Part shown: piece after piece, positions 1 through 64,000 of the stretch
How positions within the stretch are numbered: position 1 is the first letter of the stretch
How the letters are laid out: every line of letters starts with the position of its first letter
NCBI GenBank assembly: GCA_027490225.1
Contig: JAIXYK010000006.1
Span: 1,304 to 65,303 of the forward strand
Length of the DNA: 64,000 nt
Direction: 5' to 3'
DNA from: Bacteroidota bacterium
Lineage (GTDB): Bacteria; Bacteroidota; Bacteroidia; M30B66
The notes under the pieces: model-generated
Databases searched by the model: none
Seen by the model: only the letters and a program-made list of their open reading frames with translations
Told to the model about the DNA's origin: nothing
Made by a program: the position numbers and the translations under genes

Positions 1-1419
1 TGGCCATGAAATAACTACAGAATCAATAGTTGTTGAAGAGCCTAAACCAAAATGCAATTGAGAAGAATAAACAGTTCCATAACTTTCGCCTGCTCTTACT
101 TCTCTCATTTGAACTCCCCAAGGACCATAAATCATTGCTCTTGCGCCAATTGCTCCTTGGTTACTTACTGTTCCTCTTAAATCTAGTGTGAAAAAATGAT
201 TGTTGTTAGCCGTATTATTTATCCAAACAATATCATCAACATTGGTAGGTGTTGTATAAATATTAGCATAGCTAGCATAAATATCAATTTTCCCATCATG
301 ATTTAAGTCGCCCATTGAGTAAGACTCCATATTACTGCTGTTAAACAATCCTTCTATCTTCGTAAAAGTGTTGTCTCCATTATTATGAAAAAAACGTGAA
401 TCAGTACCAGTTATAAATATGTCTACAAATCCATCATTGTCAAAATCTTCAAACCCTGATTGAATTGGAGTTATATCCGCAATATTAAAACCTGTTGTTG
501 CAGTAATTTCAGTATAGTTACCAGTTCCATCATTTTCAAAAATCTGGCTTGCATGGTCATGGTTTGTTAATAACAAATCCAAATCTGCATCATTATCAAT
601 ATCTCCAAAAGATGCTGTCCAAGTTTGCCATGCTATGTTAATTCCATAAGCAGCAGCATTTTCAGTATACGTTCCATCACCATTATTCACAAACATCACA
701 TTCACACGACGAGGGTCTGAACCATCAGAGGTTGTAGAACTTTGGCGGCATTTAGCAATGTATAAATCCATATCACCATCATTATCAAAATCTGTGAAAA
801 CACTGCCGTAATTTCCTGAATCTCTTGGGTCTCCTCCAATATTTCCTGGGTTAATTGTAAAGTTTATAATATTAGATTCAGCAAGTACGCCAGTTCCATC
901 GTTTAAGTAAATTCTAGAAGGACCATTGTCATCACATAAAAAAACATCTGCCCAGCCATCGTTATTAAAATCTCCTGCAGTAGCATTCTGTAAAAAGAAA
1001 TTTGAGTTTGGTAATGTTGTAATAGTACCAGCAGTTCCCGCGTTGTTTGTCATTAAAACTTTTACACCTGAACTATTTCCACCTGCAACAATATCTTTGA
1101 ATCCGTTATGGTCAAAATCAGCAACACACATTCCCCAAGCCCATCCTGAATTATTAGAAAAACTACCTAAAGAAATGGTCTGATAAGTTTGATTTGTCTT
1201 TTGCACTTCAACAAAAGCTGCTCTACCTTGACTCAATCTGATAATATCGTCAAGACCGTCGTTATTCCAATCAATAACAGTAACAGGACATCCACTATGA
1301 AAAGCAGGCGTATTTAATCTGTTGTTGGCATTAATAAAATTAACCTGTGCATCCACAGAACTTGCTGATAGCACATTCAACAGCGCTGCTCCTGCAAGAA
1401 TTAGTAGTTTTCTATTCAT
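1..1419 (-). CDS. FG-GAP/VCBS-repeat protein with ASPIC/UnbV-like C-terminal region (CRTAC1-like). The N-terminus is in the window and the C-terminus runs off the window start.
   Basis: Hand translation of the minus strand from the ATG at 1419 (MNRKLLILAGAALLNVLSASS, a signal peptide) is open to position 1. It contains repeated DxDxDG-type FG-GAP motifs (DFDNDGDMDLY, DIDNDADLDLL, DFDNDGFVDIF) and the UnbV-like motif RAGESYGTVYSSQLHFGLG. The ORF track does not list it because no stop codon lies in the window. Confidence 0.7.
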   Translation of the reverse strand, partial: MNRKLLILAGAALLNVLSASSVDAQVNFINANNRLNTPAFHSGCPVTVIDWNNDGLDDIIRLSQGRAAFVEVQKTNQTYQTISLGSFSNNSGWAWGMCVADFDHNGFKDIVAGGNSSGVKVLMTNNAGTAGTITTLPNSNFFLQNATAGDFNNDGWADVFLCDDNGPSRIYLNDGTGVLAESNIINFTINPGNIGGDPRDSGNYGSVFTDFDNDGDMDLYIAKCRQSSTTSDGSDPRRVNVMFVNNGDGTYTENAAAYGINIAWQTWTASFGDIDNDADLDLLLTNHDHASQIFENDGTGNYTEITATTGFNIADITPIQSGFEDFDNDGFVDIFITGTDSRFFHNNGDNTFTKIEGLFNSSNMESYSMGDLNHDGKIDIYASYANIYTTPTNVDDIVWINNTANNNHFFTLDLRGTVSNQGAIGARAMIYGPWGVQMREVRAGESYGTVYSSQLHFGLGSSTTIDSVVISWP

Positions 1420-1477
1420 AGTTTGTTTGTGTTTTGTGAGGTATTATTTTTCAAATATCGTAATTATTCTTTATTAT

Positions 1478-3415
1478 TTATTTTAAAATTAACTTTCTGA
1501 TTTCCTTTCTTTTATCGGTTGAAATAGAAACAAAAACAATTCCTTGGTATTGCTGGGTATTTAATTCCCAGCAATTAGCAGATTTTCTAAAGAATGTTGA
1601 CTTTAGCTTTTTCCCATCTGCTTGAAAAACTTCAATTTCAGTTATTTTATCTACCCCATTAATAAAAATGGATTCCAAAGAATTAGCAGGGTTTGGGAAA
1701 ATCGAAAGCTTGCTCTCTTTTTTAATATTGCCTGCAGCCAAAGGAATAAAAACACTTTGTAAGGTATCATCTGCCACTAAAAAAGGTGTATGGTCTGCAT
1801 TGTCGTACATACTCAAAAATGTCTGAATTTCTGGTGCCGACAAAGTTCTCATTTCACCCAAAAAAGCAGGAGGTACCGCCTGATAATAAACCTTTACACT
1901 CGCATTTACCCTTTGCGTAAGCAAACTATATGGAAAATGAAAATGTAATATGTCTTTTCCTGTACCTTCAGCAACGCCATTTTTATTAAAATCTGGGTCA
2001 GTTAGAGCCGCTCCAACAATTCTAACTGTATCATATGTAGAATGTGTGGTTGTAAAACCTGCTGGCGGTAACCTGTTATCGATGATATATTCATCTGCCC
2101 TTTCCAAAATTGTAGTTAAATCTCCATTAACATCTGCCATCATCATCTCATACACCTGCACTTGTTCCTCACTATTTATTACGTTGTGATGCCCTTCATT
2201 CACACCAGAATAATTCAAAATATGGCCAGATTGATCAAACAATCCACTTGCAAATAATGTATCTCCAGCCTCTGATGTCAAAATAAATTGAACAAACGCT
2301 TTTCTCGCAGGATAACCACTTGGAAATTTATGACCAGCTTTATTTGTAAGTGTTACATCAAAAGAAACTGAATCTTCTAAAAATATAGGACTTGCAATTT
2401 CCGCTTTTAATGTATTTCTTCTTAACTGACGGGTGGTTGCTGCTAAAGTTGAATCGAAATTGGCATCGTTTGCAGTTATACCTAATTCACCTTTATTTTC
2501 TTTCATTAACTTAATCATGAAAGTATTAGCACCAGCAAATGTATGTAAGTTAAATGGTGAGCGTCCTGGTAGAGAAGCCGTTCCAACAGCAATTTTTACA
2601 GGATCTTCAATTTGAGGCATGTGACAATTCTGGCAAGGTCTGCTTTGAGCTGGATAAATTGAATTTAGCCATTCATGATAAGTGGCTTGCTCAACAAAGG
2701 TATTTCCAGTTTCATTGCCTTCTAGGTCTACGGTATTGGAAATTAGTGTATGGCAAGGTGAACAAAAGCTTCCTTCGCTTACATGTGTGCTGTATGTTGG
2801 GGTAAAGTTTATATATAATTGCATTGGTCCAGCCATTGGATTTTGAAATGGGCCATAAGCTTTGCGTGTGGTATCGTATGGAATGTTTCCTGTGAAGGTG
2901 GTTCCAATTCCGTTCGGACCAATTGCATGACAGCCCAAACAACCAACACCTGATAATCCTAAAGAATCTGTTTGTAAATCGTTTAAAGTATAATGATCTG
3001 CTCCTCTGTAAAATGCATTGTAATGTCCCATGGGTGCATGGCAGGAAGTGCATAATGATTGCAACTCATTTGCGTGGGCTGGATTTACCATCACTTCTTG
3101 CCTAACCTTTGCTCTCCATAAAGGATCCATTCCAGCTAATCCCATCATAGAAGTTTCCCAATCGTCGTATAAATTTATATCAACTCCTCCCAACGTAACA
3201 TTGGCGATGCCTAATGGGTCTCTACCATGACAACCTTTGCAGCGAGTAGCTGGTAAAAAAATGGCATTGGTGTCTAAAATCCTTTCGTGTTTCTGAATTA
3301 AATCAGCAATATAAAGTGCCCCAGGCTTATTAAATTGCTCTTCCCTACCCTTTAGAGAAGCACCAAAAACAATCAACAACACAAGAATTCCTGTTACTAG
3401 TAAAGTCTTCTTCAC
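1478..3415 (-). CDS. Secreted multiheme c-type cytochrome (five CXXCH motifs) with a T9SS type-A C-terminal sorting domain.
   Basis: The 645-aa ORF has an N-terminal signal peptide. Its heme-binding motifs are CKGCH, CTSCH, CLGCH, CSPCH and CQNCH. The C-terminus (SIFPNPANSLESIFINGV...GIVFVSI...KLILK) matches the Por_Secre_tail pattern. Confidence 0.75.
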   Translation of the reverse strand: MKKTLLVTGILVLLIVFGASLKGREEQFNKPGALYIADLIQKHERILDTNAIFLPATRCKGCHGRDPLGIANVTLGGVDINLYDDWETSMMGLAGMDPLWRAKVRQEVMVNPAHANELQSLCTSCHAPMGHYNAFYRGADHYTLNDLQTDSLGLSGVGCLGCHAIGPNGIGTTFTGNIPYDTTRKAYGPFQNPMAGPMQLYINFTPTYSTHVSEGSFCSPCHTLISNTVDLEGNETGNTFVEQATYHEWLNSIYPAQSRPCQNCHMPQIEDPVKIAVGTASLPGRSPFNLHTFAGANTFMIKLMKENKGELGITANDANFDSTLAATTRQLRRNTLKAEIASPIFLEDSVSFDVTLTNKAGHKFPSGYPARKAFVQFILTSEAGDTLFASGLFDQSGHILNYSGVNEGHHNVINSEEQVQVYEMMMADVNGDLTTILERADEYIIDNRLPPAGFTTTHSTYDTVRIVGAALTDPDFNKNGVAEGTGKDILHFHFPYSLLTQRVNASVKVYYQAVPPAFLGEMRTLSAPEIQTFLSMYDNADHTPFLVADDTLQSVFIPLAAGNIKKESKLSIFPNPANSLESIFINGVDKITEIEVFQADGKKLKSTFFRKSANCWELNTQQYQGIVFVSISTDKRKEIRKLILK

Positions 3416-3631
3416 AAATTTCCGATGGTTTTCTTAAATAATTATCAAAATTTATAGCAGTTTGTAGCGCCTTGATATTGATTTGGTAAAAATAGATGAA
3501 TAGATTCAGATATCAAAATTAGACAACATGATAATGTTAAAAAATCGAGGAGTAACGCAAATTTCATCTATTACTAAGCATTAACTTCGCACAAAATTTC
3601 CAATCTTAAAAGGTTTGGCAAAATATCTAAA

Positions 3632-5398
3632 ATGCTAAGAACACATAATTGTGGCGAATTACGCCCAGCACACATCAATACCACTGTTACACTTTGCGGT
3701 TGGGTTTCTATTTCTCGCGATTTGGGAGGTTTAACTTTTGTTGTTATTCGCGATCGTTTTGGAATTACACAATTGCGCTTTAACATGGACGAAAATAAAG
3801 CTCTCTGCGAACAAGCTCGTAAATTGGGTCGAGAATTCGTAATCCAAGCCACCGGATTAGTAGAAGAACGCACAGCTAAAAATTTAAATATTCCTACAGG
3901 CGAAATAGAAATTAAAGTTAGTCAGCTCACTATTCTTAATACTTCTAAAACTCCTCCTTTCACTATCGAAGATGAAACCGACGGTGGCGACGATTTGAGA
4001 ATGCGTTACCGCTACTTAGATTTGCGCAGAAACATCGTACGTAAAAACTTAGAATTGCGCCACAACCTGGCAAAATACATCCGCAATTATCTCGACGAAG
4101 CAGGTTTCTTAGAAGTGGAAACTCCTGTATTGATTAAATCTACACCCGAAGGAGCCCGCGATTTTGTTGTGCCTTCTCGTATGAATCCTGGAGAATTTTA
4201 TGCATTGCCGCAAAGCCCCCAAACTTTCAAACAAATATTAATGGTAGCTGGTTTCGACCGCTATTTTCAAATTGTGAAATGCTTCCGCGACGAAGATTTA
4301 CGTGCCGACCGTCAACCAGAATTTACCCAAATAGACTGTGAATTGTCATTCATCGAACAAGAAGATATCCTAAACATCTTCGAAGGTTTGGTTCGTTTTC
4401 TTTTTGAAAAAGTTAAAGGCATCGACATCCTTTCTTTTCCTCGCATGACTTACGATGAAGCCATGGAAAAGTACGGTAGCGATAAGCCCGATATTCGTTT
4501 CGGAATGGAATTCTGCGATTTAACCGCCCAAACAAGAAATTCGGGATTCGCCATTTTTGACAATGCCGAATATGTTGCTGGTATTGCAGTTCCAGGTGCA
4601 AGTGAGTTTACAAGAAAACAGGTTGATGAATATACAGATTATGTAAAACGACCGCAAATTGGTGCTTCCGGATTAATATATGTGCGCTGGGGAACTGATG
4701 GAAGTATAAAATCTTCGGTAGACAAATTTTTCTCCCCAGAGCAACTTCAAACTTGGTTACAGGCTGCAGGAGCAAAACAAGGTGATATGCTCATGGTATT
4801 GTGCGGCGTTAAAACAAAAACACAAAAAGCCCTCAATGAATTGCGTTTAGAATTAGGCAATAAATTGGGCTTAAGACCAAAAGATACATTTGCCCCACTT
4901 TGGGTGCTCGATTTCCCACTATTAGAATGGGACGAAGAAAATGCGCGCTGGCATGCCATGCACCATCCTTTTACTTCACCAAAACCTGATGATTTAAAAT
5001 TAATAGAAACTGACCCGGGAGCAGTTCGTGCCAACGCATACGATTTAGTAATAAACGGTGTTGAAATTGGCGGAGGTTCTATTCGAATTTTCGACAAAGC
5101 GTTGCAAAAAAGAATGTTTAGCCTATTAGGATTTTCAGATGAAGCGGCACAAGCCCAATTCGGATTTTTAATGAACGCGTTCGAATTCGGAGCTCCTCCA
5201 CATGGTGGTATTGCACTGGGCTTCGACCGTTTATGCTCAATGTTTGGTGGTGCAGATTCAATTCGCGACTTTATAGCTTTCCCAAAAAACAATTCTGGCC
5301 GCGATATGATGATTGACGCACCTTCTGCTATTGACGAAGCCCAATTAAAAGAGTTGAACATTGCCTTAAACCTAAAACATGGTACGCCAACAAATTAA
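3632..5398 (+). CDS. aspS: Aspartate--tRNA ligase
   Basis: The 588-aa ORF has a class II aaRS / AspRS signature ([10 protein letters not shown], the anticodon-binding OB fold, [18 protein letters not shown], and the GGGSIRI motif 3). Confidence 0.95.
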
Positions 5399-5960
5399 AT
5401 TCCTAGTATTTTTCTTTTTAGTTGTGGCAAATTTACCTGCTATAAACGCACAAAGAAGACATACATACGCTTTTGAAAAAAATATCGTATTACTAGATTT
5501 TACCTCTAGTTTGGGTCATTACAAGGAGCGAGATTTTGTATCTCAACGCATTCCGCTTTTTGTAGGTGCCGATATTGCCGTTTCAGAACAATTAGGTTTT
5601 GGTATTTACGGAGGCTGGAGTCAACGCACACGCAAACCAGCAGGTTATCCACCTTACGATATTAACTATTATTATTATGGTGCACGGTTTAGTTGGCATT
5701 TCACCAAGTGGCTGAGCGACAACACTCCCATTAAACTAGACCGTAGAAATGTAGATACCTATGCCACCATTTGGGGAGGAAGAAACCTAGCCAAAACAAT
5801 CGGCTTTAGCCTTGGGGCTTCTGCAGGAAATGGAACAGTAAATCAAATTGGTGCTTTTATCGGTGCCCGCATTTATACCATGTACCGCGTTGGCGTTTTG
5901 GTGGAACTAGGCGCCGGACCTTTTGGCGTGATGAATTTAGGTGTTTGTGTGAAAATTTAG
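5379..5960 (+). CDS. Hypothetical secreted protein, possibly a small outer-membrane beta-barrel
   Basis: The 193-aa ORF has a clear signal peptide ([25 protein letters not shown]). The body is rich in Gly and aromatic residues with alternating hydrophobics. No family was recognised. Confidence 0.4.
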
Positions 5961-5974
5961 CGGCAAAGTTGTGA

Positions 5975-6330
5975 TGCATCGTGACTCTGGTATTTGGGCG
6001 CATCCCTGCGGGCCGCGTCTTCGGCTATAGTTGCCTCCTTCGTCAGCAAGCTATTTGCCTCACCCACTTGCGCGGGCTTTTTAGGAGATTAGATGCATTG
6101 TACCGAACGGTGAAGCATAACTTTAAGTGCAGCTTTTGTTACAATAATGTCACCCCTTCGGGGTTGGCACGGAGGTAAAAATGTAGGCACTATGGCTCTG
6201 AATTTTGCATAACGATGAAAGGGGCAAATATTGACCAATATATAACTTACAGCTGCGCCAACGATTGAGACAACTACCGCCCGACGCAGGAGGGAGTAGT
6301 GGCGAAAGCGTGTCTGGCGCCCAAATTATT
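5975..6330 (+). ncRNA. Candidate structured RNA gene of unknown family (~350 nt, GC-rich). It does not match RNase P or tmRNA consensus motifs.
   Basis: Local GC is about 55% against roughly 35% in the flanks. A perfect 10-bp terminal helix joins AUUUGGGCGC (~5992-6001) and GCGCCCAAAU (~6318-6327). Internal hairpins are capped by UUCG tetraloops, for example CCCC-UUCG-GGGG at ~6153-6164 and GCCG..UCUUCGGC. There is no credible ORF; the 65-aa frame at 5981-6178 is arginine-rich nonsense. Confidence 0.3.
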
Positions 6331-7624
6331 GTCTTATTTGCATCAAAACCATGCTTCTATCTTGCGCAAAAATGGTTTGTCCGTTAGAACCTCCCATAAT
6401 GCTTTGGTATACCAATCTATAGTAATACGTGCCTGCTGTTAAATTTAAATCGGGGAAAATGATATTGGTGCAGGATATTCCTGAACCCAAAACTACTGGA
6501 TTCACTAAGTTGTTTACACCACCTGCTAATCCATCTTCTACGCGGTAAACATTGCTTACATTGGTATTAAATGTAGCATCGGTACTACGCTGAACCCAAA
6601 TACTGTAGCGAAAACCATTGCTCAAGCTGCTGGCATTGTTGGTAGATTTTATGGTAATGTTGGCCATTACTAAAACTCCTTCTGTTTCTTGCGGAGCATC
6701 AGCAATTGTAATTGTTTGCAATGGAATGTCTAAAACTTCAGCATTGCCCGAAGAATTAGGCAATGTTTGCGCATACACCTGCGTGCAAACCGCACAATAA
6801 TTAGTTCCATTTTCTAACCACAAAGAAGCAGCGTTAGCAGTTCCTGCTCCGCCTAAAGCAACAGATGTTGGATCTACTATAGAACTTGTTCCTATAGTTT
6901 TTGATTGGCCAAATACAAGTGGACTTCCTGCCGTCCCAGTTCCCGCTGGACCTTGCGGACCTTGAATTCCCTGCGGACCAATTGGCCCCACAGCACCTTG
7001 CTGACCTGCAGGACCTTGTATTCCTTGCGGACCTGCGGGACCTATTGCTCCATCTGCACCTGCGACACCTTGTAAACCTGCTAATCCTTGTGGTCCAACA
7101 GGACCGATTGGTCCGACTTCTCCTTGTGGGCCTTGTTCGCCTTGCGGCCCCTGAATTCCAGGCTCTCCTTGAGGACCTTGCGGACCAGCTGGTCCAACAG
7201 TTCCTCCTCCGCCATTACCCGAAACATTTGCATAAAAAGCATAAGGTACACTAAGTAATTCACTCGCGCCAATATTGGTGTAATTTGTTCCACCTTGCGG
7301 GTCAATTTCAACCAAAACCCATTGATTGGCTGCACTCCATGGAATTGAAGAAAAATCTCCAGATAAAACTACTCCTGTTCCTATTTTTAATGAAAAAAGT
7401 CCAAATTGACTGGTAGTTGTTAATTGTCTTTCGGAATATAAGACTGCACCTGTTGCACTTCCACTTAAGATACTAATTCTTAAAGCTACATTTTGATTTA
7501 CAAAAACACCTCCTGCAGCATTTCGAGCTATTGCTTGATAATTAATAGCTTGCGGCACTTGCGCATACATTTTAAAACTATAGAAAAATAAAAGTATCAG
7601 TAATTTCGGGAAGAGTTTTCTCAT
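6326..7624 (-). CDS. Collagen triple-helix repeat protein (secreted)
   Basis: The 432-aa ORF has a signal peptide ([22 protein letters not shown]). A ~95-residue uninterrupted G-X-Y tract ([22 protein letters not shown]...) is flanked by non-collagenous N- and C-terminal domains. Confidence 0.8.
6929..7216 (-). repeat. 9-nt periodic (GXY)n coding repeat inside the collagen-like gene
   Basis: The nucleotide sequence is visibly periodic (ggaccttgcggaccttgaattccctgcggacca...). On the opposite strand this produces the spurious LADLQDL-type ORF at 6901-7254. Confidence 0.7.
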
Positions 7625-7751
7625 AGTAATTCAATATTCAATTAAAAATCAAATGTAAGGCATGCGTTTCTTAATTAATCTTGTTTTTTACCTTAGTATA
7701 AGTGCTTGAATCATTTGAAAAAACCATTCATTTTCAAATAATTTAACATTA

Positions 7752-8279
7752 CTATTTCGCCAAAATAATTTCTTGGGTACTTACCATATTACTTCTGTTT
7801 AAGGCTCTATCTAAAATAGTTACCTCATATTTTATTGTATCATAAGGCGAAAATGGATTGTTGGTAAACAATTCAAAATTCAAATCACCTTGTAACACTT
7901 TGTTTTGTCCTACGGGTGTTAAATAAGGAATCCGGCTATTGTTTGTAAGTGTATCACCTCCTGGTTCAATTGGAGGCAGCACAATCTTAATCCATTCTCC
8001 ATTTTGCTTTTCGAAATAATTAATGAAGAAATTAAAGTAAAACTTAGAACCATAATTAAACGGAGGAAAAGTATCAGATGGACTCAAACCCATATCGCCA
8101 TCACCATCTGTGAAAGCTAATCGCAAAACACCAGATGAGTCTTTATTTGAAGAATTCTTTATCTGATCAAAACCCACAAAAGTCAATGTTGGAATATGAC
8201 TAACCACTTCTTGTTTTTTACATCCATAAAAGAACATAATCAATAAAATAAACTTGAGTACTTTTGGAACCTGAAGCAT
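7752..8279 (-). CDS. Hypothetical lipoprotein
   Basis: The 175-aa ORF has a signal peptide with a lipobox-like FFYGC motif. No family was recognised. Confidence 0.45.
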   Translation of the reverse strand: MLQVPKVLKFILLIMFFYGCKKQEVVSHIPTLTFVGFDQIKNSSNKDSSGVLRLAFTDGDGDMGLSPSDTFPPFNYGSKFYFNFFINYFEKQNGEWIKIVLPPIEPGGDTLTNNSRIPYLTPVGQNKVLQGDLNFELFTNNPFSPYDTIKYEVTILDRALNRSNMVSTQEIILAK

Positions 8280-8297
8280 TGCCCAAATATAAAGGAA

Positions 8298-9296
8298 TTG
8301 AATCTACCTGCAAGAAACGATATTATTGAAAAAATATTCGCCATTAAAAATAAAAGCGAGTTCGAGGAATGTTGTTTGGCAGTATTTAATTATCAATTAA
8401 TGCACAATGAAGTTTATGCAGCATGGGTTGCAGCTTTGGGAATTAATGGCACAAGCGTAAAAAACATACTTGAAATTCCGTTTTTACCTATCTCATTTTT
8501 TAAAACTCACAAAGTAGTAGCTGCTGAATCTCCTTTTGATATTGAATTTAGCAGTTCAGGAACAACAGGAAACACTACTTCTAAACATTATGTAAAAGAT
8601 GTAGAAATCTATAAAAAGAGTTTCATACAAACGTTTGAAATGCAATATGGAAAAACCGAAGACTTAGTTATAATTGGTTTGTTACCATCTTATTTAGAAA
8701 GAGAAGGATCCTCACTCATATATATGTGTGAGCAATTAATTATAAAAAGTAGTAAAACCGAAAGTGGATTCTATTTGAACGAATTTGAAATGTTAAACAG
8801 CTTATTGCTTGAATTAAAAATGAGCAATCAAAAAACTATTTTGTTTGGTGTTGCTTACGCTTTATTGGATTTTGCAGAGACAAGTCCTCCTGCGTGGGAA
8901 AATCTCTATGTAATTGAAACTGGAGGAATGAAAGGAAGGAGAAAAGAAATGGTGAGAGAAGAATTACATGCTTGCATCAAAGAAAATTGGCATTTAATGC
9001 ATTTGCATTCAGAATATGGAATGACAGAATTACTCAGTCAGGCATATCTTGACGATGGAAATACTTTTAATTGCCCACCATGGATGCAAATAAGAATTAG
9101 AGATACTTCTGACCCTTTACATCTAATCGGAGCAAATCAAACTGGTGGCATCAATATTATTGATCTCGCGAATGTAGATTCATGCAGTTTTATCGCCACT
9201 CAAGACTTAGGAAAGATAATAAATGACGACAGATTTGAAGTTTTAGGGAGATTTGACCACTCAGATATCAGGGGATGCAATTTATTATTGCAATAA
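8298..9296 (+). CDS. LuxE-like acyl-protein synthetase / acyl-transferase family protein (adenylate-forming fold)
   Basis: The 332-aa ORF has a SSGTTGNTTSKH adenylation-type motif. Its N-terminus resembles Bacteroidetes 'acyl transferase' (LuxE family) proteins. The only in-frame start before the conserved N-terminus is TTG at 8298. Confidence 0.45.
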   Translation: MNLPARNDIIEKIFAIKNKSEFEECCLAVFNYQLMHNEVYAAWVAALGINGTSVKNILEIPFLPISFFKTHKVVAAESPFDIEFSSSGTTGNTTSKHYVKDVEIYKKSFIQTFEMQYGKTEDLVIIGLLPSYLEREGSSLIYMCEQLIIKSSKTESGFYLNEFEMLNSLLLELKMSNQKTILFGVAYALLDFAETSPPAWENLYVIETGGMKGRRKEMVREELHACIKENWHLMHLHSEYGMTELLSQAYLDDGNTFNCPPWMQIRIRDTSDPLHLIGANQTGGINIIDLANVDSCSFIATQDLGKIINDDRFEVLGRFDHSDIRGCNLLLQ

Positions 9297-9470
9297 TCGA
9301 TAATTTTATTTTGCTGATTTTCTGTATTTTACAATGATAACAGGGTGCAAAATTAAATGTTGATGTTATAGTTAAAAAAATGATTTGTATTAAATTTGTA
9401 CATAAAGATTAGATTACTATCTTTGCAGCCCGTTTGCAAAATTGCATACTATTTTTAAAACATCATTAAA

Positions 9471-9926
9471 GTGGATTCACTGAGTTATAAAACTGTTTCG
9501 GCAAATAAGGCTACTGTAACCAAAGATTGGATACTAATAGATGCCGAAAATCTTATTCTAGGCCGATTAAGTTCGCACGTTGCTATGATTATTCGTGGCA
9601 AATACAAGCCTTCTTACACACCTCACGTTGATTGTGGTGATAATGTAATTATTATCAATGCTGAAAAAGTTGTTCTTTCGGGTAATAAAACCGATGAGAA
9701 AGTTTACACGCATTACACTGGTTACCCAGGTGGACAAAGATTTGCAACTCCTCGCGAGTTGTTAACTAAAAAGCCACAAGCAATTATTGAAAAAGCTGTA
9801 AAAGGTATGTTACCAAAAACAAAACTTGGTAATGCAATTTTCAATAATTTATTTGTCTACTCAGGCAGCGAGCATCCTCATGCAGCTCAACAACCTAAAA
9901 AAATAAATATCAACGATCTTAGATAA
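9471..9926 (+). CDS. rplM: 50S ribosomal protein L13
   Basis: The N-terminus (M)DSLSYKTVSANKATVTKDWILIDAENLILGRL is typical of L13. The start codon is GTG at 9471. The stop overlaps the rpsI start (TAATG). Confidence 0.95.
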   Translation: MDSLSYKTVSANKATVTKDWILIDAENLILGRLSSHVAMIIRGKYKPSYTPHVDCGDNVIIINAEKVVLSGNKTDEKVYTHYTGYPGGQRFATPRELLTKKPQAIIEKAVKGMLPKTKLGNAIFNNLFVYSGSEHPHAAQQPKKININDLR

Positions 9927-10312
9927 TGGAAACAATTAACACAAGCGGAAGAAGAAAAACATCAGTTGCTCGCGTATACCTTTCTGCAGGTACGGGTAAA
10001 ATCACCATTAACAAAAAAGATCTTAACGATTATTTCACTGTTCCATCTCTTCAGGGAGCTGTGCATCAGCCTTTCACGCTTACGCAGCAAGAAGGTAAAT
10101 TCGATGTGAAAGCAAATCTTAATGGTGGAGGAATTACTGGTCAGGCGCATGCCTTAAGATTGGCAATTTCGAAAGCATTAGTTGAATTGGACGAAACTGT
10201 TAAACCTGTTCTTCGCGCTGCTGGATTAATGACACGTGACCCAAGAATGGTAGAACGTAAAAAACCAGGTCAGAAGAAAGCTCGTAAACGCTTCCAATTC
10301 AGTAAACGTTAA
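9926..10312 (+). CDS. rpsI: 30S ribosomal protein S9
   Basis: The 128-aa ORF has the basic S9 C-terminus (GQKKARKRFQFSKR). Confidence 0.95.
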   Translation: METINTSGRRKTSVARVYLSAGTGKITINKKDLNDYFTVPSLQGAVHQPFTLTQQEGKFDVKANLNGGGITGQAHALRLAISKALVELDETVKPVLRAAGLMTRDPRMVERKKPGQKKARKRFQFSKR

Positions 10313-10333
10313 TCATTCAAGGAAAGAAAAATT

Positions 10334-11101
10334 ATGTCAAGAATATCAACTGATCAATTATTGGATGCCGGAGTTCATTTCGGTCACCTTAAAAGTAAAT
10401 GGAATCCAAACATGGCACCATATATCTTTATGGAACGCAATGGAATTCACGTTATTGATCTCAATAAAACTGTAGCGAAATTAGAAGAAGCTGCTTCTGC
10501 ACTTAAACAAATTTCTAAGTCAGGAAAGAAAATTCTTTTTGTTGCAACTAAGAAACAAGCGAAAGAGATTGTTGCTGAAGCGGTTAAGAAAATTAACATG
10601 CCTTACGTAACTGAGCGTTGGCCAGGTGGAATGCTTACAAATTTCGCAACTATCCGTAAGGCAGTTAAGAAAATGATTACCATCGATAAAATGTCAACTG
10701 ATGGTACTTTCGATACAATTTCTAAAAAAGAAAAATTAACGATTGCTCGTGAGCGTGAAAAATTAGAAACTCAATTTGGTTCTATTTCAGACATGAGCAG
10801 ATTACCAGCAGCTCTTTTTATTGTAGATATCAGCAAAGAACACATTGCTGTTGCTGAAGCAAGAAGACTTAATATACCAACTTTTGCAATTGTAGATACC
10901 AACTCAAATCCAAATTTAGTTGATTATCCAATTCCTGCAAATGACGATGCTGCTAAATCAATCTCTCTTATCATGGACGTTATTGTTGCTGCAATCCAAG
11001 AAGGATTAAGCGACCGTAAGGTTGAAAAAGATAAAGGAGAAGACGAAGGTAAAAAAGATAAATCTGAAGCTGTTTCAACTGAAGCTGCTCCTGCAGAATA
11101 A
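10334..11101 (+). CDS. rpsB: 30S ribosomal protein S2
   Basis: The N-terminal S2 signature LLDAGVHFGH is present, together with an acidic/lysine-rich C-terminal tail. Confidence 0.95.
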   Translation: MSRISTDQLLDAGVHFGHLKSKWNPNMAPYIFMERNGIHVIDLNKTVAKLEEAASALKQISKSGKKILFVATKKQAKEIVAEAVKKINMPYVTERWPGGMLTNFATIRKAVKKMITIDKMSTDGTFDTISKKEKLTIAREREKLETQFGSISDMSRLPAALFIVDISKEHIAVAEARRLNIPTFAIVDTNSNPNLVDYPIPANDDAAKSISLIMDVIVAAIQEGLSDRKVEKDKGEDEGKKDKSEAVSTEAAPAE

Positions 11102-11124
11102 CTAACCCAAAAAAATATATTATC

Positions 11125-11961
11125 ATGTCAACTGTAGCAATTTCTGCTAGTGATGTAAATAAACTACGCCAAATGACTGGCGCTGGTATGATGGATTGTA
11201 AAAAAGCGCTTACCGAAGCTGGTGGCGATTTTGAAGCTGCCATAGATTTTTTACGTAAAAAAGGTCAAAAAGTAGCTGGTAACAGAGCTGACCGTGACGC
11301 AAACGAAGGTGTTGTTATTGCAAAAGTTAATGCTGATAACACAAGAGCAACATTAGTTGTGCTTCATTGCGAAACTGACTTTGTAGCTAAAAACCAAGAT
11401 TTCATTAATTTCACTACTGCAATTAGCGATATCGCTCTAAATCAAGCTCCTGCAAGCGTAGAAGCATTGTTAGACATTTCTCTAGATGGACTTCCTATCA
11501 GAGATCGTATTACTGAGCAAGTTGGTAAAATTGGTGAAAAAATGGAATTACGTTACGAGCAATTAAACGCTCCTTACGTTGTTGCATACAACCACCCTGG
11601 AAACAGATTGGCTACAATTGTAGCTTTCAATAAAGTTGCTCAAGGAATAGAAGCAGTTGGAAAGGACGTTTCTATGCAAGCGGCAGCTATGGCTCCAGTA
11701 GCTGTAGATAAAGACGATGTAGACACACGCACTTTAGAAAGAGAATTAGAAATTGCCCGTGAGCAAATCCGTGCGGAAGGTAAACCAGAAGAAATGGTTG
11801 AAAAAATTGCTGCTGGTAAATTGAATAAGTTTTACAAAGACAGTACACTATTGAACCAAGAATTTATTAAAGACGGTAAACTTACTGTTAGACAATATAT
11901 TCAATCTGCTGATAAAGAATTAACCGTTACAAACTTTAAACGTTTTGCTTTAGGAGCCTAA
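11125..11961 (+). CDS. tsf: Elongation factor Ts
   Basis: The UBA-like N-terminus (LRQMTGAGMMDCKKALTEAGGDFEAAIDFLRKKG) is followed by an EF-Ts dimerisation domain. Confidence 0.95.
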   Translation: MSTVAISASDVNKLRQMTGAGMMDCKKALTEAGGDFEAAIDFLRKKGQKVAGNRADRDANEGVVIAKVNADNTRATLVVLHCETDFVAKNQDFINFTTAISDIALNQAPASVEALLDISLDGLPIRDRITEQVGKIGEKMELRYEQLNAPYVVAYNHPGNRLATIVAFNKVAQGIEAVGKDVSMQAAAMAPVAVDKDDVDTRTLERELEIAREQIRAEGKPEEMVEKIAAGKLNKFYKDSTLLNQEFIKDGKLTVRQYIQSADKELTVTNFKRFALGA

Positions 11962-11970
11962 TAATTTTTA

Positions 11971-12001
11971 AAAGAGAGAAGTAATTCTCTCTTTTTTTTT
12001 G
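11971..12001 (+). terminator. Rho-independent terminator after tsf
   Basis: The stem AGAGAGAA...TTCTCTCT is followed by a T9 run. Confidence 0.6.
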
Positions 12002-12009
12002 CCATTAAG

Positions 12010-12040
12010 TCCCGTTAATTTACACGGGATTTTTTTTGAC
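12010..12040 (+). terminator. Second hairpin plus T-run in tandem, upstream of pyrH
   Basis: The stem CCCGT-taatttac-ACGGG is followed by ATTTTTTTT. Confidence 0.45.
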
Positions 12041-12058
12041 CTAGAAAACCATTTATTT

Positions 12059-12766
12059 ATGAAATATAAACGCATACTTTTAAAACTTAGTGGAGAATCC
12101 TTAATGGGCGAAAAAAGCTTCGGCATTGAACCTGAGCGCATCTCCCAATTTGCAAATGAAATTAAAGATGTCGCTTTACAAGGAGTAGAAGTTGCAGTGG
12201 TTATTGGTGGAGGGAATATCTTTAGAGGTATTCAAGCTGTTGAAGGTGGAATGGACCGCGTTCAGGGTGATTACATGGGCATGTTAGCCACTGTAATCAA
12301 TAGTATGGCGTTACAGTCTGCACTAGAAGTTATTGGCGTTCCTACAAGACTTCAAAGTGCAATTAAAATGGAACAAATTTGTGAACCATTTATTAGAAGA
12401 AGAGCAATCAGGCATTTAGAAAAAGGCCGTGTTGTTATTTTCGGAGCTGGAACAGGAAACCCTTATTTTACTACAGATACAGCCGCAACATTAAGAGCAA
12501 TTGAAATTGAAGCCGATGTAATTTTAAAAGGAACACGTGTAGATGGAATTTATACCGCAGACCCTGAAAAAGATCCCAACGCCGTTAAATACGAAACCAT
12601 TTCATTTACTGAAGTTTATGAAAAAGGATTAAATGTGATGGATATGACAGCGTTTACTTTGTGTAACGATAACAAACTTCCTATCATCGTATTTGATATG
12701 AACAAAAAAGGAAACCTCAACAAACTAATAACAGGCGAAAAATTAGGTACGCTGGTTGAGTTTTAA
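12059..12766 (+). CDS. pyrH: UMP kinase
   Basis: [15 protein letters not shown]...GGGNIFRG...[16 protein letters not shown] is the UMPK signature. The start was set at the ATG at 12059, because the ORF-track start at 11999 lies inside the tandem terminators. Confidence 0.9.
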
Positions 12767-12813
12767 CTTTTGAATTATTGCTGAATTCACTTTTCTTTGC
12801 AAAAAAATAGATT

Positions 12814-13377
12814 ATGAACGAATTGGTCAAACCCAAAATTGATGAAACTACTGCTTTGATGGACAAAGCGATTGCTCACCTTGAAAACGAACTTGCTAAA
12901 ATTCGCGCTGGTAAGGCTAGTGCTGGCATGTTGGATGGAATTTTTGTTGACTATTACGGAAATAATACACCATTAAATCAAGTTGCGAATATCAATACAC
13001 CTGATGCTAGAACATTATCAATTCAACCATTTGAGAAGAAACTTCTTGGGGTAATTGAGAAATCTATTTTCGCTTCTAATATTGGACTTACTCCTATGAA
13101 CGACGGACAAGTTATTCGTATAGGTATTCCACCATTAACAGAAGAAAGAAGAAGAGACCTTGCAAAGCAATCAAAAGGTGAAGCTGAAAACGCAAAAGTA
13201 AGTATTCGTAATATTAGACGCGATTCTAATGAAGCCATTAGAAAAATGGTGAAAGACGGATTAGCAGAAGATCTTGCAAAAGATGCAGAAACTAAAATTC
13301 AACAAATTACTGATACCTACATTGTAAAAACTGATAAGATTTTAGAAATAAAAGAAAAAGAAATAATGACCGTTTGA
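12814..13377 (+). CDS. frr: Ribosome recycling factor
   Basis: The 187-aa ORF shows the RRF pattern (IRAGKASAGMLDGI...LTEERRRDLAK). Confidence 0.95.
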   Translation: MNELVKPKIDETTALMDKAIAHLENELAKIRAGKASAGMLDGIFVDYYGNNTPLNQVANINTPDARTLSIQPFEKKLLGVIEKSIFASNIGLTPMNDGQVIRIGIPPLTEERRRDLAKQSKGEAENAKVSIRNIRRDSNEAIRKMVKDGLAEDLAKDAETKIQQITDTYIVKTDKILEIKEKEIMTV

Positions 13378-13395
13378 TCATTTATTATATTCATT

Positions 13396-13437
13396 AAAAA
13401 ACCCCCGAATAAATCATATTTAATCGGGGGTTTTTAA
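13396..13437. terminator. Bidirectional intrinsic terminator between frr (+) and glmS (-)
   Basis: The stem ACCCCCGA...TCGGGGGT is flanked by A-runs and T-runs on both sides. Confidence 0.65.
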
Positions 13438-13455
13438 TTTAAGAATTATTTCTAC

Positions 13456-15303
13456 TTACTCAACTGTAACAGATTTTGCCAAATTTCTTGGTTGATCCAC
13501 ATTACATCCTCTCATAATAGCGATATGATAAGCCAGCAATTGCAATGGAACTACACACATTAATGGCGTTAATTCTTCATCCACTTCTGGAATTTCTATA
13601 GTATGATCTGCCAATGAAGAAACATCTACGTCACCTTCTGTAACAATGGCAATAATTTTCCCACCCCTTGCTTTTACTTCTTGCACATTGCTCAAAATTT
13701 TCTCATAAGCACCTTTGTTCGGAGCAATTACCACTACTGGCATTTCCTCATCAATCAATGCGATTGGCCCGTGTTTCATTTCTGCTGCAGGATAACCTTC
13801 TGCATGGATGTAGGATATCTCTTTCAATTTTAATGCGCCTTCTAGTGCTATAGGGAAATTATAACTTCTTCCTAAGTACAAGAAATTATTTGCGTCTTTG
13901 TAAATTGAACTGATATACTTAATCTTATCGTCCAACTTTAACATGCGTTCTACCTGATCTGGAATAGAGTCTAAACCAAACAATAAACTTCTGTATTTGG
14001 CCTCAGAAATTGTACCTTTTTTATGTGCAAATACTAATGCCATTAAAGTTAAAACCGTTACCTGTGCCGTAAATGCTTTTGTTGAAGCAACACCTATTTC
14101 AGGACCTGCATGTGTGTATGAACCTGCATGCGTGGCTCTTGGTATTGAAGAACCTACCACATTACATATTCCGAAAATTGTAGCTCCTTTTGATTTAGCA
14201 AGCTCAATTGCAGCGAGCGTATCGGCTGTTTCTCCAGATTGCGAAATTGCAATAACCAAATCGTTTTCGGTAATAATTGGATTTCTATATCTAAACTCTG
14301 AAGCGTATTCAACTTCAACGGGAATTCTTGCTAAATCTTCAATTAAATATTCACCAACTAAACCAGCATGCCAAGATGTGCCGCATGCCACAATAATTAT
14401 TCTTTGTGCGTTAAGAATTTTGTTCTGATAATCAATTATTCCACCTAACGTAACCTCACCTAATTCTAGATTCAAACGGCCTCTCATATTATCTCTGATA
14501 GAACGCGGCTGTTCATAAATCTCTTTTAACATAAAATGTTCAAAACCACCTTTCTCTATTGTTTCCAACTGCATCTCCAATGCTTGTATATAAGGAGTTT
14601 TATCTTGGTTTTTTATGGTCTTTATCTTCATCTCTTTACCACGTTCCAAGATTACAATTTCTTCATCATCCAGATAAACTACATTTCGAGTGTATTCAAT
14701 GATTGGAGTAGCATCCGACGCAATAAAATATTCATGATTCTGACCAACTCCGACTACTAAAGGACTTCCTTTCTTAGCACCAATCATTAAATCAGCATTG
14801 TTCTTAGAAAGTATAACGATAGCATATGCCCCAACTACCTGATTCAAAGCCATCTGCACCGCTTCTACCAAATTAACATTCTCATTTTTACGTATATTTT
14901 CTATAAGATAAATCAGCACCTCGGTGTCTGTATCACTTTTAAAAACATGACCCCGGTTTATTAGCTCCTTCTTTAAAGAAGCATAGTTCTCAATAATTCC
15001 ATTGTGAATTATTACAAGCTCTTCATTTTCAGAATAATGCGGATGTGCATTTTTATCATCAGGAATTCCATGTGTAGCCCATCTAGTATGTCCTACACCA
15101 ATTGTTCCACTAACATCTTTACCTTCAGTAAATGCCTCTAAATCTGCAACCTTCCCTTTGCATTTAAATAATCGTATATCTTTATCTTGCTCAACAAGCG
15201 CAATTCCTGCACTATCATATCCGCGATATTCGAGTCTATGAAGTCCTTTAATTAAAATTGGGTAAGCTTCTTTTTCACCCATGTAAGCTACAATTCCACA
15301 CAT
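13456..15303 (-). CDS. glmS: Glutamine--fructose-6-phosphate aminotransferase (isomerizing)
   Basis: MCGIVAYMG marks an N-terminal nucleophile Cys GATase domain. Two SIS domains follow, and the C-terminus is ...PRNLAKSVTVE. Confidence 0.95.
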   Translation of the reverse strand: MCGIVAYMGEKEAYPILIKGLHRLEYRGYDSAGIALVEQDKDIRLFKCKGKVADLEAFTEGKDVSGTIGVGHTRWATHGIPDDKNAHPHYSENEELVIIHNGIIENYASLKKELINRGHVFKSDTDTEVLIYLIENIRKNENVNLVEAVQMALNQVVGAYAIVILSKNNADLMIGAKKGSPLVVGVGQNHEYFIASDATPIIEYTRNVVYLDDEEIVILERGKEMKIKTIKNQDKTPYIQALEMQLETIEKGGFEHFMLKEIYEQPRSIRDNMRGRLNLELGEVTLGGIIDYQNKILNAQRIIIVACGTSWHAGLVGEYLIEDLARIPVEVEYASEFRYRNPIITENDLVIAISQSGETADTLAAIELAKSKGATIFGICNVVGSSIPRATHAGSYTHAGPEIGVASTKAFTAQVTVLTLMALVFAHKKGTISEAKYRSLLFGLDSIPDQVERMLKLDDKIKYISSIYKDANNFLYLGRSYNFPIALEGALKLKEISYIHAEGYPAAEMKHGPIALIDEEMPVVVIAPNKGAYEKILSNVQEVKARGGKIIAIVTEGDVDVSSLADHTIEIPEVDEELTPLMCVVPLQLLAYHIAIMRGCNVDQPRNLAKSVTVE

Positions 15304-15310
15304 AATTTTG

Positions 15311-16636
15311 TTAGTTTGAAGGTAAAATTTGGTAAAGTAATTCTAATCTAATTGGTCTACTTGCATTGCTGCCCCCATTAATTTTCACTCTAAATGAGGA
15401 AACTCCGGTACCTTTTGCCTGAATAAAGAGGCCACGATCTACTGCTTTTCCATCTAAAATAGATTGGATATATCTTGTAATGTTAAATTCGTACTGTTTG
15501 GTTGATGGTTTATAAGCACTTCCTGCATAATCCTCACTTACAAGCAAATCTGGAATCAATGTTAATGTACCATCCTCAGACTTAGTGATAAGGTTTAATT
15601 GCGGATTTACAGGATAAATTCCAATTGAAGAAGAATCAACAGGAACAAAAAGTCTTGCTTTGTTAACTAGAATATTTCTTCCTGCTTTCCAAGCCATTAA
15701 ATTTGGAAATTGGATTTTGGTACGAAGTCCACCCATTGTTTGCACAAAAGAATAGTCCTGCCCAAATCCTGGATTATTTATTAAATCTTGAACCTGTTGA
15801 GAATATTGATGATTAAACTGAGTAAACCTTGCTGCATTTTCATTTACTACAAATGAAATTCTAAGGCTGTCTTGAGTTAAATTCTTATAAAACAAATCAA
15901 TTCTTGCTCCCGCTTGAAGATTCAAATCTAAAATTGCTCCTTTTCCTGGCTGATTACTCGGTAATTCTGAGGTAATCTTTAAGCCTTTAAAAAAAGAAAG
16001 AAATGCATCAGCACTTAGCAAAACTCCTGGATTTGCTGCAATTTCATTCGCAATATTAATATCAAGAGGAATTCGAATCTGAGGGGCTTGTTTCTTCCCG
16101 GTAACTCTAACACTGTCTGTTAACAAAGGGAGAATTGGTCCTAAAGAACCGATTGGGCTTGCTGAAACAGCTACCTCTTTGTTACTGTAATAAACATCAC
16201 TTAAACTGAGGCTTTCTTCTAACCTAAAAACTTTAAAGGATTGCAATCCATTTAATTTGGTTACATCGCCATAGGCGGTTCTTAAAGGCAAGACTAACAC
16301 TAAAGAGTCGGCAATAAACCCTTCACCAAGAATTATGTTACTAACACTTGGTCTGAATTGACAAACAGTACTTGCATTAATAAGTCCTAAATACGGATCT
16401 TGATAGCTTCCTAAAAGATTAAAGACAAGCTCATCACTCTTAACTGAATCTTCTCTTTCTAAAGAAGACCTAACAGCTAAACTATCCGTTCTTAAAAGGT
16501 TTATAACATCTCCAGGATCTTGAACTTCTAAGCCCAGATCTGGTTGTTTACAACCTTGAAAAATAACTAATACAATGCTAAAAAATAAAGCAGAACTATA
16601 ACAAACAGTGTGTCTGCCAAAATGGAATTTTCTCAA
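15311..16636 (-). CDS. Hypothetical lipoprotein (DUF4270-like; the family assignment is tentative)
   Basis: The 441-aa ORF has a signal peptide plus Cys (VLVIFQGCKQ). It lies between the glycogen-synthase-like gene and glmS, as in many Bacteroidetes. Confidence 0.45.
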   Translation of the reverse strand: MRKFHFGRHTVCYSSALFFSIVLVIFQGCKQPDLGLEVQDPGDVINLLRTDSLAVRSSLEREDSVKSDELVFNLLGSYQDPYLGLINASTVCQFRPSVSNIILGEGFIADSLVLVLPLRTAYGDVTKLNGLQSFKVFRLEESLSLSDVYYSNKEVAVSASPIGSLGPILPLLTDSVRVTGKKQAPQIRIPLDINIANEIAANPGVLLSADAFLSFFKGLKITSELPSNQPGKGAILDLNLQAGARIDLFYKNLTQDSLRISFVVNENAARFTQFNHQYSQQVQDLINNPGFGQDYSFVQTMGGLRTKIQFPNLMAWKAGRNILVNKARLFVPVDSSSIGIYPVNPQLNLITKSEDGTLTLIPDLLVSEDYAGSAYKPSTKQYEFNITRYIQSILDGKAVDRGLFIQAKGTGVSSFRVKINGGSNASRPIRLELLYQILPSN

Positions 16637-16660
16637 GAGGTTTTATTAAAAAAACGTACT

Positions 16661-17494
16661 TTATTCAGCCATTTCGGCTACCGACTCCCCCAATAATACC
16701 TCGTCATAAAATGCATCATAAGCATCAGCATAATCGTCGACGTTAGTGCTTAAAATCAAAGGTTTCTTGAGCGTTAACGCATAATCAATTAATGATTTAT
16801 CTATATTATCGCTTCCGACAATAACTCCATCTGCAAATTGAATGGCATGTTTACATAAATTATCATAAGTAGGATTTTTCAAAATCTCTACACTTTCCGC
16901 ATCAATACCATCTAACATAAGTTTTTCGGGTAATCTGTGGTTTAATGCTGTGGGGAATGTATCATCATAAAGTGAATAAACAACTTTACTTTCTGCAAAC
17001 AAAGGATCGTCTTTATAATTTTTCTTAATCAATACCGGCAACAAAGCTGTCATCCAACCTTGGCAATGAATTACATCAGGAGACCAACCTAATTTTTTTA
17101 CTGTTTCAATTACTCCTTTACAGAAAAACAACATTCTTTCATCATTATCCTGAAAATACTCATCATTCTTATCAGTTAAAACTGATTTACGCATGAAAAA
17201 CTCTTCGTTATCAATAAAATATACCTGCATTCTAGCTGCTTGAATGGAAGCAACTTTTATAATTAATGGTTGATCATTATCATCGATGATTAAATTCATT
17301 CCTGATAACCGAATAACTTCGTGCAATTGATTGCGTCTTTCGTTAATGCAACCAAAGCGGGGCATAAAAGTTCTAATCTCTCGTCCTTTTTCTTGTATTG
17401 CTTGCGGCAACTCACGTGCAATTTTAGCAATATGTGAATCTGGCAAATAGGGGGTTATTTCTTGTGATACAAACAAAATTCTTGTTTTGGACAT
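16661..17494 (-). CDS. Glycogen/starch-synthase-like glycosyltransferase N-terminal-domain protein
   Basis: The N-terminus (KTRILFVSQEITPYLPDSHIAKIARELPQAIQEKGREIRTFMPRFGCINERRNQLHEV) matches the Glyco_transf_5-like domain of Bacteroidetes short glycogen-synthase paralogues. Confidence 0.6.
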   Translation of the reverse strand: MSKTRILFVSQEITPYLPDSHIAKIARELPQAIQEKGREIRTFMPRFGCINERRNQLHEVIRLSGMNLIIDDNDQPLIIKVASIQAARMQVYFIDNEEFFMRKSVLTDKNDEYFQDNDERMLFFCKGVIETVKKLGWSPDVIHCQGWMTALLPVLIKKNYKDDPLFAESKVVYSLYDDTFPTALNHRLPEKLMLDGIDAESVEILKNPTYDNLCKHAIQFADGVIVGSDNIDKSLIDYALTLKKPLILSTNVDDYADAYDAFYDEVLLGESVAEMAE

Positions 17495-17731
17495 AAGCAG
17501 ATTTTTAGTTAGAAAATGAAAATTTAAGGCTGCATGGAATTAAATTGAACCCAAAAATAAAAACAGAAGGCTGTTCAGTGAGCATGCAGTATTATTTGAA
17601 AACACAAAATTACGAAAAAAAATCGGAGAAAATCAAGGACAATCTATTAGCTTTGCCCCTTGTTTTATCCTAAATAGCGGATTTAGCGGAGATTAACTCA
17701 AAATTATTCTTGCTAATTTCTGCGATTCATC

Positions 17732-18571
17732 ATGAAAATAATCCGAACTGCTTTAGAAATTCATCAATACTGCTCTAATTTAAAAAAAACTGGTCGTAAA
17801 ATAGGATTTGTTCCAACTATGGGAGCACTCCATGATGGACATTTATCGCTCATAGATCTTTCGCTGTTAAAATGTGATGTAACTATCTTAAGTATTTTTG
17901 TAAATCCTGCTCAGTTCAATGAATCTCTAGATTTCAAAAATTATCCAAGACAAGAATCTGAAGACTTATTAAAGATTGGCCATAGAAAAGTAGATGCCGT
18001 ATTTATACCTTCAGTGGATGAAATGTATAGTAAAAATGAACCAATGCTCGAATTTGATTTGGAAGGTTTAGATTTAGTACTTGAAGGGAAATGGAGACCA
18101 GGACATTTTAAAGGGGTTATTACCGTTGTAGACAAATTGTTTAGATTGATAAGTCCCGACAAGGCATATTTTGGTCAAAAAGATTTTCAACAACTTTGTA
18201 TCATTAAAAAAATGAGTGCAGCGCTGCACCCGAATACTGAAGTTATTGGTTGTGAAATTATAAGAGAACCAAACGGGCTGGCCATGAGCTCAAGAAATGC
18301 TCTTTTAACTGATACTGAAAAATTGGAAGCATTAATAATTTCCAAAACCTTATTTGAGATTAAAGATAATTGGGAAAAATCATCTATTCAAGAATTGCTA
18401 AACAATGCAAAAAGAGAATTCGAGAAAAGTAACTTGCAATTAGAATACCTCGAAATTGTTGATGCTGAAACTTTGAATTCAATTTACACTAAGTCTAATA
18501 GCCCATCAATTGCTTGTATTGCAGCGAAAAGCGGAAATGTTAGATTGATTGACAATATCATACTTTACTAA
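17732..18571 (+). CDS. panC: Pantoate--beta-alanine ligase
   Basis: The HIGH-like motif GFVPTMGALHDGHLSLI is present, and the protein is 279 aa. Confidence 0.9.
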   Translation: MKIIRTALEIHQYCSNLKKTGRKIGFVPTMGALHDGHLSLIDLSLLKCDVTILSIFVNPAQFNESLDFKNYPRQESEDLLKIGHRKVDAVFIPSVDEMYSKNEPMLEFDLEGLDLVLEGKWRPGHFKGVITVVDKLFRLISPDKAYFGQKDFQQLCIIKKMSAALHPNTEVIGCEIIREPNGLAMSSRNALLTDTEKLEALIISKTLFEIKDNWEKSSIQELLNNAKREFEKSNLQLEYLEIVDAETLNSIYTKSNSPSIACIAAKSGNVRLIDNIILY

Positions 18572-18613
18572 CAATTGCTTGTCTAACAGATTTAATGTAG
18601 GTTTGCGCCCATT

Positions 18614-18961
18614 ATGCAAATTCAAGTTCTAAAATCTAAAATTCATCGGGTTACTGTAACAGAAGCTGATTTGAATTATATAGGCAGCGTAACCATTGAT
18701 GAAGACTTAATGGATGCTGCAAATCTGATAGAAAACGAGAAGGTTCAAGTGTTGAACTTGAATAATGGTGAACGTCTTGAAACTTATGTTATTAAAGGCC
18801 CTCGAAGCTCAGGTGTAATTTGTATGAATGGGCCAGCTGCAAGAAAAGTAGCTGTAGGAGATATTCTAATAATTATTTCTTATGGACTAATTGATTTCAA
18901 TGAAGCAAAAAGCTTTAAGCCTTGGGTAATTTTCCCAGAGACGAGTACTAACAAACTTTAA
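18614..18961 (+). CDS. panD: Aspartate 1-decarboxylase
   Basis: [32 protein letters not shown] matches panD; the protein is 115 aa. Confidence 0.9.
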
Positions 18962-18962
18962 A

Positions 18963-20009
18963 ATGAAAAAAATCTGGACTTCCATTAGATATTACATTTT
19001 TCTTCTAGTTGGGATTCTTCTATTATACTACGTTTTTAAAGATGTTGATTTCAATAGAATGTGGCAAGAAATTAAAGGGGCCGATTTCAAATGGATAGGA
19101 GCATCATTCTTATGTGGTTTATTTGCATTAATTTCAAGAGCCATGAGATGGCAAATTATCCTTTCGCCACTTGGATATAATCCTTCTTTTATGCACTGCT
19201 TTTATGGAGTTAATATTGGATATATTGCTAATGTAGGATTTCCAAGAATGGGGGAAATTATAAGATGTACAATTCTTAATCGTACTGACAATATACCTGT
19301 TAGCAAACTAATTGGTACCATTATTTTAGAGCGAGTTATTGACGTTATAATTCTCTTATCTCTCATATTAACCGTAATATTTGCAGAATTTGATCATTTT
19401 GGAAAGTTTTTTATTGATTTCTTTTCTCTAAAATTTGCCCCTCTGTATCATAGAATTGTTTCATTTGGTTGGGTAGTATATCCTGTTTTGCTAGTTCTAA
19501 TGTTTCTTGTTTTTTTTGTTTTAAGAAGCTTATTTAGAAAATTTCAACATACTGCAATTATTCAGAAAATAGGTAAGTTCTTTTTAGAAATAGGAGACGG
19601 ATTTAGTACCTTATTTAAAATGCGAAAAAGAGGCTTGTTTATCTTCCATACTGCTTTTATTTGGCTAAATTACTTTGCTATGACCTGGCTTTGTTTCTTT
19701 GCATATGCACCAACAAAAGCTCTGAAAGCGATTGATGGATTGTTTATGACTGTAGTAGGTGGTCTTGGAATGAGTGCTCCGGTGCAGGGCGGTTTTGGGG
19801 CTTATCATTTTTTAGTTGAGAAGGCACTAATGCTTTTCAATATTTTACCGTCAATTGATCCTTTAACTGGAAAAGAATTCAGACCAGGTTTGGTTTATGC
19901 TACAATTGTACATTCAACTCAATTCGTTTTAATTATTATTGCAGGAACGGCCTCATTAATTGCATTTTATTTTGTGAAAAAAGGAAATAATGAAACTCAA
20001 CAACTTTAA
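18963..20009 (+). CDS. Flippase-like / lysylphosphatidylglycerol-synthase-TM-region family membrane protein (UPF0104)
   Basis: The 348-aa polytopic membrane protein has the RWQIIL and GEIIRC motifs typical of the family. Confidence 0.5.
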   Translation: MKKIWTSIRYYIFLLVGILLLYYVFKDVDFNRMWQEIKGADFKWIGASFLCGLFALISRAMRWQIILSPLGYNPSFMHCFYGVNIGYIANVGFPRMGEIIRCTILNRTDNIPVSKLIGTIILERVIDVIILLSLILTVIFAEFDHFGKFFIDFFSLKFAPLYHRIVSFGWVVYPVLLVLMFLVFFVLRSLFRKFQHTAIIQKIGKFFLEIGDGFSTLFKMRKRGLFIFHTAFIWLNYFAMTWLCFFAYAPTKALKAIDGLFMTVVGGLGMSAPVQGGFGAYHFLVEKALMLFNILPSIDPLTGKEFRPGLVYATIVHSTQFVLIIIAGTASLIAFYFVKKGNNETQQL

Positions 20010-20487
20010 TTACCTGGAAAATAAGATTTTCACAGAGTTAGATTCCTTTTTGAGACTCTGCCGTTTATGGAAACTAAAAGATGAAAAAATAGTTTTTACA
20101 AATGGTTGCTTCGATATTTTACATAGAGGTCATATTAGTTACCTAGCAGCTGCAGCCGATTTAGGTACCAAACTTATTGTAGGAATAAATAGCGATACTT
20201 CTGTAAAAAGGTTAAAAGGACCTTCAAGACCAATTAACACTTTTGAAGACAGGGCATTAGCACTTGCTGCTTTAGGGTTTATAGATGCTGTTGTTGAGTT
20301 CAAAGATGACACTCCTGAGAAATTGATTGAATTAACTTCACCTGCCATATTAGTTAAAGGAGGAGATTACAAAGTAGAAGATATTATTGGAGCGAATTGG
20401 GTTGCTCAAAATGGCGGTGAAACTATAGTTATTCCTTTTGTTCAGGGATATTCAACTACAAATTTTTTGAACGATTTAAAAAAGTAA
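19990..20487 (+). CDS. rfaE2: D-glycero-beta-D-manno-heptose 1-phosphate adenylyltransferase (RfaE domain II-like cytidylyltransferase)
   Basis: IVFTNGCFDILHRGHISYL (the HxGH nucleotidyltransferase motif) and INSDTSVKRLKG are present. The gene overlaps the upstream gene by 20 nt. Confidence 0.75.
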   Translation: MKLNNFNYLENKIFTELDSFLRLCRLWKLKDEKIVFTNGCFDILHRGHISYLAAAADLGTKLIVGINSDTSVKRLKGPSRPINTFEDRALALAALGFIDAVVEFKDDTPEKLIELTSPAILVKGGDYKVEDIIGANWVAQNGGETIVIPFVQGYSTTNFLNDLKK

Positions 20488-20540
20488 GTTAATTGACAAT
20501 TTTTTATTATAAATTTGTATTCGTTCAAAGTAAAACCGAA

Positions 20541-20933
20541 ATGTTTAAAAAAATAATCTTACTGTTTTCTATTCCTTTATTGATGCTCTATTCTGGTTGT
20601 TCTTCAAATCAGGAAAGTAAAATAATAGGCGTTTGGGAATTAACAAGAATGGATGCATTACCAGGCGAATATCCTCTTGAACAATGGGAATTTACCGCTG
20701 ATAACGACATTCTTAAATATGAAGTTACTGAAATTGAAAGAAATCTTCTTTCGGTTGGCAGATGGGGAATAACCAAAAGAAATCGTTTAAACGTTGAAAA
20801 ATTTGAACTAGGATTTAATGGAGACTGGACTATAGTAAAATTAGATAACACTGTAATGAGAATAATTCTTCCAGTTGTAATCGAAGGTAGAAATGCTGGT
20901 CAAGTTTTAAAAGAATTTTCAAGATCTCAATAA
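20541..20933 (+). CDS. Hypothetical lipoprotein
   Basis: MFKKIILLFSIPLLMLYSGCSS is a lipoprotein signal peptide. The start was set at the internal ATG at 20541. Confidence 0.45.
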   Translation: MFKKIILLFSIPLLMLYSGCSSNQESKIIGVWELTRMDALPGEYPLEQWEFTADNDILKYEVTEIERNLLSVGRWGITKRNRLNVEKFELGFNGDWTIVKLDNTVMRIILPVVIEGRNAGQVLKEFSRSQ

Positions 20934-20955
20934 TTTATATTTAAAAGAATTATTC

Positions 20956-20983
20956 CTAATCCCGCTTATGCGGGATTTTTTAT
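20956..20983 (+). terminator. Hairpin plus T-run upstream of radA
   Basis: The stem AATCCCGC-ttat-GCGGGATT is followed by TTTTTT. The radA ATG is 3 nt downstream. Confidence 0.4.
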
Positions 20984-20985
20984 TC

Positions 20986-22356
20986 ATGGCAAAAACTAAA
21001 ACCAACTTTTTCTGTCAAAGTTGTGGGCACCAATCGCCCAAATGGCTTGGCAAATGCCCTTCTTGTGAAGCTTGGAATAGCTTTACCGAAGAAATTGTTC
21101 AGAAAGAAGTACATTCTAAGTCTTGGGTAACTGGAGATAAACAAGCAAAAGCTCCTCAGCCGGTAAAGCTAAACGACATTGAACAACATAATGAAGTTAG
21201 GATAGATACTGGAGATAATGAACTTAATAGAATTCTTGGCGGAGGTTTGGTTCCAGGATCCTTAATTCTATTGGGCGGGGAACCTGGAATTGGGAAATCA
21301 ACCTTAATGCTCCAAATAGCTGCAAAATCTACTAGACTGAAAGTATTGTATGTTTCAGGTGAAGAGAGTGAACAGCAAATAAAAATGAGAGCTGAACGCA
21401 TTGGAATAGGAAATGAATCTTGCTATGTGTTAGCAGAAACGGGCACACAACGTATTTTCCAACATATTTCCCATATTAAACCACAACTGGTTGTTATCGA
21501 TTCTATTCAAACATTACAAACAGATACAATAGAATCTTCTCCAGGAAGTGTTTCACAAATAAGGGAGTGTACGGCAGAACTTCTAAGATTTGCAAAAGAA
21601 ACAGCAACACCTGTTTTGTTGATAGGACATATAACAAAAGATGGCCAAATTGCTGGACCTAAAGTTTTGGAACACATGGTAGATGTTGTGCTCCAATTTG
21701 AAGGAGACCGAAATCATTTATATAGAATTGTTCGTTCAGTTAAAAATCGATTTGGCTCAACAGCCGAAATGGGAATCTACGAAATGGCGGGAGAAGGTTT
21801 AAGAGAAGTGTTAAATCCATCTCAAGTATTGCTTTCTCAACTCGAAGAACCTTTTTCTGGTATTGCAATTTCCGCGACTATGGAAGGAGCCAGGCCATTA
21901 TTGATTGAATCGCAAGCATTAGTTAGCACAGCTGTATATGGAACACCCCAGCGCTCGGGTACAGGTTTCGACCTTAGAAGGTTAAACATGCTTCTGGCTG
22001 TTATTGAAAAGCGTTGCGGATTTAAATTAGGGCAAAAAGATGTTTTTTTGAATATAACTGGAGGCATTCGTACAGAGGATCCAGCTGTAGATTTAGCAGT
22101 AATTTGTGCAATACTCTCTTCCGACTTAGATATGCCAATTCCTATGAAAACCTGCTTTAGTGCAGAAGTTGGTTTAAGCGGAGAAATAAGACCTGTTAGC
22201 AGAATAGAGCAACGAATTGCAGAGGCAGACAGGATGGGATTTTCTCAAATTCTTGTATCGGAATATAGTACCAAAGGACTAAAAACAGACAAATTCGGAA
22301 TCCGAGTGATACCTGTTAAAAAAATCGAAGAAGCTTTTAGGATTCTTTATGGCTAA
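20986..22356 (+). CDS. radA: DNA repair protein RadA (Sms)
   Basis: A C4 zinc ribbon (CQSCGHQSPKWLGKCPSCEAWNS), a RecA-like Walker A (GGEPGIGKST), the KNRFG motif and a Lon-protease-like C-terminal domain are present. The start was set at MAKTKTNFF. Confidence 0.95.
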   Translation: MAKTKTNFFCQSCGHQSPKWLGKCPSCEAWNSFTEEIVQKEVHSKSWVTGDKQAKAPQPVKLNDIEQHNEVRIDTGDNELNRILGGGLVPGSLILLGGEPGIGKSTLMLQIAAKSTRLKVLYVSGEESEQQIKMRAERIGIGNESCYVLAETGTQRIFQHISHIKPQLVVIDSIQTLQTDTIESSPGSVSQIRECTAELLRFAKETATPVLLIGHITKDGQIAGPKVLEHMVDVVLQFEGDRNHLYRIVRSVKNRFGSTAEMGIYEMAGEGLREVLNPSQVLLSQLEEPFSGIAISATMEGARPLLIESQALVSTAVYGTPQRSGTGFDLRRLNMLLAVIEKRCGFKLGQKDVFLNITGGIRTEDPAVDLAVICAILSSDLDMPIPMKTCFSAEVGLSGEIRPVSRIEQRIAEADRMGFSQILVSEYSTKGLKTDKFGIRVIPVKKIEEAFRILYG

Positions 22357-22383
22357 CAGTCAGTATTTCTTAGAAAAAAGGAG

Positions 22384-23187
22384 TTAAACTCCCGCAGAAC
22401 ATAAAATTGCAATCCCCTTTTCATTCATTAACATTCTTTCTTTATCTGCATTTGCAAAATAGGAATGCTCTGAAGATGCATGGGCCATTATCCCAATTAA
22501 ATCAATCTTATTATTCTCTGCATAAATAAGGGTTTGTTTTGCAAAACCAAAAGAAACAACAGAAGAAGGCTCAGAAACTTCTGAAAAATTAATTCCCATT
22601 TCTAAAAATAATTGTTTTGCATTTTGCTTATTTACGTTTAAATCTTCACTTGTTTCTTCTAAAGGTCTATTTATACAATAAATTACTACTGTAGCATTTG
22701 AAGCCTTTGCAATTTTTGAAATAGAAGTCACGAGCGAATTAAATTCTGCATGAGAACCAACAGGGAGTAAAATTTTTTCAAAATGGTCTACAGGCTTGGA
22801 AGTCTTTTGAACAACTATACTTGGACAAGAATTCCCTCGTATTAATTTAAGAATGTCTGCTCCAAATAAGTTCTGTCTAAGACCCCGAGCCCCATGGGTT
22901 CCAACTATCATTAAATCAAATTTACCTTCGAGTACATTTTCATTTATTGCTGACAAAACACTGCCTTTTACAATTTTTGGAAATGCTACTATTCCTTTCT
23001 CTGATAAAGTTTCTGCAATTTTCTCCAGAAGGAAATCTTCTTTGCTATGCTCGTCAGAATGCACAATATGCAATAGTTCTATATTTACTTGAAGTGTATC
23101 ATTTAATAAAGATGCCTGCGCAACAGCAGTGTCAGAAGCTTCAGTAAAATCTACCGGTACTAAAATTTTAAAAGGTAATGTAGACAT
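22384..23187 (-). CDS. Universal stress protein (tandem UspA domains)
   Basis: MSTLPFKILVPVDFTEASDTAV...MIVGTHG is followed by a second Usp domain. The start was set at the ATG at 23187; the alternative at 23208 overlaps ridA. Confidence 0.65.
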   Translation of the reverse strand: MSTLPFKILVPVDFTEASDTAVAQASLLNDTLQVNIELLHIVHSDEHSKEDFLLEKIAETLSEKGIVAFPKIVKGSVLSAINENVLEGKFDLMIVGTHGARGLRQNLFGADILKLIRGNSCPSIVVQKTSKPVDHFEKILLPVGSHAEFNSLVTSISKIAKASNATVVIYCINRPLEETSEDLNVNKQNAKQLFLEMGINFSEVSEPSSVVSFGFAKQTLIYAENNKIDLIGIMAHASSEHSYFANADKERMLMNEKGIAILCSAGV

Positions 23188-23200
23188 AAAGTAATATGAG

Positions 23201-23620
23201 TTAATCAATTGTTGCTATAACTTTCAGCTCAATTGCTATAGGTGTTGGAAGACAGTTTATTTCAATTGTAGTTCTGCAAGGTAAGTTTTCTTTAAAAAAC
23301 TCTGCATAAATACGATTGTAAACTTTAAAATCATCCTTCATATTGGTGAGGAATACAGTTACGTCAACAATCTTATCCCAAGATGAACCACAATCTTCAA
23401 GGATATACCTAACATTATTAAAAACAGATTTACATTGAATTTCAATGTCGTAGCTCTCTATTTCACCAGTTTCGTTTAATTCAACTCCGGGTATTTTTTT
23501 GCTTCCTTTTTCTCTAGGGCCCACACCCGACAAGAAAAGTAAATTACCCACTCTTCTTGCATGTGGATAAAGTCCAACGGGCTCCGGAGCTCGTGATGAG
23601 TTTAATTTATCTTCTAGCAT
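23201..23620 (-). CDS. ridA: RidA/YjgF family reactive-intermediate deaminase
   Basis: The 139-aa ORF shows the YjgF pattern (PEPVGLYPHARRVGNLLFLSGVG...RTTIEI). Confidence 0.8.
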   Translation of the reverse strand: MLEDKLNSSRAPEPVGLYPHARRVGNLLFLSGVGPREKGSKKIPGVELNETGEIESYDIEIQCKSVFNNVRYILEDCGSSWDKIVDVTVFLTNMKDDFKVYNRIYAEFFKENLPCRTTIEINCLPTPIAIELKVIATID

Positions 23621-23700
23621 TTCTATTTCATTTCAAAAAACAAATTACAGAAGTTTTATTCAATTGTTTTGCATAAATCTGAAGAAACACAATTATATTC

Positions 23701-23722
23701 AATTGATTTGCTATTTTTGCCC
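23701..23722 (+). promoter_or_regulatory. Bacteroidetes sigma-A type promoter for tRNA-Ala
   Basis: TTG is at ~23704-23706 and TATTTTTG at 23712-23719, matching the -33 TTG / -7 TAnnTTTG consensus. It ends ~10 nt upstream of the mature tRNA 5' end. Confidence 0.4.
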
Positions 23723-23728
23723 ATTATT

Positions 23729-23802
23729 GGGGGATTAGCTCATTTGGCTAGAGCGCTTGCCTGGCAGGCAAGAGGTGACCGGTTCGAATCCGGTATTCTC
23801 CA
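23729..23802 (+). tRNA. tRNA-Ala (anticodon GGC)
   Basis: The cloverleaf was folded by hand. The acceptor stem is GGGGGAT/ATTCTCC with the G3:U70 alanine identity pair. The D-arm is GCTC...GAGC. The anticodon stem-loop is CTTGC-CTGGCAG-GCAAG (anticodon GGC). The T-arm is ACCGG-TTCGAAT-CCGGT and the discriminator is A. The CCA end is not encoded. Confidence 0.85.
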
Positions 23803-23925
23803 CAATAATTTCCCCAAAAAGGACTTTCAATTAATTGAATTTTAATTGTTTTTGACCAAAACGAGAAAGTTGTAGTTTTTCTTATTATTTTTACAACCAT
23901 AGTTAAACTATTATTTTCTAAGACT

Positions 23926-26900
23926 TTGCGTTTATTTAAAACCATCAAATTAGTCTTTATTGTTATTCTTTTGATGCTCATCAATGTAAAACTTGATGGT
24001 CAAAATGAGGCTGTTTTCCCTTTTGAAGAAAACAAAGGGCAATGGGTGGAGGATTTTTACTACAAACTAAAATTGAGATGGGGTAAAATATATTTCGAAA
24101 AAAATAGAATAGTAACCGAAACCTGGGATCAATCTGCAAAAAAAGAAATACTTCATAGTTTGCACGATAAGCTAACTGATAGCGAAGCATTAAAATCACC
24201 GCTTAAACAACATGCCTTTGAAGTAAAATTTATAAACCCTTCCCCTGGTTGCCGAATTTCATCCTTTTCACCATCTCCTGACTACTCAAACTACTTTATC
24301 GGAAAAAATACAAATAGGTGGAAGTCGAATATTCGTTCTTATAATTCGATTACCTATGAAAGTGTCTGGCCAGGCATCAACTTAAAATACTATACCAATG
24401 ATGGTTTTTTGAAATATGATATCATCATCGATAAGTACTCCGATCCTTTAAAAATTAAACTTCAATATAATGGGCAAGATTATATTAAACTAAAAAATAA
24501 CATTTTAACAATTAAAACATCTGTCGGGGAAATAGAAGAACTCTCTCCATTTGCTTATCAGGAAATGAATGGTAAAAGAGTAATCATTCCCTGCAAATAT
24601 CAGCTTAATAAAGATGTATTGAGCTACGAATTAGGCGCATATAACAAAAACTATCCGCTAATTATTGACCCTCAGATAATTTTTTCTACTTACTCTGGAA
24701 GCACTGGAGATAATTGGGGCGCTACAGCAACTTATGATACGTTAGGAAATGGTTTTGCGGGTGGTATAAACTTCGAAACAGGTTACCCTACCACCATTGG
24801 TGCTTACCAATCAAATTTTGGCGGTAACTCTGATGTGAGCATCACTAAATATAATGCTACTGGTTCTGCAAGAATTTATAGCACTTATTATGGTGGGGAC
24901 CAAGGAGAATTGCCATATTCCATGGTTGTAGACCAATGGGGAAATCTTTTAGTTACAGGTGTAACTGGCTCTTCTGGTTTACCGATTACAGCAGGTGCTT
25001 ACGATGATACTTTTAGCGGCGGACCTACATTTGGATTATGGGGAAATGGCAGCCAAATGAATCCATACTTATCTAATTATCCTGATGGGGCAGATTTTTT
25101 CTTAGCTAAATTTTCTCCAGATGGTACTCAATTATTAGGTTCAACATTTCTTGGGGGCAGTGGTAATGATGGTTTTAATATGTCGAATGATTTAAACAAA
25201 AATTACGGTGATATGCACCGTGGTGAAGTAATTGTTGACCCGGCTGGTGATGTATTTGTTATTGGTACAACTCAATCTTCTGACATCAATACAGTAAATG
25301 CATGGCAACCAAATTATGGAGGAGGTTCTCAAGATGGAGTCGTTTTTAAGTTAAATCCTCAGTTAACCAATATGTTATGTTGTTCTTATGTTGGGGGTAA
25401 TGCCGATGATGCTGGCTACGGAATGCAGCTGAGTGCATCAAATGAGATTTATTTTTGCGGAGGTTCAAATAGCGCTTCTATCTTGGGTTTGAATGGTTTA
25501 CACACATCAAACACAGGAAATGTTGATGGATTTGTAATAAGGGCCAATCCCAATTCAGGTAGTATAATTGCGGGCAGTTTTCTCGGCACCTCGAGTTATG
25601 ATCAAGCTTATTTTGTGCAGGTAGATAATAATGGAGATGTAATAGTTCTTGGCCAATCTCAAGGGAGTTACCCGATTCAAAGTAATGCTGGTAATCCAAT
25701 ATATTCTGTTTCTGGCGGAATGTTATTTTTCCATAAGCTAAATCCAAATCTAAATCAATCTATTTGGAGTACAACCTTCGGAGCACAGGGAAATCCAAGT
25801 TTTATTGTTCCCTCGGCATTTTTAGTAGATTACTGTGGTTTTATTTCTTTTTCTGTTTGGGCTGGTAATGTTAATGCACCACTTTCGAGTACTACTATTG
25901 GTCTGCCAGTCACTCCAGATGCTTTCCAAGGAACAAGCACTGGCAGTGATTTCTACTTGGCTGTATTAACAGAAGATGCAGCATCTTTGCACTATGCAAC
26001 TTTTTTTGGAGGTGCTCAGGATAATGAGCATGTGGACGGAGGAACTAGCCGATTTGATAAAAACGGTGTGGTTTATCAATGTGTTTGTTCAGGTTGTGGA
26101 CCAACTGATAACGATTTGCCAATAACACCAGGAGTTTGGTCTGCAACAAATAACAGCAATAACTGCAATGCAGCACTTTTCAAATTTGATCTTTCCGAAT
26201 TTTCTGCAATTGTAAATGAAGCAGTTCAAAGTAATTTTTGCTTGAACCAAGCTGTACAATTTCAAAATTTTAGTACAGGAACCAATCAATTTTTATGGGA
26301 TTTTGGAGATGGCAGTACTTCAACAGAAGCAAGTCCATCACATGGGTATTCTACTCCAGGAATTTACACAGTAATGCTTATAGCTATTGGTGATGGATTG
26401 TGCGTTCAAGCTGATACTGCCTATACTCAAGTGGAAGTAGCATCAGTTCTAAACCTGAGCTTCACTCCTCCTCCAACAATTTGTCAAGGGGAAAGCATTG
26501 AATTACAAACTCAAGGAGCTGAAAATTACTATTGGATGCTAACAGGCGGCTTAAATGCTAATGAGCAAACCATTCCAAACCCTACCGTTAGTCCTATTAT
26601 TACAACCGTTTATACTGTTATAGGTTCTAATAACTGCGGAAGCGATACTGCATTCATTAGTGTACCTGTTGTTACTTTCAATATTCAATTAACAGTTTCT
26701 GAAAATGAAATTTGCGAGGGAGGTTCTGTTTCAATTAGCTCAACACCTGCACTTACTTACCAATGGCAGCCAGCAACAAATATCAACAACCCTAATGCAC
26801 AAAATGCAATATTTACACCTTCTCAAAGTGGATTTGTGAGTTTGCTAGCAACAGACCCGAATAACTGCACGAGTAAGGATTCTGTATTTATTGAAGTTGA

Positions 26901-27855
26901 TATTTTCCCAACTTCTGATGCTCCGGCCGACACAATTATTTGTTTGGGCGACGAAATAGTTTTAAGTCACACTTCAACCAATACGCAAGTTTGGACAAAT
27001 CTGCAGAATAATGAGACAACTAATGGAATTTCAATTACAATTGCACCAAGCACATTGTCTTCCTATCAACTTGCGGTTTCAAATGAATGTGGTACAAGTA
27101 GAGATACAACTGTAGTAGATGTTAGCAAAGTTATCCCTACTGCAGGGCCTGAAAAAACAATATGTGTGAGTGAACCTGTTGTTGTTTTTGCAACTGGTGG
27201 TGTAAATTATAGCTGGATTCCTGCAAGTGATTTTTCTTCACCTACAAACAGTACAACAATATTAACTCCAAGAGAAAATGTAGATTATACAGTAATTGTA
27301 AAAAATGAAATTGGTTGTCAAGCCATTGCTGACCTGCCTGTTACTTTATTCCCAATTAGCTTCGTATCTGCTGGTGAAGATAAAATAATACAATTTGGAG
27401 AAAGCGCATCACTGAATGGTTCCAGCTCAGAAGGAACAATTATCTGGACTCCCGATTACAGATTAAGTTGCTTAGATTGCTTGCAACCACTCTCGAGAAC
27501 AGATTCCACTATTAAATATACAATTAGTTTAACAGATTCTTTTGGTTGCAAATACAGTGATGAGACTTTGGTGCTTGTGGAAGGTTCATTGTATATTCCA
27601 AATGCATTCACTCCAAACGGAGACGGTATAAATGATTTCTTTGGGCCTGAAGCAATTGATGTTTCTAAATATTCATTAAAAATTTTTAATCGCTGGGGAG
27701 AAATAATTTTTACTTCTAATAATTTAAAAAACGGTTGGGACGGAACATTCAAAGGAAAAACTGTTCAAAATGATGTTTACGTTTATCAACTCAATTACGA
27801 GTTCAATACAGGAAAAACGGGCAATGCTGTTGGTCGAGTTACTTTGATTCAATAA
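23926..27855 (+). CDS. Large T9SS type-B cargo: secreted protein with beta-propeller (SBBP-like) repeats, a PKD domain, CHU_C-type Ig-like repeats and the gliding-motility-associated C-terminal domain
   Basis: The 1309-aa ORF starts MRLFKTIKLVFIVILLMLINVKLDGQ, a signal peptide; the most upstream in-frame start is TTG. The PKD motif is FLWDFGDGSTSTEASPSHGYSTPGIYTVMLIA. Repeated CxGxxxxLxxxGxxxYxW...YTV modules follow. The C-terminus YIPNAFTPNGDGINDFFGP...VYVYQL...GNAVGRVTLIQ matches the TIGR04131-type C-terminal domain. Confidence 0.8.
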   Translation: MRLFKTIKLVFIVILLMLINVKLDGQNEAVFPFEENKGQWVEDFYYKLKLRWGKIYFEKNRIVTETWDQSAKKEILHSLHDKLTDSEALKSPLKQHAFEVKFINPSPGCRISSFSPSPDYSNYFIGKNTNRWKSNIRSYNSITYESVWPGINLKYYTNDGFLKYDIIIDKYSDPLKIKLQYNGQDYIKLKNNILTIKTSVGEIEELSPFAYQEMNGKRVIIPCKYQLNKDVLSYELGAYNKNYPLIIDPQIIFSTYSGSTGDNWGATATYDTLGNGFAGGINFETGYPTTIGAYQSNFGGNSDVSITKYNATGSARIYSTYYGGDQGELPYSMVVDQWGNLLVTGVTGSSGLPITAGAYDDTFSGGPTFGLWGNGSQMNPYLSNYPDGADFFLAKFSPDGTQLLGSTFLGGSGNDGFNMSNDLNKNYGDMHRGEVIVDPAGDVFVIGTTQSSDINTVNAWQPNYGGGSQDGVVFKLNPQLTNMLCCSYVGGNADDAGYGMQLSASNEIYFCGGSNSASILGLNGLHTSNTGNVDGFVIRANPNSGSIIAGSFLGTSSYDQAYFVQVDNNGDVIVLGQSQGSYPIQSNAGNPIYSVSGGMLFFHKLNPNLNQSIWSTTFGAQGNPSFIVPSAFLVDYCGFISFSVWAGNVNAPLSSTTIGLPVTPDAFQGTSTGSDFYLAVLTEDAASLHYATFFGGAQDNEHVDGGTSRFDKNGVVYQCVCSGCGPTDNDLPITPGVWSATNNSNNCNAALFKFDLSEFSAIVNEAVQSNFCLNQAVQFQNFSTGTNQFLWDFGDGSTSTEASPSHGYSTPGIYTVMLIAIGDGLCVQADTAYTQVEVASVLNLSFTPPPTICQGESIELQTQGAENYYWMLTGGLNANEQTIPNPTVSPIITTVYTVIGSNNCGSDTAFISVPVVTFNIQLTVSENEICEGGSVSISSTPALTYQWQPATNINNPNAQNAIFTPSQSGFVSLLATDPNNCTSKDSVFIEVDIFPTSDAPADTIICLGDEIVLSHTSTNTQVWTNLQNNETTNGISITIAPSTLSSYQLAVSNECGTSRDTTVVDVSKVIPTAGPEKTICVSEPVVVFATGGVNYSWIPASDFSSPTNSTTILTPRENVDYTVIVKNEIGCQAIADLPVTLFPISFVSAGEDKIIQFGESASLNGSSSEGTIIWTPDYRLSCLDCLQPLSRTDSTIKYTISLTDSFGCKYSDETLVLVEGSLYIPNAFTPNGDGINDFFGPEAIDVSKYSLKIFNRWGEIIFTSNNLKNGWDGTFKGKTVQNDVYVYQLNYEFNTGKTGNAVGRVTLIQ

Positions 27856-27945
27856 TAAATTTGTATCTGTAGTAAAATACTTGTCAATCCCAATTTGATT
27901 CGATTACAATTTCTAACTTCGCGCAAAATTTAAACGATTTACATC

Positions 27946-29331
27946 ATGGAATTCCGTAAAGAACACGATACAATGGGCGAAGTTCAAGTGCCTGCAGATA
28001 AATATTGGGGAGCTCAAACTGAACGTTCACGCAATAACTTTAAAATTGGTCCAGAGGCAAGCATGCCTCAAGAAATTATTTACGCTTTTGCTCATTTAAA
28101 AAAGGCTGCGGCTCAAGCTAATCATGATTTAGGTGTACTAAGTGGAGACAAACGAGACCTTATTGGACGTGTTTGTGATGAAATCTTGGAAAAAAAATTA
28201 GATGACCAATTTCCTCTTGTTATTTGGCAAACTGGTTCGGGTACGCAAAGCAATATGAACGTGAATGAAGTGATAGCCTACAGAGCTCATGTGCTAAGTG
28301 GTGGTCAACTTACCGATGACAAAAAAGTATTGCACCCAAACGATGATGTAAATAAAAGTCAGTCGAGCAATGATACATACCCAACTGCTATGCATATTGC
28401 AGCATATACAACTGTGGTTGAAAAAACTTTGCCGGGTCTCACTTTACTAAGAGATACATTGTCAAAAAAATCTAATGATTTTGCAAGTATCGTTAAAACT
28501 GGCCGAACCCATTTTATGGATGCAACTCCTTTAACATTGGGACAAGAATTTGGAGGTTATGCACAACAACTAACTAACGGAATTAGGGCAATTAACAATG
28601 CACTTGAAATGATCCTTGAATTGGCATTGGGAGGAACTGCTGTTGGAACAGGATTAAATACACCAAAAGGATATGATGTGCTGGTTGCAAAAAAAATTGC
28701 AGAATCAACAGGTTATCCTTTTATTACTGCACCTAATAAGTTTGAAGCTTTGGCTGCTCACGATGCTATGGTTGAGCTTTCTGGAGCATTAAAAAGAGTG
28801 GCAGTTTCGTTGATGAAAATTGCAAACGATGTTAGAATGTTGAGTTCGGGTCCTCGTTCTGGAATAGGTGAAATTATTATTCCCGACAATGAACCGGGTT
28901 CTTCAATTATGCCTGGAAAAGTAAATCCTACTCAACCAGAAGCTTTAACAATGGTGTGCGCACAAGTAATGGGAAATGATGTAGCAGTTTCAATTGGTGG
29001 TTCAAACGGGCATTTTGAATTGAATGTTTTTAAACCGCTAATTGCTGCGAATGTATTGCAAAGTGCAAATTTGTTGGGTGACGCATGTGTTTCATTTACC
29101 AATAATTGCGCTGTTGGAATTGAACCTAACTTGCCACAAATTAAATTACACTTAGAAAATTCTTTGATGTTGGTAACAGCACTCAATACTCATATTGGTT
29201 ATGAGAATGCTGCAAAAATTGCAAAAACAGCCCATAAACAAGGTAAAACATTGCGACAAACAGCCATTGAATTAGGTTTGGTTACTGATGAGGAATTTAC
29301 AGCTTGGGTTGACCCCTTAAAAATGGTATAA
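27946..29331 (+). CDS. fumC: Fumarate hydratase class II
   Basis: [14 protein letters not shown], the [13 protein letters not shown] fumarate lyase signature, and a 461-aa length. Confidence 0.95.
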
Positions 29332-29334
29332 ATT

Positions 29335-30516
29335 ATGCTAAGCGGCGGCATGCTTAAAAAAAATATTCTTGCTATTCTTTCTTTTGTTTCAACAGTAACA
29401 ATAGCACAAAGCCCCGCCGAAACTTCAAAAGGCGTGAATCAATTTAGTTGGGAACTTTCAAAACTTCTTTATCAAAAAGACCAAAACTTGTTTTGCTCAC
29501 CTTTGAGTGTATCGCAAGCATTAGCTATGACTTATGCAGGAGCCAAAGGAATTACTGCTGAGGAGATGAAAAAGGCCCTGCATTATCCGGGCGATTCGGT
29601 ACATGCAGGTTTTTCTGCATTAAATTCGATTTTTAAAACTATTAACGATAGTGGTAAAGTAAAGCTTACTGTTGCCAATGCACTTTGGACCAAATTAGTT
29701 TTGGCGCCTGAGTTTTCTGCCAAGATGAAGAAATTCTATAAAGGAGAATTTTATCCTTTAACCAATGAAATTCCCATCAATGCTTGGGCAGAGAAAAAAA
29801 CCAATAATCTCATTAAAAATTTATTGAATTCCGGAGATATTACTCCAGATGTTAAATTGGTTTTGACGAATGCAGTTTATTTTAAAGGAAACTGGAAAAA
29901 TCCATTCGACAAAGAGAGCACTTCAAAACAACCATTTTACCTGAGCAATAAAACAAGTGCAGAAGTTGAACTGATGCAAAATGAAACTTATTACAAGTAC
30001 CATGAAACGAATCAATACCAATACATAGAACTTCCTTATGAAGGTGAAAACGTTTCTATGATTGTAATTTTGCCAAGAAAAGAAAGCTCTGTGAATGAAG
30101 TTTTTGAGGGTTTGAATACGGAACAACTTTTAGCAACTCATTCTAAAGCTTATTTAAAAAAAGTAACCTTGTTTCTTCCAAAATTTAAATTTGAAACTTC
30201 TTATGATTTAATTCCTTCTTTAGAAAATCTGGGTATAAAATCAGCATTTAGAGGTGGTAATTTTTCTGGAATTACTAAAGATAAAGAGCCCCTTGAAATT
30301 AGTAAGGTTTTTCAAAAAGCAGCCATAGAAGTAAATGAAAAAGGAGCGGAAGCCGCAGCAGTTACTGTTGTGATGATGAGAACTACTTCTGCAATGCACC
30401 AAGAAGAACCTCCAAGAATATTTTTTAGAGCAGACCGTCCATTTATTTTTGCAATTAAAGAAAATGCTACCGGTACCATTCTATTTACAGGTGTAATGGA
30501 AAAACCTAAATTATAA
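29335..30516 (+). CDS. Serpin-family serine protease inhibitor (secreted)
   Basis: The 393-aa ORF has a signal peptide and a serpin core. The reactive-centre-loop hinge is EKGAEAAAVTVVMM. The C-terminal signature FRADRPFIFAIKENATGTILFTGVMEKP is present. Confidence 0.8.
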   Translation: MLSGGMLKKNILAILSFVSTVTIAQSPAETSKGVNQFSWELSKLLYQKDQNLFCSPLSVSQALAMTYAGAKGITAEEMKKALHYPGDSVHAGFSALNSIFKTINDSGKVKLTVANALWTKLVLAPEFSAKMKKFYKGEFYPLTNEIPINAWAEKKTNNLIKNLLNSGDITPDVKLVLTNAVYFKGNWKNPFDKESTSKQPFYLSNKTSAEVELMQNETYYKYHETNQYQYIELPYEGENVSMIVILPRKESSVNEVFEGLNTEQLLATHSKAYLKKVTLFLPKFKFETSYDLIPSLENLGIKSAFRGGNFSGITKDKEPLEISKVFQKAAIEVNEKGAEAAAVTVVMMRTTSAMHQEEPPRIFFRADRPFIFAIKENATGTILFTGVMEKPKL

Positions 30517-30558
30517 TTTTTAAATTTTTAAATAACCGTCAAACTAAAAGTCAATTTT

Positions 30559-31401
30559 ATGAAACACTTAATTACCCTTGCACTAACATTTAGTCTACTA
30601 ACATTTTCTCAAGCACAAACAACAGTTTTCGAAGAAGATTTTGAAAACTGGAGTTCGCTTACAGGATTTGAAGAGCCAACAGACTGGCTGACCTCGAATT
30701 TTCTTTATGGCTTTTTATTATCAGCACCTCCAACTGTAATAAAATCAACGGATGCAGCAGCAGGCACTTATGCTGCTAAATTAATTTCTGTGGATATAAA
30801 TGATTCTTCACGTGTTGGTGGCTTAATGACTTATACAATCCCATTTACACAAAGACCAACAAATATTAGTGGTTCACATAAATTTACTTCCAATGGAGAT
30901 ACACTTGCATTTGCATTTTTGCTTACTAAATTCGATCCAACTGGTGACAGCAGCGTTTCTGTTGGTGGATATGGATTTGAACTGACCCAAACTGTAGGTA
31001 ATTACACCAACTTTAGTTTCCCGATTCAATATGAATCAACTGAAACGCCAGATAGCATGGTATTTTTTGTATTGCCTCTTGATGTGTCAATTTCGAATGA
31101 ATTTGAATATTTCATTGATAATATAAAACTTGAAGGACCGGCGAGTGTTTTTAATGCAGAGAACAAAATGTCTTTGGGCATTTATCCGAATCCAAGTAAT
31201 GAATCTTTCTTCATACCAACGCAAAAAGCGGCTGCTGATGTTCGTATCAATGACATTTCAGGTAAGTTGATTCAAGAAATTAGGTTGAATGCTGGAGAAA
31301 AAGAAGTTTCAACTTCACAACTTGCCAATGGTGTTTACTTTGTAGAACTAAATGTTGGTAATATTAAAATTGGCACACAACGCATTTTAGTTGCTCATTA
31401 A
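30559..31401 (+). CDS. Hypothetical secreted protein with a T9SS type-A C-terminal sorting domain
   Basis: There is a signal peptide (MKHLITLALTFSLLTFSQAQ). The C-terminus LGIYPNPSNESFFIP...ANGVYFVELNVGNIKIGTQRILVAH matches Por_Secre_tail. Confidence 0.6.
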   Translation: MKHLITLALTFSLLTFSQAQTTVFEEDFENWSSLTGFEEPTDWLTSNFLYGFLLSAPPTVIKSTDAAAGTYAAKLISVDINDSSRVGGLMTYTIPFTQRPTNISGSHKFTSNGDTLAFAFLLTKFDPTGDSSVSVGGYGFELTQTVGNYTNFSFPIQYESTETPDSMVFFVLPLDVSISNEFEYFIDNIKLEGPASVFNAENKMSLGIYPNPSNESFFIPTQKAAADVRINDISGKLIQEIRLNAGEKEVSTSQLANGVYFVELNVGNIKIGTQRILVAH

Positions 31402-31420
31402 TCAATAAGATAACATTCAA

Positions 31421-31457
31421 AAAAAGCGAATCTGGAAACGGGTTCGCTTTTTTTATA
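31421..31457. terminator. Bidirectional intrinsic terminator between the T9SS cargo gene (+) and leuS (-)
   Basis: The hairpin AGCGAAtctggaaacgggTTCGCT has an A7 run upstream and a T7 run downstream. Confidence 0.6.
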
Positions 31458-34227
31458 TCACCACATTCACCATTCTTCCTGGAACCACAATTACTTTTTT
31501 GGGAGTTGTTCCTTCCAGCCATTTTTCAGCATCTGGATGTTGTAAGGCAAGGGTTTGAACTTCTGTATGCGGCATATCTGCGGCAACATTCAATTGGTAA
31601 CGAACCTTTCCATTAAATGCAACTGGATAAGCAATTGAACTTTCCTTGATAAATGATTCATTGAATTGCGGAAATGCAGCATTAAAAATGGTTTCCTTTT
31701 CTCCAATGGCAGCCCATAATTCCTCTGAAATATGCGGAGCAAACGGTGCGATGGCAATTAACAAATCGCGCAATGCTGATTTATTGCTGCATTTCTCATC
31801 ATTCAACTCATTTACACATATCATAAAAGAACTTACGGAGGTATTGAATGAGAATTTCTCAATGTCTTCCTCAATTTTCTTTAGGGTTTTATGCAGCGTG
31901 CGTAAAGCTTTTTCCGATGCAGGAACATCATTCACTTTTAATGTTCCATTGTCGTTATAAAACATTCGCCATAATTTATTCAAGAAACGGTACACACCTT
32001 CAATTCCATTGGTATTCCAAGGTTTCGATTGTTCCAATGGACCGAGAAACATCTCATACAAACGCAAGGTATCGGCTCCGTATTCGTTAATAATATCGTC
32101 GGGGTTTACTACATTGTATTTGGATTTGGACATTTTTTCGACTTCAACCCCGCACACATAATTGCCTTCTGCATTCAGCACAAACTCAGCTTCGCTATTT
32201 TCGCTTCTGTATTTTTTAAACGCGTTTGTATTCAAAATATCATTCTGCACAATATTCACATCCACATGTAGTTGAACAATTTTTTCATTTTTATAATTAT
32301 CTAATACATCTTTAGAAATGAAGGTATTCGTTCCTACTATTTGGTAAACAAAATTCGATCTCCCCAAAATCATCCCCTGATTTACCAATTTCTTAAATGG
32401 TTCAATTTTAGAAACATGGCCACGGTCGAACAAGAATTTCTGCCAGAAACGGGCGTACAACAAATGCCCTACGGCGTGTTCGGTTCCACCAATGTATAAA
32501 TCTACGTCTTGCCAATAGCTTTCGGCTTCTTTGCCTACAAAAGTTCCATCGTTTTGAGGATCCATATACCTCAGGAAATACCAAGAAGAACCTGCATAAC
32601 CAGGCATGGTGTCGGTTTCGCGTTTTCCATCAGTCGTGTTTACCCACTCTGTTGCTTTTACCAAAGGACTTTCGGGTTTTCCGGTTGGCTTGAAATCTTC
32701 CATCACAGGCAAATGCAATGGCAATTCTACTTCAGAAATGGCGTAAGGCTGGTCGTTTTTGTAAATAATCGGAAATGGTTCGCCCCAGTAACGCTGTCTG
32801 CTAAAACCTGCATCACGCAATCGGAAATTCACTTTACCCATTCCCAAACCTCTTTCTTCGATGGCTACAATGGCTTTCTTCATCGCCTCGTATCCAGTTA
32901 AACCATTCAGAAAATCTGAATTTATCATCTGCGCTTCCTTTGTAGGATTTGCAGCTTCTGAAATGTCAATGTCTTTGTTGATGGGCGTGATGGGTAAATT
33001 GAAATGCTTTGCAAAATCCCAATCGCGCTGGTCACCAGCAGGAACAGCCATTACAGCACCTGTTCCGTATCCAGCTAACACGTAATCTCCAATCCACACT
33101 GGAATTTTATTTCCAGAAAAAGGATGTATCACATAAGCTCCAGTAAATTCACCAGAAATGCGTTTCACATCGGCCATACGTTCGCGTTCGCTTCGGTTTT
33201 TAGCGGTATTGATGTAACTTTCAACCTTGTCTTTACATTCAGCAGTAGTAATTTTTGCAACCAGCTCATGTTCGGGAGCCAAGGTTAAAAAATCAACTCC
33301 AAAAATAGTATCTGGACGTGTAGTAAAAACTTCAATGAATTCTGGATGATTTTCTAATTGAAAACGAATGCTTGCTCCTTCCGATTTTCCAATCCAGTTA
33401 CGCTGCATTTCCTTCATAGAATCGCTCCACTCCAAGGTATTCAAATCGTTGAGCAATCTTTCGGCATAAGCTGTGATGCGCAAAAACCATTGGCGCATTT
33501 GTCTTTTCTCAACTGGAAAGCCTCCACGCTCACTAAACCCATCTTTTACCTCATCATTGGCCAATACAGTTCCTAAACCTTCACACCAGTTTACAGTGCT
33601 GAAAGCTTGATAAGCCAAGCGAAATTGCATTAATACGGTTCTTTGTTTTTCAACTGAGAACTCGTTCCATTGTTGCGCAGTAAAACTCTCAATTTCTTCT
33701 AATTTGGAAGAAATGCCCTCTGTTCCGTTCTTCTCAAAATGTGCAATTAAGGTAGCAATCGGCTGTGCTTTTTGCGCATTTTCGTTGTACCAAGAATCGA
33801 ACAATTGCAGGAAAATCCATTGTGTCCATTTGTAATAATTAGGTTCTGAAGTATTTACTTCACGGCTCCAATCGTAACAAAATCCAATATTGTTAAGCTG
33901 TTCCTTATATCTGGCAATATTTTCTGCGGAAGTATCAGCAGGGTGGCGACCAGTTTGAATGGCGTATTGTTCGGCTGGTAAACCAAATGCATCAAAACCC
34001 ATCGGGTGTAGCACATTAAAGCCCTTCAATCTTTTGTAGCGCGAAACAATATCCGAAGCAATATAACCTAATGGATGGCCCACATGCAAACCCGCACCAG
34101 ACGGATATGGAAACATATCTAAGACATAAAACTTAGGCTTTGTAGTATCAATTTTGGTTTTGTAAACCTGATTTTCTTGCCAGTACTTTTGCCATTTCTG
34201 TTCTATCTCGGTAAAATTGGGTTCCAT
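31453..34227 (-). CDS. leuS: Leucine--tRNA ligase
   Basis: The class I aaRS motifs are present (HVGHPLGY as the HIGH motif and KMSKS). The start was set at MEPNFTEIEQKWQKYWQ (ATG at 34227) rather than the upstream extension. Confidence 0.95.
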   Translation of the reverse strand: MEPNFTEIEQKWQKYWQENQVYKTKIDTTKPKFYVLDMFPYPSGAGLHVGHPLGYIASDIVSRYKRLKGFNVLHPMGFDAFGLPAEQYAIQTGRHPADTSAENIARYKEQLNNIGFCYDWSREVNTSEPNYYKWTQWIFLQLFDSWYNENAQKAQPIATLIAHFEKNGTEGISSKLEEIESFTAQQWNEFSVEKQRTVLMQFRLAYQAFSTVNWCEGLGTVLANDEVKDGFSERGGFPVEKRQMRQWFLRITAYAERLLNDLNTLEWSDSMKEMQRNWIGKSEGASIRFQLENHPEFIEVFTTRPDTIFGVDFLTLAPEHELVAKITTAECKDKVESYINTAKNRSERERMADVKRISGEFTGAYVIHPFSGNKIPVWIGDYVLAGYGTGAVMAVPAGDQRDWDFAKHFNLPITPINKDIDISEAANPTKEAQMINSDFLNGLTGYEAMKKAIVAIEERGLGMGKVNFRLRDAGFSRQRYWGEPFPIIYKNDQPYAISEVELPLHLPVMEDFKPTGKPESPLVKATEWVNTTDGKRETDTMPGYAGSSWYFLRYMDPQNDGTFVGKEAESYWQDVDLYIGGTEHAVGHLLYARFWQKFLFDRGHVSKIEPFKKLVNQGMILGRSNFVYQIVGTNTFISKDVLDNYKNEKIVQLHVDVNIVQNDILNTNAFKKYRSENSEAEFVLNAEGNYVCGVEVEKMSKSKYNVVNPDDIINEYGADTLRLYEMFLGPLEQSKPWNTNGIEGVYRFLNKLWRMFYNDNGTLKVNDVPASEKALRTLHKTLKKIEEDIEKFSFNTSVSSFMICVNELNDEKCSNKSALRDLLIAIAPFAPHISEELWAAIGEKETIFNAAFPQFNESFIKESSIAYPVAFNGKVRYQLNVAADMPHTEVQTLALQHPDAEKWLEGTTPKKVIVVPGRMVNVVI

Positions 34228-34297
34228 GGGTGTTATTAAATTTCGCGCGAAGGTACAAAAAGAGGGGAAAAATGATGTTATATTTGCGCCAATCAAC

Positions 34298-35173
34298 ATG
34301 GCGAATACAGACAGTACATTTAACAAAAGGCGTTTAAGGACATCTTACATTACATCGGTGGTAAGTTTGGCAATGGTTCTTTTTATGCTGGGAATGTTAG
34401 GTCTTTTATTAGTGAATGCTAAAAAGCTATCAGACACTACAAAAGAATCATTTACAGTTTCTATCTTTTTTAAAGATTCTGTGAACGATGCACAAATACT
34501 CGCATTTCAGAATGAATTAAATGCTGCGCCATACACACGTTCTACCGTTTTTACAGATAAAACAACAGCTGCTAAAGAATTTCAAGAGCAACTAGGTGAG
34601 GACTTTGTTGACTTTTTAGGGTACAATCCCCTGCCCGCTTCTATTGATGTAAATTTTAAAACGGATTATACCGACCAAAAGAAATTCAATGAGATTGAAC
34701 AAACTTGGTTACGAAATCCTATGGTAGAAAAGATTGATTATCCTCGAAATCTAATCAACCAGATTGCAGAAAATATGCGTAAATTAAGTTGGTTTTTTCT
34801 GGCTTTTTCAGCAGTTCTGCTTTTCATTGCTGTTACACTTATCAACAACACCATTCGTTTGGCAATATATTCCAAGCGCTTTTTAATTAAAACCATGCAA
34901 TTGGTTGGTGCAAAGAAAAGTTTTATCCGTGCTCCTTTCCTTACTACCAGCTTATTACAAGGCTTTTTGGGAAGTTTGGTTGCCATCGGATTATTGACAG
35001 GCGTTTTAGCATTCGCAGAACATAAAATTCCCGATTTAAAGAGCATTCGCGACATTCAATTGCTTGCTATTCTTGGGGGAGCAATCCTTTTTGCAGGCGT
35101 GTTTTTATCATTTATTTGTACTTTCTTTGCTGTAAGAAAATACCTCAACCTCAACACCGATTCACTTTACTAA
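34298..35173 (+). CDS. ftsX: Cell division protein FtsX-like permease
   Basis: There are four C-terminal TM segments, one N-terminal TM segment and a periplasmic domain. It is syntenic with DUF3098-uppP-truB. The start was set at MANTDSTFNKRRL. Confidence 0.75.
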   Translation: MANTDSTFNKRRLRTSYITSVVSLAMVLFMLGMLGLLLVNAKKLSDTTKESFTVSIFFKDSVNDAQILAFQNELNAAPYTRSTVFTDKTTAAKEFQEQLGEDFVDFLGYNPLPASIDVNFKTDYTDQKKFNEIEQTWLRNPMVEKIDYPRNLINQIAENMRKLSWFFLAFSAVLLFIAVTLINNTIRLAIYSKRFLIKTMQLVGAKKSFIRAPFLTTSLLQGFLGSLVAIGLLTGVLAFAEHKIPDLKSIRDIQLLAILGGAILFAGVFLSFICTFFAVRKYLNLNTDSLY

Positions 35174-35175
35174 TT

Positions 35176-35445
35176 ATGAGTACTGAAAAGAAACAAATTA
35201 CAGGTACCGAAAAGAGCAAAAACACTGAAGGATTTGCATTTGGTCCAATGAATTACCGATTATTGCTTATCGGTGTAGTGGTTATTTTGATTGGTTTTTT
35301 ATTAATGACAGGTGGAGGTTCTGATGATCCAAATGTATTTAATCCAGAAATTTTTAGCACTCAGAGAATCACAGTAGCGCCTATCGTTGTTATGATTGGT
35401 TTTATAATAGAAGTTGCTGCCATTCTTTATAAATCAAAAAAGTAA
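35176..35445 (+). CDS. DUF3098-family small membrane protein
   Basis: The 89-aa ORF has two TM segments. It sits between ftsX and uppP, as in conserved Bacteroidetes synteny. Confidence 0.55.
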   Translation: MSTEKKQITGTEKSKNTEGFAFGPMNYRLLLIGVVVILIGFLLMTGGGSDDPNVFNPEIFSTQRITVAPIVVMIGFIIEVAAILYKSKK

Positions 35446-35451
35446 TTTATA

Positions 35452-36291
35452 ATGACCTGGTTTGAAGCCTTCATCATTGCTGTGGTGGAAGGACTTACAG
35501 AGTTTTTACCCGTTTCTTCTACTGGCCACATGGTCATAGCACAAGCCATTTTAGGCGTAAAATCTGATGAGTTTGTTAAACTATTTACCGTCAATATTCA
35601 GTTTGGAGCCATTCTTTCTGTGTTGGTTTTGTATTGGAAGCGTTTTTTAAAAGACCTTCCCTTTTACTATAAACTTTTAGTAGCTTTTATTCCAGCAGCA
35701 GTTTTTGGATTGTTATTAGGAGATGTGATTGATGCTGCGTTGGAAAGCCCTTTGGTTGTGGCGATTATGCTGGTTTTAGGCGGTATTGTTTTATTGTTTG
35801 TAGATAAATGGTTTCAACACACGCCCAAGCAAGACGATACCGTTTTAGAAAACATCAATGCTTTAACAGACCCAAAAAAAGACGAAGACGACCATTTAAT
35901 AACTTACCCTAAAGCTTTCATAATTGGACTTTTTCAGTGTATCGCATTGATTCCGGGAGTTTCCAGAAGTGCTGCCACAATTATTGGAGGAATGTCACAA
36001 GGTTTAACACGGAAAAACGCAGCTGAATTTTCATTTTTCTTGGCTGTTCCTACAATGGCAGCAGCATCTGGTTACAAATTGCTGAAGGCAATGGATAATT
36101 TCCCTACAGATAAAATCAATATGCTTTTGTTTGGAAATGTGGTGGCTTTTGTGGTCGCACTCTTAGCCATTCGCTTTTTTATAAACTTCCTAACCCGTAA
36201 CGGTTTCAAGATTTTTGGGTACTACCGAATTATTGTAGGCTCAATTATTCTGTTGCTCATGGCTTTGGGAGTTAATCTTTCTATTGTATGA
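35452..36291 (+). CDS. uppP: Undecaprenyl-diphosphatase
   Basis: [16 protein letters not shown] and the [10 protein letters not shown] BacA motif are present. Confidence 0.9.
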
Positions 36292-37004
36292 TTTCTACCC
36301 CTTACCATGAAGGTAAATTATTGTTGTTGAACAAACCTCTTGGCTGGACATCTTTTGATGTGGTAAATAAAGTAAGGTATGCTTTAGAAGGTCATTTCAA
36401 ATTAAAGAGAATGAGCATAAAGGTTGGCCACGCCGGTACATTAGACCCATTGGCAACTGGATTAATGCTCATTTGTACAGGTAAAATGACCAAACAAGTA
36501 GAAGCAATATCAGGTTTGCCAAAAGTGTATACAGGAACCTTTGTTTTAGGAGCAACCACAGCATCTTTCGATTTAGAAAAACCAGTTGATGCAACATTTC
36601 CAACTGCGCATATTACCGAAGAAATGGTAAGAGAAGTTGCTAAGAATTTTATAGGAACCCATTACCAAGAACCACCAGTATTTTCAGCAAAAAGGGTAGA
36701 TGGAGAAAGAGCATATCTTGCTGCAAGACGCGGAGAAGAAATAAAAATGCGCAAAGCTGAAATAGACATTACCGCTTTTGAAATCACGCGCATTGCTTTG
36801 CCGGAAGTAGATTTTAAAGTAAGTTGCTCTAAAGGAACTTACATCAGGTCGCTTGCCCGTGATTTTGGATTGGCTTTACAATCTGGCGGATATTTATCAA
36901 AACTAGAAAGGACAGAAATTGGGCAATATTTATTGGTAAATGCTCAGACTGTAGACGATTTAATAAAAGATATTAGGGAAACGCCTTTGGCGGCAACTGA
37001 GTAA
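36288..37004 (+). CDS. truB: tRNA pseudouridine(55) synthase
   Basis: [17 protein letters not shown] is the catalytic Asp motif. The protein is 238 aa. Confidence 0.9.
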
Positions 37005-37040
37005 AATAAAAAAGCCGCAACATTTTGAAATGCTGCGGCT
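37001..37040. repeat. 40-bp direct repeat copy 1: intrinsic terminator hairpin GCCGCAACATTTTGAAATGCTGCGGC after truB
   Basis: gtaaaataaaaaagccgcaacattttgaaatgctgcggct is identical over 40 of 40 nt to 43019-43058. Confidence 0.9.
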
Positions 37041-37530
37041 GTAGAGATTTAAAACGCATTTATTATTTGCAGTAGAATCAATTGAATAATTAAATACTCT
37101 AGAAGTATATTTCTCCGATATGGTTTTTTTATTAATATAAATGTTCTAAAATAAAGATTTTTTAGGAAAATAAATCAAAAACAATAAGCCCTAAGGTAAG
37201 CCATTTTACTCAATAGTAATATTACTAAATCTAATTACGAACAAATTGATAACAATTGTCATAATTTGAATTATATTAGCTAGAATTGAAACATATTTGG
37301 AAGTGCACAACCAGTATAAAATTAAATCTTGGATTTCTTATTATAAATCGTACTTAAAACTTTTAAACATGAAAAAAATTAATCAATCATTGATACATTT
37401 TTTTGAATGTATCAATCAAAGTCAGCTTATTAATGTGTTTAGTGATTACCGTATTAACCTAGATCTCAAAAAAACCATTTCCAAATTTTCTATTAGCCCC
37501 AAGTTATGGGGGTGGGGGGTAATTAATTAC

Positions 37531-40500
37531 ATGTCAATGAATTATGTATTCTTGTTTATGCTACTTATAGTTAGCTTAACTGGATTTACACAAAATACTT
37601 GTTCTAATGCTCAGTTACCAAATACTCAGATTGTAAATACAACTAGCGATTATTGGTTTTTGAAACTACAAAGCTCTAAGCTTCGTGTTAAATACAATAA
37701 TACCAATAGGTTCAATAGATTATACCTATATAGCGATTGTAACACAAAGTTAGATTCAATCATAGGACAAGATTCTAGCAATTTCACTATTTACGACATT
37801 CCCAATGTAAGCAACGCAAACTTATGTCGGCTCTCTAATCCAAATAGTTTGCAACAATCTTTTCAAATTGCTGCACCGCAAACCTGTGAGCACTTTATTT
37901 ATGTTACTACACCAATCAGCGCTTCGGGGAACGGCTATTATTGTGTTACAAACCCAATAACATTAAGATTTTCTTGCGATGATGAAATTGAATTACAAAA
38001 TGGAACAGCGGGTCGAGTGCATTGGTTCATAACAGGGCCAAATGGCTTTTCAACTGAAATAGAATTTACTTCGCCTTCTGCTCCTAATTATCCACTAACC
38101 TATACATTTCCAGTTGCGGGTAGCTATATTATAGATTTTGCGTATGATGTTTATAATTATGTTACGGGGCAATGGGTAATTGCACAGATTCCAAATCAAA
38201 ATCCTTTTGTATTAAATTTAGCCGCTCCCCTTCCTCCTTTTAGTTTATCAGCGAGCGATTTAAATCCTTGCCCAGGTGAATTGGTTACTTTATCTGCAAA
38301 TTTGCCTACAGGAGTAACACCTCCTAATGTTAATATTTGTTGGAATCCGGGCGAAGAAAACTTCCCAGCAAATTGGCCGTTTAATATAGCTTGTACTCAA
38401 CTATATAACAACCAGCCCCAAACAATTCCGAACTTAATTTATGATAACTTTCCACATACAACTACTGTTACTTTCGATAACGGATGTATAGTCGAAAAAA
38501 CAATTACAGTAACTCCCAAAACTAACTTCGTAAACTTGCAAGCAATTAAATATTGTGGGTACAAGATAAAATACCAAGCAAATTTTACGGATTGTGCTTC
38601 TCCTAACTTCACCTATAATTGGTCTTTTCCTGGTGGAATCCCAAGCAATTCTACTGCTGTTTCTCCAATGGTTACTTATTCCAATAGTAACAGTTATTCT
38701 GCATCATTAACAATAACCAGCACATTAAATGGTTATCAATATGGTCCTTTCATAATTAACAATGTGGTTCCAACTTTGAATCTTACAACACAACCGCCAC
38801 CTCCTTTGGTTGCTATAAATGGAGTATTAGCCAATCAAAATCTATTGGAATGCAATGCTAACAATAATATTTTTAATATTACGAATGCAACAAGTTTTCC
38901 AGGTTATACTTATACCCTTTCTAATGTTACAGGAGGGAATTATTTAGCCGGAGGAGGAATATCTTGGGTAGTGCAATGGGACAATAACCCTAACACATTG
39001 AGTAGTTTCATTATAAATTCTACTTCTCCGGAAGGGTGCATAAGCACTCAACTTGTAAGATTTTTTCCTTGTTGTGGTTCTATGCAAACTTCAGAATTAA
39101 TTAATGGCGGTAACATTTCTACATGGTTAGCAGCTAATGGTATAACCAATGGAGTAGTAAATACTGGCAACAACGAACTTTTTATTAATGGGACTGTAAA
39201 TATTGACCAAGATGTTACCTTCCTTGGATGTCAGAATATATTAATGGGTGTAAATGCCAAACTTGATATTCAAAACAATAAACAATTAAGTATTGATAAT
39301 TCTACCCTAAAGGCTTGTGGTCAAGAACTTTGGGATGGAATTTATGCAGACAACCCATCAGAAAAAATCATTGTAAATAACTCGAATCTTTATGATGCAA
39401 AAACTGCTTTAAATATTAGTTCAAATGCTGATTACGATGTAAACGGTGGTAGATTTTATGACAATTGGGTAGGCATTTCATTCGCAGGTATGACCACACA
39501 AAGCACAACGGTAAGAAGTTCTATCTTTAGAACTACCAATATTATGAAAAGATCAGTAGGACAACCTTTGTTGTTAACGCATATAACATATCAAGGAGAT
39601 TTTAGTCCACAAAACAAAGGAACTGGAATTTACATGAGAAGTTGCATTGGCACTCAAATTGGCGATGGTACTTCTAGTAACTTAAGAAACGAGTTCAACG
39701 ATTTAAACTGTGGCATCTTTGGGTCTGCCTCCGATGCATTTGTTTACAACAACAAGTTTATAAACATAAACAATACCCTTCCACTCAATTATACTTTTTA
39801 CACACCAACAGCTATATATTTAAGATCTTGGTTTCAGCCTGAAACTCCACGTAACATGTTAATTGGCTCAGAATTAGAAAACCATGACAACGAATTTACC
39901 AATTGTACTTGGGGAATCTATGCCTTTGAATCAATGCGAGGAACAATTGCTGGAAATCAGTTTAATAACAATAACATTGGAATTTATTGGCAATTAAGCA
40001 GGGGTGGTAAAAATGTTATAGAATCGAACGAGATGAACTCTCAAAGCAAATATGGCATTTATTTAAACAACAACCCGAATAGCACTTTTAATGTAAAATC
40101 AAATAAAGTAACCTGCGTGCAAAATTCATCTACTTACATTAACACCTATGGAATTTTTGCATCAACAGGTACTATTAGTCAAGTACAAAATTACTATATT
40201 ACAAACAATGATGTAAACGATGCAAGTATTGGTATTAAGGTAAGTGGAACTCGTTCACCTAAAGTAAACCAAAACAGAGTAAGTAATTTTCCAGCCTCTT
40301 CTATAAGTGTATTAAATTATGAAATTGCAGGTATTCAGATAACCGCCTGTAGACAGCCTCAAATATTCGAAAACTTAGTACTTGGAAACGATGCTTTTAA
40401 TCCCAAAGTAAAAGGAATTGAAATTCAAGAATGTACCCGCCCTATATTGAGTTGTGACAGCGTAGTTACCTGCGGTTGGGCTTATGCCATTAGAGGTGCA

Positions 40501-41658
40501 AACACAAATACGTTTATTAAGAACTGCAGCGCTGGCAATAGTTTGTATGGTTATGTGTATTACAATGGTGGCTTAACAGGCCCAATAGGTGGGGGCACAA
40601 GTAATTTTGTAGAAGGCAACAAATGGTGGAACATTGCTGCAGGTCATACACTTACTACAAACCTAGGGGGAGGAGTTCCAACAAATGGTTCATTGAGCCC
40701 CTGGTTCTTACCAGGCACAAACCCTGATAATTCGGAAAATCCTAATCCGAATATGTTAAATGCTATCGGCTCTGGCTCTAATCAACTTTCAATTCAACAA
40801 TTGAATAATTTTAACTACCCAAACACTCCTTGCCAAGAAATAAATTATCCGTTTTACAGATTGATGCAAGAAAAAGAATGGCTCTATAAAGTAAAAAATG
40901 ACAGTGCGTTTATGAATGGCTTTGATGAAAATACAAAGTATTACTTAAAGGAGCAGGCTTTTGAAAGCTTGGTAGATGATTCCGCATATTGGGAATTTGA
41001 TGTAGAATTTGCAGCTTACTTAGATCAGCTAAAATTAGGAAATAGTGGTACTTTTGAAGCTGTAGCCAGCAGAGTAGATGCATCTGCTTATCTAAGTGCT
41101 GGAGTTAAGGAAGAATTAGATACGTTATTGGCTACCGTTTTACCTGTAAGGGTGCAAGAAAGTAATTTGGCCGCAGTGTTGAATATGTATCTAAACTCTT
41201 ATGCTATTGGCATAGATAGTTTTAATATTATCGATTTGTTATTTCTACAGAATATTGCCCAAACCTGCTATTTTCAAGGAGGTAAAGCCGTATTACTTGC
41301 TCGAAGCATGTTGAGTTCTTTACCAAACGCTTTACCTACAGAATATGCAGACAATTGTATTGCGCAATATGGCATGCAAAAAATAGGAAGTACAGCAGTT
41401 GATAGCAGCCTAAGATCGAATAAAACAATTCTTATTTACCCTAGCCCTATTCAGAAAGGAACAAATTTATTAATTGATAATGCAGAAGGTTACACATTGC
41501 AACTAAGTAACTTAATGGGGATAAGGCTGTTAGAAGAAACAATAAGAAACAACAAAGATGCTGTTGTGCTTCCAAGCAATATTGCAGCAGGTTTGTATAT
41601 CATTAAACTTACTTCTAACTTTGGAGAAACTAAAACACAGAAAATAATAATTCAATAA
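37531..41658 (+). CDS. Large secreted parallel beta-helix repeat / PKD-domain protein with a T9SS type-A C-terminal sorting domain
   Basis: The start was set at MSMNYVFLFMLLIVSLTGFTQ, a signal peptide; the upstream ORF extension from 37297 has no signal peptide and is AT-rich. A PKD-like segment is NFTYNWSFPGG...SASLTITS. Many PbH1-type beta-helix rungs follow (NNSNLYDAKTALNIS, GNQFNNNNIGIYW, SNEMNSQSKYGIYLNNN...). The C-terminus ILIYPSPIQKGTNLLI...AAGLYIIKLTSNFGETKTQKIIIQ matches Por_Secre_tail. Confidence 0.7.
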   Translation: MSMNYVFLFMLLIVSLTGFTQNTCSNAQLPNTQIVNTTSDYWFLKLQSSKLRVKYNNTNRFNRLYLYSDCNTKLDSIIGQDSSNFTIYDIPNVSNANLCRLSNPNSLQQSFQIAAPQTCEHFIYVTTPISASGNGYYCVTNPITLRFSCDDEIELQNGTAGRVHWFITGPNGFSTEIEFTSPSAPNYPLTYTFPVAGSYIIDFAYDVYNYVTGQWVIAQIPNQNPFVLNLAAPLPPFSLSASDLNPCPGELVTLSANLPTGVTPPNVNICWNPGEENFPANWPFNIACTQLYNNQPQTIPNLIYDNFPHTTTVTFDNGCIVEKTITVTPKTNFVNLQAIKYCGYKIKYQANFTDCASPNFTYNWSFPGGIPSNSTAVSPMVTYSNSNSYSASLTITSTLNGYQYGPFIINNVVPTLNLTTQPPPPLVAINGVLANQNLLECNANNNIFNITNATSFPGYTYTLSNVTGGNYLAGGGISWVVQWDNNPNTLSSFIINSTSPEGCISTQLVRFFPCCGSMQTSELINGGNISTWLAANGITNGVVNTGNNELFINGTVNIDQDVTFLGCQNILMGVNAKLDIQNNKQLSIDNSTLKACGQELWDGIYADNPSEKIIVNNSNLYDAKTALNISSNADYDVNGGRFYDNWVGISFAGMTTQSTTVRSSIFRTTNIMKRSVGQPLLLTHITYQGDFSPQNKGTGIYMRSCIGTQIGDGTSSNLRNEFNDLNCGIFGSASDAFVYNNKFININNTLPLNYTFYTPTAIYLRSWFQPETPRNMLIGSELENHDNEFTNCTWGIYAFESMRGTIAGNQFNNNNIGIYWQLSRGGKNVIESNEMNSQSKYGIYLNNNPNSTFNVKSNKVTCVQNSSTYINTYGIFASTGTISQVQNYYITNNDVNDASIGIKVSGTRSPKVNQNRVSNFPASSISVLNYEIAGIQITACRQPQIFENLVLGNDAFNPKVKGIEIQECTRPILSCDSVVTCGWAYAIRGANTNTFIKNCSAGNSLYGYVYYNGGLTGPIGGGTSNFVEGNKWWNIAAGHTLTTNLGGGVPTNGSLSPWFLPGTNPDNSENPNPNMLNAIGSGSNQLSIQQLNNFNYPNTPCQEINYPFYRLMQEKEWLYKVKNDSAFMNGFDENTKYYLKEQAFESLVDDSAYWEFDVEFAAYLDQLKLGNSGTFEAVASRVDASAYLSAGVKEELDTLLATVLPVRVQESNLAAVLNMYLNSYAIGIDSFNIIDLLFLQNIAQTCYFQGGKAVLLARSMLSSLPNALPTEYADNCIAQYGMQKIGSTAVDSSLRSNKTILIYPSPIQKGTNLLIDNAEGYTLQLSNLMGIRLLEETIRNNKDAVVLPSNIAAGLYIIKLTSNFGETKTQKIIIQ

Positions 41659-41664
41659 TCTTAA

Positions 41665-42939
41665 ATGCTAAGAACCTTCTTAGTTCTACTATGCTTAACC
41701 ACTTGCTGGGCTGCCAAAGCCCAGCAAGTGGCTTTGCGTATTAGTAATGGCAGTTTTGAAGAATTTAGTATAACTAACCCTTTTAATCAAAATCTTTTTT
41801 TTTTCTATGATAATAACTATTCAGACACCTTGTTAAATTGGTATAGCCGAGGATGGGGGGTTGCTATGGAGGATGGAAACTGTCTTGACAATGATAATTC
41901 ATTCGATAGTCCTGACACTGCTATAAAACCAGTTACTGGTAATTTTTATATTCATTTTTCATCTCATGTTAACTTACCTGCAATATGGGATACAGATTTC
42001 CCCAACTATATTATTGGAGGTTTCGGCCAAAAAACATTATGTTCATTTATAAAAGATGTAAAGTACAAAATTAGTTTTTATAGCAGTTATGATACAACAC
42101 TAAATTTTCAATTTGTAGAAAATGGAGTTTGTCAACTAGTCCCTAAAAAATTTAGAAAACCTAAATTAAGCGTATTTTTAGGGAATAAAGAGGTTGGTAC
42201 AAGTTTTTTTAATTGGTTTAATAATACTAGTGCATCATATCAAATAATACTTAATGAATATCAAGTATCCTATAAAACATGGCAAAAAATTGATATAGAA
42301 TTTACCCCAAATGATGATTATGAGTACATATACTTTAACAACATAACAAGTGACGTGACTCTACAATCAGCTTCAAATTCTGTTTTGAAAGTTTATGGAG
42401 CAATATTGTTAGACGCCGTTAGCGATATTTATTATGCAGAGCCAACATATATATTACCGACTGTTGACACATTAGAATCAGGCAGTTGCTACACATTTTC
42501 ACCTAATAACATTCACCCATATACAACTTCTCATCGCTGGGCTATTTTGGGAGATTCTATTTTTTCAACCGAAGCAACGCCTTCAGTTTGCCCCACAGTA
42601 ACAACCACTTACGTTGTATTAAGCAATGACAACTGCGGTTGGGCCGAAAGTGATACTATTACCATTGTTGTAAAACCTAAATTGGAACCACCAGCAATAC
42701 CAGAAGATTTTTTCAATGCTTACGCTAACAATGCTTTTGCTAATCAACAACTAAACATTAATAGTAGCCAGAGCGGCACCCTATTTTTATTTGACGCTGC
42801 TGGAAGACTTATTGGTTCCTTCCAGTTTCCAAAAGGAGATAGTACGCTGCCACTCCAACTTGCCGCAGGTGTTTATATGTTTGATGCCAAACTTGCTAAC
42901 GGGCAAAATAAGAATGATAAGGTTATTATGATAAAATAG
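41665..42939 (+). CDS. Secreted protein with a CHU_C-type Ig-like module and a T9SS C-terminal domain, co-oriented with the upstream beta-helix gene across a 6-nt gap
   Basis: There is a signal peptide (MLRTFLVLLCLTTCWAAKAQQ). The Ig-like module is GSCYTFSPNN...TTTYVVLSNDNCGWAESDTITIVV. The C-terminus GTLFLFDAAGRLIGSFQFP...AGVYMFDAKL...KVIMIK is CTD-like. Confidence 0.6.
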   Translation: MLRTFLVLLCLTTCWAAKAQQVALRISNGSFEEFSITNPFNQNLFFFYDNNYSDTLLNWYSRGWGVAMEDGNCLDNDNSFDSPDTAIKPVTGNFYIHFSSHVNLPAIWDTDFPNYIIGGFGQKTLCSFIKDVKYKISFYSSYDTTLNFQFVENGVCQLVPKKFRKPKLSVFLGNKEVGTSFFNWFNNTSASYQIILNEYQVSYKTWQKIDIEFTPNDDYEYIYFNNITSDVTLQSASNSVLKVYGAILLDAVSDIYYAEPTYILPTVDTLESGSCYTFSPNNIHPYTTSHRWAILGDSIFSTEATPSVCPTVTTTYVVLSNDNCGWAESDTITIVVKPKLEPPAIPEDFFNAYANNAFANQQLNINSSQSGTLFLFDAAGRLIGSFQFPKGDSTLPLQLAAGVYMFDAKLANGQNKNDKVIMIK

Positions 42940-43018
42940 CAGATTTATCTTCTATAATTAGCTTCTTTTATTTTTAATTTAAGCTAATTGAGGGAATCTA
43001 ATTTAGTAGGAAAATCCT

Positions 43019-43058
43019 GTAAAATAAAAAAGCCGCAACATTTTGAAATGCTGCGGCT
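43019..43058. repeat. 40-bp direct repeat copy 2, acting as a bidirectional terminator 3' of atpG
   Basis: Identical to 37001-37040. It lies 22 nt after the atpG stop on the minus strand. Confidence 0.9.
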
Positions 43059-43079
43059 TCTGCTGAAAATCTAAATTTT

Positions 43080-43967
43080 CTACCCATTCAAAGCTTCTGC
43101 TCCGCCTACAATCTCCAAAATTTCATTGGTAATTGCCGCTTGACGTGCTTTATTGTAGGATAATTTCAATTCTTTAATCAAGTCTTTTGCATTGTCTGTT
43201 GCTTTATTCATGGCCGTCATACGTGCACCATGTTCTGCAGCATGAGAATCTAACAATGCTTTGTAAAACTGAACCTTTAATGATTTTGGAATTAATTCCG
43301 TAACAATAGTAGCTTGGTTAGGTTCGAAAATATAATCAGTTGATACCGCCTTTTTTGCATTCTTAGGCAACTCGTTAGGAAGTACAGGAAGAAACTGCTC
43401 TTCTGTTGGAATCTGCACAGCCGCGTTTTTAAACTGGTTGTAAACAAGTTCTACCCTATCGAATTCTTTATTTACGAAGCCATCCATAATTCTTTGAACC
43501 ACTGGAGTTGCAAGGGAGAATGTAAGTTTATCAAATAACTCATTATGAGAACTTAATAAATTCAACTTGTTTTTTGTGATATAATCAGTTGCCTTTTTCC
43601 CTACTGTAATAAATGAAACGTTGCCTGAATTAAATTGGTTTGCATACTTTTCTGTAGTAAGTTGGCGTACAATTTTCAATACATTGGTATTGAACGCTCC
43701 AGCCAAACCTCTGTTAGAAGTTATTGCAACAATTAAAACTTTTTTGGGCTCACGCTGAACTGAATAAGCACCTCCTTCGCTTGCATCAACACTTCCACTT
43801 AAGTTACCCAAAATATCGCGCAACTTTTCTGCATATGGTCGCATTTGAACAATTGCATCTTGTGCACGGCGCAACTTAGCTGCCGATACCATTTTCATAG
43901 CACTGGTAATTTGTTGCGTAGATGTTACTGATACAATCCTATTACGGACTTCTTTTAAATTCGCCAT
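43080..43967 (-). CDS. atpG: ATP synthase F1 gamma subunit
   Basis: MANLKEVRNRIVSVTSTQQITSAMKMVSAAKLRRAQ is present, and the protein is 295 aa. Confidence 0.95.
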   Translation of the reverse strand: MANLKEVRNRIVSVTSTQQITSAMKMVSAAKLRRAQDAIVQMRPYAEKLRDILGNLSGSVDASEGGAYSVQREPKKVLIVAITSNRGLAGAFNTNVLKIVRQLTTEKYANQFNSGNVSFITVGKKATDYITKNKLNLLSSHNELFDKLTFSLATPVVQRIMDGFVNKEFDRVELVYNQFKNAAVQIPTEEQFLPVLPNELPKNAKKAVSTDYIFEPNQATIVTELIPKSLKVQFYKALLDSHAAEHGARMTAMNKATDNAKDLIKELKLSYNKARQAAITNEILEIVGGAEALNG

Positions 43968-43996
43968 TTATGACCTTTTTTTAAAGGATAAATAAA

Positions 43997-45580
43997 TTAT
44001 TTAGTTGCGTAACGAGATGAAATATCGCGTGCTACTTTTTCTAAAACATCAGTTAATTCGTCCGTAAATTTTCCTGCTTTTAAGGAATTCATTACATCTT
44101 TATGAGAAGTGTTCAACATTGCTAAGTAATCAGCTTCAAACTCCTTCACTTTATTAACAGGAACTGCACGCATCAAACCTTTAACACCTGCATAAATAAT
44201 TGCAACTTGATCTTCCACTTTAAATGGAGAATACTGAGGTTGTTTTAAGATTTCAACGTTACGTGAACCTTTATCTAATACCGATTTTGTAGCAGCATCT
44301 AAGTCTGAACCAAATTTCGCGAAAGCTTCTAATTCGCGGTATTGTGCTTGGTCAAGTTTTAATGTACCAGCAACTTTCTTCATAGATTTAATTTGCGCGT
44401 TACCACCAACACGAGATACAGAAATACCCACGTTAATTGCTGGACGAACACCAGAGTTAAATAAGTTTGACTCTAAGAAAATCTGACCATCTGTGATAGA
44501 AATTACGTTAGTCGGAATATATGCAGAAACGTCGCCCGCTTGTGTTTCAATAATTGGTAATGCCGTTAAAGAACCACCACCTTTTACTTTACCTTTCAAT
44601 GAATCTGGTAAATCGTTCATTTGTTGAGCAATTTCGTCTGAAGCATTGATTTTTGCCGCACGCTCTAGTAATCTGCTGTGTAAGTAGAAAACGTCACCAG
44701 GATACGCCTCACGTCCTGGTGGACGACGTAACAGCAAAGAAACCTCACGGTAAGCTACTGCTTGTTTCGACAAATCATCATAGATAATTAATGCCGGACG
44801 ACCAGTATCGCGGAAAAATTCACCAATTGCAACTCCTGCGAATGGCGCATAGAACTGCATTGGAGCTGGGTCAGAAGCTGTTGCAGAAACAATAACTGTG
44901 TAAGCCATTGCTCCGTTTTCTTCTAGCGTTTTTACAATGTTTGCAACTGTAGAACCTTTTTGTCCGATTGCAACATATATACAGAATACAGGTTGACCTG
45001 CATCATAAAATTCTTTTTGATTGATAATAGTATCGATACAAACGGCAGTTTTACCAGTTTGACGGTCACCGATAACCAACTCACGCTGGCCACGACCAAT
45101 TGGAATCATCGCATCAATCGCTTTGATACCTGTTTGAAGAGGTTCAGTAACTGGTTGGCGGTAAATTACACCCGGTGCTTTTCTTTCGAAAGGCATTTCG
45201 ATTAATTCGCCAGTGATTGGGCCTTTACCATCAATTGGTTCTCCTTTGGTATTTACAACACGACCAAGAAGACCTTCGCCTACCTGAAGAGAAGCAATAC
45301 GACGTGTACGTTTTGCAATATCACCTTCTTTAATGCTGTTAGAACTTCCTAACAATACTGCACCTACATTGTCTTCTTCTAAGTTCAAAACGATGCCTTG
45401 CAATCCATTAGAAAATTCAATTAATTCTCCAGATTGAACGTTGTTTAGTCCATAAATACGGGCAATACCGTCGCCCACTTGGAGCACTGTACCTACTTCT
45501 TCTAATTGTGAATCAGAAGTAAAACCCGATAATTGTTGTTTTAAAATTGCAGTAACTTCTGCTGGTTTAATTTCAGCCAT
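43997..45580 (-). CDS. atpA: ATP synthase F1 alpha subunit
   Basis: The Walker A motif GDRQTGKTA and overall alpha-subunit conservation across 527 aa. Confidence 0.95.
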
Positions 45581-45619
45581 GATGTTGTTTTATGGTTGTG
45601 TGGAAATTTCCACGGTGAA

Positions 45620-46177
45620 TCAATAATCTTTAACGTATAAGTTTTTTTCAAATTCGCGTCTCAACAAATTGATGTCTCGTTCTACACTTGTATCAATTTG
45701 CTTATTAGAAAAACGTAAGATAAAACCTCCAATAACTGAAGGATCAACTATTTCTTCTAATTGCACAGTGTGATTGCTATGTTTTGCAACAATTGCAATA
45801 ATTTGTTTTCTAAATGCTTCGTCAATTTTATATGCAGTAGTTAATTGTGCTTCTTCAATTCCATTATTTTCTAGGTGAAGAATTACAAATTGACGTGCAA
45901 TTTGAGCAACATACATTTCTCTTCTCTTTTTAACGATAAGGTCAAGAAATGCAGCACTTGTAGCAGAAATATTACTTGTAAAGACAGCTTTTAAAATAGC
46001 TTCTTTTTTATCAGAATGAATAATAGGGCTTTGAAGCAAAACGGCAAGGTCACGGTTCTCATTGATGGTTTTATCAATCAACTCCATGTCTTTACTAACT
46101 ACCTCGAGTTCTTTGCGTTCTACGGCCAAATTAAACAATGCCCGTGCATAGCGTATCGCAGCTTTTGTTTCCTGCAT
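45620..46177 (-). CDS. atpH: ATP synthase F1 delta subunit (OSCP)
   Basis: The 185-aa protein lies between atpF and atpA, and the AIRYARALF N-terminus is typical. Confidence 0.85.
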   Translation of the reverse strand: MQETKAAIRYARALFNLAVERKELEVVSKDMELIDKTINENRDLAVLLQSPIIHSDKKEAILKAVFTSNISATSAAFLDLIVKKRREMYVAQIARQFVILHLENNGIEEAQLTTAYKIDEAFRKQIIAIVAKHSNHTVQLEEIVDPSVIGGFILRFSNKQIDTSVERDINLLRREFEKNLYVKDY

Positions 46178-46183
46178 GGTTTC

Positions 46184-46678
46184 TTAGTTCAATTTTAAAT
46201 CAGCAATCAATTTATTCGAAAGCTCTTTTTGTTTCTCGTCAGAAGAAAGATTTTGCTTCACCAATTTTTCAGCAATTTCTAAAGACAAAATAGCTACTTG
46301 ATTTTTCAATTCAGTGATAGCAGCCAATTTCTCATTTTTAATTGCTTCGCGGGCAATAGAAATAATTCTTTCTGCTTCTTCTGTAGCTTTAGTGCGTGCT
46401 TCACTTACAATCATTTCTTTTGCTTCTCTTGCAGATTTCAATAAAGCATCACGCTCTAGCTGTGCATCACGCAAAAGTTGCTCATTGTTTGATTGCAACT
46501 TAGCCATTTCTTTCTTTGCATTTTCAGCACTACTTAAAGCGTTTTCAATAGATTGTTCGCGCTCTTTGATGGCATTCATGATTGGCTTCCATGCAAATTT
46601 GCTCAATAAGAACAACACCGTTAAAAAGGTGAGGGTCATCCAAAATACAAGACCAATTTCTGGGGTAATTAAATTCAT
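46184..46678 (-). CDS. atpF: ATP synthase F0 B subunit
   Basis: A single N-terminal TM segment is followed by a long charged coiled coil. The position in the operon fits. Confidence 0.85.
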   Translation of the reverse strand: MNLITPEIGLVFWMTLTFLTVLFLLSKFAWKPIMNAIKEREQSIENALSSAENAKKEMAKLQSNNEQLLRDAQLERDALLKSAREAKEMIVSEARTKATEEAERIISIAREAIKNEKLAAITELKNQVAILSLEIAEKLVKQNLSSDEKQKELSNKLIADLKLN

Positions 46679-46764
46679 GTTGAAATAGAATTGAGATTTT
46701 TTTTCGTTTAACTAGTAAACCTGTCGAGCCGCCAACCGCATTTCGACAGGTTTAAGAATTTGAA

Positions 46765-47031
<267 letters not shown>

Positions 47032-47055
47032 TTAAGGGTTAAACAAAAATTAAAA

Positions 47056-48249
47056 TTAATGAGCGTGTTCAGTTGCATGTTCTTCGTGGTGATGTGCCTC
47101 TTCTATTGCAGAACCAAAATAAATGGCAGACAATAAAGTAAATACATATGCTTGTAGAAATGCTACCAGCAATTCCAAAAAGAACATAAAGACAGTAAAT
47201 AACCAAGATGCGATTCCCACTCCGAAACCTGCACCTAAATTTTTCCCTCCATCACCAAACATGAAAATCAAACTGAAGAATGCCAAAGCAATGATGTGAC
47301 CTGCAGTAATGTTAGCAAATAGTCGTATCATCAATACGAATGGGCGAAGAAAAACACCTAAGATTTCAATTGGTGTAAGAATGATTAATACCCATTTTGG
47401 AACACCTGGCATTGCGAAAATATGTCCCCAGTAATGCGCATTTCCATTGAAACAAGTAATTAAAAAAGTAATAACTGCTAAAGTTAAAGCAATGGCAATG
47501 TTTCCTGTAAGATTTGCTCCTCCCGGAAGAATTGGAATTAAACCTAATAGATTAGCAATCCATATAAAAAAGAATACACTCAATAAATAAGGCATGAACT
47601 TCTCATACTTTTTACCAATACTTGGTTTTGCGAGGTCATCACGCACAAACATGATAATTGGTTCAACAAAACTTTGCATTCCTCTTGGAGTTTGCCCTGG
47701 TCTTTTCGTGTATGCTTTTGCAACAGAAATAAAAATGAAAAGCATTATTCCTGCAACGAAAAACATAGTTAAAACATTCTTGGTAATGCTTAAATCAATT
47801 AATGAAGCGTGCTCTACAATTTGACCATTCTCAACTAATTTGATTTTCTCTTCTTCTAAACGGTAAGTATTCTTGCCAACATAATCTTGCAAATGATGCG
47901 TTTCGTGGTTGCGGAAATTGTTAGAAGAGAAAATTTCCAAACCTTTATCGGTGTAAACTATAACTGGTAAAGCAATGTGTGTATGTCCCCATAAATGCCA
48001 ATCGTGTGCATCACCAATGTGTTCAGTAATCATACGACCTGGATCAAATGCCTCAGAATGAACCTCATGACTCTCTTCTGCGTGCATTTCAGTTGTTGCG
48101 GTATGCACTTCAGTTGCTGTTGTATCAACAGTTGATATTGAATCAGAATGGTTTGAAGCAGCTGCAGCATGGTCGTGCTGAGCGAAAGAAAATGAAATGA
48201 TTAAGGTAAATAATACAGTAAAAACAGCGTGAAGTGTAAATTTTGACAT
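47056..48249 (-). CDS. atpB: ATP synthase F0 A subunit with His-rich N-terminal and C-terminal extensions
   Basis: The conserved a-subunit core (LRLFANITAGH...) is present. The start was set at MSKFTLHAVF (ATG at 48249). The N-terminal extension has about 20 His in ~130 residues. The C-terminal tail is EEAHHHEEHATEHAH. Confidence 0.85.
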   Translation of the reverse strand: MSKFTLHAVFTVLFTLIISFSFAQHDHAAAASNHSDSISTVDTTATEVHTATTEMHAEESHEVHSEAFDPGRMITEHIGDAHDWHLWGHTHIALPVIVYTDKGLEIFSSNNFRNHETHHLQDYVGKNTYRLEEEKIKLVENGQIVEHASLIDLSITKNVLTMFFVAGIMLFIFISVAKAYTKRPGQTPRGMQSFVEPIIMFVRDDLAKPSIGKKYEKFMPYLLSVFFFIWIANLLGLIPILPGGANLTGNIAIALTLAVITFLITCFNGNAHYWGHIFAMPGVPKWVLIILTPIEILGVFLRPFVLMIRLFANITAGHIIALAFFSLIFMFGDGGKNLGAGFGVGIASWLFTVFMFFLELLVAFLQAYVFTLLSAIYFGSAIEEAHHHEEHATEHAH

Positions 48250-48496
48250 AGATAAAACTGTACTCGATGACATATATGAAAGGTTCCTTATTCGCGGTGC
48301 AAAAGTAGGAAAAAACATGCACCGCATACTTAGAATTTAAAAAATGATTGTATTTATTTTATTTACCTGATTAACAATTAATTAACTATTGTCAAATTTC
48401 AAAGTGTTTCATAGAACGCCCTAAATTCAAATGTAAAAAGACTAATTAAATCGAAGCTATTTACTACCTTCGCCCCTCAAATTATATATATTTATT

Positions 48497-49483
48497 ATGA
48501 TGAAAGAACTTATCGCTTCGTTTCCTGAGCAACTCGAAGAAGCAATCTCAATTTATAAATCAGCTCATCTAAAACCTTTAAAAAATAAAGTAAGCAATAT
48601 TCTAATCAGCGGTCTTGGAGGAAGTGGAATTGGAGGAAGCATTGTAGCTGAAATTGCGCAGGCATCGGTTAAAATTCCAATTATAATAGTAAAAGACTAT
48701 TCCCTTCCAGCTTGGGTAAATGAAAATACCTTGGTAATTATTTCATCTTATTCGGGAAATACAGAAGAGACTTTGCAAGTAATGGAAACCGCTATTGCAG
48801 CAAATGCAATGATAATCTGCATCACTTCAGGTGGTAAAGTATTAGAGTTGGCAAAAGAAAATGATTTTAATTACATTCAAATTCCTGGTGGAAACCCGCC
48901 TCGCGCTTGTCTAGGCTATTCACTTACGCAACTGTGCGGAATATTGGATTTTTATGAATTTAGCAGCGGTTTCATAACTTCTGTTGAAAATGGAATGAAG
49001 TTATTGAAATCTGAAAGAAACCAGATTAAACAAGAAGCAGAAGCCCTTGCAAAATCAATTGCTTTTAGCACTCCTGTTATTTATACTTCCTCTGGTTTCG
49101 AAGGAATTGCCATTAGGTTTAGGCAGCAACTCAACGAAAATGCAAAAATGCTCTGCTGGCATCATGTAGTGCCCGAAATGAATCACAACGAATTGGTTGG
49201 TTGGGTTGATAAATCGCCAAAAATTGCAGCTTTGTTTTTAAGAAATGAAAATGATTATTACCGCACTGCTAAACGCATGGACATTTGTAAGGAAATAATC
49301 TCTCAAATTGCTGGTAAAACGATAGAAATAAATTCTAAGGGTGCAGATACAATTGAGCAAATGTTGTATTGGATTCACTTGGGCGATTGGATTTCTTGGT
49401 TTGTTTCTGTGGAAAGAAATGTAGATGCCATGGAAATAAACGTCATTAACCGTTTAAAAGGAGAATTGGCAGATTTGAAATGA
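48497..49483 (+). CDS. Bifunctional phosphoglucose/phosphomannose isomerase family protein (SIS domain)
   Basis: The 328-aa ORF has the SIS fold motif ISGLGGSGIGGSI. Confidence 0.65.
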   Translation: MMKELIASFPEQLEEAISIYKSAHLKPLKNKVSNILISGLGGSGIGGSIVAEIAQASVKIPIIIVKDYSLPAWVNENTLVIISSYSGNTEETLQVMETAIAANAMIICITSGGKVLELAKENDFNYIQIPGGNPPRACLGYSLTQLCGILDFYEFSSGFITSVENGMKLLKSERNQIKQEAEALAKSIAFSTPVIYTSSGFEGIAIRFRQQLNENAKMLCWHHVVPEMNHNELVGWVDKSPKIAALFLRNENDYYRTAKRMDICKEIISQIAGKTIEINSKGADTIEQMLYWIHLGDWISWFVSVERNVDAMEINVINRLKGELADLK

Positions 49484-50214
49484 GATATGAAAAGCCTAAT
49501 CTTGAAATAGATATTGTTCACCTAGGAACAATAGACTTTAAGGCTGCTTGGGAAATTCAAGAAATTTATTTTAATAAAGTTGTTGAGCAAAAGCTCTATA
49601 ACAGAAATACTGAAGTTCAAGTACCAACGAAAAACTATTTACTTGTTTGTGAACATCCTTTGGTATACACACTCGGGAAAAGTGGAAAGGAAGATCACCT
49701 GTTGCTTTCAGAACAGCAATTAGAAGAGAAAGGTGCGAAATACTACAAAATAAACCGTGGTGGGGATATTACTCACCACGGACCTGGCCAATTGGTAATG
49801 TATCCTATTTTCGATTTGGAGAATTTTTTCACTGATATACATTTGTACTTAAGGTATCTGGAAGAAGCTGTGATGAATACTTTAAAACATTTCGATATTC
49901 TATCAGGCAGATTCGAAGGATACACGGGAGTTTGGATAGATGCGAACAAACCATCGGCACGTAAAATTTGCGCCATGGGCATTAAATGCAGCAGATGGGT
50001 AACCATGCATGGATTAGCATTAAACGTGAATAACAACCTCGATTTTTTCAATTATATTGTTCCTTGTGGAATCAAAGAAAAAGATGTGAGCAGTGTTCAA
50101 AAAGAATTAAACGGTGGAGCAATAACTGTTAATGATGTATCTTCTATTTTAATTGATGATATAATTAAGCAATTTGGAGCCTGTAAAGGCGTTGAAGAAA
50201 TATTAAATGCTTGA
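49480..50214 (+). CDS. lipB: Lipoyl(octanoyl) transferase
   Basis: KINRGGDITHHGPGQLVMYPI and CAMGIKC...GLALNV are present. The start overlaps the upstream stop (ATGA). Confidence 0.9.
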   Translation: MRYEKPNLEIDIVHLGTIDFKAAWEIQEIYFNKVVEQKLYNRNTEVQVPTKNYLLVCEHPLVYTLGKSGKEDHLLLSEQQLEEKGAKYYKINRGGDITHHGPGQLVMYPIFDLENFFTDIHLYLRYLEEAVMNTLKHFDILSGRFEGYTGVWIDANKPSARKICAMGIKCSRWVTMHGLALNVNNNLDFFNYIVPCGIKEKDVSSVQKELNGGAITVNDVSSILIDDIIKQFGACKGVEEILNA

Positions 50215-50257
50215 TGGCATTAATTTTGGTTCGGCTTTTCTAAATCCCAAAACACTT

Positions 50258-51064
50258 ATGCGTTTTACATCTTTTTTATTGCTTGTGATGATTCCTACTT
50301 TCGTGCAAGCCCAACAAGAAGCGATTACCAAAAATTTCGCTTTTAAAAGAGGAGAAAAATTAACCTACCGTGTTCATTATGGTTTTGTAGATGCCGGAGA
50401 GGCAACCATAGAAGTAACACAAGACAATTTAAAGTTCGGCAACGACCCCACATACCATTTATTAGGAACCGGAAAATCTTCAGGTTCTTTTGACTGGTTT
50501 TTTAAAGTGCGCGACCGTTATGATTCATACATTAGCGAAAGCACCTTATTGCCAAGATTATTTATGCGCAGAGTGGATGAAGGTGGTTTTATTATCAATC
50601 AAGATTATTCATTTAACCAAGTAACCAATCAGGTAACAGTAAAACGTGATGGAACGGATAAACCAAGAAATGCCATCAATAAAAAATTTGAAATTCCCGA
50701 TGCTTGTCATGATATTCTCTCTGCGTTTTACTTTGCAAGAAATGCAGATATCAGCAAAGTGAAAATTGGAGATATTATTAATCTGAATTCCTTTTTTGAT
50801 GAGGAATTGTTTCCTATGCAAGTAAAAATTGTAGGTCGTGAGGTGCTTAAAACCAAAATGGGTAAAATTCGGTGTATCGCACTCAGACCAATTATTCAAA
50901 AAGGAAGAGTTTTTAAAGAAGAAGAAGACCTTACCATGTGGGTAAGTGATGATATGAATAGGATTCCAGTTCGCTTGCAAGCCAATGTATTGGTAGGCTC
51001 CATTAAAATGGACATAAAATCAGCAACTAACTTGGCTAATCCGCTGGCAATAGTGGAGAAGTAG
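50258..51064 (+). CDS. DUF3108-like secreted protein
   Basis: The signal peptide is MRFTSFLLLVMIPTFVQAQ. RVHYGFVDAGEATIEV is typical of DUF3108. Confidence 0.5.
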   Translation: MRFTSFLLLVMIPTFVQAQQEAITKNFAFKRGEKLTYRVHYGFVDAGEATIEVTQDNLKFGNDPTYHLLGTGKSSGSFDWFFKVRDRYDSYISESTLLPRLFMRRVDEGGFIINQDYSFNQVTNQVTVKRDGTDKPRNAINKKFEIPDACHDILSAFYFARNADISKVKIGDIINLNSFFDEELFPMQVKIVGREVLKTKMGKIRCIALRPIIQKGRVFKEEEDLTMWVSDDMNRIPVRLQANVLVGSIKMDIKSATNLANPLAIVEK

Positions 51065-51070
51065 TAAATC

Positions 51071-52168
51071 TTAAGCCGCCATTTTCAATTGCTGAGGCGC
51101 TTCCCCGAACTTTTTCATGGTTCTGAAATGACTGGCAATAGCACTTGTAAAACTTGGAATGTAATTGTAAGGAACATTATATTGTTTACACACCTTCTGT
51201 ACAATTTTGCTAATTGCTGGGTAATGCACATGACTAACTTTCGGAAATAGATGATGTTCTACCTGAAAATTTAATCCTCCAACAAACCAAGAAATTACTT
51301 TATTATCCATAGCAAAATTAGAGGTTGTGCGCATTTGGTGAATTGCCCAAGAATCTTCTAAAGTCATTTTTCCTTCTAAATCAGAAGCATCAACAAATTC
51401 CATATTGTCAACAACGTGAGCCAGTTGGAAAACTAAAGCCATAGTTAAGCCCATAGCTGCATTCGCTAAAAAATAGCCAGCCAAAAACGGCCCAATACCA
51501 ACAAAATAGATCGGTACAGCAATATAAAAAACAACATACAACACTTTTGTTACCCAAAAAATAATGTGTTCCTTCATAGGAATGTTATTCATGGGTGTTC
51601 CATTTATACTTCTTTTTAAATACTTTTCTAAATCGGTAACTAAAGCCCAAAGAATGCTGGAAACAGCATACAAAGGAACCATATAAATGTGTTGATATTT
51701 ATGAATGGGCTTATATGGTTGAGAATCGCAATGGCGCAACACAGGAGATTTTGCAATATCGTCGTCAACTCCATCAATATTAGTATATGTATGATGAATA
51801 ATGTTGTGCTTTATTTTCCAGATAAATGCATTAGAACCTAAGGCATTCATGGTTAAACCCATTAAGTAATTGATTCTTTTACTTTCAGAATAACTCCCGT
51901 GATTGGCATCGTGCATTACACTAAAACCGATGCATGCCAAAAAGAAACCTAAGATAACACACAGCAATAATTCCAAACCAACAGGAAGACCTCTTGAAAG
52001 CAGAATAATGTAGATGGCTGCACAAGCAGGAATCAAAAGGATGGATTTTAAATACAACCTCCAATCACCTGTTTGTTTAATGTTATTTTCTTGAAAGTAA
52101 TTTCTCACTTCTGCATTAACTGTTTCAGAAAATGAGTTGTTTTTGTTGTTGAATGTTACTTTTTTCAA
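51071..52168 (-). CDS. Membrane fatty-acid desaturase
   Basis: Three His boxes are present (HDANHGSY, HNIIHHTYTN and QVEHHLFP), along with four TM segments. Confidence 0.8.
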   Translation of the reverse strand: MKKVTFNNKNNSFSETVNAEVRNYFQENNIKQTGDWRLYLKSILLIPACAAIYIILLSRGLPVGLELLLCVILGFFLACIGFSVMHDANHGSYSESKRINYLMGLTMNALGSNAFIWKIKHNIIHHTYTNIDGVDDDIAKSPVLRHCDSQPYKPIHKYQHIYMVPLYAVSSILWALVTDLEKYLKRSINGTPMNNIPMKEHIIFWVTKVLYVVFYIAVPIYFVGIGPFLAGYFLANAAMGLTMALVFQLAHVVDNMEFVDASDLEGKMTLEDSWAIHQMRTTSNFAMDNKVISWFVGGLNFQVEHHLFPKVSHVHYPAISKIVQKVCKQYNVPYNYIPSFTSAIASHFRTMKKFGEAPQQLKMAA

Positions 52169-52231
52169 ATCGAAAAGATTTTTGCAAATATAGATTTAAA
52201 TGAAAAGACAGAAAAACGAGTTAATTGTTTA

Positions 52232-53206
52232 CTACAAGGACATAATCTCAGCTATCTGCAAGATGGTTTCGTTTATTTCTGAATTGTGTTTTACAGCTTT
52301 GGTTAATGGTATGTGCGTTACTTTTCCTGACACTTGACCAACCATTATTCTATTTTTCCCTTCTAACAGAGAAGTAACTGCTTCGTATCCTAAGCGAGTT
52401 GCCAAAACCCTGTCCATGCAAGTAGGAGAACCTCCTCTTTGAATATGACCCAGAATGGCGACTTTGGTTTCGTATTTATCAAACTTTTGCTTCACAATCT
52501 CGGCTACTTTGTAAGCTCCTCCCGCATCATCACCTTCTGCAACAATAATTACACAACCAGTTTTTTTGCGGCTCCAACCTCTTTCGAGCACTTCAACTAG
52601 TTTATCAATATACGTTGTTGTTTCGGGAATTAAAATGGCTTCTGCACCGCATGCAATGCCGCTTCTCAATGCAATTAAACCTGCATCTCGCCCCATTACC
52701 TCAACAAAAAATAAGCGATTATGAGAAATTGCTGTATCTCGAATATTATCAACAGCTTGTACCACAGTATTGATTGCTGTATCATAACCAATGGTAAAAT
52801 CGGTTCCAAACAAATCATTGTCAATTGTTCCGGGAATTCCAATAACCTTGATATCTGGATATTTTTTGGCAAGCGCTTCTGCTCCTCTAAAAGAACCATC
52901 ACCACCAATTACAACTAAGCCATCAACTCCTCGGGTTTTCAAGTTTTGATAGGCCGTATCTAAGCCTTCTTCTGTTTTATAACGAAGGCTTCTGGCTGTT
53001 TTCAATATTGTACCGCCACGTTGAATAATATTCCCAACATCGGCCGAGGAAAGTTCCTTTAATTCATTGTGAATCAATCCTTCATAACCACCAATTACAC
53101 CACTAATTTTACAATTATGATAAATAGCTGTTCGAACAACTGCTCTGATACAGGCATTCATTCCGGGAGCGTCTCCGCCTGAAGTTAATACTGCAATATG
53201 TTGCAT
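52232..53206 (-). CDS. pfkA: ATP-dependent 6-phosphofructokinase
   Basis: IAVLTSGGDAPGMNA, GGDGS and MGR motifs are present. The start was set at MQHIAVL. Confidence 0.9.
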   Translation of the reverse strand: MQHIAVLTSGGDAPGMNACIRAVVRTAIYHNCKISGVIGGYEGLIHNELKELSSADVGNIIQRGGTILKTARSLRYKTEEGLDTAYQNLKTRGVDGLVVIGGDGSFRGAEALAKKYPDIKVIGIPGTIDNDLFGTDFTIGYDTAINTVVQAVDNIRDTAISHNRLFFVEVMGRDAGLIALRSGIACGAEAILIPETTTYIDKLVEVLERGWSRKKTGCVIIVAEGDDAGGAYKVAEIVKQKFDKYETKVAILGHIQRGGSPTCMDRVLATRLGYEAVTSLLEGKNRIMVGQVSGKVTHIPLTKAVKHNSEINETILQIAEIMSL

Positions 53207-53300
53207 AATTTTCAGCGTGTTATTTTCACACAAAGGTAGGTATAGAATGGAAATTAAAAACTATTGAAAGCTTTTAGGGTGATAATTAACTTTAAATTAA

Positions 53301-54776
53301 TCAAGGAACAAATTCGAAAGCTCCTAAATCTGGGGCTGTATCTGCAACGCGACTGTTACCTAAAATATCATCAGGAATGGAAGGTATTTGATTTACGAAA
53401 CTCAAATTTCCTCGGTCTTTGGCTGGAGAATCGCTTTGAAACCGATAATCTTGATTGGTATTGTTTTTAAATTTTGGGTCTTCATTTAATACCATGTTTG
53501 TAAAATTCGCTGTATTGTTTAAGTCAACATCAGGATTATCAATTTTCATCAGCGTATTACTAAAGTTCCAGTTGAATTGGGCTTCTGGTCTTCCAACGGC
53601 AATGAGTTCGTTTCCGTTGGTAATGTTTCCGTAAATTATTCCATTGGTAAAACTAAAATTCATGTCTGCAACTACAGTCGCTGAATTAGTTTCTAAGAAA
53701 TTTGAAATGGCGCAAACAGGCTCCGTTCTTACGGTTTCGCTCCAATAATTGGCAAAAGTACAATGCCTGAAGTTGTAAGTACCTCCACCAGCAGCCAATA
53801 AAGCATATGAACCGCAATTGCTCACTACACAATTACTTGCATCTAAGTTATAATTGTTGGCATACAATCCATAGGTACGCATATTTCGAATGCGGGTATT
53901 GGTAACTACCAATTTACGGTCAGTAGCCGGATCAAACTCTGTAATTAATTCAGCTTGAATACCAATATTACCATTTTTAATAACTGCATAATTGATGGAA
54001 TTGCCAGTACTTCCCTGATTTATCCAAATTCTGTCCCATTGTCCAGGCGATTCTCTGTATTCTTCTTCTTTCCTCACACCTTTAAAAACCACAGAATCTT
54101 GCAGGGTGCCATTCACATTCAACCTTCCACCCGGAAAAATCCATAAACCTGAGTTATTATACATGTAAACCTCAGTTCCTGCTTCAATCTGCAAAGAACA
54201 AGTATCAACCACCAAGTAACCAATAACTACTTTTGGTTTTTCATTGGTCCAAACCGTTCCGCAATCCAGCACAGAATAAGCCGGTAATCCATTGGTTGGA
54301 AACTCTGTTGGTCTGTAAAAATCTGCATTTCTGCCATAAGCAAGCAATTTTACTTTTTGCTCATTTCCATTGGTTTCAAAAAGAATGCTGTCTTCTACTA
54401 CAAATGGATTGGCCTCGTTATTTGGGTCTACTGTAACCTCAGCAAAAACAAAAATGCTATCGTTTGCACCAATCTCAAGGTCAGAAATTGCTGTTCCTGG
54501 AATTCCATCCACATTCATTCTAAAAAATGAATTAGCTCCACCAGCTAAGCGTATAGATGAAATATTGACACGTTGGTTACTGTTATTATACACCTTAAAC
54601 CGCTGTGTAGTGGAGCCAAGGGTTACAAAAACCGTATCGAAATAAACGGTATCAACAGAAAATTCAAGGTTAAAATTGCTGTCAGTATTGATTACATCTT
54701 TCTTACAAGATTGCAAAAATGCAATCAGAACAAAAAAGAGACTTACCGAAAGAAGAGAATATTTGAAAAGCTTCAA
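53301..54776 (-). CDS. Hypothetical lipoprotein with predicted right-handed parallel beta-helix repeats
   Basis: There is a signal peptide plus Cys (LIAFLQSCKKD). Rungs rich in Asn, Gly and Cys recur (VVTNTRIRNMRTYGLYANNYNLDASNCVVSNCGSYALL). Confidence 0.45.
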   Translation of the reverse strand: MKLFKYSLLSVSLFFVLIAFLQSCKKDVINTDSNFNLEFSVDTVYFDTVFVTLGSTTQRFKVYNNSNQRVNISSIRLAGGANSFFRMNVDGIPGTAISDLEIGANDSIFVFAEVTVDPNNEANPFVVEDSILFETNGNEQKVKLLAYGRNADFYRPTEFPTNGLPAYSVLDCGTVWTNEKPKVVIGYLVVDTCSLQIEAGTEVYMYNNSGLWIFPGGRLNVNGTLQDSVVFKGVRKEEEYRESPGQWDRIWINQGSTGNSINYAVIKNGNIGIQAELITEFDPATDRKLVVTNTRIRNMRTYGLYANNYNLDASNCVVSNCGSYALLAAGGGTYNFRHCTFANYWSETVRTEPVCAISNFLETNSATVVADMNFSFTNGIIYGNITNGNELIAVGRPEAQFNWNFSNTLMKIDNPDVDLNNTANFTNMVLNEDPKFKNNTNQDYRFQSDSPAKDRGNLSFVNQIPSIPDDILGNSRVADTAPDLGAFEFVP

Positions 54777-54831
54777 CTAAATTATTTTACAGGGAATGAA
54801 ACGCTAAAAGTACCTATTTCGTATTGCAATC

Positions 54832-55164
54832 TTAAGCACGCTTAAACTTTAACTGCAAGCGTTCTACTGGCCTGCCTTTAACAATATGTTCATCAACAAT
54901 TTCTTGCACATCGTTTAATTGTACATTGCCGTAAAAAACACCATCTGGATACACCACTACTGTAGGACCCGATTCGCATAAATCAATACAACCAGCTTTT
55001 TGAGCCCTGATTGGAACATCAAGGTGATAATCGTTGATTGCTTTTTTAAATGCAACTGTTAATGCCAAACCATGTTCTTCACCACAACTTGGGCGTGGCG
55101 CATTTGCAGGACGTTGGTTTGTACAAATAAATATATGCTTGCTGTATTTTAAATTTTCTTCCAT
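54832..55164 (-). CDS. Thioredoxin-like [2Fe-2S] ferredoxin family protein
   Basis: Cys residues are spaced as CTNQ...C...CIDLCESGP, as in NuoE/HoxF-type 2Fe-2S ferredoxins. The start was set at MEENLKY. Confidence 0.55.
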   Translation of the reverse strand: MEENLKYSKHIFICTNQRPANAPRPSCGEEHGLALTVAFKKAINDYHLDVPIRAQKAGCIDLCESGPTVVVYPDGVFYGNVQLNDVQEIVDEHIVKGRPVERLQLKFKRA

Positions 55165-55218
55165 GGGTGCAAAATAAACGAACAATCTGTAATTAAAACA
55201 GTTTAATTGAATAAACAT

Positions 55219-56130
55219 ATGAAAACTATCTTAATAACTGGCGGCACAGGTTTAATTGGAAAGCATTTAGCGCCAATGTTAAAAGAAAAAGGGTATAAAC
55301 TGCACTTACTAAGCAGAAACTCTAAACCTGTGTATCCATTCGATGCAGTTTTTACATGGAACTACAAAACGGGAACAATAGACAAAGCGGCATTTAAAGG
55401 CATTACACATGTTATTCACCTGGCGGGTGCTGGTATCGCTGACCAAAACTGGACACATGCCCGAAAAAAAGAAATTTTAGAAAGCAGAGTAAATACTGCA
55501 GCATTGCTTTTAGATTGCTTAAAAGAACAATCCATTCAATTAGAAGCTTTTATTGGAGGTTCTGCCATTGGCTGGTATGGCGCACAAACAGAATCTCTGC
55601 TCCATACCGAAGTAGAACCAGCCGCAGCTGATTTTATGGGCGAAACCTGCAGGGTTTGGGAAAGGGCTGCTGATTTGTTTGAAAATAATGCAAAACGGGT
55701 AGTTAAAATAAGAACAGGAGTTGTATTGACTAAAGAAGGCGGAGCACTTCCAAAAATGATGGAACCTTTTAAATATCATTTAGGTGCTGCATTAGGAACA
55801 GGAAAACAACAAATTCCTTGGATTCATATAGAAGACATCTGCAAAGTATTTTTGGAAGCTATTGAAAACGAAAGTTATACAGGACCAATAAATGCAGTTG
55901 CAACCGAAGAGTGCACCAATAAAGCGTTCAGCAGAACATTAGCTACTGTTTTGGGGAAATCTTTGCTTCCATTACCTGTGCCCAGCTTTGTTATCAAACT
56001 GATTTTTGGTGAAATGTCTGTTGTAGTCTTAGAAGGCAGTCGTGTGGGCAATGCCAAATTGAAAAATATTGGATTTAAATTTTCATTCGAAGAATTAAGC
56101 GGAGCAATTCGGAATTTACTAAAGAAATAA
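55219..56130 (+). CDS. TIGR01777-family NAD-dependent epimerase/dehydratase-like protein (YfcH-like)
   Basis: MKTILITGGTGLIGKHL is a Rossmann GxxGxxG motif. A DUF1731-like C-terminus is present. The ORF-track start at 55207 is TTG; the ATG at 55219 is preferred. Confidence 0.7.
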   Translation: MKTILITGGTGLIGKHLAPMLKEKGYKLHLLSRNSKPVYPFDAVFTWNYKTGTIDKAAFKGITHVIHLAGAGIADQNWTHARKKEILESRVNTAALLLDCLKEQSIQLEAFIGGSAIGWYGAQTESLLHTEVEPAAADFMGETCRVWERAADLFENNAKRVVKIRTGVVLTKEGGALPKMMEPFKYHLGAALGTGKQQIPWIHIEDICKVFLEAIENESYTGPINAVATEECTNKAFSRTLATVLGKSLLPLPVPSFVIKLIFGEMSVVVLEGSRVGNAKLKNIGFKFSFEELSGAIRNLLKK

Positions 56131-56135
56131 GATTT

Positions 56136-57086
56136 CTAAACTTTCCATAGTGCACATACATATTCAAAATCTAAAGATTTAAAATTCATTACTTCTTCAA
56201 ATCCAGCAAGTTGTGCATATGCTCTAATTTGTGATTCAGTAAATTTCTGAGAACGTTCTGTATTTATCTTCTCTGCAGCTTTAAATTCAACATTAAAAGA
56301 TAATTCCTCAAAATGTATTGTTTGTTGTACGGTACTTTCTAAGAAACTCAATGCGGCTTGTTGTTTTTCGTCAAAAATAGGAGCATGTTTCCATTTATCT
56401 AAATCGAAATTGGCGCCTAATTCTCGGTTCATTCTTCGCAACAAATTCAAATTAAATTCTTTCGTAACGCCAGCTTTATCGTTATATGCAGCTAATATTG
56501 TTTCTGGAGCTTTTACCAAGTCAAAACCAATGAGGACATATTCTCCTTTATTAAGATTTTGGTTGATTTGCTTTAAAAATATTTGCATCTCTTCCAAAGT
56601 CATGTTTCCAATATTAGAACCAAGAAAAAGTACTAACTTTTGTTTATCAGCCTTAACTTTTAATATTTCAAGTGCTTCGAAATATTCAGCTTGTTGAGGA
56701 AATATTTTTAAACCAGGAAATTCTTGTAAAACAGAATTCTTCAAAGAATCTAGGGCATTTCCTGAAATATCGATGGGAAGATATTCAACCTCAATCTTCA
56801 TTTCTATTAATTTCCTCAATAAGATTTTTGTCTTAATGCCATCACCTGCGCCCAGTTCAATAAGTTGGAGTGATTTATTTGCGTCAACAAAAGATAAAAT
56901 GCTGGCTGCATTTTCTGTAAGCAAATCGAATTCTGTTCGGGTTAAATAATACTCAGGCAGAGCCATTATTTCCTGAAACAAAGCATCTCCTATTTGGTCA
57001 TATAAAAACCTTGAAGGAATTGATTTTTCCGAACCATTAAGCCCTATTAAAGTGGCTTTTCCTAAATCAGAAAGCTTTTTGTCCAT
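56136..57086 (-). CDS. egtD: L-histidine N-alpha-methyltransferase (EgtD-like)
   Basis: The 316-aa SAM-dependent methyltransferase has an EgtD-like N-terminus (SRFLYDQIGDALFQEIMALPEYYLTRTE) and the LIELGAGDG motif. It lies immediately downstream of egtB. Confidence 0.7.
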   Translation of the reverse strand: MDKKLSDLGKATLIGLNGSEKSIPSRFLYDQIGDALFQEIMALPEYYLTRTEFDLLTENAASILSFVDANKSLQLIELGAGDGIKTKILLRKLIEMKIEVEYLPIDISGNALDSLKNSVLQEFPGLKIFPQQAEYFEALEILKVKADKQKLVLFLGSNIGNMTLEEMQIFLKQINQNLNKGEYVLIGFDLVKAPETILAAYNDKAGVTKEFNLNLLRRMNRELGANFDLDKWKHAPIFDEKQQAALSFLESTVQQTIHFEELSFNVEFKAAEKINTERSQKFTESQIRAYAQLAGFEEVMNFKSLDFEYVCALWKV

Positions 57087-58232
57087 TTATTTTGCCAACC
57101 TCAACCCTGTAAATTGCCACCTTGCAGTTGGGGGAAAGAAATTACGGTATGTTTTTCTGGAATGATCCGCTGCTGTAGCCAATGAAGCTCCACGTAATAC
57201 CATTTGATTGATCATAAATTTTCCATTGTATTCACCAATTGCGCCTTTTGGTTTTTCGAACCGAGGATAGGGCAAATAAGCAGAATTGGTCCATTCCCAC
57301 CTTCTGCCCCAGTTGAGTGAATCTGCTGCAGCTTCCCATTCAAATTCTGTTGGTAGCCTTTTTCCTGCCCATTCTGCATAAGCCGCGGCTTCGTAAAAAC
57401 TAATGTGCATTACTGCCGCATCGGGCGATAAAAGTTTTCTGCCATTCAGCGTATAAGTGCTCCAGCCCTCGTTTTCATTATTTTCCCAATATAATGGCGC
57501 ATAAATGTTTTCTTTTTTCAACCATGCCAAAGCATCAGCATGCCAAAGCAAGGGTTTTTCATAACCACCATCTTCTATAAATTCTGCCCATTCTACATTT
57601 CTCACCAAGGAATTTGCAATTGAAAATTCTTCCAGATAAACCTTATGTTGCCCCAGTTCATTATCAAAACAAAACCCTTCACCTTCAAAACCAATTGTTT
57701 GTAATCCTTCAGGAATTGTTATCCAATCTGTTTTTTGCCATTCGTCTTTATTTTCACCAAGCTCTACAACTTTAATGTCTAAAGGATTTTGGCCAAATGA
57801 ATACTTCAAATCCGTATACATTAACTCCTGGTGCTGTTGCTCATGCTGGAGACCTAATTCGAGCAAATCATCCATCAAATTATTTTCAAGTTTCATTTCC
57901 AGTAGCTCGGCCATGTGTGTATCCACATACGCTCGGTATTCTAGAATTTCTCTTACTGTTGGGCGCGATAAATAACCTCGTTCGCTCCTAACAGTTCTGG
58001 TGCCCTGTGTTTCATAATAGCTATTAAACAAAAAGTCGTAAGCCTCATGGTATTCCTTGTATTTCGTATGAAATGGTTTCAAAACAAAAGTTTCGAAAAA
58101 CCAAGTAGTATGGGCAAGATGCCATTTCAACGGACTAACATCTTCCATTGGTTGCAACACAAAATCCTCTGGTTCTAATGGAGCGCAGATATTTTCAGTT
58201 TGCTGCCTTATTTCGTTATACCTTTCTAGCAT
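57087..58232 (-). CDS. egtB: Ergothioneine-biosynthesis sulfoxide synthase (EgtB-like; DinB_2 plus FGE-sulfatase domains)
   Basis: An N-terminal DinB-like domain contains the His motif (KWHLAHTTWFFE). The C-terminal FGE-like domain has RGASLAT. The start ATG overlaps the carbonic-anhydrase stop (TAATG). Confidence 0.75.
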   Translation of the reverse strand: MLERYNEIRQQTENICAPLEPEDFVLQPMEDVSPLKWHLAHTTWFFETFVLKPFHTKYKEYHEAYDFLFNSYYETQGTRTVRSERGYLSRPTVREILEYRAYVDTHMAELLEMKLENNLMDDLLELGLQHEQQHQELMYTDLKYSFGQNPLDIKVVELGENKDEWQKTDWITIPEGLQTIGFEGEGFCFDNELGQHKVYLEEFSIANSLVRNVEWAEFIEDGGYEKPLLWHADALAWLKKENIYAPLYWENNENEGWSTYTLNGRKLLSPDAAVMHISFYEAAAYAEWAGKRLPTEFEWEAAADSLNWGRRWEWTNSAYLPYPRFEKPKGAIGEYNGKFMINQMVLRGASLATAADHSRKTYRNFFPPTARWQFTGLRLAK

Positions 58233-58879
58233 TAGTGACCAATAATTCCTTGTTCAAATTTACATACCTCTTTCAATGTTTCCTCATTGTTTATCATAGA
58301 AGTTTGCTCTTTCACATAACCTGTCCCAATATCATACACCCAACCATGCAACCAAGGATTTTTTCTTTCATTCCATGCATTTTGTACAATATTGGTTTTG
58401 CCCAAGTTGTATACCTGTTCTATTACACTTAGTTCTACCAAGCGGTTAAAGCGTTCACTTTCGTTCAAAACCTCCAATTGTTTCCAGTAAAAGTTCTGTG
58501 TATCCTTTATTTGACGCAGCCAGTTATCAATCAAGCCATATTGATGAGTTCCCATAGCAGCCTTCACTCCACCACAACCGTAATGACCACAAACAATTAC
58601 ATGCTCTACTTTTAGCACCTCTACTGCATATTGCAAAACACTTAGCATGTTCATGTCAGTTTGTATAACAAGGTTTGCAATGTTGCGATGCACAAATATT
58701 TCACCAGGTTGCGTTTTGGTTATTTCATTGGGCGGCACACGGCTATCGGCGCAGCCAATCCAAAGCACTTTTGGTTCTTGACCTTTAGCAGAATTTACAA
58801 AAAAGTTAGGGTCTTTGGCAAGGTGTTCTTGCACAAAATTTTCGTTATTTTCTAAGAGTTGTGTTATGTAATCTTTCAT
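58232..58879 (-). CDS. Beta-class carbonic anhydrase
   Basis: The zinc ligands are in CADSRV and HYGCGG. The protein is 215 aa. Confidence 0.85.
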   Translation of the reverse strand: MKDYITQLLENNENFVQEHLAKDPNFFVNSAKGQEPKVLWIGCADSRVPPNEITKTQPGEIFVHRNIANLVIQTDMNMLSVLQYAVEVLKVEHVIVCGHYGCGGVKAAMGTHQYGLIDNWLRQIKDTQNFYWKQLEVLNESERFNRLVELSVIEQVYNLGKTNIVQNAWNERKNPWLHGWVYDIGTGYVKEQTSMINNEETLKEVCKFEQGIIGH

Positions 58880-59027
58880 AATTATTGGGGCGGCAACCGG
58901 GCTATCGTTTCAAGCTCCTACGGAGGCTTTCCACTTCTATCCCTGCCGCTTACAGGTAAAATTAAAAATTCGGCAGCAATTTAGGCAATCGTAGATTAAG
59001 AGAAATTTAAGTTTGGCGTTCGTTCTA

Positions 59028-59954
59028 TTAAAAAATCTTAGCATACAGCTGCTGCTCAGCTTCTGCATGAATATGCGCATGGTCCAAAATTTCAAACACG
59101 TTGTTTTTAATAGTATGAGCAATGTCGCCCGTTGGCAAGTCGTTGCAATCGAGACCAAATGGGTCTTCTATTTCTTCGGCCATCATTTCTACACCAATAA
59201 ATGCAAAGAAAACAAACATTACTGCAGGTATTGCCCAGTAACCCATTTCAGGAGCCATTGCAATGGGCATTAAAATGGCGTAAGCTGTAATAAATACTTT
59301 TAAATATACATTGTACGAAAATGGAATTGGTGTTTTCTTAATTCGTTCGCAAGCACCTGCAATGTCCATCAAGGCTTGCATGTGTGGTTTGTAATTCAAA
59401 ATATCTTCCCCAGTAATAATTTTTTCTCGGTACTGGTGTTCTACCAATTGGTGAATTTGCGCGCTAATGTAATTTGGCAAGTGTTGTTTTTTAGGATAGT
59501 TAACTTTATCTTCTTCTGTTAAGAAAATCAATTCTTCTATTTTAACTCCTCCGCGTAAATGTTCTTTTAAGGCAATTGCAAAATTGGCAATCAAAGCAGA
59601 GATTCTATGTCTTGTTTTATGATCTTCCAAAGGAATGGTGCTGTGCGCTGTAATAGCTAAATTCCTGCTATTGTTAACCAAAGCTCCCCACAATTGGCGG
59701 CCTTCCCACCAACGGTCATATGAGGTGTTGGTCCTGAAAACCAACAAAATACTGAGTACAATTCCCAGTAAAGAGAAAACAGAAGTAGAAAACGAAAAGC
59801 TTTCCATATTAAATACTTCTAATTCCAATACACATACTACAGCTGTAAAAACTCCAATGGAGCCAACTGAACGCATTATTTTGGTCATTGTCCAAGACCT
59901 GAACAAATGTGTAATATCTTTTAGCCAATGTTTATTTGATTCGTAAACTATCAT
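59028..59954 (-). CDS. Bestrophin/UPF0187 (YneE) family anion channel homologue
   Basis: The 308-aa ORF has four TM segments, plus the RTNTSYDRWWEGR and R..W..L motifs typical of bestrophin-like proteins. Confidence 0.65.
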   Translation of the reverse strand: MIVYESNKHWLKDITHLFRSWTMTKIMRSVGSIGVFTAVVCVLELEVFNMESFSFSTSVFSLLGIVLSILLVFRTNTSYDRWWEGRQLWGALVNNSRNLAITAHSTIPLEDHKTRHRISALIANFAIALKEHLRGGVKIEELIFLTEEDKVNYPKKQHLPNYISAQIHQLVEHQYREKIITGEDILNYKPHMQALMDIAGACERIKKTPIPFSYNVYLKVFITAYAILMPIAMAPEMGYWAIPAVMFVFFAFIGVEMMAEEIEDPFGLDCNDLPTGDIAHTIKNNVFEILDHAHIHAEAEQQLYAKIF

Positions 59955-59987
59955 ACATAATTATTTTTCAATTTTAAATCAATCCAA

Positions 59988-61649
59988 TTAAACTTCAGCT
60001 AAATAGCGGTGTACAAACGAAATAGCCATTGCACCTTCGCCAACAGCCGAAGCTACACGGTTCATAGCTCCCGAACGCACATCTCCCGCAGCAAAAATCC
60101 CTGGAATACTTGTTTCTAATAGATATGGTTCACGAGGTTGTTTCCAGTTTTTCTTAAAATCATCTTTCAATTGCAAATCTCTTCCAGTAAGCACAAAACC
60201 CTTGTCATCTTTAAATAATTCATCAGGTGTCCAATCTGTAAATGGTTTTGCACCAATAAAGATGAATAATGCTGCGGCATCAAAACATTCACTTTTATTC
60301 TCTTTGTAAAATTTAATTTTCACCCTTTCTAAACTATCTCCTCCTTCTACGCTTTCTATTTCCGAGTTTCCTAAAACAGCAATGTTTGGGGTTTCTGCAA
60401 TTTGGTCTATAAGGTAAGAAGACATGGTTGCAGTTAAATCGGGTTTTCTTATTACAATAAATACATTTTTCGAAAACTTGCTCAAATACATGGCTGCTTG
60501 ACCCGCGCTGTTTCCGCCTCCAACTATATAAACATCTTTGTCTTTGCAGGCATGTGCTTCAGTGTTGGCTGCACCATAATACACACCAGCACCTGTAAAT
60601 TGTGCCAAACCTTCCGTATCTAATTGTCTGTAAGAAACGCCAGAAGTAATAACCAAACTTTTGGTTGTAATGATTGCTCCATCTTTTAAATGCAACATTT
60701 TATATTGGTCGCGCAACTCAATTTTTACGACTTCTTGCGGACTTAACATTTCTGTACCAAAACGAGTAGCCTGTGTTACAGCTCTTCTGGTTAAATCTGC
60801 ACCGCTTAATCCTGTGGGAAAACCTAAGTAATTTTCAATTCTTGAAGATGTTCCGGCTTGTCCGCCAGGTGCATGTTTTTCTATGACCAATGTTTTTAAT
60901 CCTTCCGATGCTCCATAAACTGCCGCTGCCAATCCCGAGGGCCCTGCTCCAATAATTGCTACATCATACAAATCTGAAGATGCCGATGGATTTAATCCAA
61001 TTTTTTTTGCGATATCAGTAATTTCAGGATTTACAGAGAAACTTCCATCTTGGTAAAACACAACAGGTAATTGCGATGTTTTTAATCCATTAATTTCTAA
61101 CAACTCAGTTGCTTTCTCATTGGTAAGCAAGTCTAGCCATTGAAATGGAAACAAATTGCCAGATAAGAAATCCTTCACCGCATGCGATTTTGGGGAATAT
61201 TGATAGCCAACCACACGAATTCCAGCATAATCAGGAATTACAGTGCTTTGCCATTCCTCTAACAAATCATCCAACACTGGAAACAACTTTTCCTCTGGCG
61301 GATCCCATGGTTTCATGAGGTAATAATCTAAATGTACATCATTAATCGCCTTGATTGCTGCGTCTGTATCAGAATAAGCAGTAAGCAAAACGCGTTTCGC
61401 ATCGGGAAAAAATTCCCTGGCTTTTTCTAAAAAATCAACACCTTGCATTTCAGGCATTTTCTGGTCAGAAAGAAAAAGTGCTACCGATTCGCCTTTATTT
61501 TTTAATTCCTGCAAGCTTTCCAGCGCTTCATTGGCCGAAATGGTGCTCAAAATACGGTAATCGTTTCGGTATCGGGATTTTAAATCGCGGGTTACGGCTC
61601 TTAAAACCTGTTGGTCATCATCAACACAAAATAGTATGGCTTGTTTCAT
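59988..61649 (-). CDS. Response-regulator receiver domain fused to a thioredoxin-reductase-like FAD/NAD(P)-binding oxidoreductase
   Basis: The N-terminal REC domain has its phospho-acceptor Asp in FLSDQKMPEMQG and K in YYLMKPW. The C-terminal domain has two dinucleotide-binding motifs (DVAIIGAGPSG and VYIVGGGNSAG). The TrxR CxxC redox motif is absent; only AHAC is present. Confidence 0.75.
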   Translation of the reverse strand: MKQAILFCVDDDQQVLRAVTRDLKSRYRNDYRILSTISANEALESLQELKNKGESVALFLSDQKMPEMQGVDFLEKAREFFPDAKRVLLTAYSDTDAAIKAINDVHLDYYLMKPWDPPEEKLFPVLDDLLEEWQSTVIPDYAGIRVVGYQYSPKSHAVKDFLSGNLFPFQWLDLLTNEKATELLEINGLKTSQLPVVFYQDGSFSVNPEITDIAKKIGLNPSASSDLYDVAIIGAGPSGLAAAVYGASEGLKTLVIEKHAPGGQAGTSSRIENYLGFPTGLSGADLTRRAVTQATRFGTEMLSPQEVVKIELRDQYKMLHLKDGAIITTKSLVITSGVSYRQLDTEGLAQFTGAGVYYGAANTEAHACKDKDVYIVGGGNSAGQAAMYLSKFSKNVFIVIRKPDLTATMSSYLIDQIAETPNIAVLGNSEIESVEGGDSLERVKIKFYKENKSECFDAAALFIFIGAKPFTDWTPDELFKDDKGFVLTGRDLQLKDDFKKNWKQPREPYLLETSIPGIFAAGDVRSGAMNRVASAVGEGAMAISFVHRYLAEV

Positions 61650-61658
61650 TATTTCTTT

Positions 61659-63065
61659 TTAGTTGAATGGAATACATACTTCAAATTCGGTTCTTCCAGG
61701 TTCTGAAATTACAGTAACTTTTCCATTGTGTTGCTTAACAATTCTATTTACCACATCTAAACCCAGACCTGTGCCTTTTCCCATTTCTTTGGTAGTAAAA
61801 AACGGGTCGAAAATTTTATTTTTAACTTCTGCAGGAATTCCTGGACCATTATCAGTTAGTGAAACCTTTAAGAAATCTCCATCTTTTCTTGTATTTATGG
61901 TTAGCGTTGGATTTGATGTATTTTCTAATGCATCAATGGCATTGTCAATTAAGTTCGTCCACACCTGGTTGAGTTCGCTGATATACACTTTAGCTTCTGG
62001 TAAATCTTTCTGAAAATCCTCAATCAATTGAATATTGTTCTTCTTGAATTTATGGTTCAACATGGTCATGGTATTTCGAATTCCATCGTGAATATTAGAC
62101 AATTGCTTATCTGCAGCTTTGTCCATATGCGTGAAATTTTTAACCGAAGCAACCAAATCTGAAATGCGTTTAGATGCTTCCTGAATGTCGCTCACCATTT
62201 TGTCTGTAATTAAGTTGTTGTTTATCCAACCCAGCACCGGACTTAAATCTTTTTCAGGAATTGTTTCTACAAAAAAATCGAAATCCTCATCTGTAAATCC
62301 AAATTCTACAAAGTTTTCAGCTATTTCGTAGGCATTATCAATATTGTGTACTTCTAACCAATCTACCAATTCATCTTCACAGGCGGCGCGTTCCATCAAA
62401 CTCAGTTTTGTGCTTGCTCTGTCAGGATTGTTTAAATGATTAAACAACCTATTATTTAAAGCATCTACTTGTTCATTCGTCATTCCAATTTCAATCACCC
62501 TTTTAAATGTTTCGGGTTGTAATTGCAAATGTTGCATTAATGAAGTAGAACTTCTCACAATTGCCGCTGCAGGATTATTTAACTCATGGGCTAAACCAGC
62601 GCTTAGTTTTCCCAAAGCCATCATTTTCTCATTCTGCGTTTGCATTTGGGTAAATTCCCTTACACGCGTAGTCATTTCATGCACAAAACGAGTGGTCAAT
62701 TCGTGGTGCTCCCGAATCATTTCCGGGAATTTTGTTTTTGGAAAGGAGAGAATAGTCGCCTTTTTTGATACAATTCCTTCAGCCCGGCCAACAGTAGCGC
62801 GAGAATAAGGCAAATTGCCAGTCAAATCGCCTGAATTAAGTACGTATAATTCGCGTTGTTGACCATTTTGCGAGAAGCGAATTTTCACCTCTCCAGCAAT
62901 CATTATATGCGTAAAATCAAGCGGTTCGTTTGGCTTAAAAAGGTATTCCCCATCTTCAAGATGAAGTATAGTTGCCTCCTTTACATACCATTCAATTTGT
63001 TCTATTGGTAAATCCTTAAAAATTTCAAAATCTTTAAGGATGTTTATGGCTTCGGATTGTGTCAT
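61659..63065 (-). CDS. Cytoplasmic sensor histidine kinase with an N-terminal cyclic-nucleotide-binding (cNMP) domain
   Basis: The cNMP-binding fold is FKDLPIEQIEWYV...GEYLFKPNEPLDFTHIMIAGEVKI. The HisKA H-box is LAHELNNP. The HATPase_c motifs are DNGPGIP and GTGLGL. No TM segments are present. Confidence 0.75.
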   Translation of the reverse strand: MTQSEAINILKDFEIFKDLPIEQIEWYVKEATILHLEDGEYLFKPNEPLDFTHIMIAGEVKIRFSQNGQQRELYVLNSGDLTGNLPYSRATVGRAEGIVSKKATILSFPKTKFPEMIREHHELTTRFVHEMTTRVREFTQMQTQNEKMMALGKLSAGLAHELNNPAAAIVRSSTSLMQHLQLQPETFKRVIEIGMTNEQVDALNNRLFNHLNNPDRASTKLSLMERAACEDELVDWLEVHNIDNAYEIAENFVEFGFTDEDFDFFVETIPEKDLSPVLGWINNNLITDKMVSDIQEASKRISDLVASVKNFTHMDKAADKQLSNIHDGIRNTMTMLNHKFKKNNIQLIEDFQKDLPEAKVYISELNQVWTNLIDNAIDALENTSNPTLTINTRKDGDFLKVSLTDNGPGIPAEVKNKIFDPFFTTKEMGKGTGLGLDVVNRIVKQHNGKVTVISEPGRTEFEVCIPFN

Positions 63066-63213
63066 TTAATTAAGAAAGTATTTTAGAAGCACTTTTTATG
63101 GTGCTAGTTTATTTTGTCCAATATCGCAATTTTAAAACTAGTTTAAATACAAGTTCTAAAACTTAGGTATTTCAAATAAAATACCACCGCCTTTATCGGA
63201 CAAAATGGCTTTC

Positions 63214-64000
63214 TTAATTTAACAACTCGAACCCGCAATAAGGAACCAAAGCTTTTGGAATCCTAATACCTTCTGGCGTTTGGTGATTTTCTAACAAGGC
63301 TGCCACAATGCGTGGAAGCGCCAATGCTGAACCGTTTAAAGTATGCGCTAAACGTGGTTTTTGCTCGCCTTCTTTGAAACGCAATTTCAACCTGTTGCTT
63401 TGGAAAGCCTCAAAGTTAGAAGTTGAACTCACTTCCAGCCATTTTTGCTGTGCAGTAGAATACACTTCCATGTCGTAAGTAAATGCAGAAGCAAAACCCA
63501 TATCGCCTCCGCATAATTTCAATACACGATAAGGTAATTCTAAGTCTTTCAGTAAGTTAGTAACATGGTTGCGCATTTCTTCCAAAATCTTGTACGATTC
63601 ATCAGGATGTGCAATTTGAACAATTTCCACTTTATCAAACTGGTGCAAACGATTCAATCCACGCACATCTTTTCCATAAGAACCAGCTTCTCTTCTGAAA
63701 CATGGCGTATAGCCACAAGATTTTATTGGTAAATCTTCTGCTTTTTGAATGGTGTCCCTAAAAATGTTGGTGATTGGAACTTCAGCAGTTGGAATCATGT
63801 AGTACTGATCTTCCTGCATGTAGTACATTTGACCTTCCTTATCTGGCAATTGACCAGTTCCAAAACCAGAATCTGCATTTACCATTAATGGAGCCTGGTA
63901 TTCGGTATAACCAGCTGCTGTAGCGCGTTCTAAAAAGAAATTAATTAAAGCGCGTTGTAATTTTGCTCCCTTGCCTTTGTAAAATGGAAAACCTGCGCCA
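63214..64000 (-). CDS. serS: Serine--tRNA ligase, 3' portion; the N-terminal half runs off the window end
   Basis: Class II motifs are present (FRREAGSYGKDVRGLNRLHQFDKVE as motif 2, and GSALALPRIVAALLENHQ). The frame stays open upstream of the listed Met through 64000 (...RALINFFLERATAAGYTEYQAPLMVNADSGFGTGQLP). Confidence 0.9.
   Translation of the reverse strand, partial: GAGFPFYKGKGAKLQRALINFFLERATAAGYTEYQAPLMVNADSGFGTGQLPDKEGQMYYMQEDQYYMIPTAEVPITNIFRDTIQKAEDLPIKSCGYTPCFRREAGSYGKDVRGLNRLHQFDKVEIVQIAHPDESYKILEEMRNHVTNLLKDLELPYRVLKLCGGDMGFASAFTYDMEVYSTAQQKWLEVSSTSNFEAFQSNRLKLRFKEGEQKPRLAHTLNGSALALPRIVAALLENHQTPEGIRIPKALVPYCGFELLN

Follow-up and report, generated by a model that had tools for sequence, protein, structure and literature searches.

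Organization of the locus

The window, the whole 64,000-nt stretch of a Bacteroidota contig (JAIXYK010000006.1) analyzed here, begins with two genes on the minus strand. One (1478..3415, minus strand) is the gene of a pentaheme c-type cytochrome that combines a PHC-fold heme cap, an Ig-like domain and a C-terminal domain (CTD) of the type IX secretion system (T9SS). The other (1..1419, minus strand) covers the first 473 codons of a CRTAC1-like partner gene that continues beyond the window. A divergent intergenic region (3416..3631), the presumed promoter, lies between aspS (plus strand) and the cytochrome gene.

The cytochrome ORF starts with GTG and codes for 645 aa. Its N-terminus, KKTLLVTGILVLLIVFGASLKG, resembles by inspection a Sec signal peptide (residues 1 to ~23, nt 3347..3415, minus strand), has no lipobox Cys and is kept hydrophobic among homologues (alignment A1). 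An alpha-helical five-heme domain (residues ~50-300, nt 2516..3268, minus strand) contains the CXXCH motifs, at residues 59, 122, 159, 218 and 261 (nt 3227-3241, 3038-3052, 2927-2941, 2750-2764 and 2621-2635). All five motifs are invariant in an alignment of 150 homologues, so that a chance pattern is excluded; a multiheme c-type cytochrome is a Sec-exported protein with at least two CXXCH, and this protein has five. Ten of its 11 Cys are inside these motifs, and the remaining one, C615, is in the C-terminal tag. The Ig-like beta-sandwich domain (residues ~301-560, nt 1736..2515, minus strand), assigned from the secondary structure of the model and from HMM alignments to 5ze8 and 9wt8, carries the family loop TNKAGHKFPSGYP (GHKFPSGYP, residues 361-369, nt 2309-2335, minus strand). 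More than 2500 full-length homologues, 50-92% identical, were found at E<=1e-3, and at least 587 species genomes have a relative; the "large" PHC pentaheme cytochromes comprise 4544 representative clusters at E<=1e-3.

The cytochrome carries a T9SS sorting tag

Residues 572-645 (nt 1481..1702, minus strand) correspond to a T9SS type A C-terminal sorting domain. TIGR04183 recognizes it with 31.4 bits, above the cutoff of 23, while Pfam Por_Secre_tail (PF18962) scores 25.2 bits against a gathering cutoff of 27. TIGR04183 was matched at E<=0.001 by all 30 aligned relatives, many cytochrome relatives have a precomputed PF18962 match, and the A1 profile matched a CTD in the PDB (8glk_D, E 3.7e-4). 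In a first AF2 model this domain was predicted with a pLDDT of 78-91. With the five invariant motifs and a TIGR04183 score above the cutoff, the preliminary description of a five-CXXCH c-type cytochrome ending in a T9SS domain holds, including under the comparison with T9SS models that it had proposed.

Indirect evidence for a T9SS in the host comes from a second T9SS cargo gene, with a CHU_C type B CTD, at 23926-27855 of the window and from the relatives, which all belong to Bacteroidota; no T9SS core gene was identified among the 20 window ORFs scanned. The best known T9SS cargo proteins are hydrolases, adhesins and motility proteins, and our literature search for T9SS or type IX secretion together with multiheme cytochromes found no paper; in a broader search, the two topics were not combined in any of the top-ranked papers.

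The partner is predicted to be a calcium-binding propeller protein

The part of the partner inside 1..1419 (minus strand) includes a signal peptide, an FG-GAP propeller and the start of an UnbV_ASPIC domain. Pfam matches are FG-GAP_3 (E 4e-42) and UnbV_ASPIC (E 2e-12), human CRTAC1 (9etn) is matched in the PDB with E 6.6e-5, and the propeller has six D-x-[DN]-x-[DN]-G calcium-type motifs. These features agree with the preliminary description, which had proposed a secreted FG-GAP/UnbV protein of CRTAC1 type encoded downstream and in the same orientation; indeed, both ORFs are on the minus strand, 58 nt apart. Full-length partner orthologues have ~950 aa, with extra Ig_7 domains and a T9SS CTD, and Por_Secre_tail was found on full-length partners in four of four annotated loci. 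By sequence, these orthologues are thus predicted T9SS cargo themselves, which the preliminary description had not foreseen. There is no CXXCH in the partner, nor any conserved His or Met past the start codon in an alignment of 43 orthologues. From these predictions, we classify the partner as an FG-GAP/UnbV propeller that carries Ig domains, binds calcium and is not redox-active.

To our knowledge, no biochemical function has been assigned to the CRTAC1/ASPIC-UnbV family. Like human CRTAC1, the partner has a calcium-binding propeller of FG-GAP type joined to an UnbV_ASPIC domain; what it adds are Ig_7 domains and a sorting tag, either T9SS or MYXO-CTERM. A literature search for UnbV together with cytochrome returned nothing relevant; in non-anammox bacteria, CRTAC1-family genes have been described within clusters of hydrazine-synthase-related heme-c proteins (PMC12758564).

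The two genes are conserved as a pair

The gap between cytochrome and partner (1420..1477, minus strand, 58 nt) contains no terminator-like site, suggesting that the two genes are co-transcribed. Among 65 informative Bacteroidota loci, in which the cytochrome has 44-61% identity, the partner adjoins the cytochrome in 60; conservation as a pair, a check called for by the preliminary description, was therefore found. In 55 co-oriented orthologous loci, the gaps measure ~23-314 nt, approximate values extrapolated from tblastn matches. Co-transcription is probably general in Bacteroidota. The genes flanking the pair vary among Bacteroidota loci, unlike the partner, and none of 72 loci of distant FG-GAP/UnbV genes had a cytochrome of this family beside them. 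Sampling of non-tagged relatives (Acidobacteriota/Chloroflexi-type group) gave three stand-alone genes without a partner, so that the pairing is clade-specific and not family-wide.

The closest clade has a gene for a Crp/FNR-family regulator directly upstream of the cytochrome gene, and ccoI, ccoNO and ccoP downstream. No Crp/FNR-family regulator gene is present in the window region 3416..3631, and inspection by eye upstream of the cytochrome gene revealed no convincing TTGAT-N4-ATCAA box. As a general feature of the pair we rejected the FNR/cbb3 linkage, since it is confined to one clade and absent from the window. Porin-cytochrome extracellular electron transfer is recognized by a periplasmic multiheme cytochrome linked to an outer-membrane porin; the annotated neighbors in 12 loci included no such genes. 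In loci with annotated neighborhoods, neither a porin-cytochrome conduit nor a quinol dehydrogenase gene was beside the pair.

The pair was also detected in a clade of Myxococcota, outside the scope of the preliminary description. In four of six loci of this clade, the partner gene precedes the cytochrome gene, the reverse of the Bacteroidota order, and in one locus the stop and start of the two genes overlap. MYXO-CTERM was detected in one Myxococcota partner and in several cytochromes, so that in this phylum predicted MYXO-CTERM surface-sorting tags replace the T9SS tags. A cultured carrier is available, Paraliomyxa miuraensis, which makes experiments feasible.

The cytochrome is modeled as a large PHC-fold protein

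An initial AF2 model from an alignment of 30 close homologues gave a heme-domain pLDDT of 55 and was superseded by a model from the 150-sequence alignment (pLDDT 91.8, pTM 0.91). By Foldseek, the sole significant PDB match of this model was 5ze8 (E 4.4e-14, probability 1.0), with a TM score of 0.66 normalized to the target and 0.49 to the query and ~14% identity. Consistent with this, the A3 profile had 5ze8 as its best match (E 4e-7) and reached MccSep, 9wt8, through the Ig-domain loop (E 5.7e-4), while a PDB search with the single cytochrome sequence gave nothing significant (MtrC, E 0.079). The AF2 model and its Foldseek match to 5ze8 display the arrangement that marks PHC proteins, in which a helical domain with five hemes precedes an Ig-like beta-sandwich. 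The His-x-x-P-x-G-x-P loop of this family is also present, with GHKFPSGYP aligned to HAMPTGAP (5ze8) and HSIPDGUP (9wt8), and H362 of this loop is conserved (>=90%) in three clades of three. On the basis of the model, we assign the cytochrome to the large PHC-fold pentaheme proteins, as a heme cap plus an Ig-like domain, and the Ig-like domain is predicted to reach toward the hemes via the conserved G-H-K-x-P-x-G-x-P loop.

5ze8 is the low-potential pentaheme cytochrome c552 of Thermochromatium tepidum (Chen et al. 2019, as cited in PMC13510729). Both proteins have five CXXCH in an N-terminal helical domain and an Ig-like domain at the C-terminal side, and they share a loop motif (NLQPHAMPTGAPFR versus NKAGHKFPSGYPAR). 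In contrast to c552, which is soluble, has ~385-435 aa and no surface-sorting tag, the cytochrome has a core of ~500 aa, ends in a T9SS CTD and has a propeller partner of its own. The PHC pentaheme family was proposed for cable bacteria and Geobacter, with ExtKL as sPHC and GSU2801 as lPHC, as a pentaheme plus an Ig-like domain, the "large" subtype having a bigger cytochrome domain (PMC11976967). The ~500-aa core agrees with the large subtype as described there; in contrast, the PHC proteins of that study are said to be periplasmic, and neither a sorting tag (T9SS or MYXO-CTERM) nor a CRTAC1-like partner has been reported for any of them.

The only characterized relative is MccSep, or ExtKL (GSU2937-2936, Geobacter sulfurreducens; PDB 9wt8), a pentaheme selenoprotein polysulfide reductase; it is a periplasmic, tetrameric enzyme and not an electron shuttle, and its active site is flanked by heme 2 and the Ig-domain loop (PMC13510729). 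MccSep and the cytochrome share a five-heme cap and an Ig-like stem, with collinear heme motifs (5/5) and homologous Ig-domain loops (TNHAGHSIPDGUP versus TNKAGHKFPSGYP). The position of Sec325 of MccSep is occupied by Y368 in the cytochrome and by Y, F, I or H among relatives; heme 2 of MccSep has a distal Cys ligand, C239, whereas the cytochrome lacks a Cys for this role. The NCBIfam ExtKL model was matched weakly by 30 of 30 family members, and the cytochrome reached 29.4 bits with the ExtKL equivalog NF040886, far under the 250-bit cutoff. Because Sec325 and the heme-2 Cys are missing, the cytochrome does not share the polysulfide-reductase active site, and with neither Sec nor Cys at G-U-P and such a score we rejected membership in this group. 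Moreover, the cytochrome is T9SS-tagged, unlike the periplasmic tetramer MccSep.

Pfam Mtrc-MtrF_II-IV_dom (PF22113) was matched weakly (E 2e-4, 21.4 bits versus 30). MtrC and OmcA of Shewanella are surface multiheme proteins in which pentaheme domains alternate with beta-barrel domains; they have ten hemes and are type II-exported lipoproteins docked on the MtrAB porin-cytochrome conduit. The cytochrome resembles them in its surface exposure, predicted here, and in the pentaheme building block, but shows none of their ten-heme content, lipoprotein signal, type II export or MtrAB docking. We rejected membership in this family as well, given the five hemes, the lack of a lipobox and the PF22113 score under the cutoff.

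A putative cell-surface redox module and its alternatives

With a chance that we rate slightly above even, the cytochrome and its partner form a two-gene cassette for a putative cell-surface redox module. Both proteins would cross the inner membrane via the Sec pathway, the cytochrome acquiring its five hemes in the periplasm, and both would leave folded via the T9SS, their tags then being removed. The mature proteins may remain on or near the cell surface, where the propeller/Ig partner could serve as a docking or substrate-binding subunit and the pentaheme cytochrome could carry electrons to or from an extracellular substrate, a transfer probably most important at low oxygen. Heme loading and secretion are inferred for the pair, as are complex formation and electron flow.

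This redox-module proposal is supported by the five invariant CXXCH together with the model match to 5ze8. Export is supported by the tag in all 30 relatives, by Por_Secre_tail on the four partners and by the second T9SS cargo of the window, whereas coupling is suggested by a partner that stays adjacent while the flanks vary, by the empty controls and by the recurrence of the pair in a second phylum. Pairing with a propeller is further supported by two relatives in which a pentaheme module is fused to a GSDH (PQQ-type sugar dehydrogenase) propeller, and the Crp/FNR and cco genes of the closest clade hint at the low-oxygen role. The proposal is weakened by the one-clade nature of that linkage, by the Pfam CTD score just under its cutoff, and by annotated neighborhoods that offer neither porin-cytochrome nor quinol dehydrogenase genes. 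Non-tagged relatives that stand alone, the periplasmic enzyme MccSep and polar residues conserved across clades (E242, Q243, K363, D446, R448 and Y422) that could mark a catalytic pocket weaken it as well.

These last points would fit a secreted PHC-type enzyme that, like MccSep, acts on a soluble small molecule but by another chemistry, with the propeller only as accessory or anchor; candidates include a peroxide, a sulfur or nitrogen oxyanion, or a metal that is reduced or oxidized at heme 2. MccSep is a reductase whose Ig-domain loop and loop His are kept in the cytochrome, stand-alone genes are common among relatives, and for five hemes there are only four non-motif axial-ligand candidates conserved in all three clades (M91, M266, H291 and H362). 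E242, Q243, E248, K363, D446, R448, Y422 and Y511, also conserved in the three clades, could line a pocket. However, all ten core Cys are in CXXCH, so that both a His/Cys heme and a Sec/Cys nucleophile are impossible, and the Sec-equivalent position is variable. An extracellular reductase would need an electron supply too, and it speaks for an integral partner that the partner is tightly conserved in two phyla. We regard this enzyme as a serious but rather unlikely alternative. The cytochrome might instead polymerize extracellularly into a heme filament, a nanowire for which the propeller/Ig protein would be anchor or nucleator. Its closest fold, c552, was proposed as an evolutionary relative of archaeal extracellular cytochrome nanowires, with a common heme arrangement and a beta-hairpin (PMC11976967), and cytochrome and partner are both predicted to be extracellular. 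A filament nevertheless appears very unlikely, given a confident compact monomer in the model, crystals of soluble c552 and the tetrameric MccSep; no inter-subunit ligand was identified.

An NrfA- or cytochrome c554-like fold, raised in the preliminary description, found no backing. Although NrfA also has five hemes, and Cytochrom_C552 (PF02335; E 0.085, 12.2 bits versus 24.1) and Cytochrome_C554 (E 0.55) were matched weakly, both scores are far under their cutoffs, the active-site heme motif CXXCK is absent from the sequence, and Foldseek with the model retrieved neither an NrfA nor a c554 structure at E<=0.001, 5ze8 being the sole significant fold match. A nitrogen-cycle enzyme of either type is thus extremely improbable. 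We give just as little credence to an ordinary periplasmic cytochrome with an incidental neighbor and a decayed, non-functional tag. The PF18962 score under the gathering cutoff would speak for it, but TIGR04183 scores the query above its cutoff and matches every aligned relative, adjacency of 60/65 with variable flanks stands against 0/72 in the controls, and the pair recurs in Myxococcota with another tag. The conservation data therefore disfavor this explanation.

Implications

A covalently heme-loaded multiheme cytochrome as routine T9SS cargo would widen the known cargo range, and would bring redox chemistry to the cell surface of Bacteroidota that are very common in freshwater, soil and wastewater. 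We also consider it conceivable, though quite unlikely, that the pair assembles on the outside of aerobic gliding bacteria, via T9SS in Bacteroidota and MYXO-CTERM sorting in Myxococcota, as a widespread and previously unrecognized extracellular electron-transfer device, be it a surface terminal oxidoreductase or a nanowire-related cytochrome filament; if true, such cells could do without a classical porin-cytochrome conduit when they exchange electrons with prey, minerals, humics or polymers. A partnership kept in two phyla with the sorting tags swapped offers a concrete, testable entry to two large protein families: pentaheme cytochromes of the "large" PHC type and the CRTAC1/UnbV proteins of bacteria.

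Results

The cytochrome gene, an ORF of 645 codons with a GTG start on the minus strand (1478-3415), encodes a protein with a hydrophobic, signal-peptide-like N-terminus and five CXXCH motifs (residues 59, 122, 159, 218 and 261). Ten of its 11 cysteines lie within these motifs, and the remaining one, C615, falls within the C-terminal tag. Residues 572-645 matched TIGR04183, the T9SS type A sorting domain, at 31.4 bits (cutoff 23), and the C-terminus scored 25.2 bits against Pfam PF18962 (cutoff 27). Downstream on the same strand, after a 58-nt gap in which we looked for a terminator-like site and found none, the partner ORF begins at 1419 and is cut off by the edge of the window (1-1419, minus strand), so that 473 residues are visible. 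Within them lie a signal peptide and six calcium-type motifs of the form D-x-[DN]-x-[DN]-G, as well as FG-GAP_3 repeats (Pfam E 4e-42) and the start of a UnbV_ASPIC domain (E 2e-12), with a further match to human CRTAC1 (9etn). Given the five CXXCH motifs, the TIGR04183 match and the co-oriented FG-GAP/UnbV neighbour, the preliminary description of a T9SS-sorted pentaheme cytochrome beside a CRTAC1/UnbV gene is therefore correct in all particulars.

Full-length partners are ~950 aa long and combine the FG-GAP propeller, UnbV_ASPIC and Ig_7 domains with their own Por_Secre_tail. An alignment of 43 partner orthologues showed the calcium-type motifs, six in all, together with Cys pairs that are conserved; since it contained no CXXCH, and no His or Met position other than the initiator Met reached 95% conservation, the partner itself is unlikely, judging by its sequence, to be redox-active.

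Conservation of the pair was examined at 65 Bacteroidota loci, all of which extend 1.5 kb or more past the downstream end of the cytochrome gene and which together cover 44-61% cytochrome identity. An FG-GAP/UnbV gene lay directly downstream on the same strand in 55 of them (approximate gaps 23-314 nt), was adjacent yet convergent in five labelled Saprospiraceae, and was absent from the other five. The remaining flanking genes vary by lineage, and therefore the conserved unit is the gene pair itself. As a reciprocal control, we used 80 metagenomic loci encoding FG-GAP/UnbV relatives: the cytochrome was directly upstream in 3/6 Bacteroidota-type relatives (at least 41% identity, upstream DNA available) and nowhere in the fetched DNA of the 72 distant ones (at most 35% identity). 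At one partner-less locus (L013, 10001-11785) the cytochrome ORF stops early within the T9SS tag (594 aa), which suggests either that the cassette has decayed in this lineage or that the assembly is wrong there. At one locus labelled Saprospiraceae (L071), FG-GAP/UnbV-type genes flank the cytochrome gene on both sides (7194-9674 and 12013-14346).

The reciprocal control also contained a high-GC locus (L092, 3821-7743) in which an FG-GAP/UnbV gene is followed by a pentaheme gene of the cytochrome family. The first product (681 aa) has a MYXO-CTERM domain, the myxobacterial surface-sorting tag (TIGR03901, 23.5 bits, cutoff 20), and the start codon of the second (626 aa) overlaps the partner stop codon; the C-terminus of this cytochrome (GCGC..., a hydrophobic stretch and RRRRS) looks like a MYXO-CTERM tag too. 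Its homologues form a Myxococcota clade, some named Nannocystaceae and two from Paraliomyxa miuraensis. Many are annotated with MYXO-CTERM, and among 10 scanned with TIGR03901 two were above cutoff and two more near it. The partner precedes the cytochrome in four of six Myxococcota loci (L092, L168, L170, L171); the exceptions, L169 and L172, encode a second paralogue with no FG-GAP partner and with a GSDH-family gene 3-5 kb away. Compared with the Bacteroidota pair, the gene order is reversed and MYXO-CTERM tags stand in place of T9SS tags; therefore shared operon ancestry is unlikely as the sole explanation of the two-phylum pair, and the arrangement points to a functional partnership of cytochrome and partner at the cell surface.

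The cytochrome family is large. A word-indexed search gave more than 2500 homologues. Most of the best 120 span the full length (about 645 aa), with identities of 50-92%; where a name is given, which is rare, it reads "T9SS type A sorting domain-containing protein" or hypothetical, and the source is a Bacteroidia MAG. Scanning one genome per species placed relatives in at least 587 species genomes; the best 80 of these are all Bacteroidota MAGs, many from lakes and wastewater according to record titles. A profile search run in full over 1.8 billion representative proteins returned 4544 matches (E<=1e-3) with a conserved core at profile positions ~50-553, corresponding to the heme domain and the next domain; the C-terminal tag is missing from many relatives of 550-620 aa, and the few named among them come from Acidobacteriota and Chloroflexi. 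In some proteins the pentaheme module is fused to other domains: C-terminally to a GSDH (PQQ-type glucose/sorbosone dehydrogenase) propeller (representative proteins P0187 and P0209), to TauE, or to DUF642 plus dockerin.

An initial structural model, built on 30 close homologues, was of low quality across the heme domain. The model from a 150-sequence alignment, in which all five CXXCH motifs are invariant over an identity span of 29-88%, reached pLDDT 91.8 and pTM 0.91. Foldseek against the PDB gave a single match at E<=0.001, the low-potential pentaheme cytochrome c552 of Thermochromatium tepidum (5ze8; E 4.4e-14, probability 1.0, TM 0.66 target-normalised and 0.49 query-normalised). Used as a sequence profile, the same alignment matched 5ze8 (E 4e-7) and MccSep of Geobacter (9wt8; E 5.7e-4), and both matches run through a second-domain loop, which reads NKAGHKFPSGYPAR in the cytochrome, NLQPHAMPTGAPFR in c552 and TNHAGHSIPDGUPT in MccSep. 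The NrfA/c554 fold raised in the preliminary description found no such backing, with Pfam E values of 0.085 and 0.55, no CXXCK and no fold match.

MccSep has a helical cap holding five hemes, plus an Ig-like stem, whose loop puts Sec325 beside heme 2, which is ligated by His and Cys (PMC13510729). All five of its heme motifs are collinear with those of the cytochrome. The Sec position is Tyr368 in the cytochrome (Y, F, I or H in relatives), a free Cys for heme ligation is lacking, and the score with the ExtKL equivalog model, 29 bits, falls short of its 250-bit cutoff; because of these differences we rejected the cytochrome as an MccSep-type enzyme.

Around the pair, the window carries everyday chromosomal genes: aspS, rpsB, tsf, glmS, panC and leuS, plus those for an amino acid kinase resembling uridylate kinase and for a subunit of ATP synthase. 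A gene at 6326-7624 (minus strand) encodes 432 aa, with a signal peptide and a long collagen triple-helix region of Gly-X-Y repeats (Pfam Collagen E 2e-12), and one at 8298-9296 (plus strand) encodes a homologue of LuxE-like acyl-protein synthetases (Pfam LuxE E 1.6e-10) in a Bacteroidota setting that is not luminous. A second predicted T9SS cargo (1309 aa; 23926-27855, plus strand), with tRNA-Ala (23729-23803) just upstream, combines DUF7948, a beta-propeller repeat, PKD and a CHU_C type B T9SS sorting domain. A large uncharacterised protein of 1453 aa (37297-41658, plus strand), with only a weak right-handed beta-helix match, is followed by a second such protein, of 424 aa, with no Pfam match (41665-42939, plus strand).

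Discussion

The analysis shows a five-heme cytochrome of PHC fold, export tags on both proteins, conservation of the pair in two phyla and a partner lacking any sign of redox activity, and the two genes are probably co-transcribed. Both proteins would be exported by Sec, with heme attached in the periplasm, and the folded holo-cytochrome would leave via T9SS, which carries folded cargo. Once exported, they may be kept at the surface or released, and could form a physical complex with each other, where the propeller/Ig protein would serve for docking or substrate binding and the cytochrome would carry electrons. The main rival to such electron carriage is that the cytochrome is itself an enzyme acting on a soluble substrate. 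Consistent with this, only four non-motif axial-ligand candidates (M91, M266, H291, H362) are conserved in the Bacteroidota, Myxococcota and untagged clades, and polar residues are conserved across the same three clades (E242, Q243, E248, K363, D446, R448, Y422, Y511), of which E242 and Q243 align roughly, in a low-confidence alignment region, at the heme-ligating Cys of MccSep.

Only in the closest Bacteroidota clade is there a hint of a role at low oxygen. In that clade the gene for a Crp/FNR-family regulator, Cys-rich at its N-terminus, stops 30-60 nt short of the cytochrome start, and the partner is followed by a 196-aa unknown protein, ccoI, ccoNO and ccoP (L081, 9224-9934 and 15032-21947; also L001-L006, L008, L009 and L064). 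The window has no Crp/FNR-family regulator between aspS and the cytochrome gene, and no cco homologues.

Each part taken alone is of a known kind, be it PHC fold, T9SS CTD or CRTAC1-like propeller; the combination of the three, with its cross-phylum conservation, is new and uncharacterised. Our search of a literature library found no paper joining T9SS or type IX secretion with multiheme-cytochrome terms, and none linking UnbV/CRTAC1 proteins to the pentaheme cytochrome. A loose parallel is offered by other bacteria, where CRTAC1-family genes occur within clusters of hydrazine synthase-related heme proteins (PMC12758564). The pair, with a function that we infer, is real, widespread and open to experiment.

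What the first reader, a model, noticed from the sequence alone, without database searches (positions are those of the whole stretch)
37001..43058. ~6-kb insertion between convergent truB and atpG, bounded by perfect 40-bp direct repeats of the terminator hairpin
The 40-mer gtaaaataaaaaagccgcaacattttgaaatgctgcggct occurs twice with 100% identity. One copy is at 37001-37040, overlapping the truB stop. The other is at 43019-43058, just 3' of atpG. Each copy holds the complete GCCGCAACATTTTGAAATGCTGCGGC hairpin, so a single ancestral bidirectional truB/atpG terminator appears to have been duplicated around a 5978-bp insert. The insert consists of a ~490-bp AT-rich leader with no ORF, a 1375-aa parallel beta-helix/PKD T9SS cargo gene, and, 6 nt later, a 424-aa T9SS cargo gene. 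No integrase, transposase or tRNA target is present, so the acquisition mechanism is unclear. Possibilities include homology-mediated capture at the terminator or a site-specific event. The pair may be a strain-specific surface or adhesion module.
Basis: seen in the sequence. Interest (0 to 1): 0.8.

Follow-up and report, generated by a model that had tools for sequence, protein, structure and literature searches.

The report
Surface-protein gene cassette inserted into a terminator
A 6-kb pair of genes for secreted surface proteins was inserted between two housekeeping genes of an uncultured Bacteroidota bacterium, copying a 40-base terminator to both sides; close relatives still have the uninterrupted site, so this is a real but fairly ordinary strain-specific islet whose way of insertion is unknown.

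Summary
The 40-mer occurs exactly twice, at 37001-37040 and 43019-43058, and nowhere else in the window. The predicted empty site exists. Three related metagenome contigs (87-95% identical in the flanks) carry bacA-truB-[one 40-mer]-atpG-atpA, and the window's two flanks abut on that single copy. Two more contigs look empty from gene coordinates alone. Filled sites were seen only in strains at least 97% identical, so a gain in this lineage is the most parsimonious reading. The hairpin is not REP-like. It is the atp operon's intrinsic terminator, strong on the minus strand only.

The insert holds no recombinase and has no terminal inverted repeats. It carries a leader and two genes of very rare families, both probably type IX secretion (T9SS) cargo. 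The same gene pair sits at four or more other chromosomal sites in distant Bacteroidota. At one of them it is again flanked by a duplication: 70 nt, 90% identical, made from the 3' end of the convergent neighbour mqnE.

My reading is a non-autonomous two-gene cassette that inserts with a long duplication of its target. How it inserts is not resolved. I favour a single crossover of a circular form over insertion at a staggered break. Interest is moderate.

The parts
36288..37004 (+). truB, the left flanking core gene. Its last 4 nt (G TAA) lie inside the left repeat. This allele has a 1-nt deletion immediately before the repeat, giving 238 aa against 240 aa in relatives.
   Evidence: Pfam TruB_N 3.4e-46; junction alignment A3
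37001..37040 (.). Left copy of the 40-bp direct repeat. It holds the truB stop, an A-tract and the hairpin at 37014-37039.
   Evidence: folds and terminator scan
37041..37530 (+). AT-rich leader (24.9% GC) with no credible ORF and no Rfam match. It contains a G5TG6 tract at 37508-37519 just upstream of the ATG at 37531. It is not conserved with the leaders of the homologous cassettes.
37531..41658 (+). Large secreted protein of 1375 aa (alternative starts at 37369 and 37297). It has a signal-like N-terminus, a PKD-like region, a right-handed beta-helix and a C-terminal segment that aligns with the T9SS type A sorting domains of its homologues.
   Evidence: Pfam Beta_helix 5.9e-07 and PKD 0.0018; full-length alignment with 4 homologues at 41-56% identity; Por_Secre_tail detected in 2 of 5 family members
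41665..42939 (+). 424-aa secreted protein of a very rare family. It has a signal peptide, a beta-sandwich region, an Ig-like domain and a T9SS type A sorting domain.
   Evidence: TIGR04183 21.1 bits against a cutoff of 23; 7 of 9 family members match PF18962; only 10 clusters found among 5.8 billion and 2 full-length representatives among 1.84 billion; AF2 model pLDDT 66 with only domain-level MAM/Ig/FN-like matches
42940..43018 (+). 79-nt spacer between the cassette's last stop codon and the right repeat. The last 53 nt are identical in a strain that is 97-98% related (L012/L013).
43019..43058 (.). Right copy of the 40-bp direct repeat, with the hairpin at 43032-43057. It is the functional atp operon terminator on the minus strand.
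43080..43967 (-). atpG, the right flanking core gene and last gene of the atp operon, convergent with truB and with the cassette.
   Evidence: Pfam ATP-synt 2.1e-100; operon layout in L007

Best explanation
This is a strain-variable, non-autonomous two-gene cassette. It consists of a leader, a 1375-aa beta-helix/PKD protein gene and a 424-aa protein gene, and both proteins are probably exported by the type IX secretion system. It was inserted into the 58-bp spacer between the convergent core genes truB and atpG in the recent ancestry of this strain.

The insertion duplicated 40 bp of the target, namely the truB stop codon plus the atp operon's intrinsic terminator. As a result truB keeps its stop, the atp operon keeps its terminator, and the right copy also lies at the end of the cassette.

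Shown here: the insertion, the duplication of a pre-existing single sequence, presence/absence polymorphism among close relatives, the absence of any recombinase or terminal inverted repeat, and the portability of the gene pair, including a second case with a long duplication of the target's 3' end.

Inferred, at about 0.4: the cassette entered as a circular molecule that already carried one copy of the target and recombined with the chromosomal copy by a single reciprocal (Campbell-type) crossover. The enzyme would be either RecA or a recombinase encoded elsewhere. The same repeats would then allow precise loss and re-circularisation.

Also inferred: once present, the cassette spreads among relatives by ordinary homologous recombination in truB and the atp operon.
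For: Empty sites. A scan for the hairpin core in metagenome contigs returned three loci, and all of them are bacA-truB-[one 40-mer]-atpG-atpA. Window 33461-37040 and 43019-46905 both align to L096 and overlap there by exactly the 40-mer (3849-3888). Alignment A3 shows the left flank following truB, the right flank following atpG, and the 40-mer 100% conserved.

Gene coordinates of two contigs whose DNA could not be fetched also fit an empty site. In ERZ21845800 the identical 238-aa TruB is followed by a minus-strand gene starting 58 nt after the end of truB, exactly where atpG's stop would lie in an empty site. In 3300059473 the identical AtpG is followed by a 240-aa TruB after a 53-nt gap.

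Polarity. The filled state occurs in the window strain (100% identical in many samples) and in L012/L013 (97.3-98% identical). The 95%/91% relative (L096=L098) and the 90%/87% relative (L097) are both empty.

Foreign look. The insert has the most deviant tetranucleotide usage of all 6-kb windows, 0.0197 against 0.0109 +/- 0.0018.

No mobility genes in the insert or in the 64 kb, and no terminal inverted repeats.

Portability. The pair is conserved together (large protein 41-56% identical, small protein 44-58%) next to different genes in L104-106, L107, L109-112, L114 and L116.

Second duplication. In L104 and L106 the pair is flanked by a 70-nt repeat of 90% identity (E 5e-23). The right copy is the last 24 codons of the convergent mqnE, and the left copy is still an open 22-codon version with its own stop.
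Against: No circular junction, recombinase or donor has been seen. The two duplicated targets (40 nt and 70 nt) share no obvious core, and the cassettes share no conserved non-coding ends. That argues against a sequence-specific recombinase and leaves open how the first copy of the target got onto a circle.

Forty base pairs is near the lower limit for RecA-dependent recombination (my own knowledge, not tested here).

L107, which has adequate flanks, shows no flanking repeat. L109 shows only a doubtful 21-nt match. L114 has only 221 nt of left flank and shows nothing. Long duplications are therefore documented in 2 of about 3 testable cases.

Gain versus loss rests on parsimony over few lineages. 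The tetranucleotide deviation could simply reflect the unusual amino-acid composition of large secreted proteins.
Confidence: 0.7

Rival explanations
1. Illegitimate insertion with a true target-site duplication. Linear foreign DNA was joined at a staggered break, or by replication template switching at the hairpin. Fill-in then duplicated 40 bp here and 70 bp at mqnE. Selection kept only events that left both convergent neighbours with intact 3' ends.
For: The duplication length varies (40 and 70 nt), the targets share no core, the cassettes share no conserved ends, and no recombinase is present. Both sites are very short spacers between convergent genes, where only a duplicating insertion would be harmless.
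Against: I know of no bacterial precedent for target duplications of 40-70 bp made this way. There is no microhomology at the junctions beyond the repeat itself. The left mqnE copy in L104 still reads as an intact alternative C-terminus, including a synonymous AGC/TCG serine switch. That fits a second allele somewhat better than a decaying duplicate, though the case rests on only 7 differences.
Confidence: 0.3
2. The cassette is ancestral at this locus, and the empty sites in relatives are independent precise deletions by recombination between the two 40-bp repeats.
For: Perfect 40-bp direct repeats can mediate precise deletion. At least one apparently empty contig encodes the identical 238-aa TruB allele, which carries the 1-nt deletion typical of the filled lineage. 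Secondary loss is therefore plausible within the lineage.
Against: It needs at least two or three independent identical deletions, in L096/98, in L097 and in the near-identical strains. It still needs an earlier duplicating insertion to create the repeats. The repeats are 100% identical while the flanks of the empty relatives differ by 5-13%. No homologue of the small protein closer than 72% was found anywhere, so the relatives do not seem to hold the cassette elsewhere.
Confidence: 0.12
3. It is the decayed remnant of a larger integrative element (a CIME-like island). attL and attR survive as the 40-bp repeats, and the integrase and transfer genes were lost.
For: Long perfect direct repeats at the 3' end of a gene are the usual signature of att sites. 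The hairpin has the geometry of a recombinase core, with inverted arms around a short spacer. CIMEs are defined as elements that have lost their integration and transfer genes but kept attL and attR (PMC5704250).
Against: Exactly the same two genes, and nothing else, lie between the repeats at two independent sites, the window and L104. That would require the same decay to happen twice. There is no pseudogene or other remnant in the 490-nt leader or the 79-nt spacer. No related sequence was found in the phage, plasmid or viral collections.
Confidence: 0.1
4. The arrangement is an assembly artefact, or the repeat is a generic repeated terminator. In the first case a 6,018-bp circular molecule sharing the 40-mer was unrolled into the chromosome by the assembler. 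In the second the 40-mer is a common REP-like element that flanks the genes by chance.
For: Contigs built with k=31 all break 30 nt into the repeat, and the insert assembles as a separate 6,038-nt contig (L099) bounded by 30 nt of repeat at each end. A graph loop would produce the same picture.
Against: Independent assemblies cross both junctions. L002 joins truB, the 40-mer and 297 nt of leader. L012 (ENA) and L013 (JGI) join 53-58 nt of the insert end, the 40-mer and atpG. The window itself appears to come from a 65-kb NCBI contig. The hairpin occurs once per 145-153 kb related contig and nowhere else in the window or the scanned collections.
Confidence: 0.03

Closest known systems
Cis-mobilizable elements (CIMEs) and other integrase-less islands flanked by att direct repeats (definition in PMC5704250)
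   Same: A short block of cargo genes lies at the 3' end of a conserved gene. It is bounded by direct repeats made from the target's end, it carries no integration or transfer genes of its own, and it is present or absent among close strains.
   Different: No cognate ICE, IME or integrase is known for this site. The same two-gene cargo, and nothing else, lies between the repeats at two unrelated targets. The repeats are an operon terminator in one case and an mqnE 3' end in the other, not a tRNA or another classical att site.
Minimal mobile elements of Neisseria (Saunders and Snyder 2002, as cited and used in PMC1797815 and PMC3787668)
   Same: One to three accessory genes, often affecting the cell surface, sit between conserved flanking genes. 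They have no mobility genes and are presumably exchanged by homologous recombination in the flanks.
   Different: In PMC1797815 these elements are described as alternative unique loci at syntenic positions, and to my knowledge flanking repeats are not part of their definition. Here only an empty and a filled state were seen, and the insert is bracketed by a 40-bp target duplication. Natural transformation in this organism is unknown.
Campbell-type (insertion-duplication) integration of a circular DNA by a single crossover (textbook mechanism; my own knowledge)
   Same: It produces exactly this topology: the inserted DNA is flanked by two direct copies of the shared sequence, and the event is reversible by recombination between the copies.
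   Different: The shared segment here is only 40 bp. No circular form and no route by which the circle first acquired the target have been observed.
Flexible genomic islets encoding surface proteins in environmental bacteria (general concept; my own knowledge)
   Same: It is a strain-specific block of secreted or surface proteins of atypical composition in an otherwise syntenic core region. Presence/absence polymorphism occurs at more than 97% identity.
   Different: It is unusually small and cleanly delimited, with a perfect duplication of a terminator.
Integron gene cassettes and Xer/dif-dependent elements (IMEX, pdif modules) (my own knowledge)
   Same: These are cargo units without their own recombinase, bounded by imperfect palindromes and moved by an enzyme encoded elsewhere.
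   Different: There is no intI in the window, no attI/attC organisation, and the cassette has its own long leader. The palindrome is a terminator that occurs once at this locus in the related contigs, not a dif or attC family site.

Membership tests
Intrinsic (Rho-independent) terminator | G+C-rich stem-loop directly followed by a U tract, placed just downstream of a stop codon | tested here: met
   On the minus strand both copies have a 12-15 bp stem followed by UUUUUUAUUUU, 21 nt after the atpG stop. dG is -18.6 and -24 kcal/mol, z -4.6 and -6.2.
Intrinsic (Rho-independent) terminator | Bidirectional function, with a U tract on both strands | tested here: not met
   On the plus strand the stem has an A.C mismatch and is followed by GUAGAG (left copy) or UCUGCUG (right copy), with no U tract.
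T9SS type A sorting-domain cargo (Por_Secre_tail, PF18962 / TIGR04183) | C-terminal sorting domain detected by the family model: 424-aa protein | tested here: inconclusive
   TIGR04183 scores 21.1 bits against a cutoff of 23, and there is no Pfam hit for this copy. Seven of 9 family members match PF18962, and the C-terminus is conserved in the alignment.
T9SS type A sorting-domain cargo (Por_Secre_tail, PF18962 / TIGR04183) | C-terminal sorting domain detected by the family model: 1375-aa protein | tested here: inconclusive
   There is no hit for the window copy even at E up to 1. Two of 5 aligned homologues match PF18962 (best 1.4e-05), and the last ~80 residues align well.
T9SS type A sorting-domain cargo (Por_Secre_tail, PF18962 / TIGR04183) | The host has a type IX secretion system | tested here: inconclusive
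   Other clear cargo is in the window: PF18962 at 30559-31401 (3.8e-13) and CHU_C at 23926-27855 (1.1e-17). No T9SS machinery genes lie in the window.
Integrative element (ICE, IME or prophage-type island) | Integrase or recombinase gene inside the element | tested here: not met
   The insert holds only two ORFs, neither recombinase-like. The small ORFs in the leader are negligible. No recombinase was found among the ORFs of at least 150 aa that were scanned or matched to annotated contigs.
Integrative element (ICE, IME or prophage-type island) | Direct repeats (attL/attR) derived from the target, and an empty attB in relatives | tested here: met
   Perfect 40-bp repeats here, and a single copy in L096, L097 and L098.
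Integrative element (ICE, IME or prophage-type island) | Excised circular form with an attP junction | not testable with these tools
   This needs raw reads or PCR. The predicted junction is ...GGAAAATCCT-[40-mer]-GTAGAGATTT...
Cis-mobilizable element (CIME) | Derived from an ICE or IME whose integrase recognises the flanking att sites | not testable with these tools
   No related ICE or IME was found. No hits in phages, plasmids or viral contigs.
Insertion sequence, transposon or MITE | Transposase, terminal inverted repeats and a short (2-15 bp) target duplication | tested here: not met
   There is no transposase. The insert ends carry no terminal inverted repeat; the only long pair is the hairpin itself. 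The duplication is 40 bp.
REP/BIME-like repeated extragenic palindrome | Many dispersed copies per genome | tested here: not met
   There are two copies in 64 kb, both at this locus. Related contigs of 153 kb and 145 kb each have one copy. The scanned metagenome collection holds only 3 matching stretches and the viral contigs none. The complete genome was not available.
Minimal mobile element (Neisseria type) | Conserved flanking genes, with no mobility genes in the insert | tested here: met
Minimal mobile element (Neisseria type) | Alternative unrelated cassettes at the same site in different strains | tested here: inconclusive
   Only empty and filled states were seen. L012 and L013 both stop 53 nt into the insert, and L012 continues with 5 unmatched bases, which hints at a variant but proves nothing.
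Integron gene cassette | intI and attI platform, with a promoterless ORF followed by attC | tested here: not met
   No integrase in the window. The cassette has a 490-nt leader and two genes, and the two palindromes are identical copies of the local terminator. No attC covariance model was run.

The most novel reading that the evidence does not exclude
The gene pair is a new kind of non-autonomous mobile cassette of Bacteroidota. It would encode only two T9SS surface proteins, carry no conserved ends, and insert repeatedly at the extreme 3' ends or terminators of convergent housekeeping genes, duplicating 40-70 bp of the target each time. The mechanism would be trans-acting or host-encoded and not yet described. 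One candidate is a structure-directed recombinase acting on terminator-like palindromes. Another is a homology-dependent excision and reintegration cycle through the duplicated target.
Probability: 0.2. Interest if true: 0.7.

Novelty: new member of a known kind. Interest (0 to 1): 0.45.

Why it matters
This is a clean natural example of how a bacterium can gain surface-protein genes inside a 58-bp gap between two essential operons without damaging either. The shared stop-and-terminator segment is duplicated, so each side keeps its own copy.

It also documents presence/absence variation of a secreted-protein pair among nearly identical strains of an uncultured Bacteroidota lineage. Variation of this kind is usually linked to phage or grazer pressure and to attachment.

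The long target duplication recurs at a second, unrelated site. If that reflects a dedicated mechanism, it would point to a way of moving cargo genes that needs no element-encoded recombinase. If it does not, this is one more small flexible islet. In practical terms, the truB/atpG terminator is shown to tolerate a 6-kb insertion.

Tried and rejected
- Genome collection scan with TruB. The 80 best loci are only 53-59% identical, and none has atpG within 10 kb of truB. No close genome was retrieved, and the truB/atpG adjacency is specific to this lineage.
- Logan contigs built with k=31 for truB, atpG and the cassette. All break 30 nt into the repeat, so they cannot distinguish filled from empty.
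- Two apparently empty contigs (ERZ21845800 and 3300059473) had no retrievable DNA. Only their gene coordinates could be used.
- Word-index search with the 1375-aa protein. It found only the protein itself plus local PKD matches. Its true homologues were reached only through the neighbours of the small protein.
- Terminal inverted repeats of the insert: none.
- Conserved leader or trailer among the five cassette versions: none. The only match is a short one around an upstream ATGAAAAAA.
- Flanking repeats at L107, L109 and L114. None is convincing, and the flanks of L109 and L114 are short.
- Rfam on the whole window: only one tRNA-Ala, 13 kb away.
- Phage, plasmid and viral collections with the small protein and with the hairpin: nothing.
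- Cluster look-up of the L104 MqnE, to find its native C-terminus in relatives: the cluster contains only that protein.
- Structure of the 424-aa protein. The AF2 model has pLDDT 66, and Foldseek gives only low-TM, domain-level resemblance to MAM/Ig/FN adhesin-like ectodomains. That fits a surface binding protein but is not diagnostic.
- A CTnDOT-type target motif (GTANNTTTGC, recalled from memory) was looked for by eye near the junctions and not seen. This was not a formal test.

Full report
**Observation**

The 40-mer GTAAAATAAAAAAGCCGCAACATTTTGAAATGCTGCGGCT is present twice without a mismatch, at 37001-37040 and 43019-43058. No third copy appears with up to three mismatches, and none is expected by chance. 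A looser search for the stem arms finds only the same two places.

The left copy begins one base before the truB stop codon (truB 36288-37004). The right copy ends 21 nt before the stop of atpG (43080-43967, minus strand). Between the copies lie 5978 nt:
- a 490-nt leader of 25% GC without a credible ORF or Rfam match;
- a large ORF of 1375 aa, counted from the ATG at 37531;
- six bases later, a 424-aa ORF;
- a 79-nt spacer.

**The hairpin**

Folded as RNA, the minus strand gives a perfect 12-15 bp stem followed by UUUUUUAUUUU (dG -18.6 and -24 kcal/mol, z -4.6 and -6.2). The pattern scan calls both copies as minus-strand terminators. On the plus strand the stem carries an A.C mismatch and no U tract follows. 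The element is thus the intrinsic terminator of the atp operon, and it happens to overlap the end of truB. It is not a symmetric bidirectional terminator.

**Empty sites**

A scan of the metagenome contig collection for the 24-nt hairpin core returned three stretches only. All three are the predicted empty site: bacA-truB-[one 40-mer]-atpG-atpA.
- In L096, which comes from a 153-kb contig, window 33461-37040 and window 43019-46905 both align and overlap by exactly the 40-mer (L096 3849-3888).
- L098, from a 145-kb contig, is identical to L096 over the 6.9 kb they share.
- L097 is a more distant relative.

In the junction alignment the sequence left of the single 40-mer follows the truB side of the window and the sequence right of it follows the atpG side. 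The 40-mer itself is 100% conserved although the flanks differ by 5-13%.

Two further contigs whose DNA could not be fetched fit the empty site through their gene coordinates. ERZ21845800 encodes the identical 238-aa TruB, followed by a minus-strand gene that starts 58 nt after the end of truB. That is precisely where the atpG stop would fall in an empty site (43080 - 6018 - 37004 = 58). In the filled window the corresponding triplet is not a stop. JGI 3300059473 encodes the identical AtpG, followed after 53 nt by a 240-aa TruB.

Relatives have a 240-aa TruB. The window allele has lost one A immediately before the repeat and ends two codons earlier.

**Gain or loss**

The window strain is 100% identical in flanks and insert across many sequencing runs. 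A second filled strain, L012=L013, is 97.3-98% identical in atpG/atpA and shares the last 53 nt of the insert. Its right repeat carries one G-to-A change. The relatives at 95%/91% (L096/98) and 90%/87% (L097) are empty.

One gain in the ancestor of the clade that is at least 97% identical is the most parsimonious history. Loss by recombination between the repeats may explain the empty contig with the identical TruB allele.

The insert is also the most deviant 6-kb stretch of the window in tetranucleotide usage, 0.0197 against 0.0109 +/- 0.0018. The composition of large secreted proteins may contribute to that.

**Not a repeated element, not an artefact**

The hairpin occurs once in each of two related contigs of about 150 kb, only at this locus in the window, and not in viral contigs. 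The metagenome collection is not exhaustive. L013 is a JGI contig that contains the core but was not returned by the scan.

Contigs built with k=31 break 30 nt into the repeat, and the insert forms its own 6,038-nt contig, L099. A graph loop would look the same. However, L002 crosses the left junction, the ENA and JGI assemblies L012 and L013 cross the right one, and the window itself appears to come from a 65-kb NCBI contig.

**The cargo**

The large protein has a hydrophobic signal-like N-terminus, a weak PKD match and a right-handed beta-helix (Pfam 5.9e-07). The small protein reaches 21.1 bits on TIGR04183, whose cutoff is 23.

Homologues of the small protein are extremely rare. There are ten clusters among 5.8 billion, and two full-length representatives among 1.84 billion. 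Seven of nine family members match Por_Secre_tail.

In every contig with enough sequence, the small gene is preceded by a homologue of the large one. These homologues align over their full length at 41-56% identity. One version lacks the N-terminal ~490 residues, and two of five match Por_Secre_tail. Both proteins are therefore probable T9SS cargo. The window also holds other clear T9SS cargo.

An AlphaFold model of the small protein is of modest quality (pLDDT 66). It resembles MAM/Ig/FN-type adhesin ectodomains only at domain level.

**Portability and a second duplication**

The pair lies next to different genes in each lineage:
- between a GxxExxY gene and convergent mqnE in L104-106;
- beside a LuxE-like gene and a 172-aa gene in L107 (that pair's homologues sit at 7752-9296 in the window, next to a collagen-like gene);
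- before a PD-(D/E)XK gene in L109-112;
- convergent with an FAA-hydrolase operon in L114.

In L104 and L106 the pair is again bracketed by a direct repeat: 70 nt, 90% identical, at L104 7101-7170 and 11284-11353 (E 5e-23). The right copy encodes the last 24 residues of MqnE, KIPIERDTLYGIVRNYSEEELVES*. The left copy still reads KIPIERDTLNGIVKNYSEEELV*. The differences include a synonymous TAC/TAT change and an AGC/TCG serine switch.

L107 shows no such repeat, and L109 and L114 have too little flank to judge. Leaders and trailers of the cassettes are not conserved, and the insert has no terminal inverted repeats.

**Mobility genes**

None is present in the insert. Among the window's ORFs of at least 150 aa that I scanned against Pfam or matched to annotated contigs, all recognisable ones are housekeeping, signalling or secreted-protein genes. 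The only tRNA gene is 13 kb away. The small protein and the hairpin have no match in the phage, plasmid or viral collections.

**Interpretation**

Shown:
- a two-gene cassette was inserted into a 58-bp convergent spacer with duplication of a 40-bp target, so both neighbours keep their 3' ends;
- the site is polymorphic among close relatives;
- the cassette has no recombinase;
- the same pair has moved to other loci, once with a comparable duplication of the neighbour's 3' end.

Inferred: how it gets in. The topology is that of a single reciprocal crossover between the chromosomal target and a circular molecule carrying a copy of it. The enzyme could be RecA or a recombinase encoded elsewhere. 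This is the usual origin of long perfect repeats at the 3' ends of genes, and I give it about 0.4.

The main rival, at about 0.3, is an illegitimate insertion at a staggered break or by template switching at the hairpin, with selection for events that spare both neighbours. It copes better with the different repeat lengths and the lack of any shared core or conserved ends. I know of no bacterial precedent for duplications this long made that way.

The remaining readings are less likely:
- ancestral presence with repeated precise deletions, about 0.12;
- a twice-decayed integrative element, about 0.1;
- an artefact or a generic repeat, about 0.03.

**Comparison with known systems**

Descriptively the closest systems are cis-mobilizable elements, defined as having lost their integration and transfer genes while keeping attL and attR (PMC5704250), and the minimal mobile elements of Neisseria, which are small accessory loci at syntenic positions (PMC1797815, PMC3787668). 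Neither membership can be established. No cognate integrase or parent element is known, and no alternative cassette has been seen at this site. Transposon, REP-like and integron memberships fail on features that were tested.

**Verdict**

This is a real and correctly described strain-specific islet. It is a new member of a known kind, not a new kind of system. One feature is worth following up: the same cargo pair is twice bracketed by long duplications of its target's 3' end without any recombinase of its own.

Noticed in passing
window 36995-37001 (boundary of the left repeat): The window's truB lacks one A present in all three empty-site relatives (ACTGAAGTAAAATAA becomes ACTGAGTAAAATAA). 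This shortens TruB from 240 to 238 aa. The deletion lies exactly at the outer edge of the left repeat, so it could be a scar of the insertion or a coincidence.
   Followed up: partly
window 37508-37519: A G5TG6 tract lies 11 nt upstream of the ATG at 37531 of the large gene. It falls inside the ORF if the upstream start at 37369 is used. The leader of the homologous cassette in L114 has a C7 tract. Homopolymer tracts before surface-protein genes can cause phase variation. No length variants were seen among the identical contigs.
   Followed up: no
L012 1686-1743 and L013 1445-1497 (window 42966-43018): Two contigs from different assemblies of a 97-98% related strain both end at the same point, 53 nt into the insert. 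L012 continues with 5 bases that do not match the window. This suggests a branch point, possibly a different cassette allele sharing only the last 53 nt and the repeat.
   Followed up: partly
L113 1-30 and 1424-1453: The contig carrying the 72% homologue of the small protein begins and ends with the same 30-mer. The 1,423-nt unit (last ~146 nt of the large gene plus the small gene) therefore forms a cycle in the k=31 graph. It is probably a tandem duplication of that unit in that genome.
   Followed up: no
L104 6257-6416 and 6920-7076: Arrays of 20-70-nt direct repeats (core CACAGATAAGCACAGATTT and its complement) flank a GxxExxY / PDDEXK_3 gene (6552-6893, TIGR04256 5.5e-39). This lies immediately upstream of the left mqnE repeat copy. 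It may be another small selfish element next to the cassette.
   Followed up: no
window 6326-7624 (minus strand) and L107 3956-10429: A collagen triple-helix repeat protein gene (Pfam 2.2e-12), containing a 25-nt palindrome at 7171-7206, sits downstream of the 175-aa / LuxE-like gene pair. In L107 the homologous pair (56% and 48% identity) is followed instead by the beta-helix/424-aa cassette. The two genomes thus have different surface-protein genes downstream of the same gene pair.
   Followed up: partly
window 23729-27855: A tRNA-Ala(GGC) gene is followed by a 1309-aa DUF7948 / beta-propeller / PKD protein with a CHU_C (type B) T9SS sorting domain. A further small Por_Secre_tail protein lies at 30559-31401, next to a serpin gene (29335-30516, from the gene table for L001).
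   Followed up: no
window 56136-58232 (minus strand): Adjacent genes encode a histidine-specific methyltransferase (Methyltransf_33, 5e-95) and a DinB_2 + FGE-sulfatase protein. As far as I recall this is the EgtD/EgtB pair of ergothioneine biosynthesis.
   Followed up: no
window 41686-41744: A 27-nt inverted repeat, 81% complementary with a 5-nt loop, lies inside the signal-peptide coding region of the 424-aa gene, 28 nt after the stop of the large gene.
   Followed up: no
whole window compared with loci L016-L095: The best TruB and BacA matches among the species-representative genomes retrieved are only 59% and 61% identical.
   Followed up: partly

Follow-up and report, generated by a model that had tools for sequence, protein, structure and literature searches.

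In environmental Bacteroidota, attachment to particles and polymers and their processing are shaped by T9SS cargo proteins, most of which are unannotated. The described type A cargo (TIGR04183/PF18962; gingipains and anionic-lipopolysaccharide-anchored proteins) combines a signal peptide with a beta-sandwich sorting domain. Type A proteins pass through Sec and then the T9SS, after which the sorting domain is cleaved by the PorU sortase (PMC8545088, PMC4804311). For type B (CHU_C) cargo, a cognate PorP/SprF-like partner is encoded downstream (PMC9143113). Pectin lyase fold proteins (GH28, GH87, the C5-epimerase AlgG, NosD and tailspike depolymerases) share a beta-helix with an Asn ladder, and autotransporter passengers and two-partner-secretion adhesins such as EtpA and FHA use a rigid surface beta-helix shaft to carry or form binding surfaces. 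Beta-helical adhesins of these kinds are often strain-variable accessory genes.

The two-gene locus analyzed here lies in a stretch of 64,000 nucleotides of Bacteroidota DNA, which we call the window, and it resembles each of these systems in part. Both of its proteins have the signal peptide and sorting domain of type A cargo, from which their secretion is predicted, but their passenger domains are without a characterised counterpart. As with type B cargo, a large cargo gene is followed by a conserved partner gene; however, both proteins are of type A, and the partner is a predicted soluble secreted protein (beta-rich domain, Ig module and sorting domain) instead of an outer-membrane beta-barrel. 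The large protein has the pectin lyase fold and its Asn ladder, but neither a family-level sequence match nor the conserved catalytic Asp/Glu/Lys/Arg set, and its extra C-terminal alpha domain is seen in none of GH28, GH87, AlgG, NosD and the tailspikes. Under the reading we prefer, it would work like the EtpA/FHA-type adhesins through its beta-helix shaft, although it uses another secretion system, has no sequence relationship to them and has a second cargo protein as its partner where those systems have an outer-membrane transporter.

The pair is a real two-gene T9SS cargo unit that is co-inherited. The large gene (37531-41658, plus strand) encodes 1375 amino acids and the small gene (41665-42939, plus strand) 424, and these ORF coordinates confirm the earlier note in that the genes have the same orientation and are 6 nt apart (TCTTAA). 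The start codon of the large gene is ambiguous: its open frame reaches upstream to a TTG at 37297, and one public gene call uses the ATG at 37369, yielding 1429 amino acids. The leader contains no Bacteroidota-type TAnnTTTG motif, matches in a sigma-70 promoter scan were not above chance, and no conservation was found between it and the leaders of other loci carrying the pair. The window encodes three further sorting-domain cargo proteins (1478-3415, 23926-27855 and 30559-31401), but no T9SS machinery genes were identified within it. The features of the locus are listed in the table.

Table. Features of the two-gene locus and its flanks (positions in the window; aa, residues of the respective protein).
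Feature	Position	Strand	Basis or remark
Left copy of perfect 40-nt direct repeat	37001..37040		Spans the truB stop (37002-37004) and a terminator-like hairpin
AT-rich leader of large gene	37041..37530	+	Sequence, 25% GC; in frame with the large ORF from 37297 on
Putative Sec signal peptide, large protein, aa 1-21	37531..37593	+	Sequence MSMNYVFLFMLLIVSLTGFTQ
Variable N-terminal region, large protein, aa 22-520	37594..39090	+	Beta-sandwich Ig/PKD-like modules; optional in family
Right-handed parallel beta-helix, large protein, aa 525-1015	39103..40575	+	About 16-17 rungs, Asn ladder
Conserved segment GNKWWN...HTL...SENPNP, large protein, aa 1011-1111	40561..40863	+	Invariant alignment columns
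All-alpha domain, large protein, aa 1108-1279	40852..41367	+	Motif IAxxC(Y/P)xxGGxAVxxAR, conserved Glu
T9SS type A C-terminal sorting domain, large protein, aa 1297-1375	41419..41655	+	TIGR04183
Sec signal peptide, small protein, aa 1-20	41665..41724	+	Sequence MLRTFLVLLCLTTCWAAKAQ; conserved in homologues
Beta-rich N-terminal domain, small protein, aa 21-255	41725..42429	+	Alignment; first NGSFEEF, last LLDAVSDIYYAEP
Ig/PKD-like beta-sandwich, small protein, aa 256-340	42430..42684	+	AF2 pLDDT 63-86
T9SS type A C-terminal sorting domain, small protein, aa 353-424	42721..42936	+	TIGR04183, marginal score
Probable degenerate copy of last ~45 nt of truB	42971..43018		Directly upstream of right repeat
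Right copy of perfect 40-nt direct repeat	43019..43058		Hairpin resembling a bidirectional terminator; the 3' end of atpG is 21 nt away

Signal peptides were judged by eye. The N-termini of the large (MSMNYVFLFMLLIVSLTGFTQ) and the small protein (MLRTFLVLLCLTTCWAAKAQQ) fit Sec signal peptides, as had been claimed, and a short homologue of the large protein at locus L004 begins with a canonical one (MKKIRLLVYSLLITALTLATTFCFGQ). The type A sorting domain claimed for both C-termini was also recovered. For the large protein, TIGR04183 scored 44.3 bits against the last 101 residues (cut-off 23). The match in the small protein is marginal, since it scored 24.0 bits with the last 100 residues alone and 21.1 bits with the full protein against the same cut-off; PF18962 is recorded for its homologues. 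The CHU_C type B sorting domain (PF13585/TIGR04131) matched neither protein, whereas the 23926-27855 protein matches these two models at 64.3 and 60.2 bits.

In the large protein, the conserved core comprises the beta-helix (about 16 rungs), a conserved linker, the all-alpha domain and the sorting domain. The helix is recognised by PF13229 (29.7 bits, cut-off 25.9) and TIGR03804 (22.2 bits, cut-off 19.45) and was modelled by AF2 with a pLDDT of 80-94. A beta-helix had thus been correctly predicted, but with about ten rungs, which is fewer than the AF2 strands give. The linker was modelled with very low confidence (pLDDT <50, model residues 836-936), and the all-alpha domain was modelled as about 10 helices (pLDDT 60-80). 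A profile of this domain found nothing credible in the PDB (best E 0.086) and no relative in Pfam. Five of its residues (E1210, G1251, V1254, A1257 and R1258) each recur in 87% or more of the aligned superfamily members, with E1210 conserved in 87-90% and R1258 in 95%. The N-terminal region was modelled as beta-sandwiches (pLDDT 50-84) and is missing in the homologues L004 and P0024. The PKD-like domain that the earlier note placed here has a sub-threshold match to PF00801 at residues 350-399 (18.7 bits with the full-length protein and 17.3 bits with the fragment alone, cut-off 23.5), and AF2 models a beta-sandwich there with a pLDDT of 70-84. The description of the N-terminus as Cys-rich is only mildly true, with 16 Cys in the first 515 residues and 14 in the other 860.

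Homologues of the large protein were located by gene-neighbourhood look-ups and by a search with the core alone. The core is kept end to end in 254 clusters of Bacteroidota (E<1e-30) and, by sequence, defines a large uncharacterised superfamily in this phylum. The N-terminal domains of its members are variable and of adhesin type (Ig_7, PKD, Big_9, CBM_4_9, RCC1 and propeller domains). The close family is rare and patchy, with matches in just 2 of the 185,579 species representatives scanned, the window's own genome not being among them. A metagenome scan with the core gave no matches, and a literature search found no description of this family.

The N-terminal domain of the small protein is possibly a CBM-like jelly-roll. 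When four close homologues were scanned, PF02018 (CBM_4_9) reached 8.6 and 13.8 bits in two and nothing in the other two (cut-off 25.9), so that the domain falls outside the family; in the former two it was the sole family at E<=10, and the resemblance is limited to the terminal motifs. The AF2 model of residues 1-119 is poor (most pLDDT <35). Foldseek with the small-protein model returned generic Ig/FN3/MAM strings and was discarded as unusable, the N-terminal domain having a pLDDT of about 30. A small-protein HMM run against 163 superfamily members matched nothing beyond the sorting domain and the common Ig motif, and no fused jelly-roll was detected. PKD_3 matches the Ig/PKD-like module at an E-value of 0.1. 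The small protein had been said to share a CHU_C-type Ig module with the 23926-27855 protein. What the two share is a short Ig-like motif of about 30 residues (PxVCPxxTTxYxV...CG; BLASTP, pairwise E 4e-4), which also recurs in the N-terminal regions of large-protein superfamily members. The CHU_C label does not apply, because the small protein has type A sorting and no CHU_C domain; in the 23926-27855 protein the motif maps to internal residues 886-913, away from its CHU_C domain (1224-1297).

Co-occurrence of the two families, which the earlier note had proposed to check, is borne out. The small partner lies directly downstream of a large-protein homologue in seven lineages, and the flanking genes differ in each. 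The two genes overlap by 4 nt at one extreme and are 29 nt apart at the other, in 4 of the 7 lineages the start and stop codons overlap, and the identities of the large and small proteins correlate (r = 0.66). One locus (L010) has four small cargo genes consecutively after the large gene. Two distant relatives (P0028 and P0030) likewise have a large gene and then a small T9SS cargo gene, whose protein begins N.SFE. Homology between the small family and the CHU_C-type partners of distant relatives is not established, since hhalign gave it a probability of 8%.

The two genes form a 6-kb cassette within the truB/atpG terminator, between two direct repeats of 40 nt that are 100% identical and spaced 6018 nt apart; two copies occur in the window, where none is expected by chance. 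The left copy was also detected by the terminator scan. In an anchored alignment, the score of the degenerate truB copy was matched by only 2 shuffles out of 2000 and by 7 out of 3000 genomic controls. In two metagenome contigs with an otherwise identical locus, the gene coordinates fit only an insert-free truB/atpG arrangement, so the cassette appears to be an accessory unit gained or lost whole. Direct repeats at its flanks and an empty site, the latter judged from gene coordinates, are features that the locus shares with genomic islets and integrative mobile elements. The insert carries the two cargo genes alone and no recombinase, and no conserved cassette ends or inverted repeats were found between lineages. 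Flanking repeats were sought at all loci and reach significance in just three: the window, L004 and L028.

We tentatively read the locus as a strain-variable two-gene accessory operon whose products, both T9SS type A cargo, act jointly as a non-catalytic, adhesin-like surface binding pair. Judging from the gene layout, the genes would be co-transcribed and are probably translationally coupled. The signal peptides, the sorting-domain matches and general T9SS biology suggest that both products would cross the inner membrane via Sec and the outer membrane via the T9SS; the type A domains would then be cleaved off, and the proteins would be either lipopolysaccharide-anchored or released. The beta-helix and the undescribed alpha domain would form a rigid conserved body, which the optional N-terminal Ig/PKD modules would extend, and the small partner would add a beta-rich domain, which may bind carbohydrate, and a single Ig-like module.

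The earlier note had considered a surface complex that is either polysaccharide-degrading or adhesive. The adhesive or binding part is plausible, if unproven; the degrading part fared worse. It would make the pair a glycan-active enzyme with its helper, the helix or the alpha domain being an undescribed lyase, hydrolase or epimerase and the small partner a carbohydrate-binding targeting subunit, which we regard as rather unlikely. The best structural neighbours of the helix model in Foldseek are indeed GH87, GH28, AlgG, NosD and phage tailspikes, which include capsule depolymerases, but these are generic beta-helix hits with E-values of 1e-5 to 1e-3 and target-normalised TM-scores of about 0.2-0.3. 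No CAZy-type or other enzyme-family HMM of Pfam or NCBIfam matched the large protein, only the generic Beta_helix, para_beta_helix and NosD models, and with 20.1 bits against a threshold of 300 bits (TIGR04247) it falls outside the NosD family. Across the superfamily, only the ladder residues Asn, Gly and Ile are conserved in the helix. Among 153 distant members neither a basic residue nor His is conserved in it, and acidic residues are kept at just two positions, D602 (65%) and D622 (87%), both in register with the Asn ladder. Since the superfamily helix thus keeps ladder residues without an acid/base catalytic set, the idea of a lyase or hydrolase is not supported. The catalytic residues of some beta-helix enzymes show little conservation across superfamilies. 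The alignment of the close family contains many invariant charged helix residues (e.g. D712, R719, E721, D724 and E788), so this family may have a catalytic site of its own in the helix. Catalysis could also reside in the alpha domain, as the conservation of E1210 and R1258 would suggest, but this domain is the one without a PDB or Pfam relative. A helper role would agree with the sub-threshold CBM_4_9 resemblance of the partner and with the N-terminal fusion of CBM_4_9 in 2 of 32 superfamily members.

It is improbable that the two genes are independent T9SS cargo genes, mere co-travelling neighbours without physical or functional interaction. T9SS cargo genes do often cluster, as the four consecutive small genes at L010 illustrate, and a promoter-like TAACTTTG lies 49 nt upstream of the small gene; however, this sequence is within coding sequence and occurs 0.59 times per kb by chance, and the adjacency has survived in seven lineages in which all other neighbours changed, with start/stop overlap in four of them and correlated divergence. 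If the pair were a surface coat, decoy or antagonism module that varies under diversifying selection, serving for example phage-receptor masking or contact-dependent cell interaction, this would account for strain differences in cassette presence. The polymorphic presence of the cassette at a housekeeping locus that is otherwise identical, the rare and patchy close family and the variable or optional N-terminal region all fit this reading, but Pfam and NCBIfam showed no domain of a toxin, immunity or defence type, and the partner is itself secreted and thus not a classical immunity protein; we consider this distinctly improbable. A joint reading, which we offer as little more than speculation, would take the helix, alpha domain, type A sorting domain and obligatory small secreted partner as an unrecognised two-component T9SS surface machine. 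Its alpha domain, in which both Glu1210 and Arg1258 are retained by 87% or more of the members, would be a new module for catalysis or ligand binding. The cassette would travel from the 3' end of one housekeeping gene to that of another, either with a recombinase acting in trans or without any recombinase, and would duplicate 40-85 nt of target in doing so.

Nothing in these findings overturns current understanding. They newly delineate a superfamily of hundreds of 50%-identity clusters with a fixed core of beta-helix, relative-less domain and type A sorting domain. One of its subfamilies has a faithfully co-inherited small partner. Structural and secretome studies thereby gain a concrete target. 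The occupied and empty alleles of the 40-nt-repeat indel in the same population provide a natural comparison, with and without the cassette, for the function of the pair.

The large and small ORFs are co-oriented, the gap between them being 6 nt (TCTTAA in the window sequence). Both products begin with what reads as a Sec signal peptide (MSMNYVFLFMLLIVSLTGFTQ for the large product from ATG 37531, MLRTFLVLLCLTTCWAAKAQQ for the small one). With TIGR04183, the model of the T9SS type A sorting domain (cut-off 23 bits), the last 101 residues of the large protein scored 44.3 bits; the small protein reached 24.0 bits over its last 100 residues and 21.1 bits in a full-length scan. ORFs, signal peptides by reading and TIGR04183 scores thus agree with the earlier note, which had reported two T9SS cargo genes 6 nt apart. 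Taken with established T9SS biology, as described in PMC8545088 and PMC4804311, the sorting signals point to export by this route. Pfam detected Beta_helix (PF13229) in the large protein at 29.7 bits (cut-off 25.9) and PKD below threshold (18.7 bits, cut-off 23.5), and gave no match for the small protein. The frame of the large ORF is open for 234 nt 5' of the signal-peptide start (37297-37530), and public annotations place the start at ATG 37369 (1429 aa) or still further 5' (1451 aa). This N-terminal extension encoded there is not conserved among large-protein homologues.

Coordinates of the two genes, the domains of the large protein and the repeats around the cassette
Feature	Position	Orientation	Remarks
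Large ORF	37297/37531-41658	co-oriented with small ORF	ATG 37531 gives 1375 aa
Small ORF	41665-42939	co-oriented with large ORF	424 aa
40-nt direct repeat, left copy	37001-37040		truB stop codon and terminator hairpin
40-nt direct repeat, right copy	43019-43058		21 nt from atpG 3' end
Beta-sandwich modules	large protein, to about residue 520		AF2, pLDDT 50-84
Right-handed beta-helix, about 16-17 rungs	large protein, residues 525-1015		AF2, pLDDT 80-94
Near-invariant segment	large protein, residues 1011-1111 (window 40561-40863)		AF2 pLDDT <50 (22-30)
All-alpha domain	large protein, residues 1108-1279		AF2, pLDDT 60-80
Sorting domain	large protein, after all-alpha domain		AF2
70-nt direct repeat, locus L004	7101-7170, 11284-11353		90% identity
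56-nt repeat, locus L028	5300-5355, 5988-6043, 12301-12356, 13085-13140		four copies

The domain boundaries of the large protein derive from an AF2 model of residues 176-1375 (alignment of 9 sequences, mean pLDDT 65). Residues 1011-1111 contain the family-conserved motifs GNKWWN, HTL, LSPW.LP and SENPNP; their low pLDDT could reflect a partner- or ligand-dependent fold or the limit of a shallow alignment. The N-terminal part is optional. In L004, a locus of another lineage, the true start of the large homologue is 7307 (7307-9991), and its own signal peptide is fused straight to the beta-helix (894 aa); the homologue P0024 is likewise built (876 aa). These are natural short forms, so the conserved unit can do without the Ig/PKD N-terminal region.

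In an exhaustive HMMER search with a profile of residues 501-1375, 4257 proteins matched at E<=1e-3; the number falls to 1914 at E<=1e-10 and to 254 at E<=1e-30. In most of the 150 best matches the profile aligned over almost its whole length, and the match lay C-terminally in proteins of 800-3500 aa. The N-terminal regions of 32 sampled members carry Ig_7, PKD, Big_9, CBM_4_9, RCC1 or propeller domains, and 27 of the 32 have a Por_Secre_tail. Ten clusters that were looked up held only entries from uncultured Bacteroidota, named hypothetical or "T9SS type A sorting domain-containing protein". The close family consists of only two 50%-identity clusters and was found in 2 of 185,579 species-representative genomes, both Flavobacteriales MAGs. 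A profile of the alpha domain retrieved no relative from the PDB (best E 0.086) or from Pfam, and literature searches gave no description of the large-protein family.

For the small protein, the earlier note had proposed a CHU_C-type Ig module shared with the 23926-27855 protein, another T9SS cargo in the window. This assignment does not hold: CHU_C/TIGR04131 match the latter only (residues 1224-1297), and all that the two proteins share is a motif of roughly 30 aa, P.VCP..TT.Y.V....CG (pairwise E 4e-4), which lies in internal modules of the 23926-27855 protein (residues 886-913). In the small protein, this stretch matches PKD_3 at E 0.1 and is a beta-sandwich in AF2 (pLDDT 63-86). The N-terminal domain (residues 21-255) runs from NGSFEEF to LLDAVSDIYYAEP; of four close homologues scanned, two had CBM_4_9 as the sole family at E<=10, far below threshold. 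A fold search with the small-protein model was uninformative for this domain because AF2 confidence is poor over residues 21-255. P0028 and P0030, distant large-protein relatives (22-28% identity), are followed by small cargo proteins with an N.SFE start, as in the window's partner, and a CHU_C domain at the end, for which hhalign did not establish homology to the small protein (probability 8%). Small cargo with an N.SFE start and a CHU_C (type B) end, seen behind distant large-protein relatives at loci L010 (12105-15469) and L012 (4172-5248), measures 336-358 aa; at L010, four small genes follow one another, of which three encode T9SS sorting domains and the fourth is an 88-aa ORF.

Six homologues of the small protein were found (37-72% identity). 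Wherever the DNA upstream of a full-length small-gene homologue was readable, a large-protein homologue (44-58% identity, recovered by searching with the core alone) lay directly 5' on the same strand, namely at loci L001/L009, L004, L007, L011, L028 and L031. The spacings there are -4, -4, 9, 1, 29, -1 and -1 nt. The other neighbours change with the lineage: truB and atpG in the window, a PDDEXK_1 gene in L001 and L009, PDDEXK_3 and CofH-like radical-SAM genes in L004, and yet other genes in L007, L011 and L028. Pairwise identity over the last 500 aa of the large protein is correlated with that of the small protein (r = 0.66, 15 pairs), and the co-occurrence analysis suggested in the earlier note thus finds the partner kept beside large-protein homologues. 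At the end of contig L032 (5092-5193), a small-protein homologue is represented by its linker and Ig part alone (LLDAVSDIYYAEPTY..., 76% identical). Stop codons and an opposite-strand gene precede this stretch, so that it may be what is left of a deleted cassette.

In the window, the whole two-gene unit is bracketed by a perfect 40-nt repeat (spacing 6018 nt; two copies versus 0 expected). Directly before the right copy, 42971-43018 looks like the 3' end of truB in decayed form: it is about 67% identical to the gene's last 45 nt, a match that 2 of 2000 shuffles reached. The abrupt change to perfect identity at the right repeat could mean that an element brought an att flank with it or that selection has kept the terminator. 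Two metagenome contigs represent the empty site, with truB and atpG converging at distances of 57 and 53 nt. One carries a gene for an identical TruB, the other for an identical AtpG, and in the first a called 32-aa partial ORF fits the AtpG C-terminus only without the insert. The occupied allele was present on other contigs from the same populations. No recombinase was found inside the insert, and no cassette ends conserved between lineages. The polymorphism may stem from recent insertion or from repeat-mediated deletion. Many short-read assemblies of this population (L013, L015-L018, L019, L021-L023) end exactly 26 nt past the truB stop or 51 nt past the atpG stop because the 40-nt repeat breaks the k=31 assembly graph, so that these ends are evidence for neither allele. 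Analogous direct repeats flank the L004 cassette; their source is the 3' end of the CofH-like radical-SAM gene next to it, and a 53/36-nt tandem repeat array lies just 5' (6920-7076). A dispersed repeat flanks the cassette in L028, a Flavobacteriales MAG, whose large gene is in two ORFs (6330-10151 and 10185-10697) and may be a pseudogene or contain a sequencing error.

Other cargo candidates occur in the window. A bacterial serpin gene (29335-30516, 393 aa) is directly followed by a gene (30559-31401) whose 280-aa product has a type A sorting domain, possibly another secreted pair; both assignments come from Pfam marks at locus L013, which is identical. On the minus strand, the small-protein HMM hits the C-terminus of a 645-aa ORF (1478-3415) with its sorting-domain part (E 8.6e-5), and the product of this ORF is likely a further T9SS cargo.

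As to function, we tentatively favour a reading in which the pair would be co-transcribed as two T9SS type A cargo genes on an accessory 6-kb cassette and the two products would serve jointly as a surface binding module without catalytic activity; that they bind, form a complex and are anchored is inferred. By the criterion that the earlier note set, the lyase or hydrolase considered there is unsupported, because outside the close family the helix has no conserved basic or His residue and keeps acidic residues only on the ladder. Across 163 superfamily members, conserved helix positions are nearly all Asn, Gly or Ile. In the 153 that do not belong to the close family, basic residues and His all stay below 60%, and the only acidic positions kept are D602 (65%) and D622 (87%), spaced 20 and 23 residues apart in register with N645. 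Foldseek matches from the PDB (E only 1e-5 to 1e-3) and from viral proteins (best about 3e-8) are generic beta-helices (GH87, GH28, AlgG, NosD, tailspikes), and none indicates a specific enzyme family. That the pair is a glycan-active enzyme of an undescribed kind, aided by a CBM-like partner, is rather unlikely, with the sub-threshold CBM_4_9 matches on its side; a catalytic site may be specific to the close family, or function may reside in the alpha domain, whose best-conserved polar residues are E1210 (87-90%), R1258 (95%) and G1251 (99%).

That the two are independent neighbouring cargo genes is improbable, given correlated identities and an adjacency that persists while all other neighbours change. 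The presence and absence of the cassette within populations might fit a variable coat, decoy or antagonism module, which we consider slightly less probable still. The finding is real and now better defined, but ordinary in kind: a T9SS cargo that contains an undescribed domain and is faithfully accompanied by its partner.

Follow-up and report, generated by a model that had tools for sequence, protein, structure and literature searches.

We consider it fairly probable, on sequence comparison, that two adjacent genes near the end of the window (the whole 64-kb stretch of DNA that was analyzed) encode a cytoplasmic two-component system (TCS) whose output is an enzyme-type flavoprotein and not a transcription factor, with the signal passing from a ligand to H160 of a soluble histidine kinase, to D62 of a response regulator (RR) and on to redox chemistry. 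An initial annotation of this DNA described two co-oriented genes 9 nt apart, and the ORF coordinates and the sequence of the spacer agree with it:

61659..63065, minus strand, gene for a soluble sensor histidine kinase (ORF of 468 aa; Pfam and NCBIfam domains)
61650..61658, minus strand, 9-nt spacer AAAGAAATA from the kinase stop codon to the regulator ATG (read from the sequence)
59988..61649, minus strand, gene for an RR with receiver (REC), glutaredoxin (Grx)-like and thioredoxin reductase (TrxR)-like flavoprotein domains (ORF of 553 aa)

The gene neighborhoods of related proteins indicate that the kinase and the RR are cognate partners, as the initial annotation had proposed. A full-length kinase homolog is adjacent to and co-oriented with the regulator gene at 75 of 80 Bacteroidota loci, the pair is kept in 34 of 37 lineages (dereplicated at 80% identity), and a kinase-regulator pair in the reversed gene order is found at a locus from a second phylum, Acidobacteriota. 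Among the 149 representative proteins most closely related to the Grx-like plus TrxR-like module, 53 have REC, and in 59 of 66 non-REC relatives a Pfam cNMP_binding domain, the type of sensor found in the kinase, is fused straight to this module, which is 47% identical over 407 aa between the two architectures. These comparisons support a functional tie between the cNMP-type sensor domain and this flavoprotein. The chance that the adjacency is coincidental and that the kinase has its real partner elsewhere is negligible: only the three of 80 loci that are missing the kinase (L007, L022 and L035) speak for it, and it is effectively refuted by the recurrence of the pair, by the direct fusion of the same sensor type to the same output and by the window, in which we found no further REC or kinase within 64 kb. 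The distant true partner that the initial annotation had named as a threat to its own reading is thus not what the comparison of loci points to. At L007 and L035, a 726-aa ORF upstream of the regulator gene was considered as another possible kinase and proved to be a DPP-IV peptidase.

The kinase is divided as follows:

62709..63065, minus strand, CRP/FNR-type β-barrel sensor domain, aa 1-119 (Pfam cNMP_binding)
62523..62705, minus strand, continuous helix from the sensor C-helix into DHp helix 1, aa 121-181 (AF2 model)
62586..62588, minus strand, codon of H160, the predicted phospho-acceptor, in AHELNNP (sequence, codon checked)
62262..62516, minus strand, all-helical insert in the DHp hairpin, aa 184-268, 85 aa (AF2 model)
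61662..62255, minus strand, DHp helix 2 (aa 271-312) and catalytic ATP-binding domain (aa 321-468) (HATPase_c, Foldseek)

It has both hallmarks of a two-component kinase, an H-box histidine in the DHp domain and the N/G1/F/G2 ATP-binding boxes. Pfam HATPase_c matches aa 364-467 (E 1.6e-25), and across 66 homologs the H-box residues H160, E161, L162, N163, N164 and P165 are invariant, as are the box residues N371/N375, D405-G407-G409, F422 and G431-G435. Foldseek searches with the AF2 model matched the kinase fold to HK853, ZraS and CckA, and its catalytic domain to those of CckA and ThkA (TMt 0.75-0.88). The absence of transmembrane segments, claimed at the outset, is upheld by a highest 19-residue Kyte-Doolittle mean of 0.52. 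The Pfam HisKA match is weak (21 bits against a cutoff of 26.9) because the insert splits the DHp domain, so that the domain searches recommended in the initial annotation recovered cNMP, HATPase, REC and Pyr_redox_2 and left HisKA below cutoff. The insert itself had been overlooked. It is conserved across the kinase family, with P184, F187 and E230 invariant in the 66 homologs, and is also present in the Acidobacteriota homolog.

To the N-terminal side of these domains, the sensor has the eight-stranded barrel and C-helix of a cyclic-nucleotide domain (strands at aa 32-109, then a helix, in the AF2 model), and its family profile matches CRP, PKA-R and DNR at about 1e-8. The predicted ligand loop, G83-N-L-P-Y-S88-R89, is non-canonical, one residue shorter than that of CRP, and follows a family motif G-x-L-P-[FY]-S-R in which G83, L85, P86, S88 and R89 are invariant. 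When the profile of the sensor family is aligned to CRP and PKA-R, Y, N or T stands at the position of the ribose-binding glutamate (CRP E72) and a variable A, G or S at those of the phosphate-binding CRP R82/S83, so the G-E ... R-[ST]-A signature of a phosphate-binding cassette is missing. This absence, which had been overlooked, is the very finding that the initial annotation listed as fatal to its proposal of a cyclic nucleotide ligand. A cyclic nucleotide is an unlikely ligand because of these non-canonical or variable positions, and we conclude that the ligand of the sensor is probably neither cAMP nor cGMP. Instead, a different small ligand may bind the barrel, and it may be anionic, since the S88-R89 loop is predicted to face the conserved C-helix residues R136 and T139. 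The barrel is the only recognized sensor of the kinase, as had been stated, although it is not necessarily the sole one given the parts that had been missed, including the helical insert at aa 184-268.

The features of the RR are:

61242..61640, minus strand, receiver domain, aa 4-136 (Pfam Response_reg)
61464..61466, minus strand, codon of D62, the predicted phospho-acceptor (conservation)
61002..61220, minus strand, glutaredoxin/mycoredoxin-like domain, aa 144-216 (AF2 topology, profile match)
61185..61196, minus strand, S152-P-K-S155 where a CxxC would be (alignment on CGYC)
59991..60971, minus strand, TrxR-like FAD/NAD(P)H module, aa 227-553 (Pyr_redox_2, TrxR structure matches)
60558..60578, minus strand, former CxxC site, Y358-G-A-A-N-T-E364 (alignment to solved TrxRs)

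The receiver domain (Response_reg, aa 7-118, E 1.4e-14) has the acidic pocket, phospho-acceptor aspartate, switch threonine, tyrosine and lysine of its class, and D10, D11, D62, T90, Y109 and K113 are invariant in 81 Bacteroidota orthologs. Its nearest relatives are receivers of HD-GYP/NosR-type and HupR proteins. Against our main reading, D62 is lost in 23 of 81 divergent REC fusions, or about a quarter, and two D62-less loci have no neighboring kinase; we conclude that the module works without phosphorylation in lineages lacking D62. No DNA-binding domain was found in the regulator by Pfam and NCBIfam domain searches, in keeping with the enzyme-type output claimed for it. The AF2 model of the whole regulator has a pLDDT of 90.2 and a pTM of 0.72, and its domain arrangement is a prediction.

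Between the receiver and the flavoprotein lies a Grx-like domain that the initial annotation had overlooked. It has the topology β-α-β-α-β-β-α in the AF2 model, its profile matches Rv3198.1 of M. tuberculosis (2lqo; E 1.3e-10) with S-x-x-S/T aligned on CGYC, and the Pfam Glutaredoxin match is weak and present in 13 of 36 members. P195, in the cis-Pro loop of this thioredoxin (Trx) fold, is present in 130 of 150 relatives, and the CxxC/CxxS signature of glutaredoxins is absent, with both cysteines in none of the 150 relatives and one in 17.

The C-terminal module (Pyr_redox_2, aa 228-539, E 1e-34) shares the two-Rossmann-domain fold of E. coli TrxB-type TrxR and AhpF and their FAD (GxGxxG, GD) and NAD(P)H (GGGNSA, R401/K402) motifs. 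Conservation extends to the cofactor-binding sequences GAGPSG, GGGNSAGQAA and AAGDV, and R401-K/R402 stand where TrxRs have their HRR motif. Low-Mr TrxRs and AhpF are its best matches in both structure (Foldseek 6e-30) and sequence (E about 1e-43 to 1e-27, best about 5e-43), and the AF2 model resembles the FR-state TrxR structure 5mh4 (TMt 0.94) much more than the FO-state structure 5mjk (TMt 0.64). Like AhpF, the RR has a thioredoxin-fold domain N-terminal to the reductase; AhpF, however, has tandem Trx folds with CxxC, whereas the RR has a single Grx-like fold with SPKS. The RR differs from both enzymes in its N-terminal receiver and in lacking a CxxC in either domain. The positions of this motif in solved TrxRs align with G359...T363, a dithiol at the TrxR site is found in none of 150 relatives, and the Grx-like and TrxR-like dithiols are both gone in 150 of 150 close relatives. 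The absence of the redox center reported by the initial annotation is therefore real: the regulator has three cysteines (C8, C368 and C455), none conserved as a redox residue. C368, which aligns about five residues past the former second cysteine and is the only frequent one, was rejected as a catalytic residue, being F, V, L or M in many members. Scores of 236 bits for TIGR01292 (TrxR; cutoff 343) and 153 bits for TIGR03140 (AhpF; cutoff 503) were also obtained, and with CxxC missing at both sites we rejected a canonical TrxR or AhpF identity. As judged from these alignments, the module cannot be a disulfide reductase.

The likeness to ferredoxin/flavodoxin-NADP reductases (FNRs) that the initial annotation had drawn is weak, and we rejected a TrxR-like FNR identity. 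TrxR-like FNRs (B. subtilis YumC, Chlorobaculum FNR and Thermus 2zbw) likewise have a TrxR fold without CxxC, but they match the regulator at E 1e-20 to 1e-13, at least 20 orders of magnitude more weakly than TrxR/AhpF. In addition, alignments reach residue 550-553 of 553 and the chain stops at the last TrxR helix, so the RR lacks the C-terminal aromatic flavin-stacking extension of these enzymes, while its Grx-like and REC domains are extra. The literal original reading, in which binding of cAMP or cGMP to the kinase controls an FNR-like enzyme, accommodates the missing CxxC and the above-threshold Pfam cNMP_binding match (PF00027; kinase aa 35-120, E 3e-10); set against the degenerate cassette, the shortened loop, the weak FNR similarity and the missing tail, it is highly improbable.

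If the module lacks a thiol redox center, does it act as an enzyme? We infer that it does, although it has neither such a center nor an evident acceptor. The absence of both dithiols from all close relatives, the lack of an evident substrate and the small conserved zf-UBP gene that adjoins the module at 48 of 80 REC-type loci (and at two cNMP-fused loci) would also fit a pseudoenzyme or scaffold, in which FAD and NAD(P)H have a structural or second sensory role and phosphorylation controls binding to another protein, of which the zf-UBP protein would be one example. We regard this as unlikely. Y358, G359, T363 and E364 are invariant in the 81 Bacteroidota orthologs, and even between deeply diverged members the FAD and NAD(P)H motifs and the acidic E364 beside the former CxxC vary little or not at all, as one would sooner expect of a flavoenzyme that works. 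TrxR-like FNRs are CxxC-less members of the TrxR fold and yet true enzymes, a precedent for real NAD(P)H:acceptor oxidoreductases of this kind. Furthermore, the zf-UBP gene is absent from this window, and zf-UBP is therefore no obligatory partner.

In the signaling pathway that we favor, ligand binding would alter autophosphorylation of the kinase at H160, from which the phosphate would move to D62. Phosphorylation of REC would then alter the dimer or the way in which the Grx-like domain and the NAD(P)H domain are arranged, and this rearrangement would switch hydride flow from NAD(P)H through FAD to an acceptor that supplies its own redox chemistry, no protein thiols being used. Candidates for the acceptor are a partner metalloprotein, for instance the zf-UBP protein whose gene lies beside the module in most relatives, and an oxidized sulfur compound of low molecular weight, for instance the disulfide or sulfenate of ergothioneine. 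Less specifically, a quinone, a metal or O2 could also serve.

The sulfur compounds are brought to mind by a co-oriented string of genes downstream of the pair:

59028..59954, minus strand, bestrophin-like channel (Pfam/NCBIfam)
58232..58879, minus strand, β-carbonic anhydrase (Pfam/NCBIfam)
57087..58232, minus strand, EgtB (NCBIfam/Pfam; 518 bits, above cutoff)
56136..57086, minus strand, EgtD (Pfam/NCBIfam)

From the regulator to EgtD, the first two junctions are gaps of 33 nt and 148 nt, the third is an overlap and the fourth is 0 nt. The string (56136..59954) showed no convincing terminator and possibly shares a transcription unit with the pair. Scans for sigma-70 promoters and terminators gave no more sites than shuffled sequence, Bacteroidota promoters being outside the tool's models, and an Rfam scan gave a sub-threshold Flavo-1 match as its only hit in the window and no match at 11 related loci. 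The same downstream gene order recurs at three loci (L002, L004 and L041). Within 6 kb, Egt genes co-oriented with the pair occur in 9 of 37 lineages in three different, independent arrangements, one of which places the regulator beside EgtB with no kinase nearby (L007 and L035).

These linkages raise a role specific to ergothioneine, in which FADH2 would directly reduce oxidized ergothioneine (the disulfide, or the sulfenic acid of the C-S lyase step), the Ser-substituted Grx-like domain would be a thiol-binding site and the kinase would tune the activity to redox demand. NADH peroxidase, in which FADH2 reduces a sulfenic acid directly, is a precedent, and the closest match of the Grx-like domain, mycoredoxin-1, is a reader of low-molecular-weight thiols. 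We nevertheless judge this role very unlikely: most lineages have no Egt genes within 6 kb, none were seen beside the cNMP-fused relatives examined, and the linkage could merely reflect a shared stress regulon. Context varies among the cNMP-fused relatives, which have a CMD-like gene, zf-UBP or unrelated genes nearby and do not share any one partner, and the contigs of the stand-alone Grx-like plus TrxR-like proteins (P0261 and P0277) were too short to show a gene context. A broader proposal, also distinctly unlikely as a whole, is a ligand-gated switch of electron flow in which phospho-D62 turns on the thiol-free flavoprotein and either FADH2 reduces a 2-thiohistidine species (ergothioneine disulfide or sulfenate, possibly an intermediate of the last biosynthetic step) or the substrate is the three-zinc zf-UBP partner. 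If true, this would be the first case of an RR that acts through a redox enzyme, and also the first bacterial reductase dedicated to ergothioneine metabolism.

In known enzymatic-output regulators such as CheB, PleD/WspR, RpfG (HD-GYP) and the RsbU type, phosphorylation of REC gates an attached enzyme by the same logic, but the output here is a flavin oxidoreductase module. The RRs that have been studied almost all control transcription, second messengers or motility, and we know of no characterized RR with a flavin oxidoreductase output. Through such an output, the redox chemistry of the cell would be a direct target of the signal. In the cNMP-Grx-like-TrxR-like single-chain fusions (JGI 'thioredoxin reductase (NADPH)'), a sensor of this fold type is joined directly to the same output module, with no phosphorelay between the two; their ligand loop keeps Glu/Asp and is also without the Arg. 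The annotations "thioredoxin reductase (NADPH)" and "cyclic-nucleotide-binding" are probably misleading for these proteins.

The domain architecture itself is not new. A receiver N-terminal to a TrxB/Pyr_redox_2 domain places the RR among the catalogued "TrxB-type" regulators: the combination of REC with thioredoxin reductase is mentioned in one response-regulator census (PMC5847659), a REC-TrxB class is tabulated in another (PMC9953108), and NCBI uses the product name 'fused response regulator/thioredoxin-disulfide reductase'. The literature consulted gave census mentions only and no functional study of REC-TrxB or cNMP-TrxR fusions. The initial suggestion that the architecture had not been characterized experimentally is thus supported. 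The census entries list REC and TrxB only, recording neither a Grx-like domain nor the double CxxC loss; they carry no fixed cNMP-type kinase partner, no zf-UBP or Egt neighbors and no assigned function.

The RR is a full-length member of that class, with thousands of near-full-length homologs of its 553 aa, and 3119 clusters at 50% identity match the module at E<=1e-30. Regulator identity is 63-82% over all 553 aa across Bacteroidota orders, which we read as strong purifying selection. For experiments, this large family, which spans several phyla and has no assigned function, offers a kinase identified as the cognate partner, a sensor whose ligand loop is distinctive and not of the cNMP kind, a module that is not a disulfide reductase and two candidate functional partners, zf-UBP and ergothioneine biosynthesis.

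The initial annotation described two co-oriented genes 9 nt apart, encoding a soluble histidine kinase with a cyclic-nucleotide-binding (cNMP)-type sensor and a response regulator in which a receiver (REC) is joined to a flavoprotein. ORF calls, Pfam searches and hydropathy all agree with this description:

61659..63065, minus strand: sensor histidine kinase ORF (468 aa)
59988..61649, minus strand: response regulator ORF (553 aa)

The kinase stop codon is followed by 9 bases, AAAGAAATA, and then by the regulator ATG. Within the kinase, Pfam detects cNMP_binding (aa 35-120, E 3e-10), HATPase_c (aa 364-467, E 2e-25) and, weakly, HisKA (aa 151-189, 21 bits against a 26.9-bit cutoff). No 19-residue stretch of the kinase exceeds a mean hydropathy of 0.52, which means that the protein has no membrane segment. 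The regulator contains Response_reg (aa 7-118) and Pyr_redox_2 (aa 228-539, E 1e-34) and scores 236 bits against TIGR01292, the thioredoxin reductase (TrxR) equivalog, under its 343-bit cutoff. Pfam and NCBIfam domain searches found no DNA-binding domain in the regulator, which upholds the proposal that its output is something other than DNA binding.

A confident AlphaFold2 (AF2) model of the regulator, built from 81 sequences (pLDDT 90.2, pTM 0.72), contains three domains: REC (aa 4-136), a b-a-b-a-b-b-a domain (aa 144-216) and a TrxR-like module (aa 227-552). In the receiver, residues D10, D11, D62 (the phospho-acceptor aspartate), T90, Y109 and K113 are invariant among 81 Bacteroidota orthologues, and by its sequence this domain is intact. 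The middle domain, for which no Pfam model is reported in the window regulator, has a profile that matches M. tuberculosis Rv3198.1 (2lqo, E 1.3e-10), a structure deposited as a putative glutaredoxin and which we take to be mycoredoxin-1. The Pfam Glutaredoxin model is weakly detected in 13 of 36 family members. A family motif, S-P-x-S/T (S152-P-K-S155 in the regulator), aligns onto the CGYC active site of 2lqo. The initial annotation had recognized the REC and Pyr_redox_2 domains and overlooked this glutaredoxin (Grx)-like domain with its lost redox motif.

The closest matches to the TrxR-like module are true TrxRs (7jyp, E 5e-43) and AhpF, whereas TrxR-like ferredoxin-NADP reductases (FNRs) match only at E 1e-20 to 1e-13. 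TrxR-like FNRs are characterised by a C-terminal flavin-stacking extension; the regulator ends at the final TrxR helix and therefore lacks it. On both counts the FNR-like resemblance proposed at first is not supported, and the claimed absence of CxxC from the module is. Alignments to TrxRs place G359 and T363 at the CxxC positions, with one residue inserted, and a dithiol is missing from both former CxxC sites in all 150 of the closest representative relatives. E364 stands in place of the neighbouring acid catalyst of TrxR, Asp139 in the E. coli enzyme, and Y358, G359, T363 and E364 are invariant among the 81 Bacteroidota orthologues. The sole cysteine column above 50% is C368 (70 of 81 orthologues, with F or V in the others). 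The cofactor motifs, GAGPSG and AAGDV for FAD and GGGNSAGQAA for NAD(P)H, show no or almost no variation, and R401-K/R402 stand where TrxR has its HRR motif. When compared with L. lactis TrxR, the AF2 model resembles the flavin-reducing (FR) state (5mh4, TMt 0.94) far more than the flavin-oxidising (FO) state (5mjk, TMt 0.64). This predicted FR-like shape fits a module in which NAD(P)H still donates hydride to FAD but which has no disulfide to offer the flavin. Alternatively, a Grx-like plus TrxR-like module that keeps its cofactor motifs and lacks its thiols may serve as a pseudoenzyme or scaffold.

The association of this regulator with its kinase was assessed in 80 fetched genome loci, each containing a full-length regulator relative (62-69% identity). 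In 75 of these loci the regulator is directly preceded, on its own strand, by a full-length kinase homologue that includes the sensor (40-55% identity), and adjacency is retained in 34 of 37 lineages after dereplication at 80% identity, a genomic pairing that we call obligate. The two genes occur in reversed order, with a 4-nt overlap, in an Acidobacteriota locus, and no further receiver or kinase was detected within the 64-kb window. A search of 1.84 billion representative proteins with the Grx-like plus TrxR-like region (aa 133-553) matched 3119 clusters at E<=1e-30. Among the best 149 relatives, REC is present in 53, and 59 of the 66 with a non-REC N-terminal extension carry a directly fused Pfam cNMP_binding domain, 18 of which are detected by phmmer with the sensor of the window kinase; the REC-type and cNMP-fused modules are 47% identical. 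One and the same output is thus connected to one type of sensor by two routes, phosphorelay and direct fusion, and in our view this strongly indicates that the flavoprotein is under the sensor's control. Together with the conserved adjacency and the reversed gene order, these fusions argue that the pairing is not coincidental, a concern raised in the initial annotation. Of 81 REC-fused relatives, 23 have another residue (A/G/S/E) in place of the phospho-acceptor aspartate, and all 23 lie outside the Bacteroidota group (alignment A3, divergent proteins P0243-P0388). No adjacent kinase is found at L090 and L091, two loci of REC-fused relatives outside Bacteroidota in which Response_reg is weak or undetected. 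These features suggest that pseudo-receiver forms of the same flavoprotein exist.

The AF2 monomer model of the kinase is moderately confident (pLDDT 80, pTM 0.37) and predicts the following organization:

aa 1-119: barrel sensor
aa 121-181: single unbroken helix formed by a CRP-type C-helix and DHp helix 1, with the phospho-accepting H160 in AHELNNP
aa 184-268 (window 62262-62516, minus strand): all-helical insert of ~85 aa in the hairpin between the DHp helices
aa 271-312: DHp helix 2
C-terminal to DHp helix 2: ATP-binding domain

The helical insert, which explains the sub-threshold HisKA match, is conserved family-wide, from Bacteroidota to the Acidobacteriota homologue; it may serve as an additional input or offer the regulator a docking surface.

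At ~1e-8 the sensor profile matches CRP, the regulatory subunits of PKA and DNR, a sensor of haem/NO, so the fold assignment is sound. In CRP, E72, R82 and S83 hold the ribose 2'-OH and cyclic phosphate of the ligand. In the kinase sensor family, by contrast, alignments place Y/N/T at the position of E72 and variable residues at those of R82 and S83, and the ligand loop is one residue shorter. What is invariant is the motif G83-x-L85-P86-[FY]-S88-R89, which is kept in the Acidobacteriota homologue at 37% overall identity. The phosphate-binding-cassette residues, named in advance as a check on the proposal that a cyclic nucleotide controls the kinase, are thus missing from the sensor, which argues against such a ligand; the canonical arginine is also missing in the cNMP-fused sensors. 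Many members of the CRP/FNR superfamily sense something other than a cNMP; CooA and DNR, for example, use haem, NtcA uses 2-oxoglutarate and FNR uses Fe-S. By inference, the Ser-Arg loop and C-helix residues R136 and T139 hint at an anionic ligand.

Fusions of REC to thioredoxin reductase are already present in response-regulator censuses (PMC5847659, PMC9953108), one of which has a "TrxB" row in its table (PMC9953108); in that table, a TrxB-type regulator and a cNMP_binding kinase each occur in just one cyanobacterium, the same in both cases. Some members are named "fused response regulator/thioredoxin-disulfide reductase" by NCBI. Full-text literature searches found no functional study of REC-TrxB or cNMP-TrxR fusions, so the claim that the architecture is uncharacterised stands for function, but the domain combination as such was known before. 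Four features appear not to have been recorded so far: the loss of cysteines at both sites of the Grx-TrxR module, a sensor loop of non-cNMP type, the constancy of the kinase partner together with its DHp insert, and linkage to zf-UBP and ergothioneine (Egt) genes. In sum, the original observation is confirmed, its interpretation is partly supported, and the chemistry is what we infer. The regulator family is large, conserved, mis-annotated in many places and experimentally untouched, and clear tests are now at hand.

At the level of sequence, an intact kinase and receiver are established, as is a flavoprotein that keeps every cofactor motif but has no redox thiol. In the mechanism that we propose, ligand binding at the barrel would be relayed through the continuous helix to H160, and phosphorylation of D62 would change how REC and the Grx-like domain sit on an obligately dimeric TrxR-like core. 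This change would control whether electrons from NAD(P)H reduce an acceptor for which no protein dithiol is needed. Sulfenic acid is directly reducible by FADH2, as in NADH peroxidase. The candidate acceptor with the most contextual support would be a zf-UBP metalloprotein, followed by an oxidised ergothioneine species and, with the least, a generic acceptor such as quinone, metal or O2.

A zf-UBP gene (PF02148, E 1.4e-11) lies directly downstream of the regulator in 48 of the 80 loci (15 of 37 lineages), at about 7660-8100 in locus coordinates (e.g. L023:7672-7950), and is a commoner neighbour than the Egt genes. Its ~90-aa Cys/His-rich product is homologous to 2ida (E 1e-25), an NMR structure of unknown function, and may be a partner of the flavoprotein module or its substrate. 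The gene is absent from the window, and in two further loci it is directly upstream of a cNMP-fused flavoprotein (L085:5670-5945, L086:4668-4943). Some cNMP-fused relatives have a different conserved neighbour from that in Bacteroidota, a 233-aa CMD/AhpD-like gene (weak Pfam match) that follows an acyl-CoA synthetase-like gene and just precedes the flavoprotein gene (L082/L083:5289-5990; L087:4288-4989).

In the window, Pfam and NCBIfam matches identify four co-oriented genes downstream of the regulator (56136-59954, minus strand):

First after the regulator (33-nt gap), minus strand: bacterial bestrophin-like channel
After bestrophin (148-nt gap), minus strand: beta-carbonic anhydrase
Overlapping the carbonic anhydrase stop, minus strand: EgtB (TIGR03440, 518 bits, cutoff 360)
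Directly abutting EgtB, minus strand: EgtD (284 bits, cutoff 291)

A terminator scan found no convincing terminator between the regulator and these four genes. Egt genes lie <=6 kb from the pair in 14 of the 80 loci (9 of 37 lineages), in three co-oriented arrangements: HK-RR-Best-(CA)-EgtB-EgtD, EgtB-EgtD-HK-RR, and RR-EgtB with the kinase not nearby (L007, L035). With one randomly placed egt locus per few-Mb genome, a 12-kb neighbourhood would include it in well below 1% of cases, so the linkage is real, though confined to a minority of lineages. The 148-nt bestrophin/carbonic anhydrase gap contains a full-length, sub-threshold match to the Flavo-1 RNA motif (RF01705; 58891-58961, minus strand; score 32.9 bits where the gathering score is 42, with a local E of 2e-5), and Flavo-1 was not found at its gathering score in 11 related loci. 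About 1 kb past EgtD, a 128-aa ORF (54832-55218, minus strand) with a weak, below-cutoff match (E 4e-5) to Suc_Fer-like proteins, of the thioredoxin-like [2Fe-2S] ferredoxin type, is a conceivable electron carrier.
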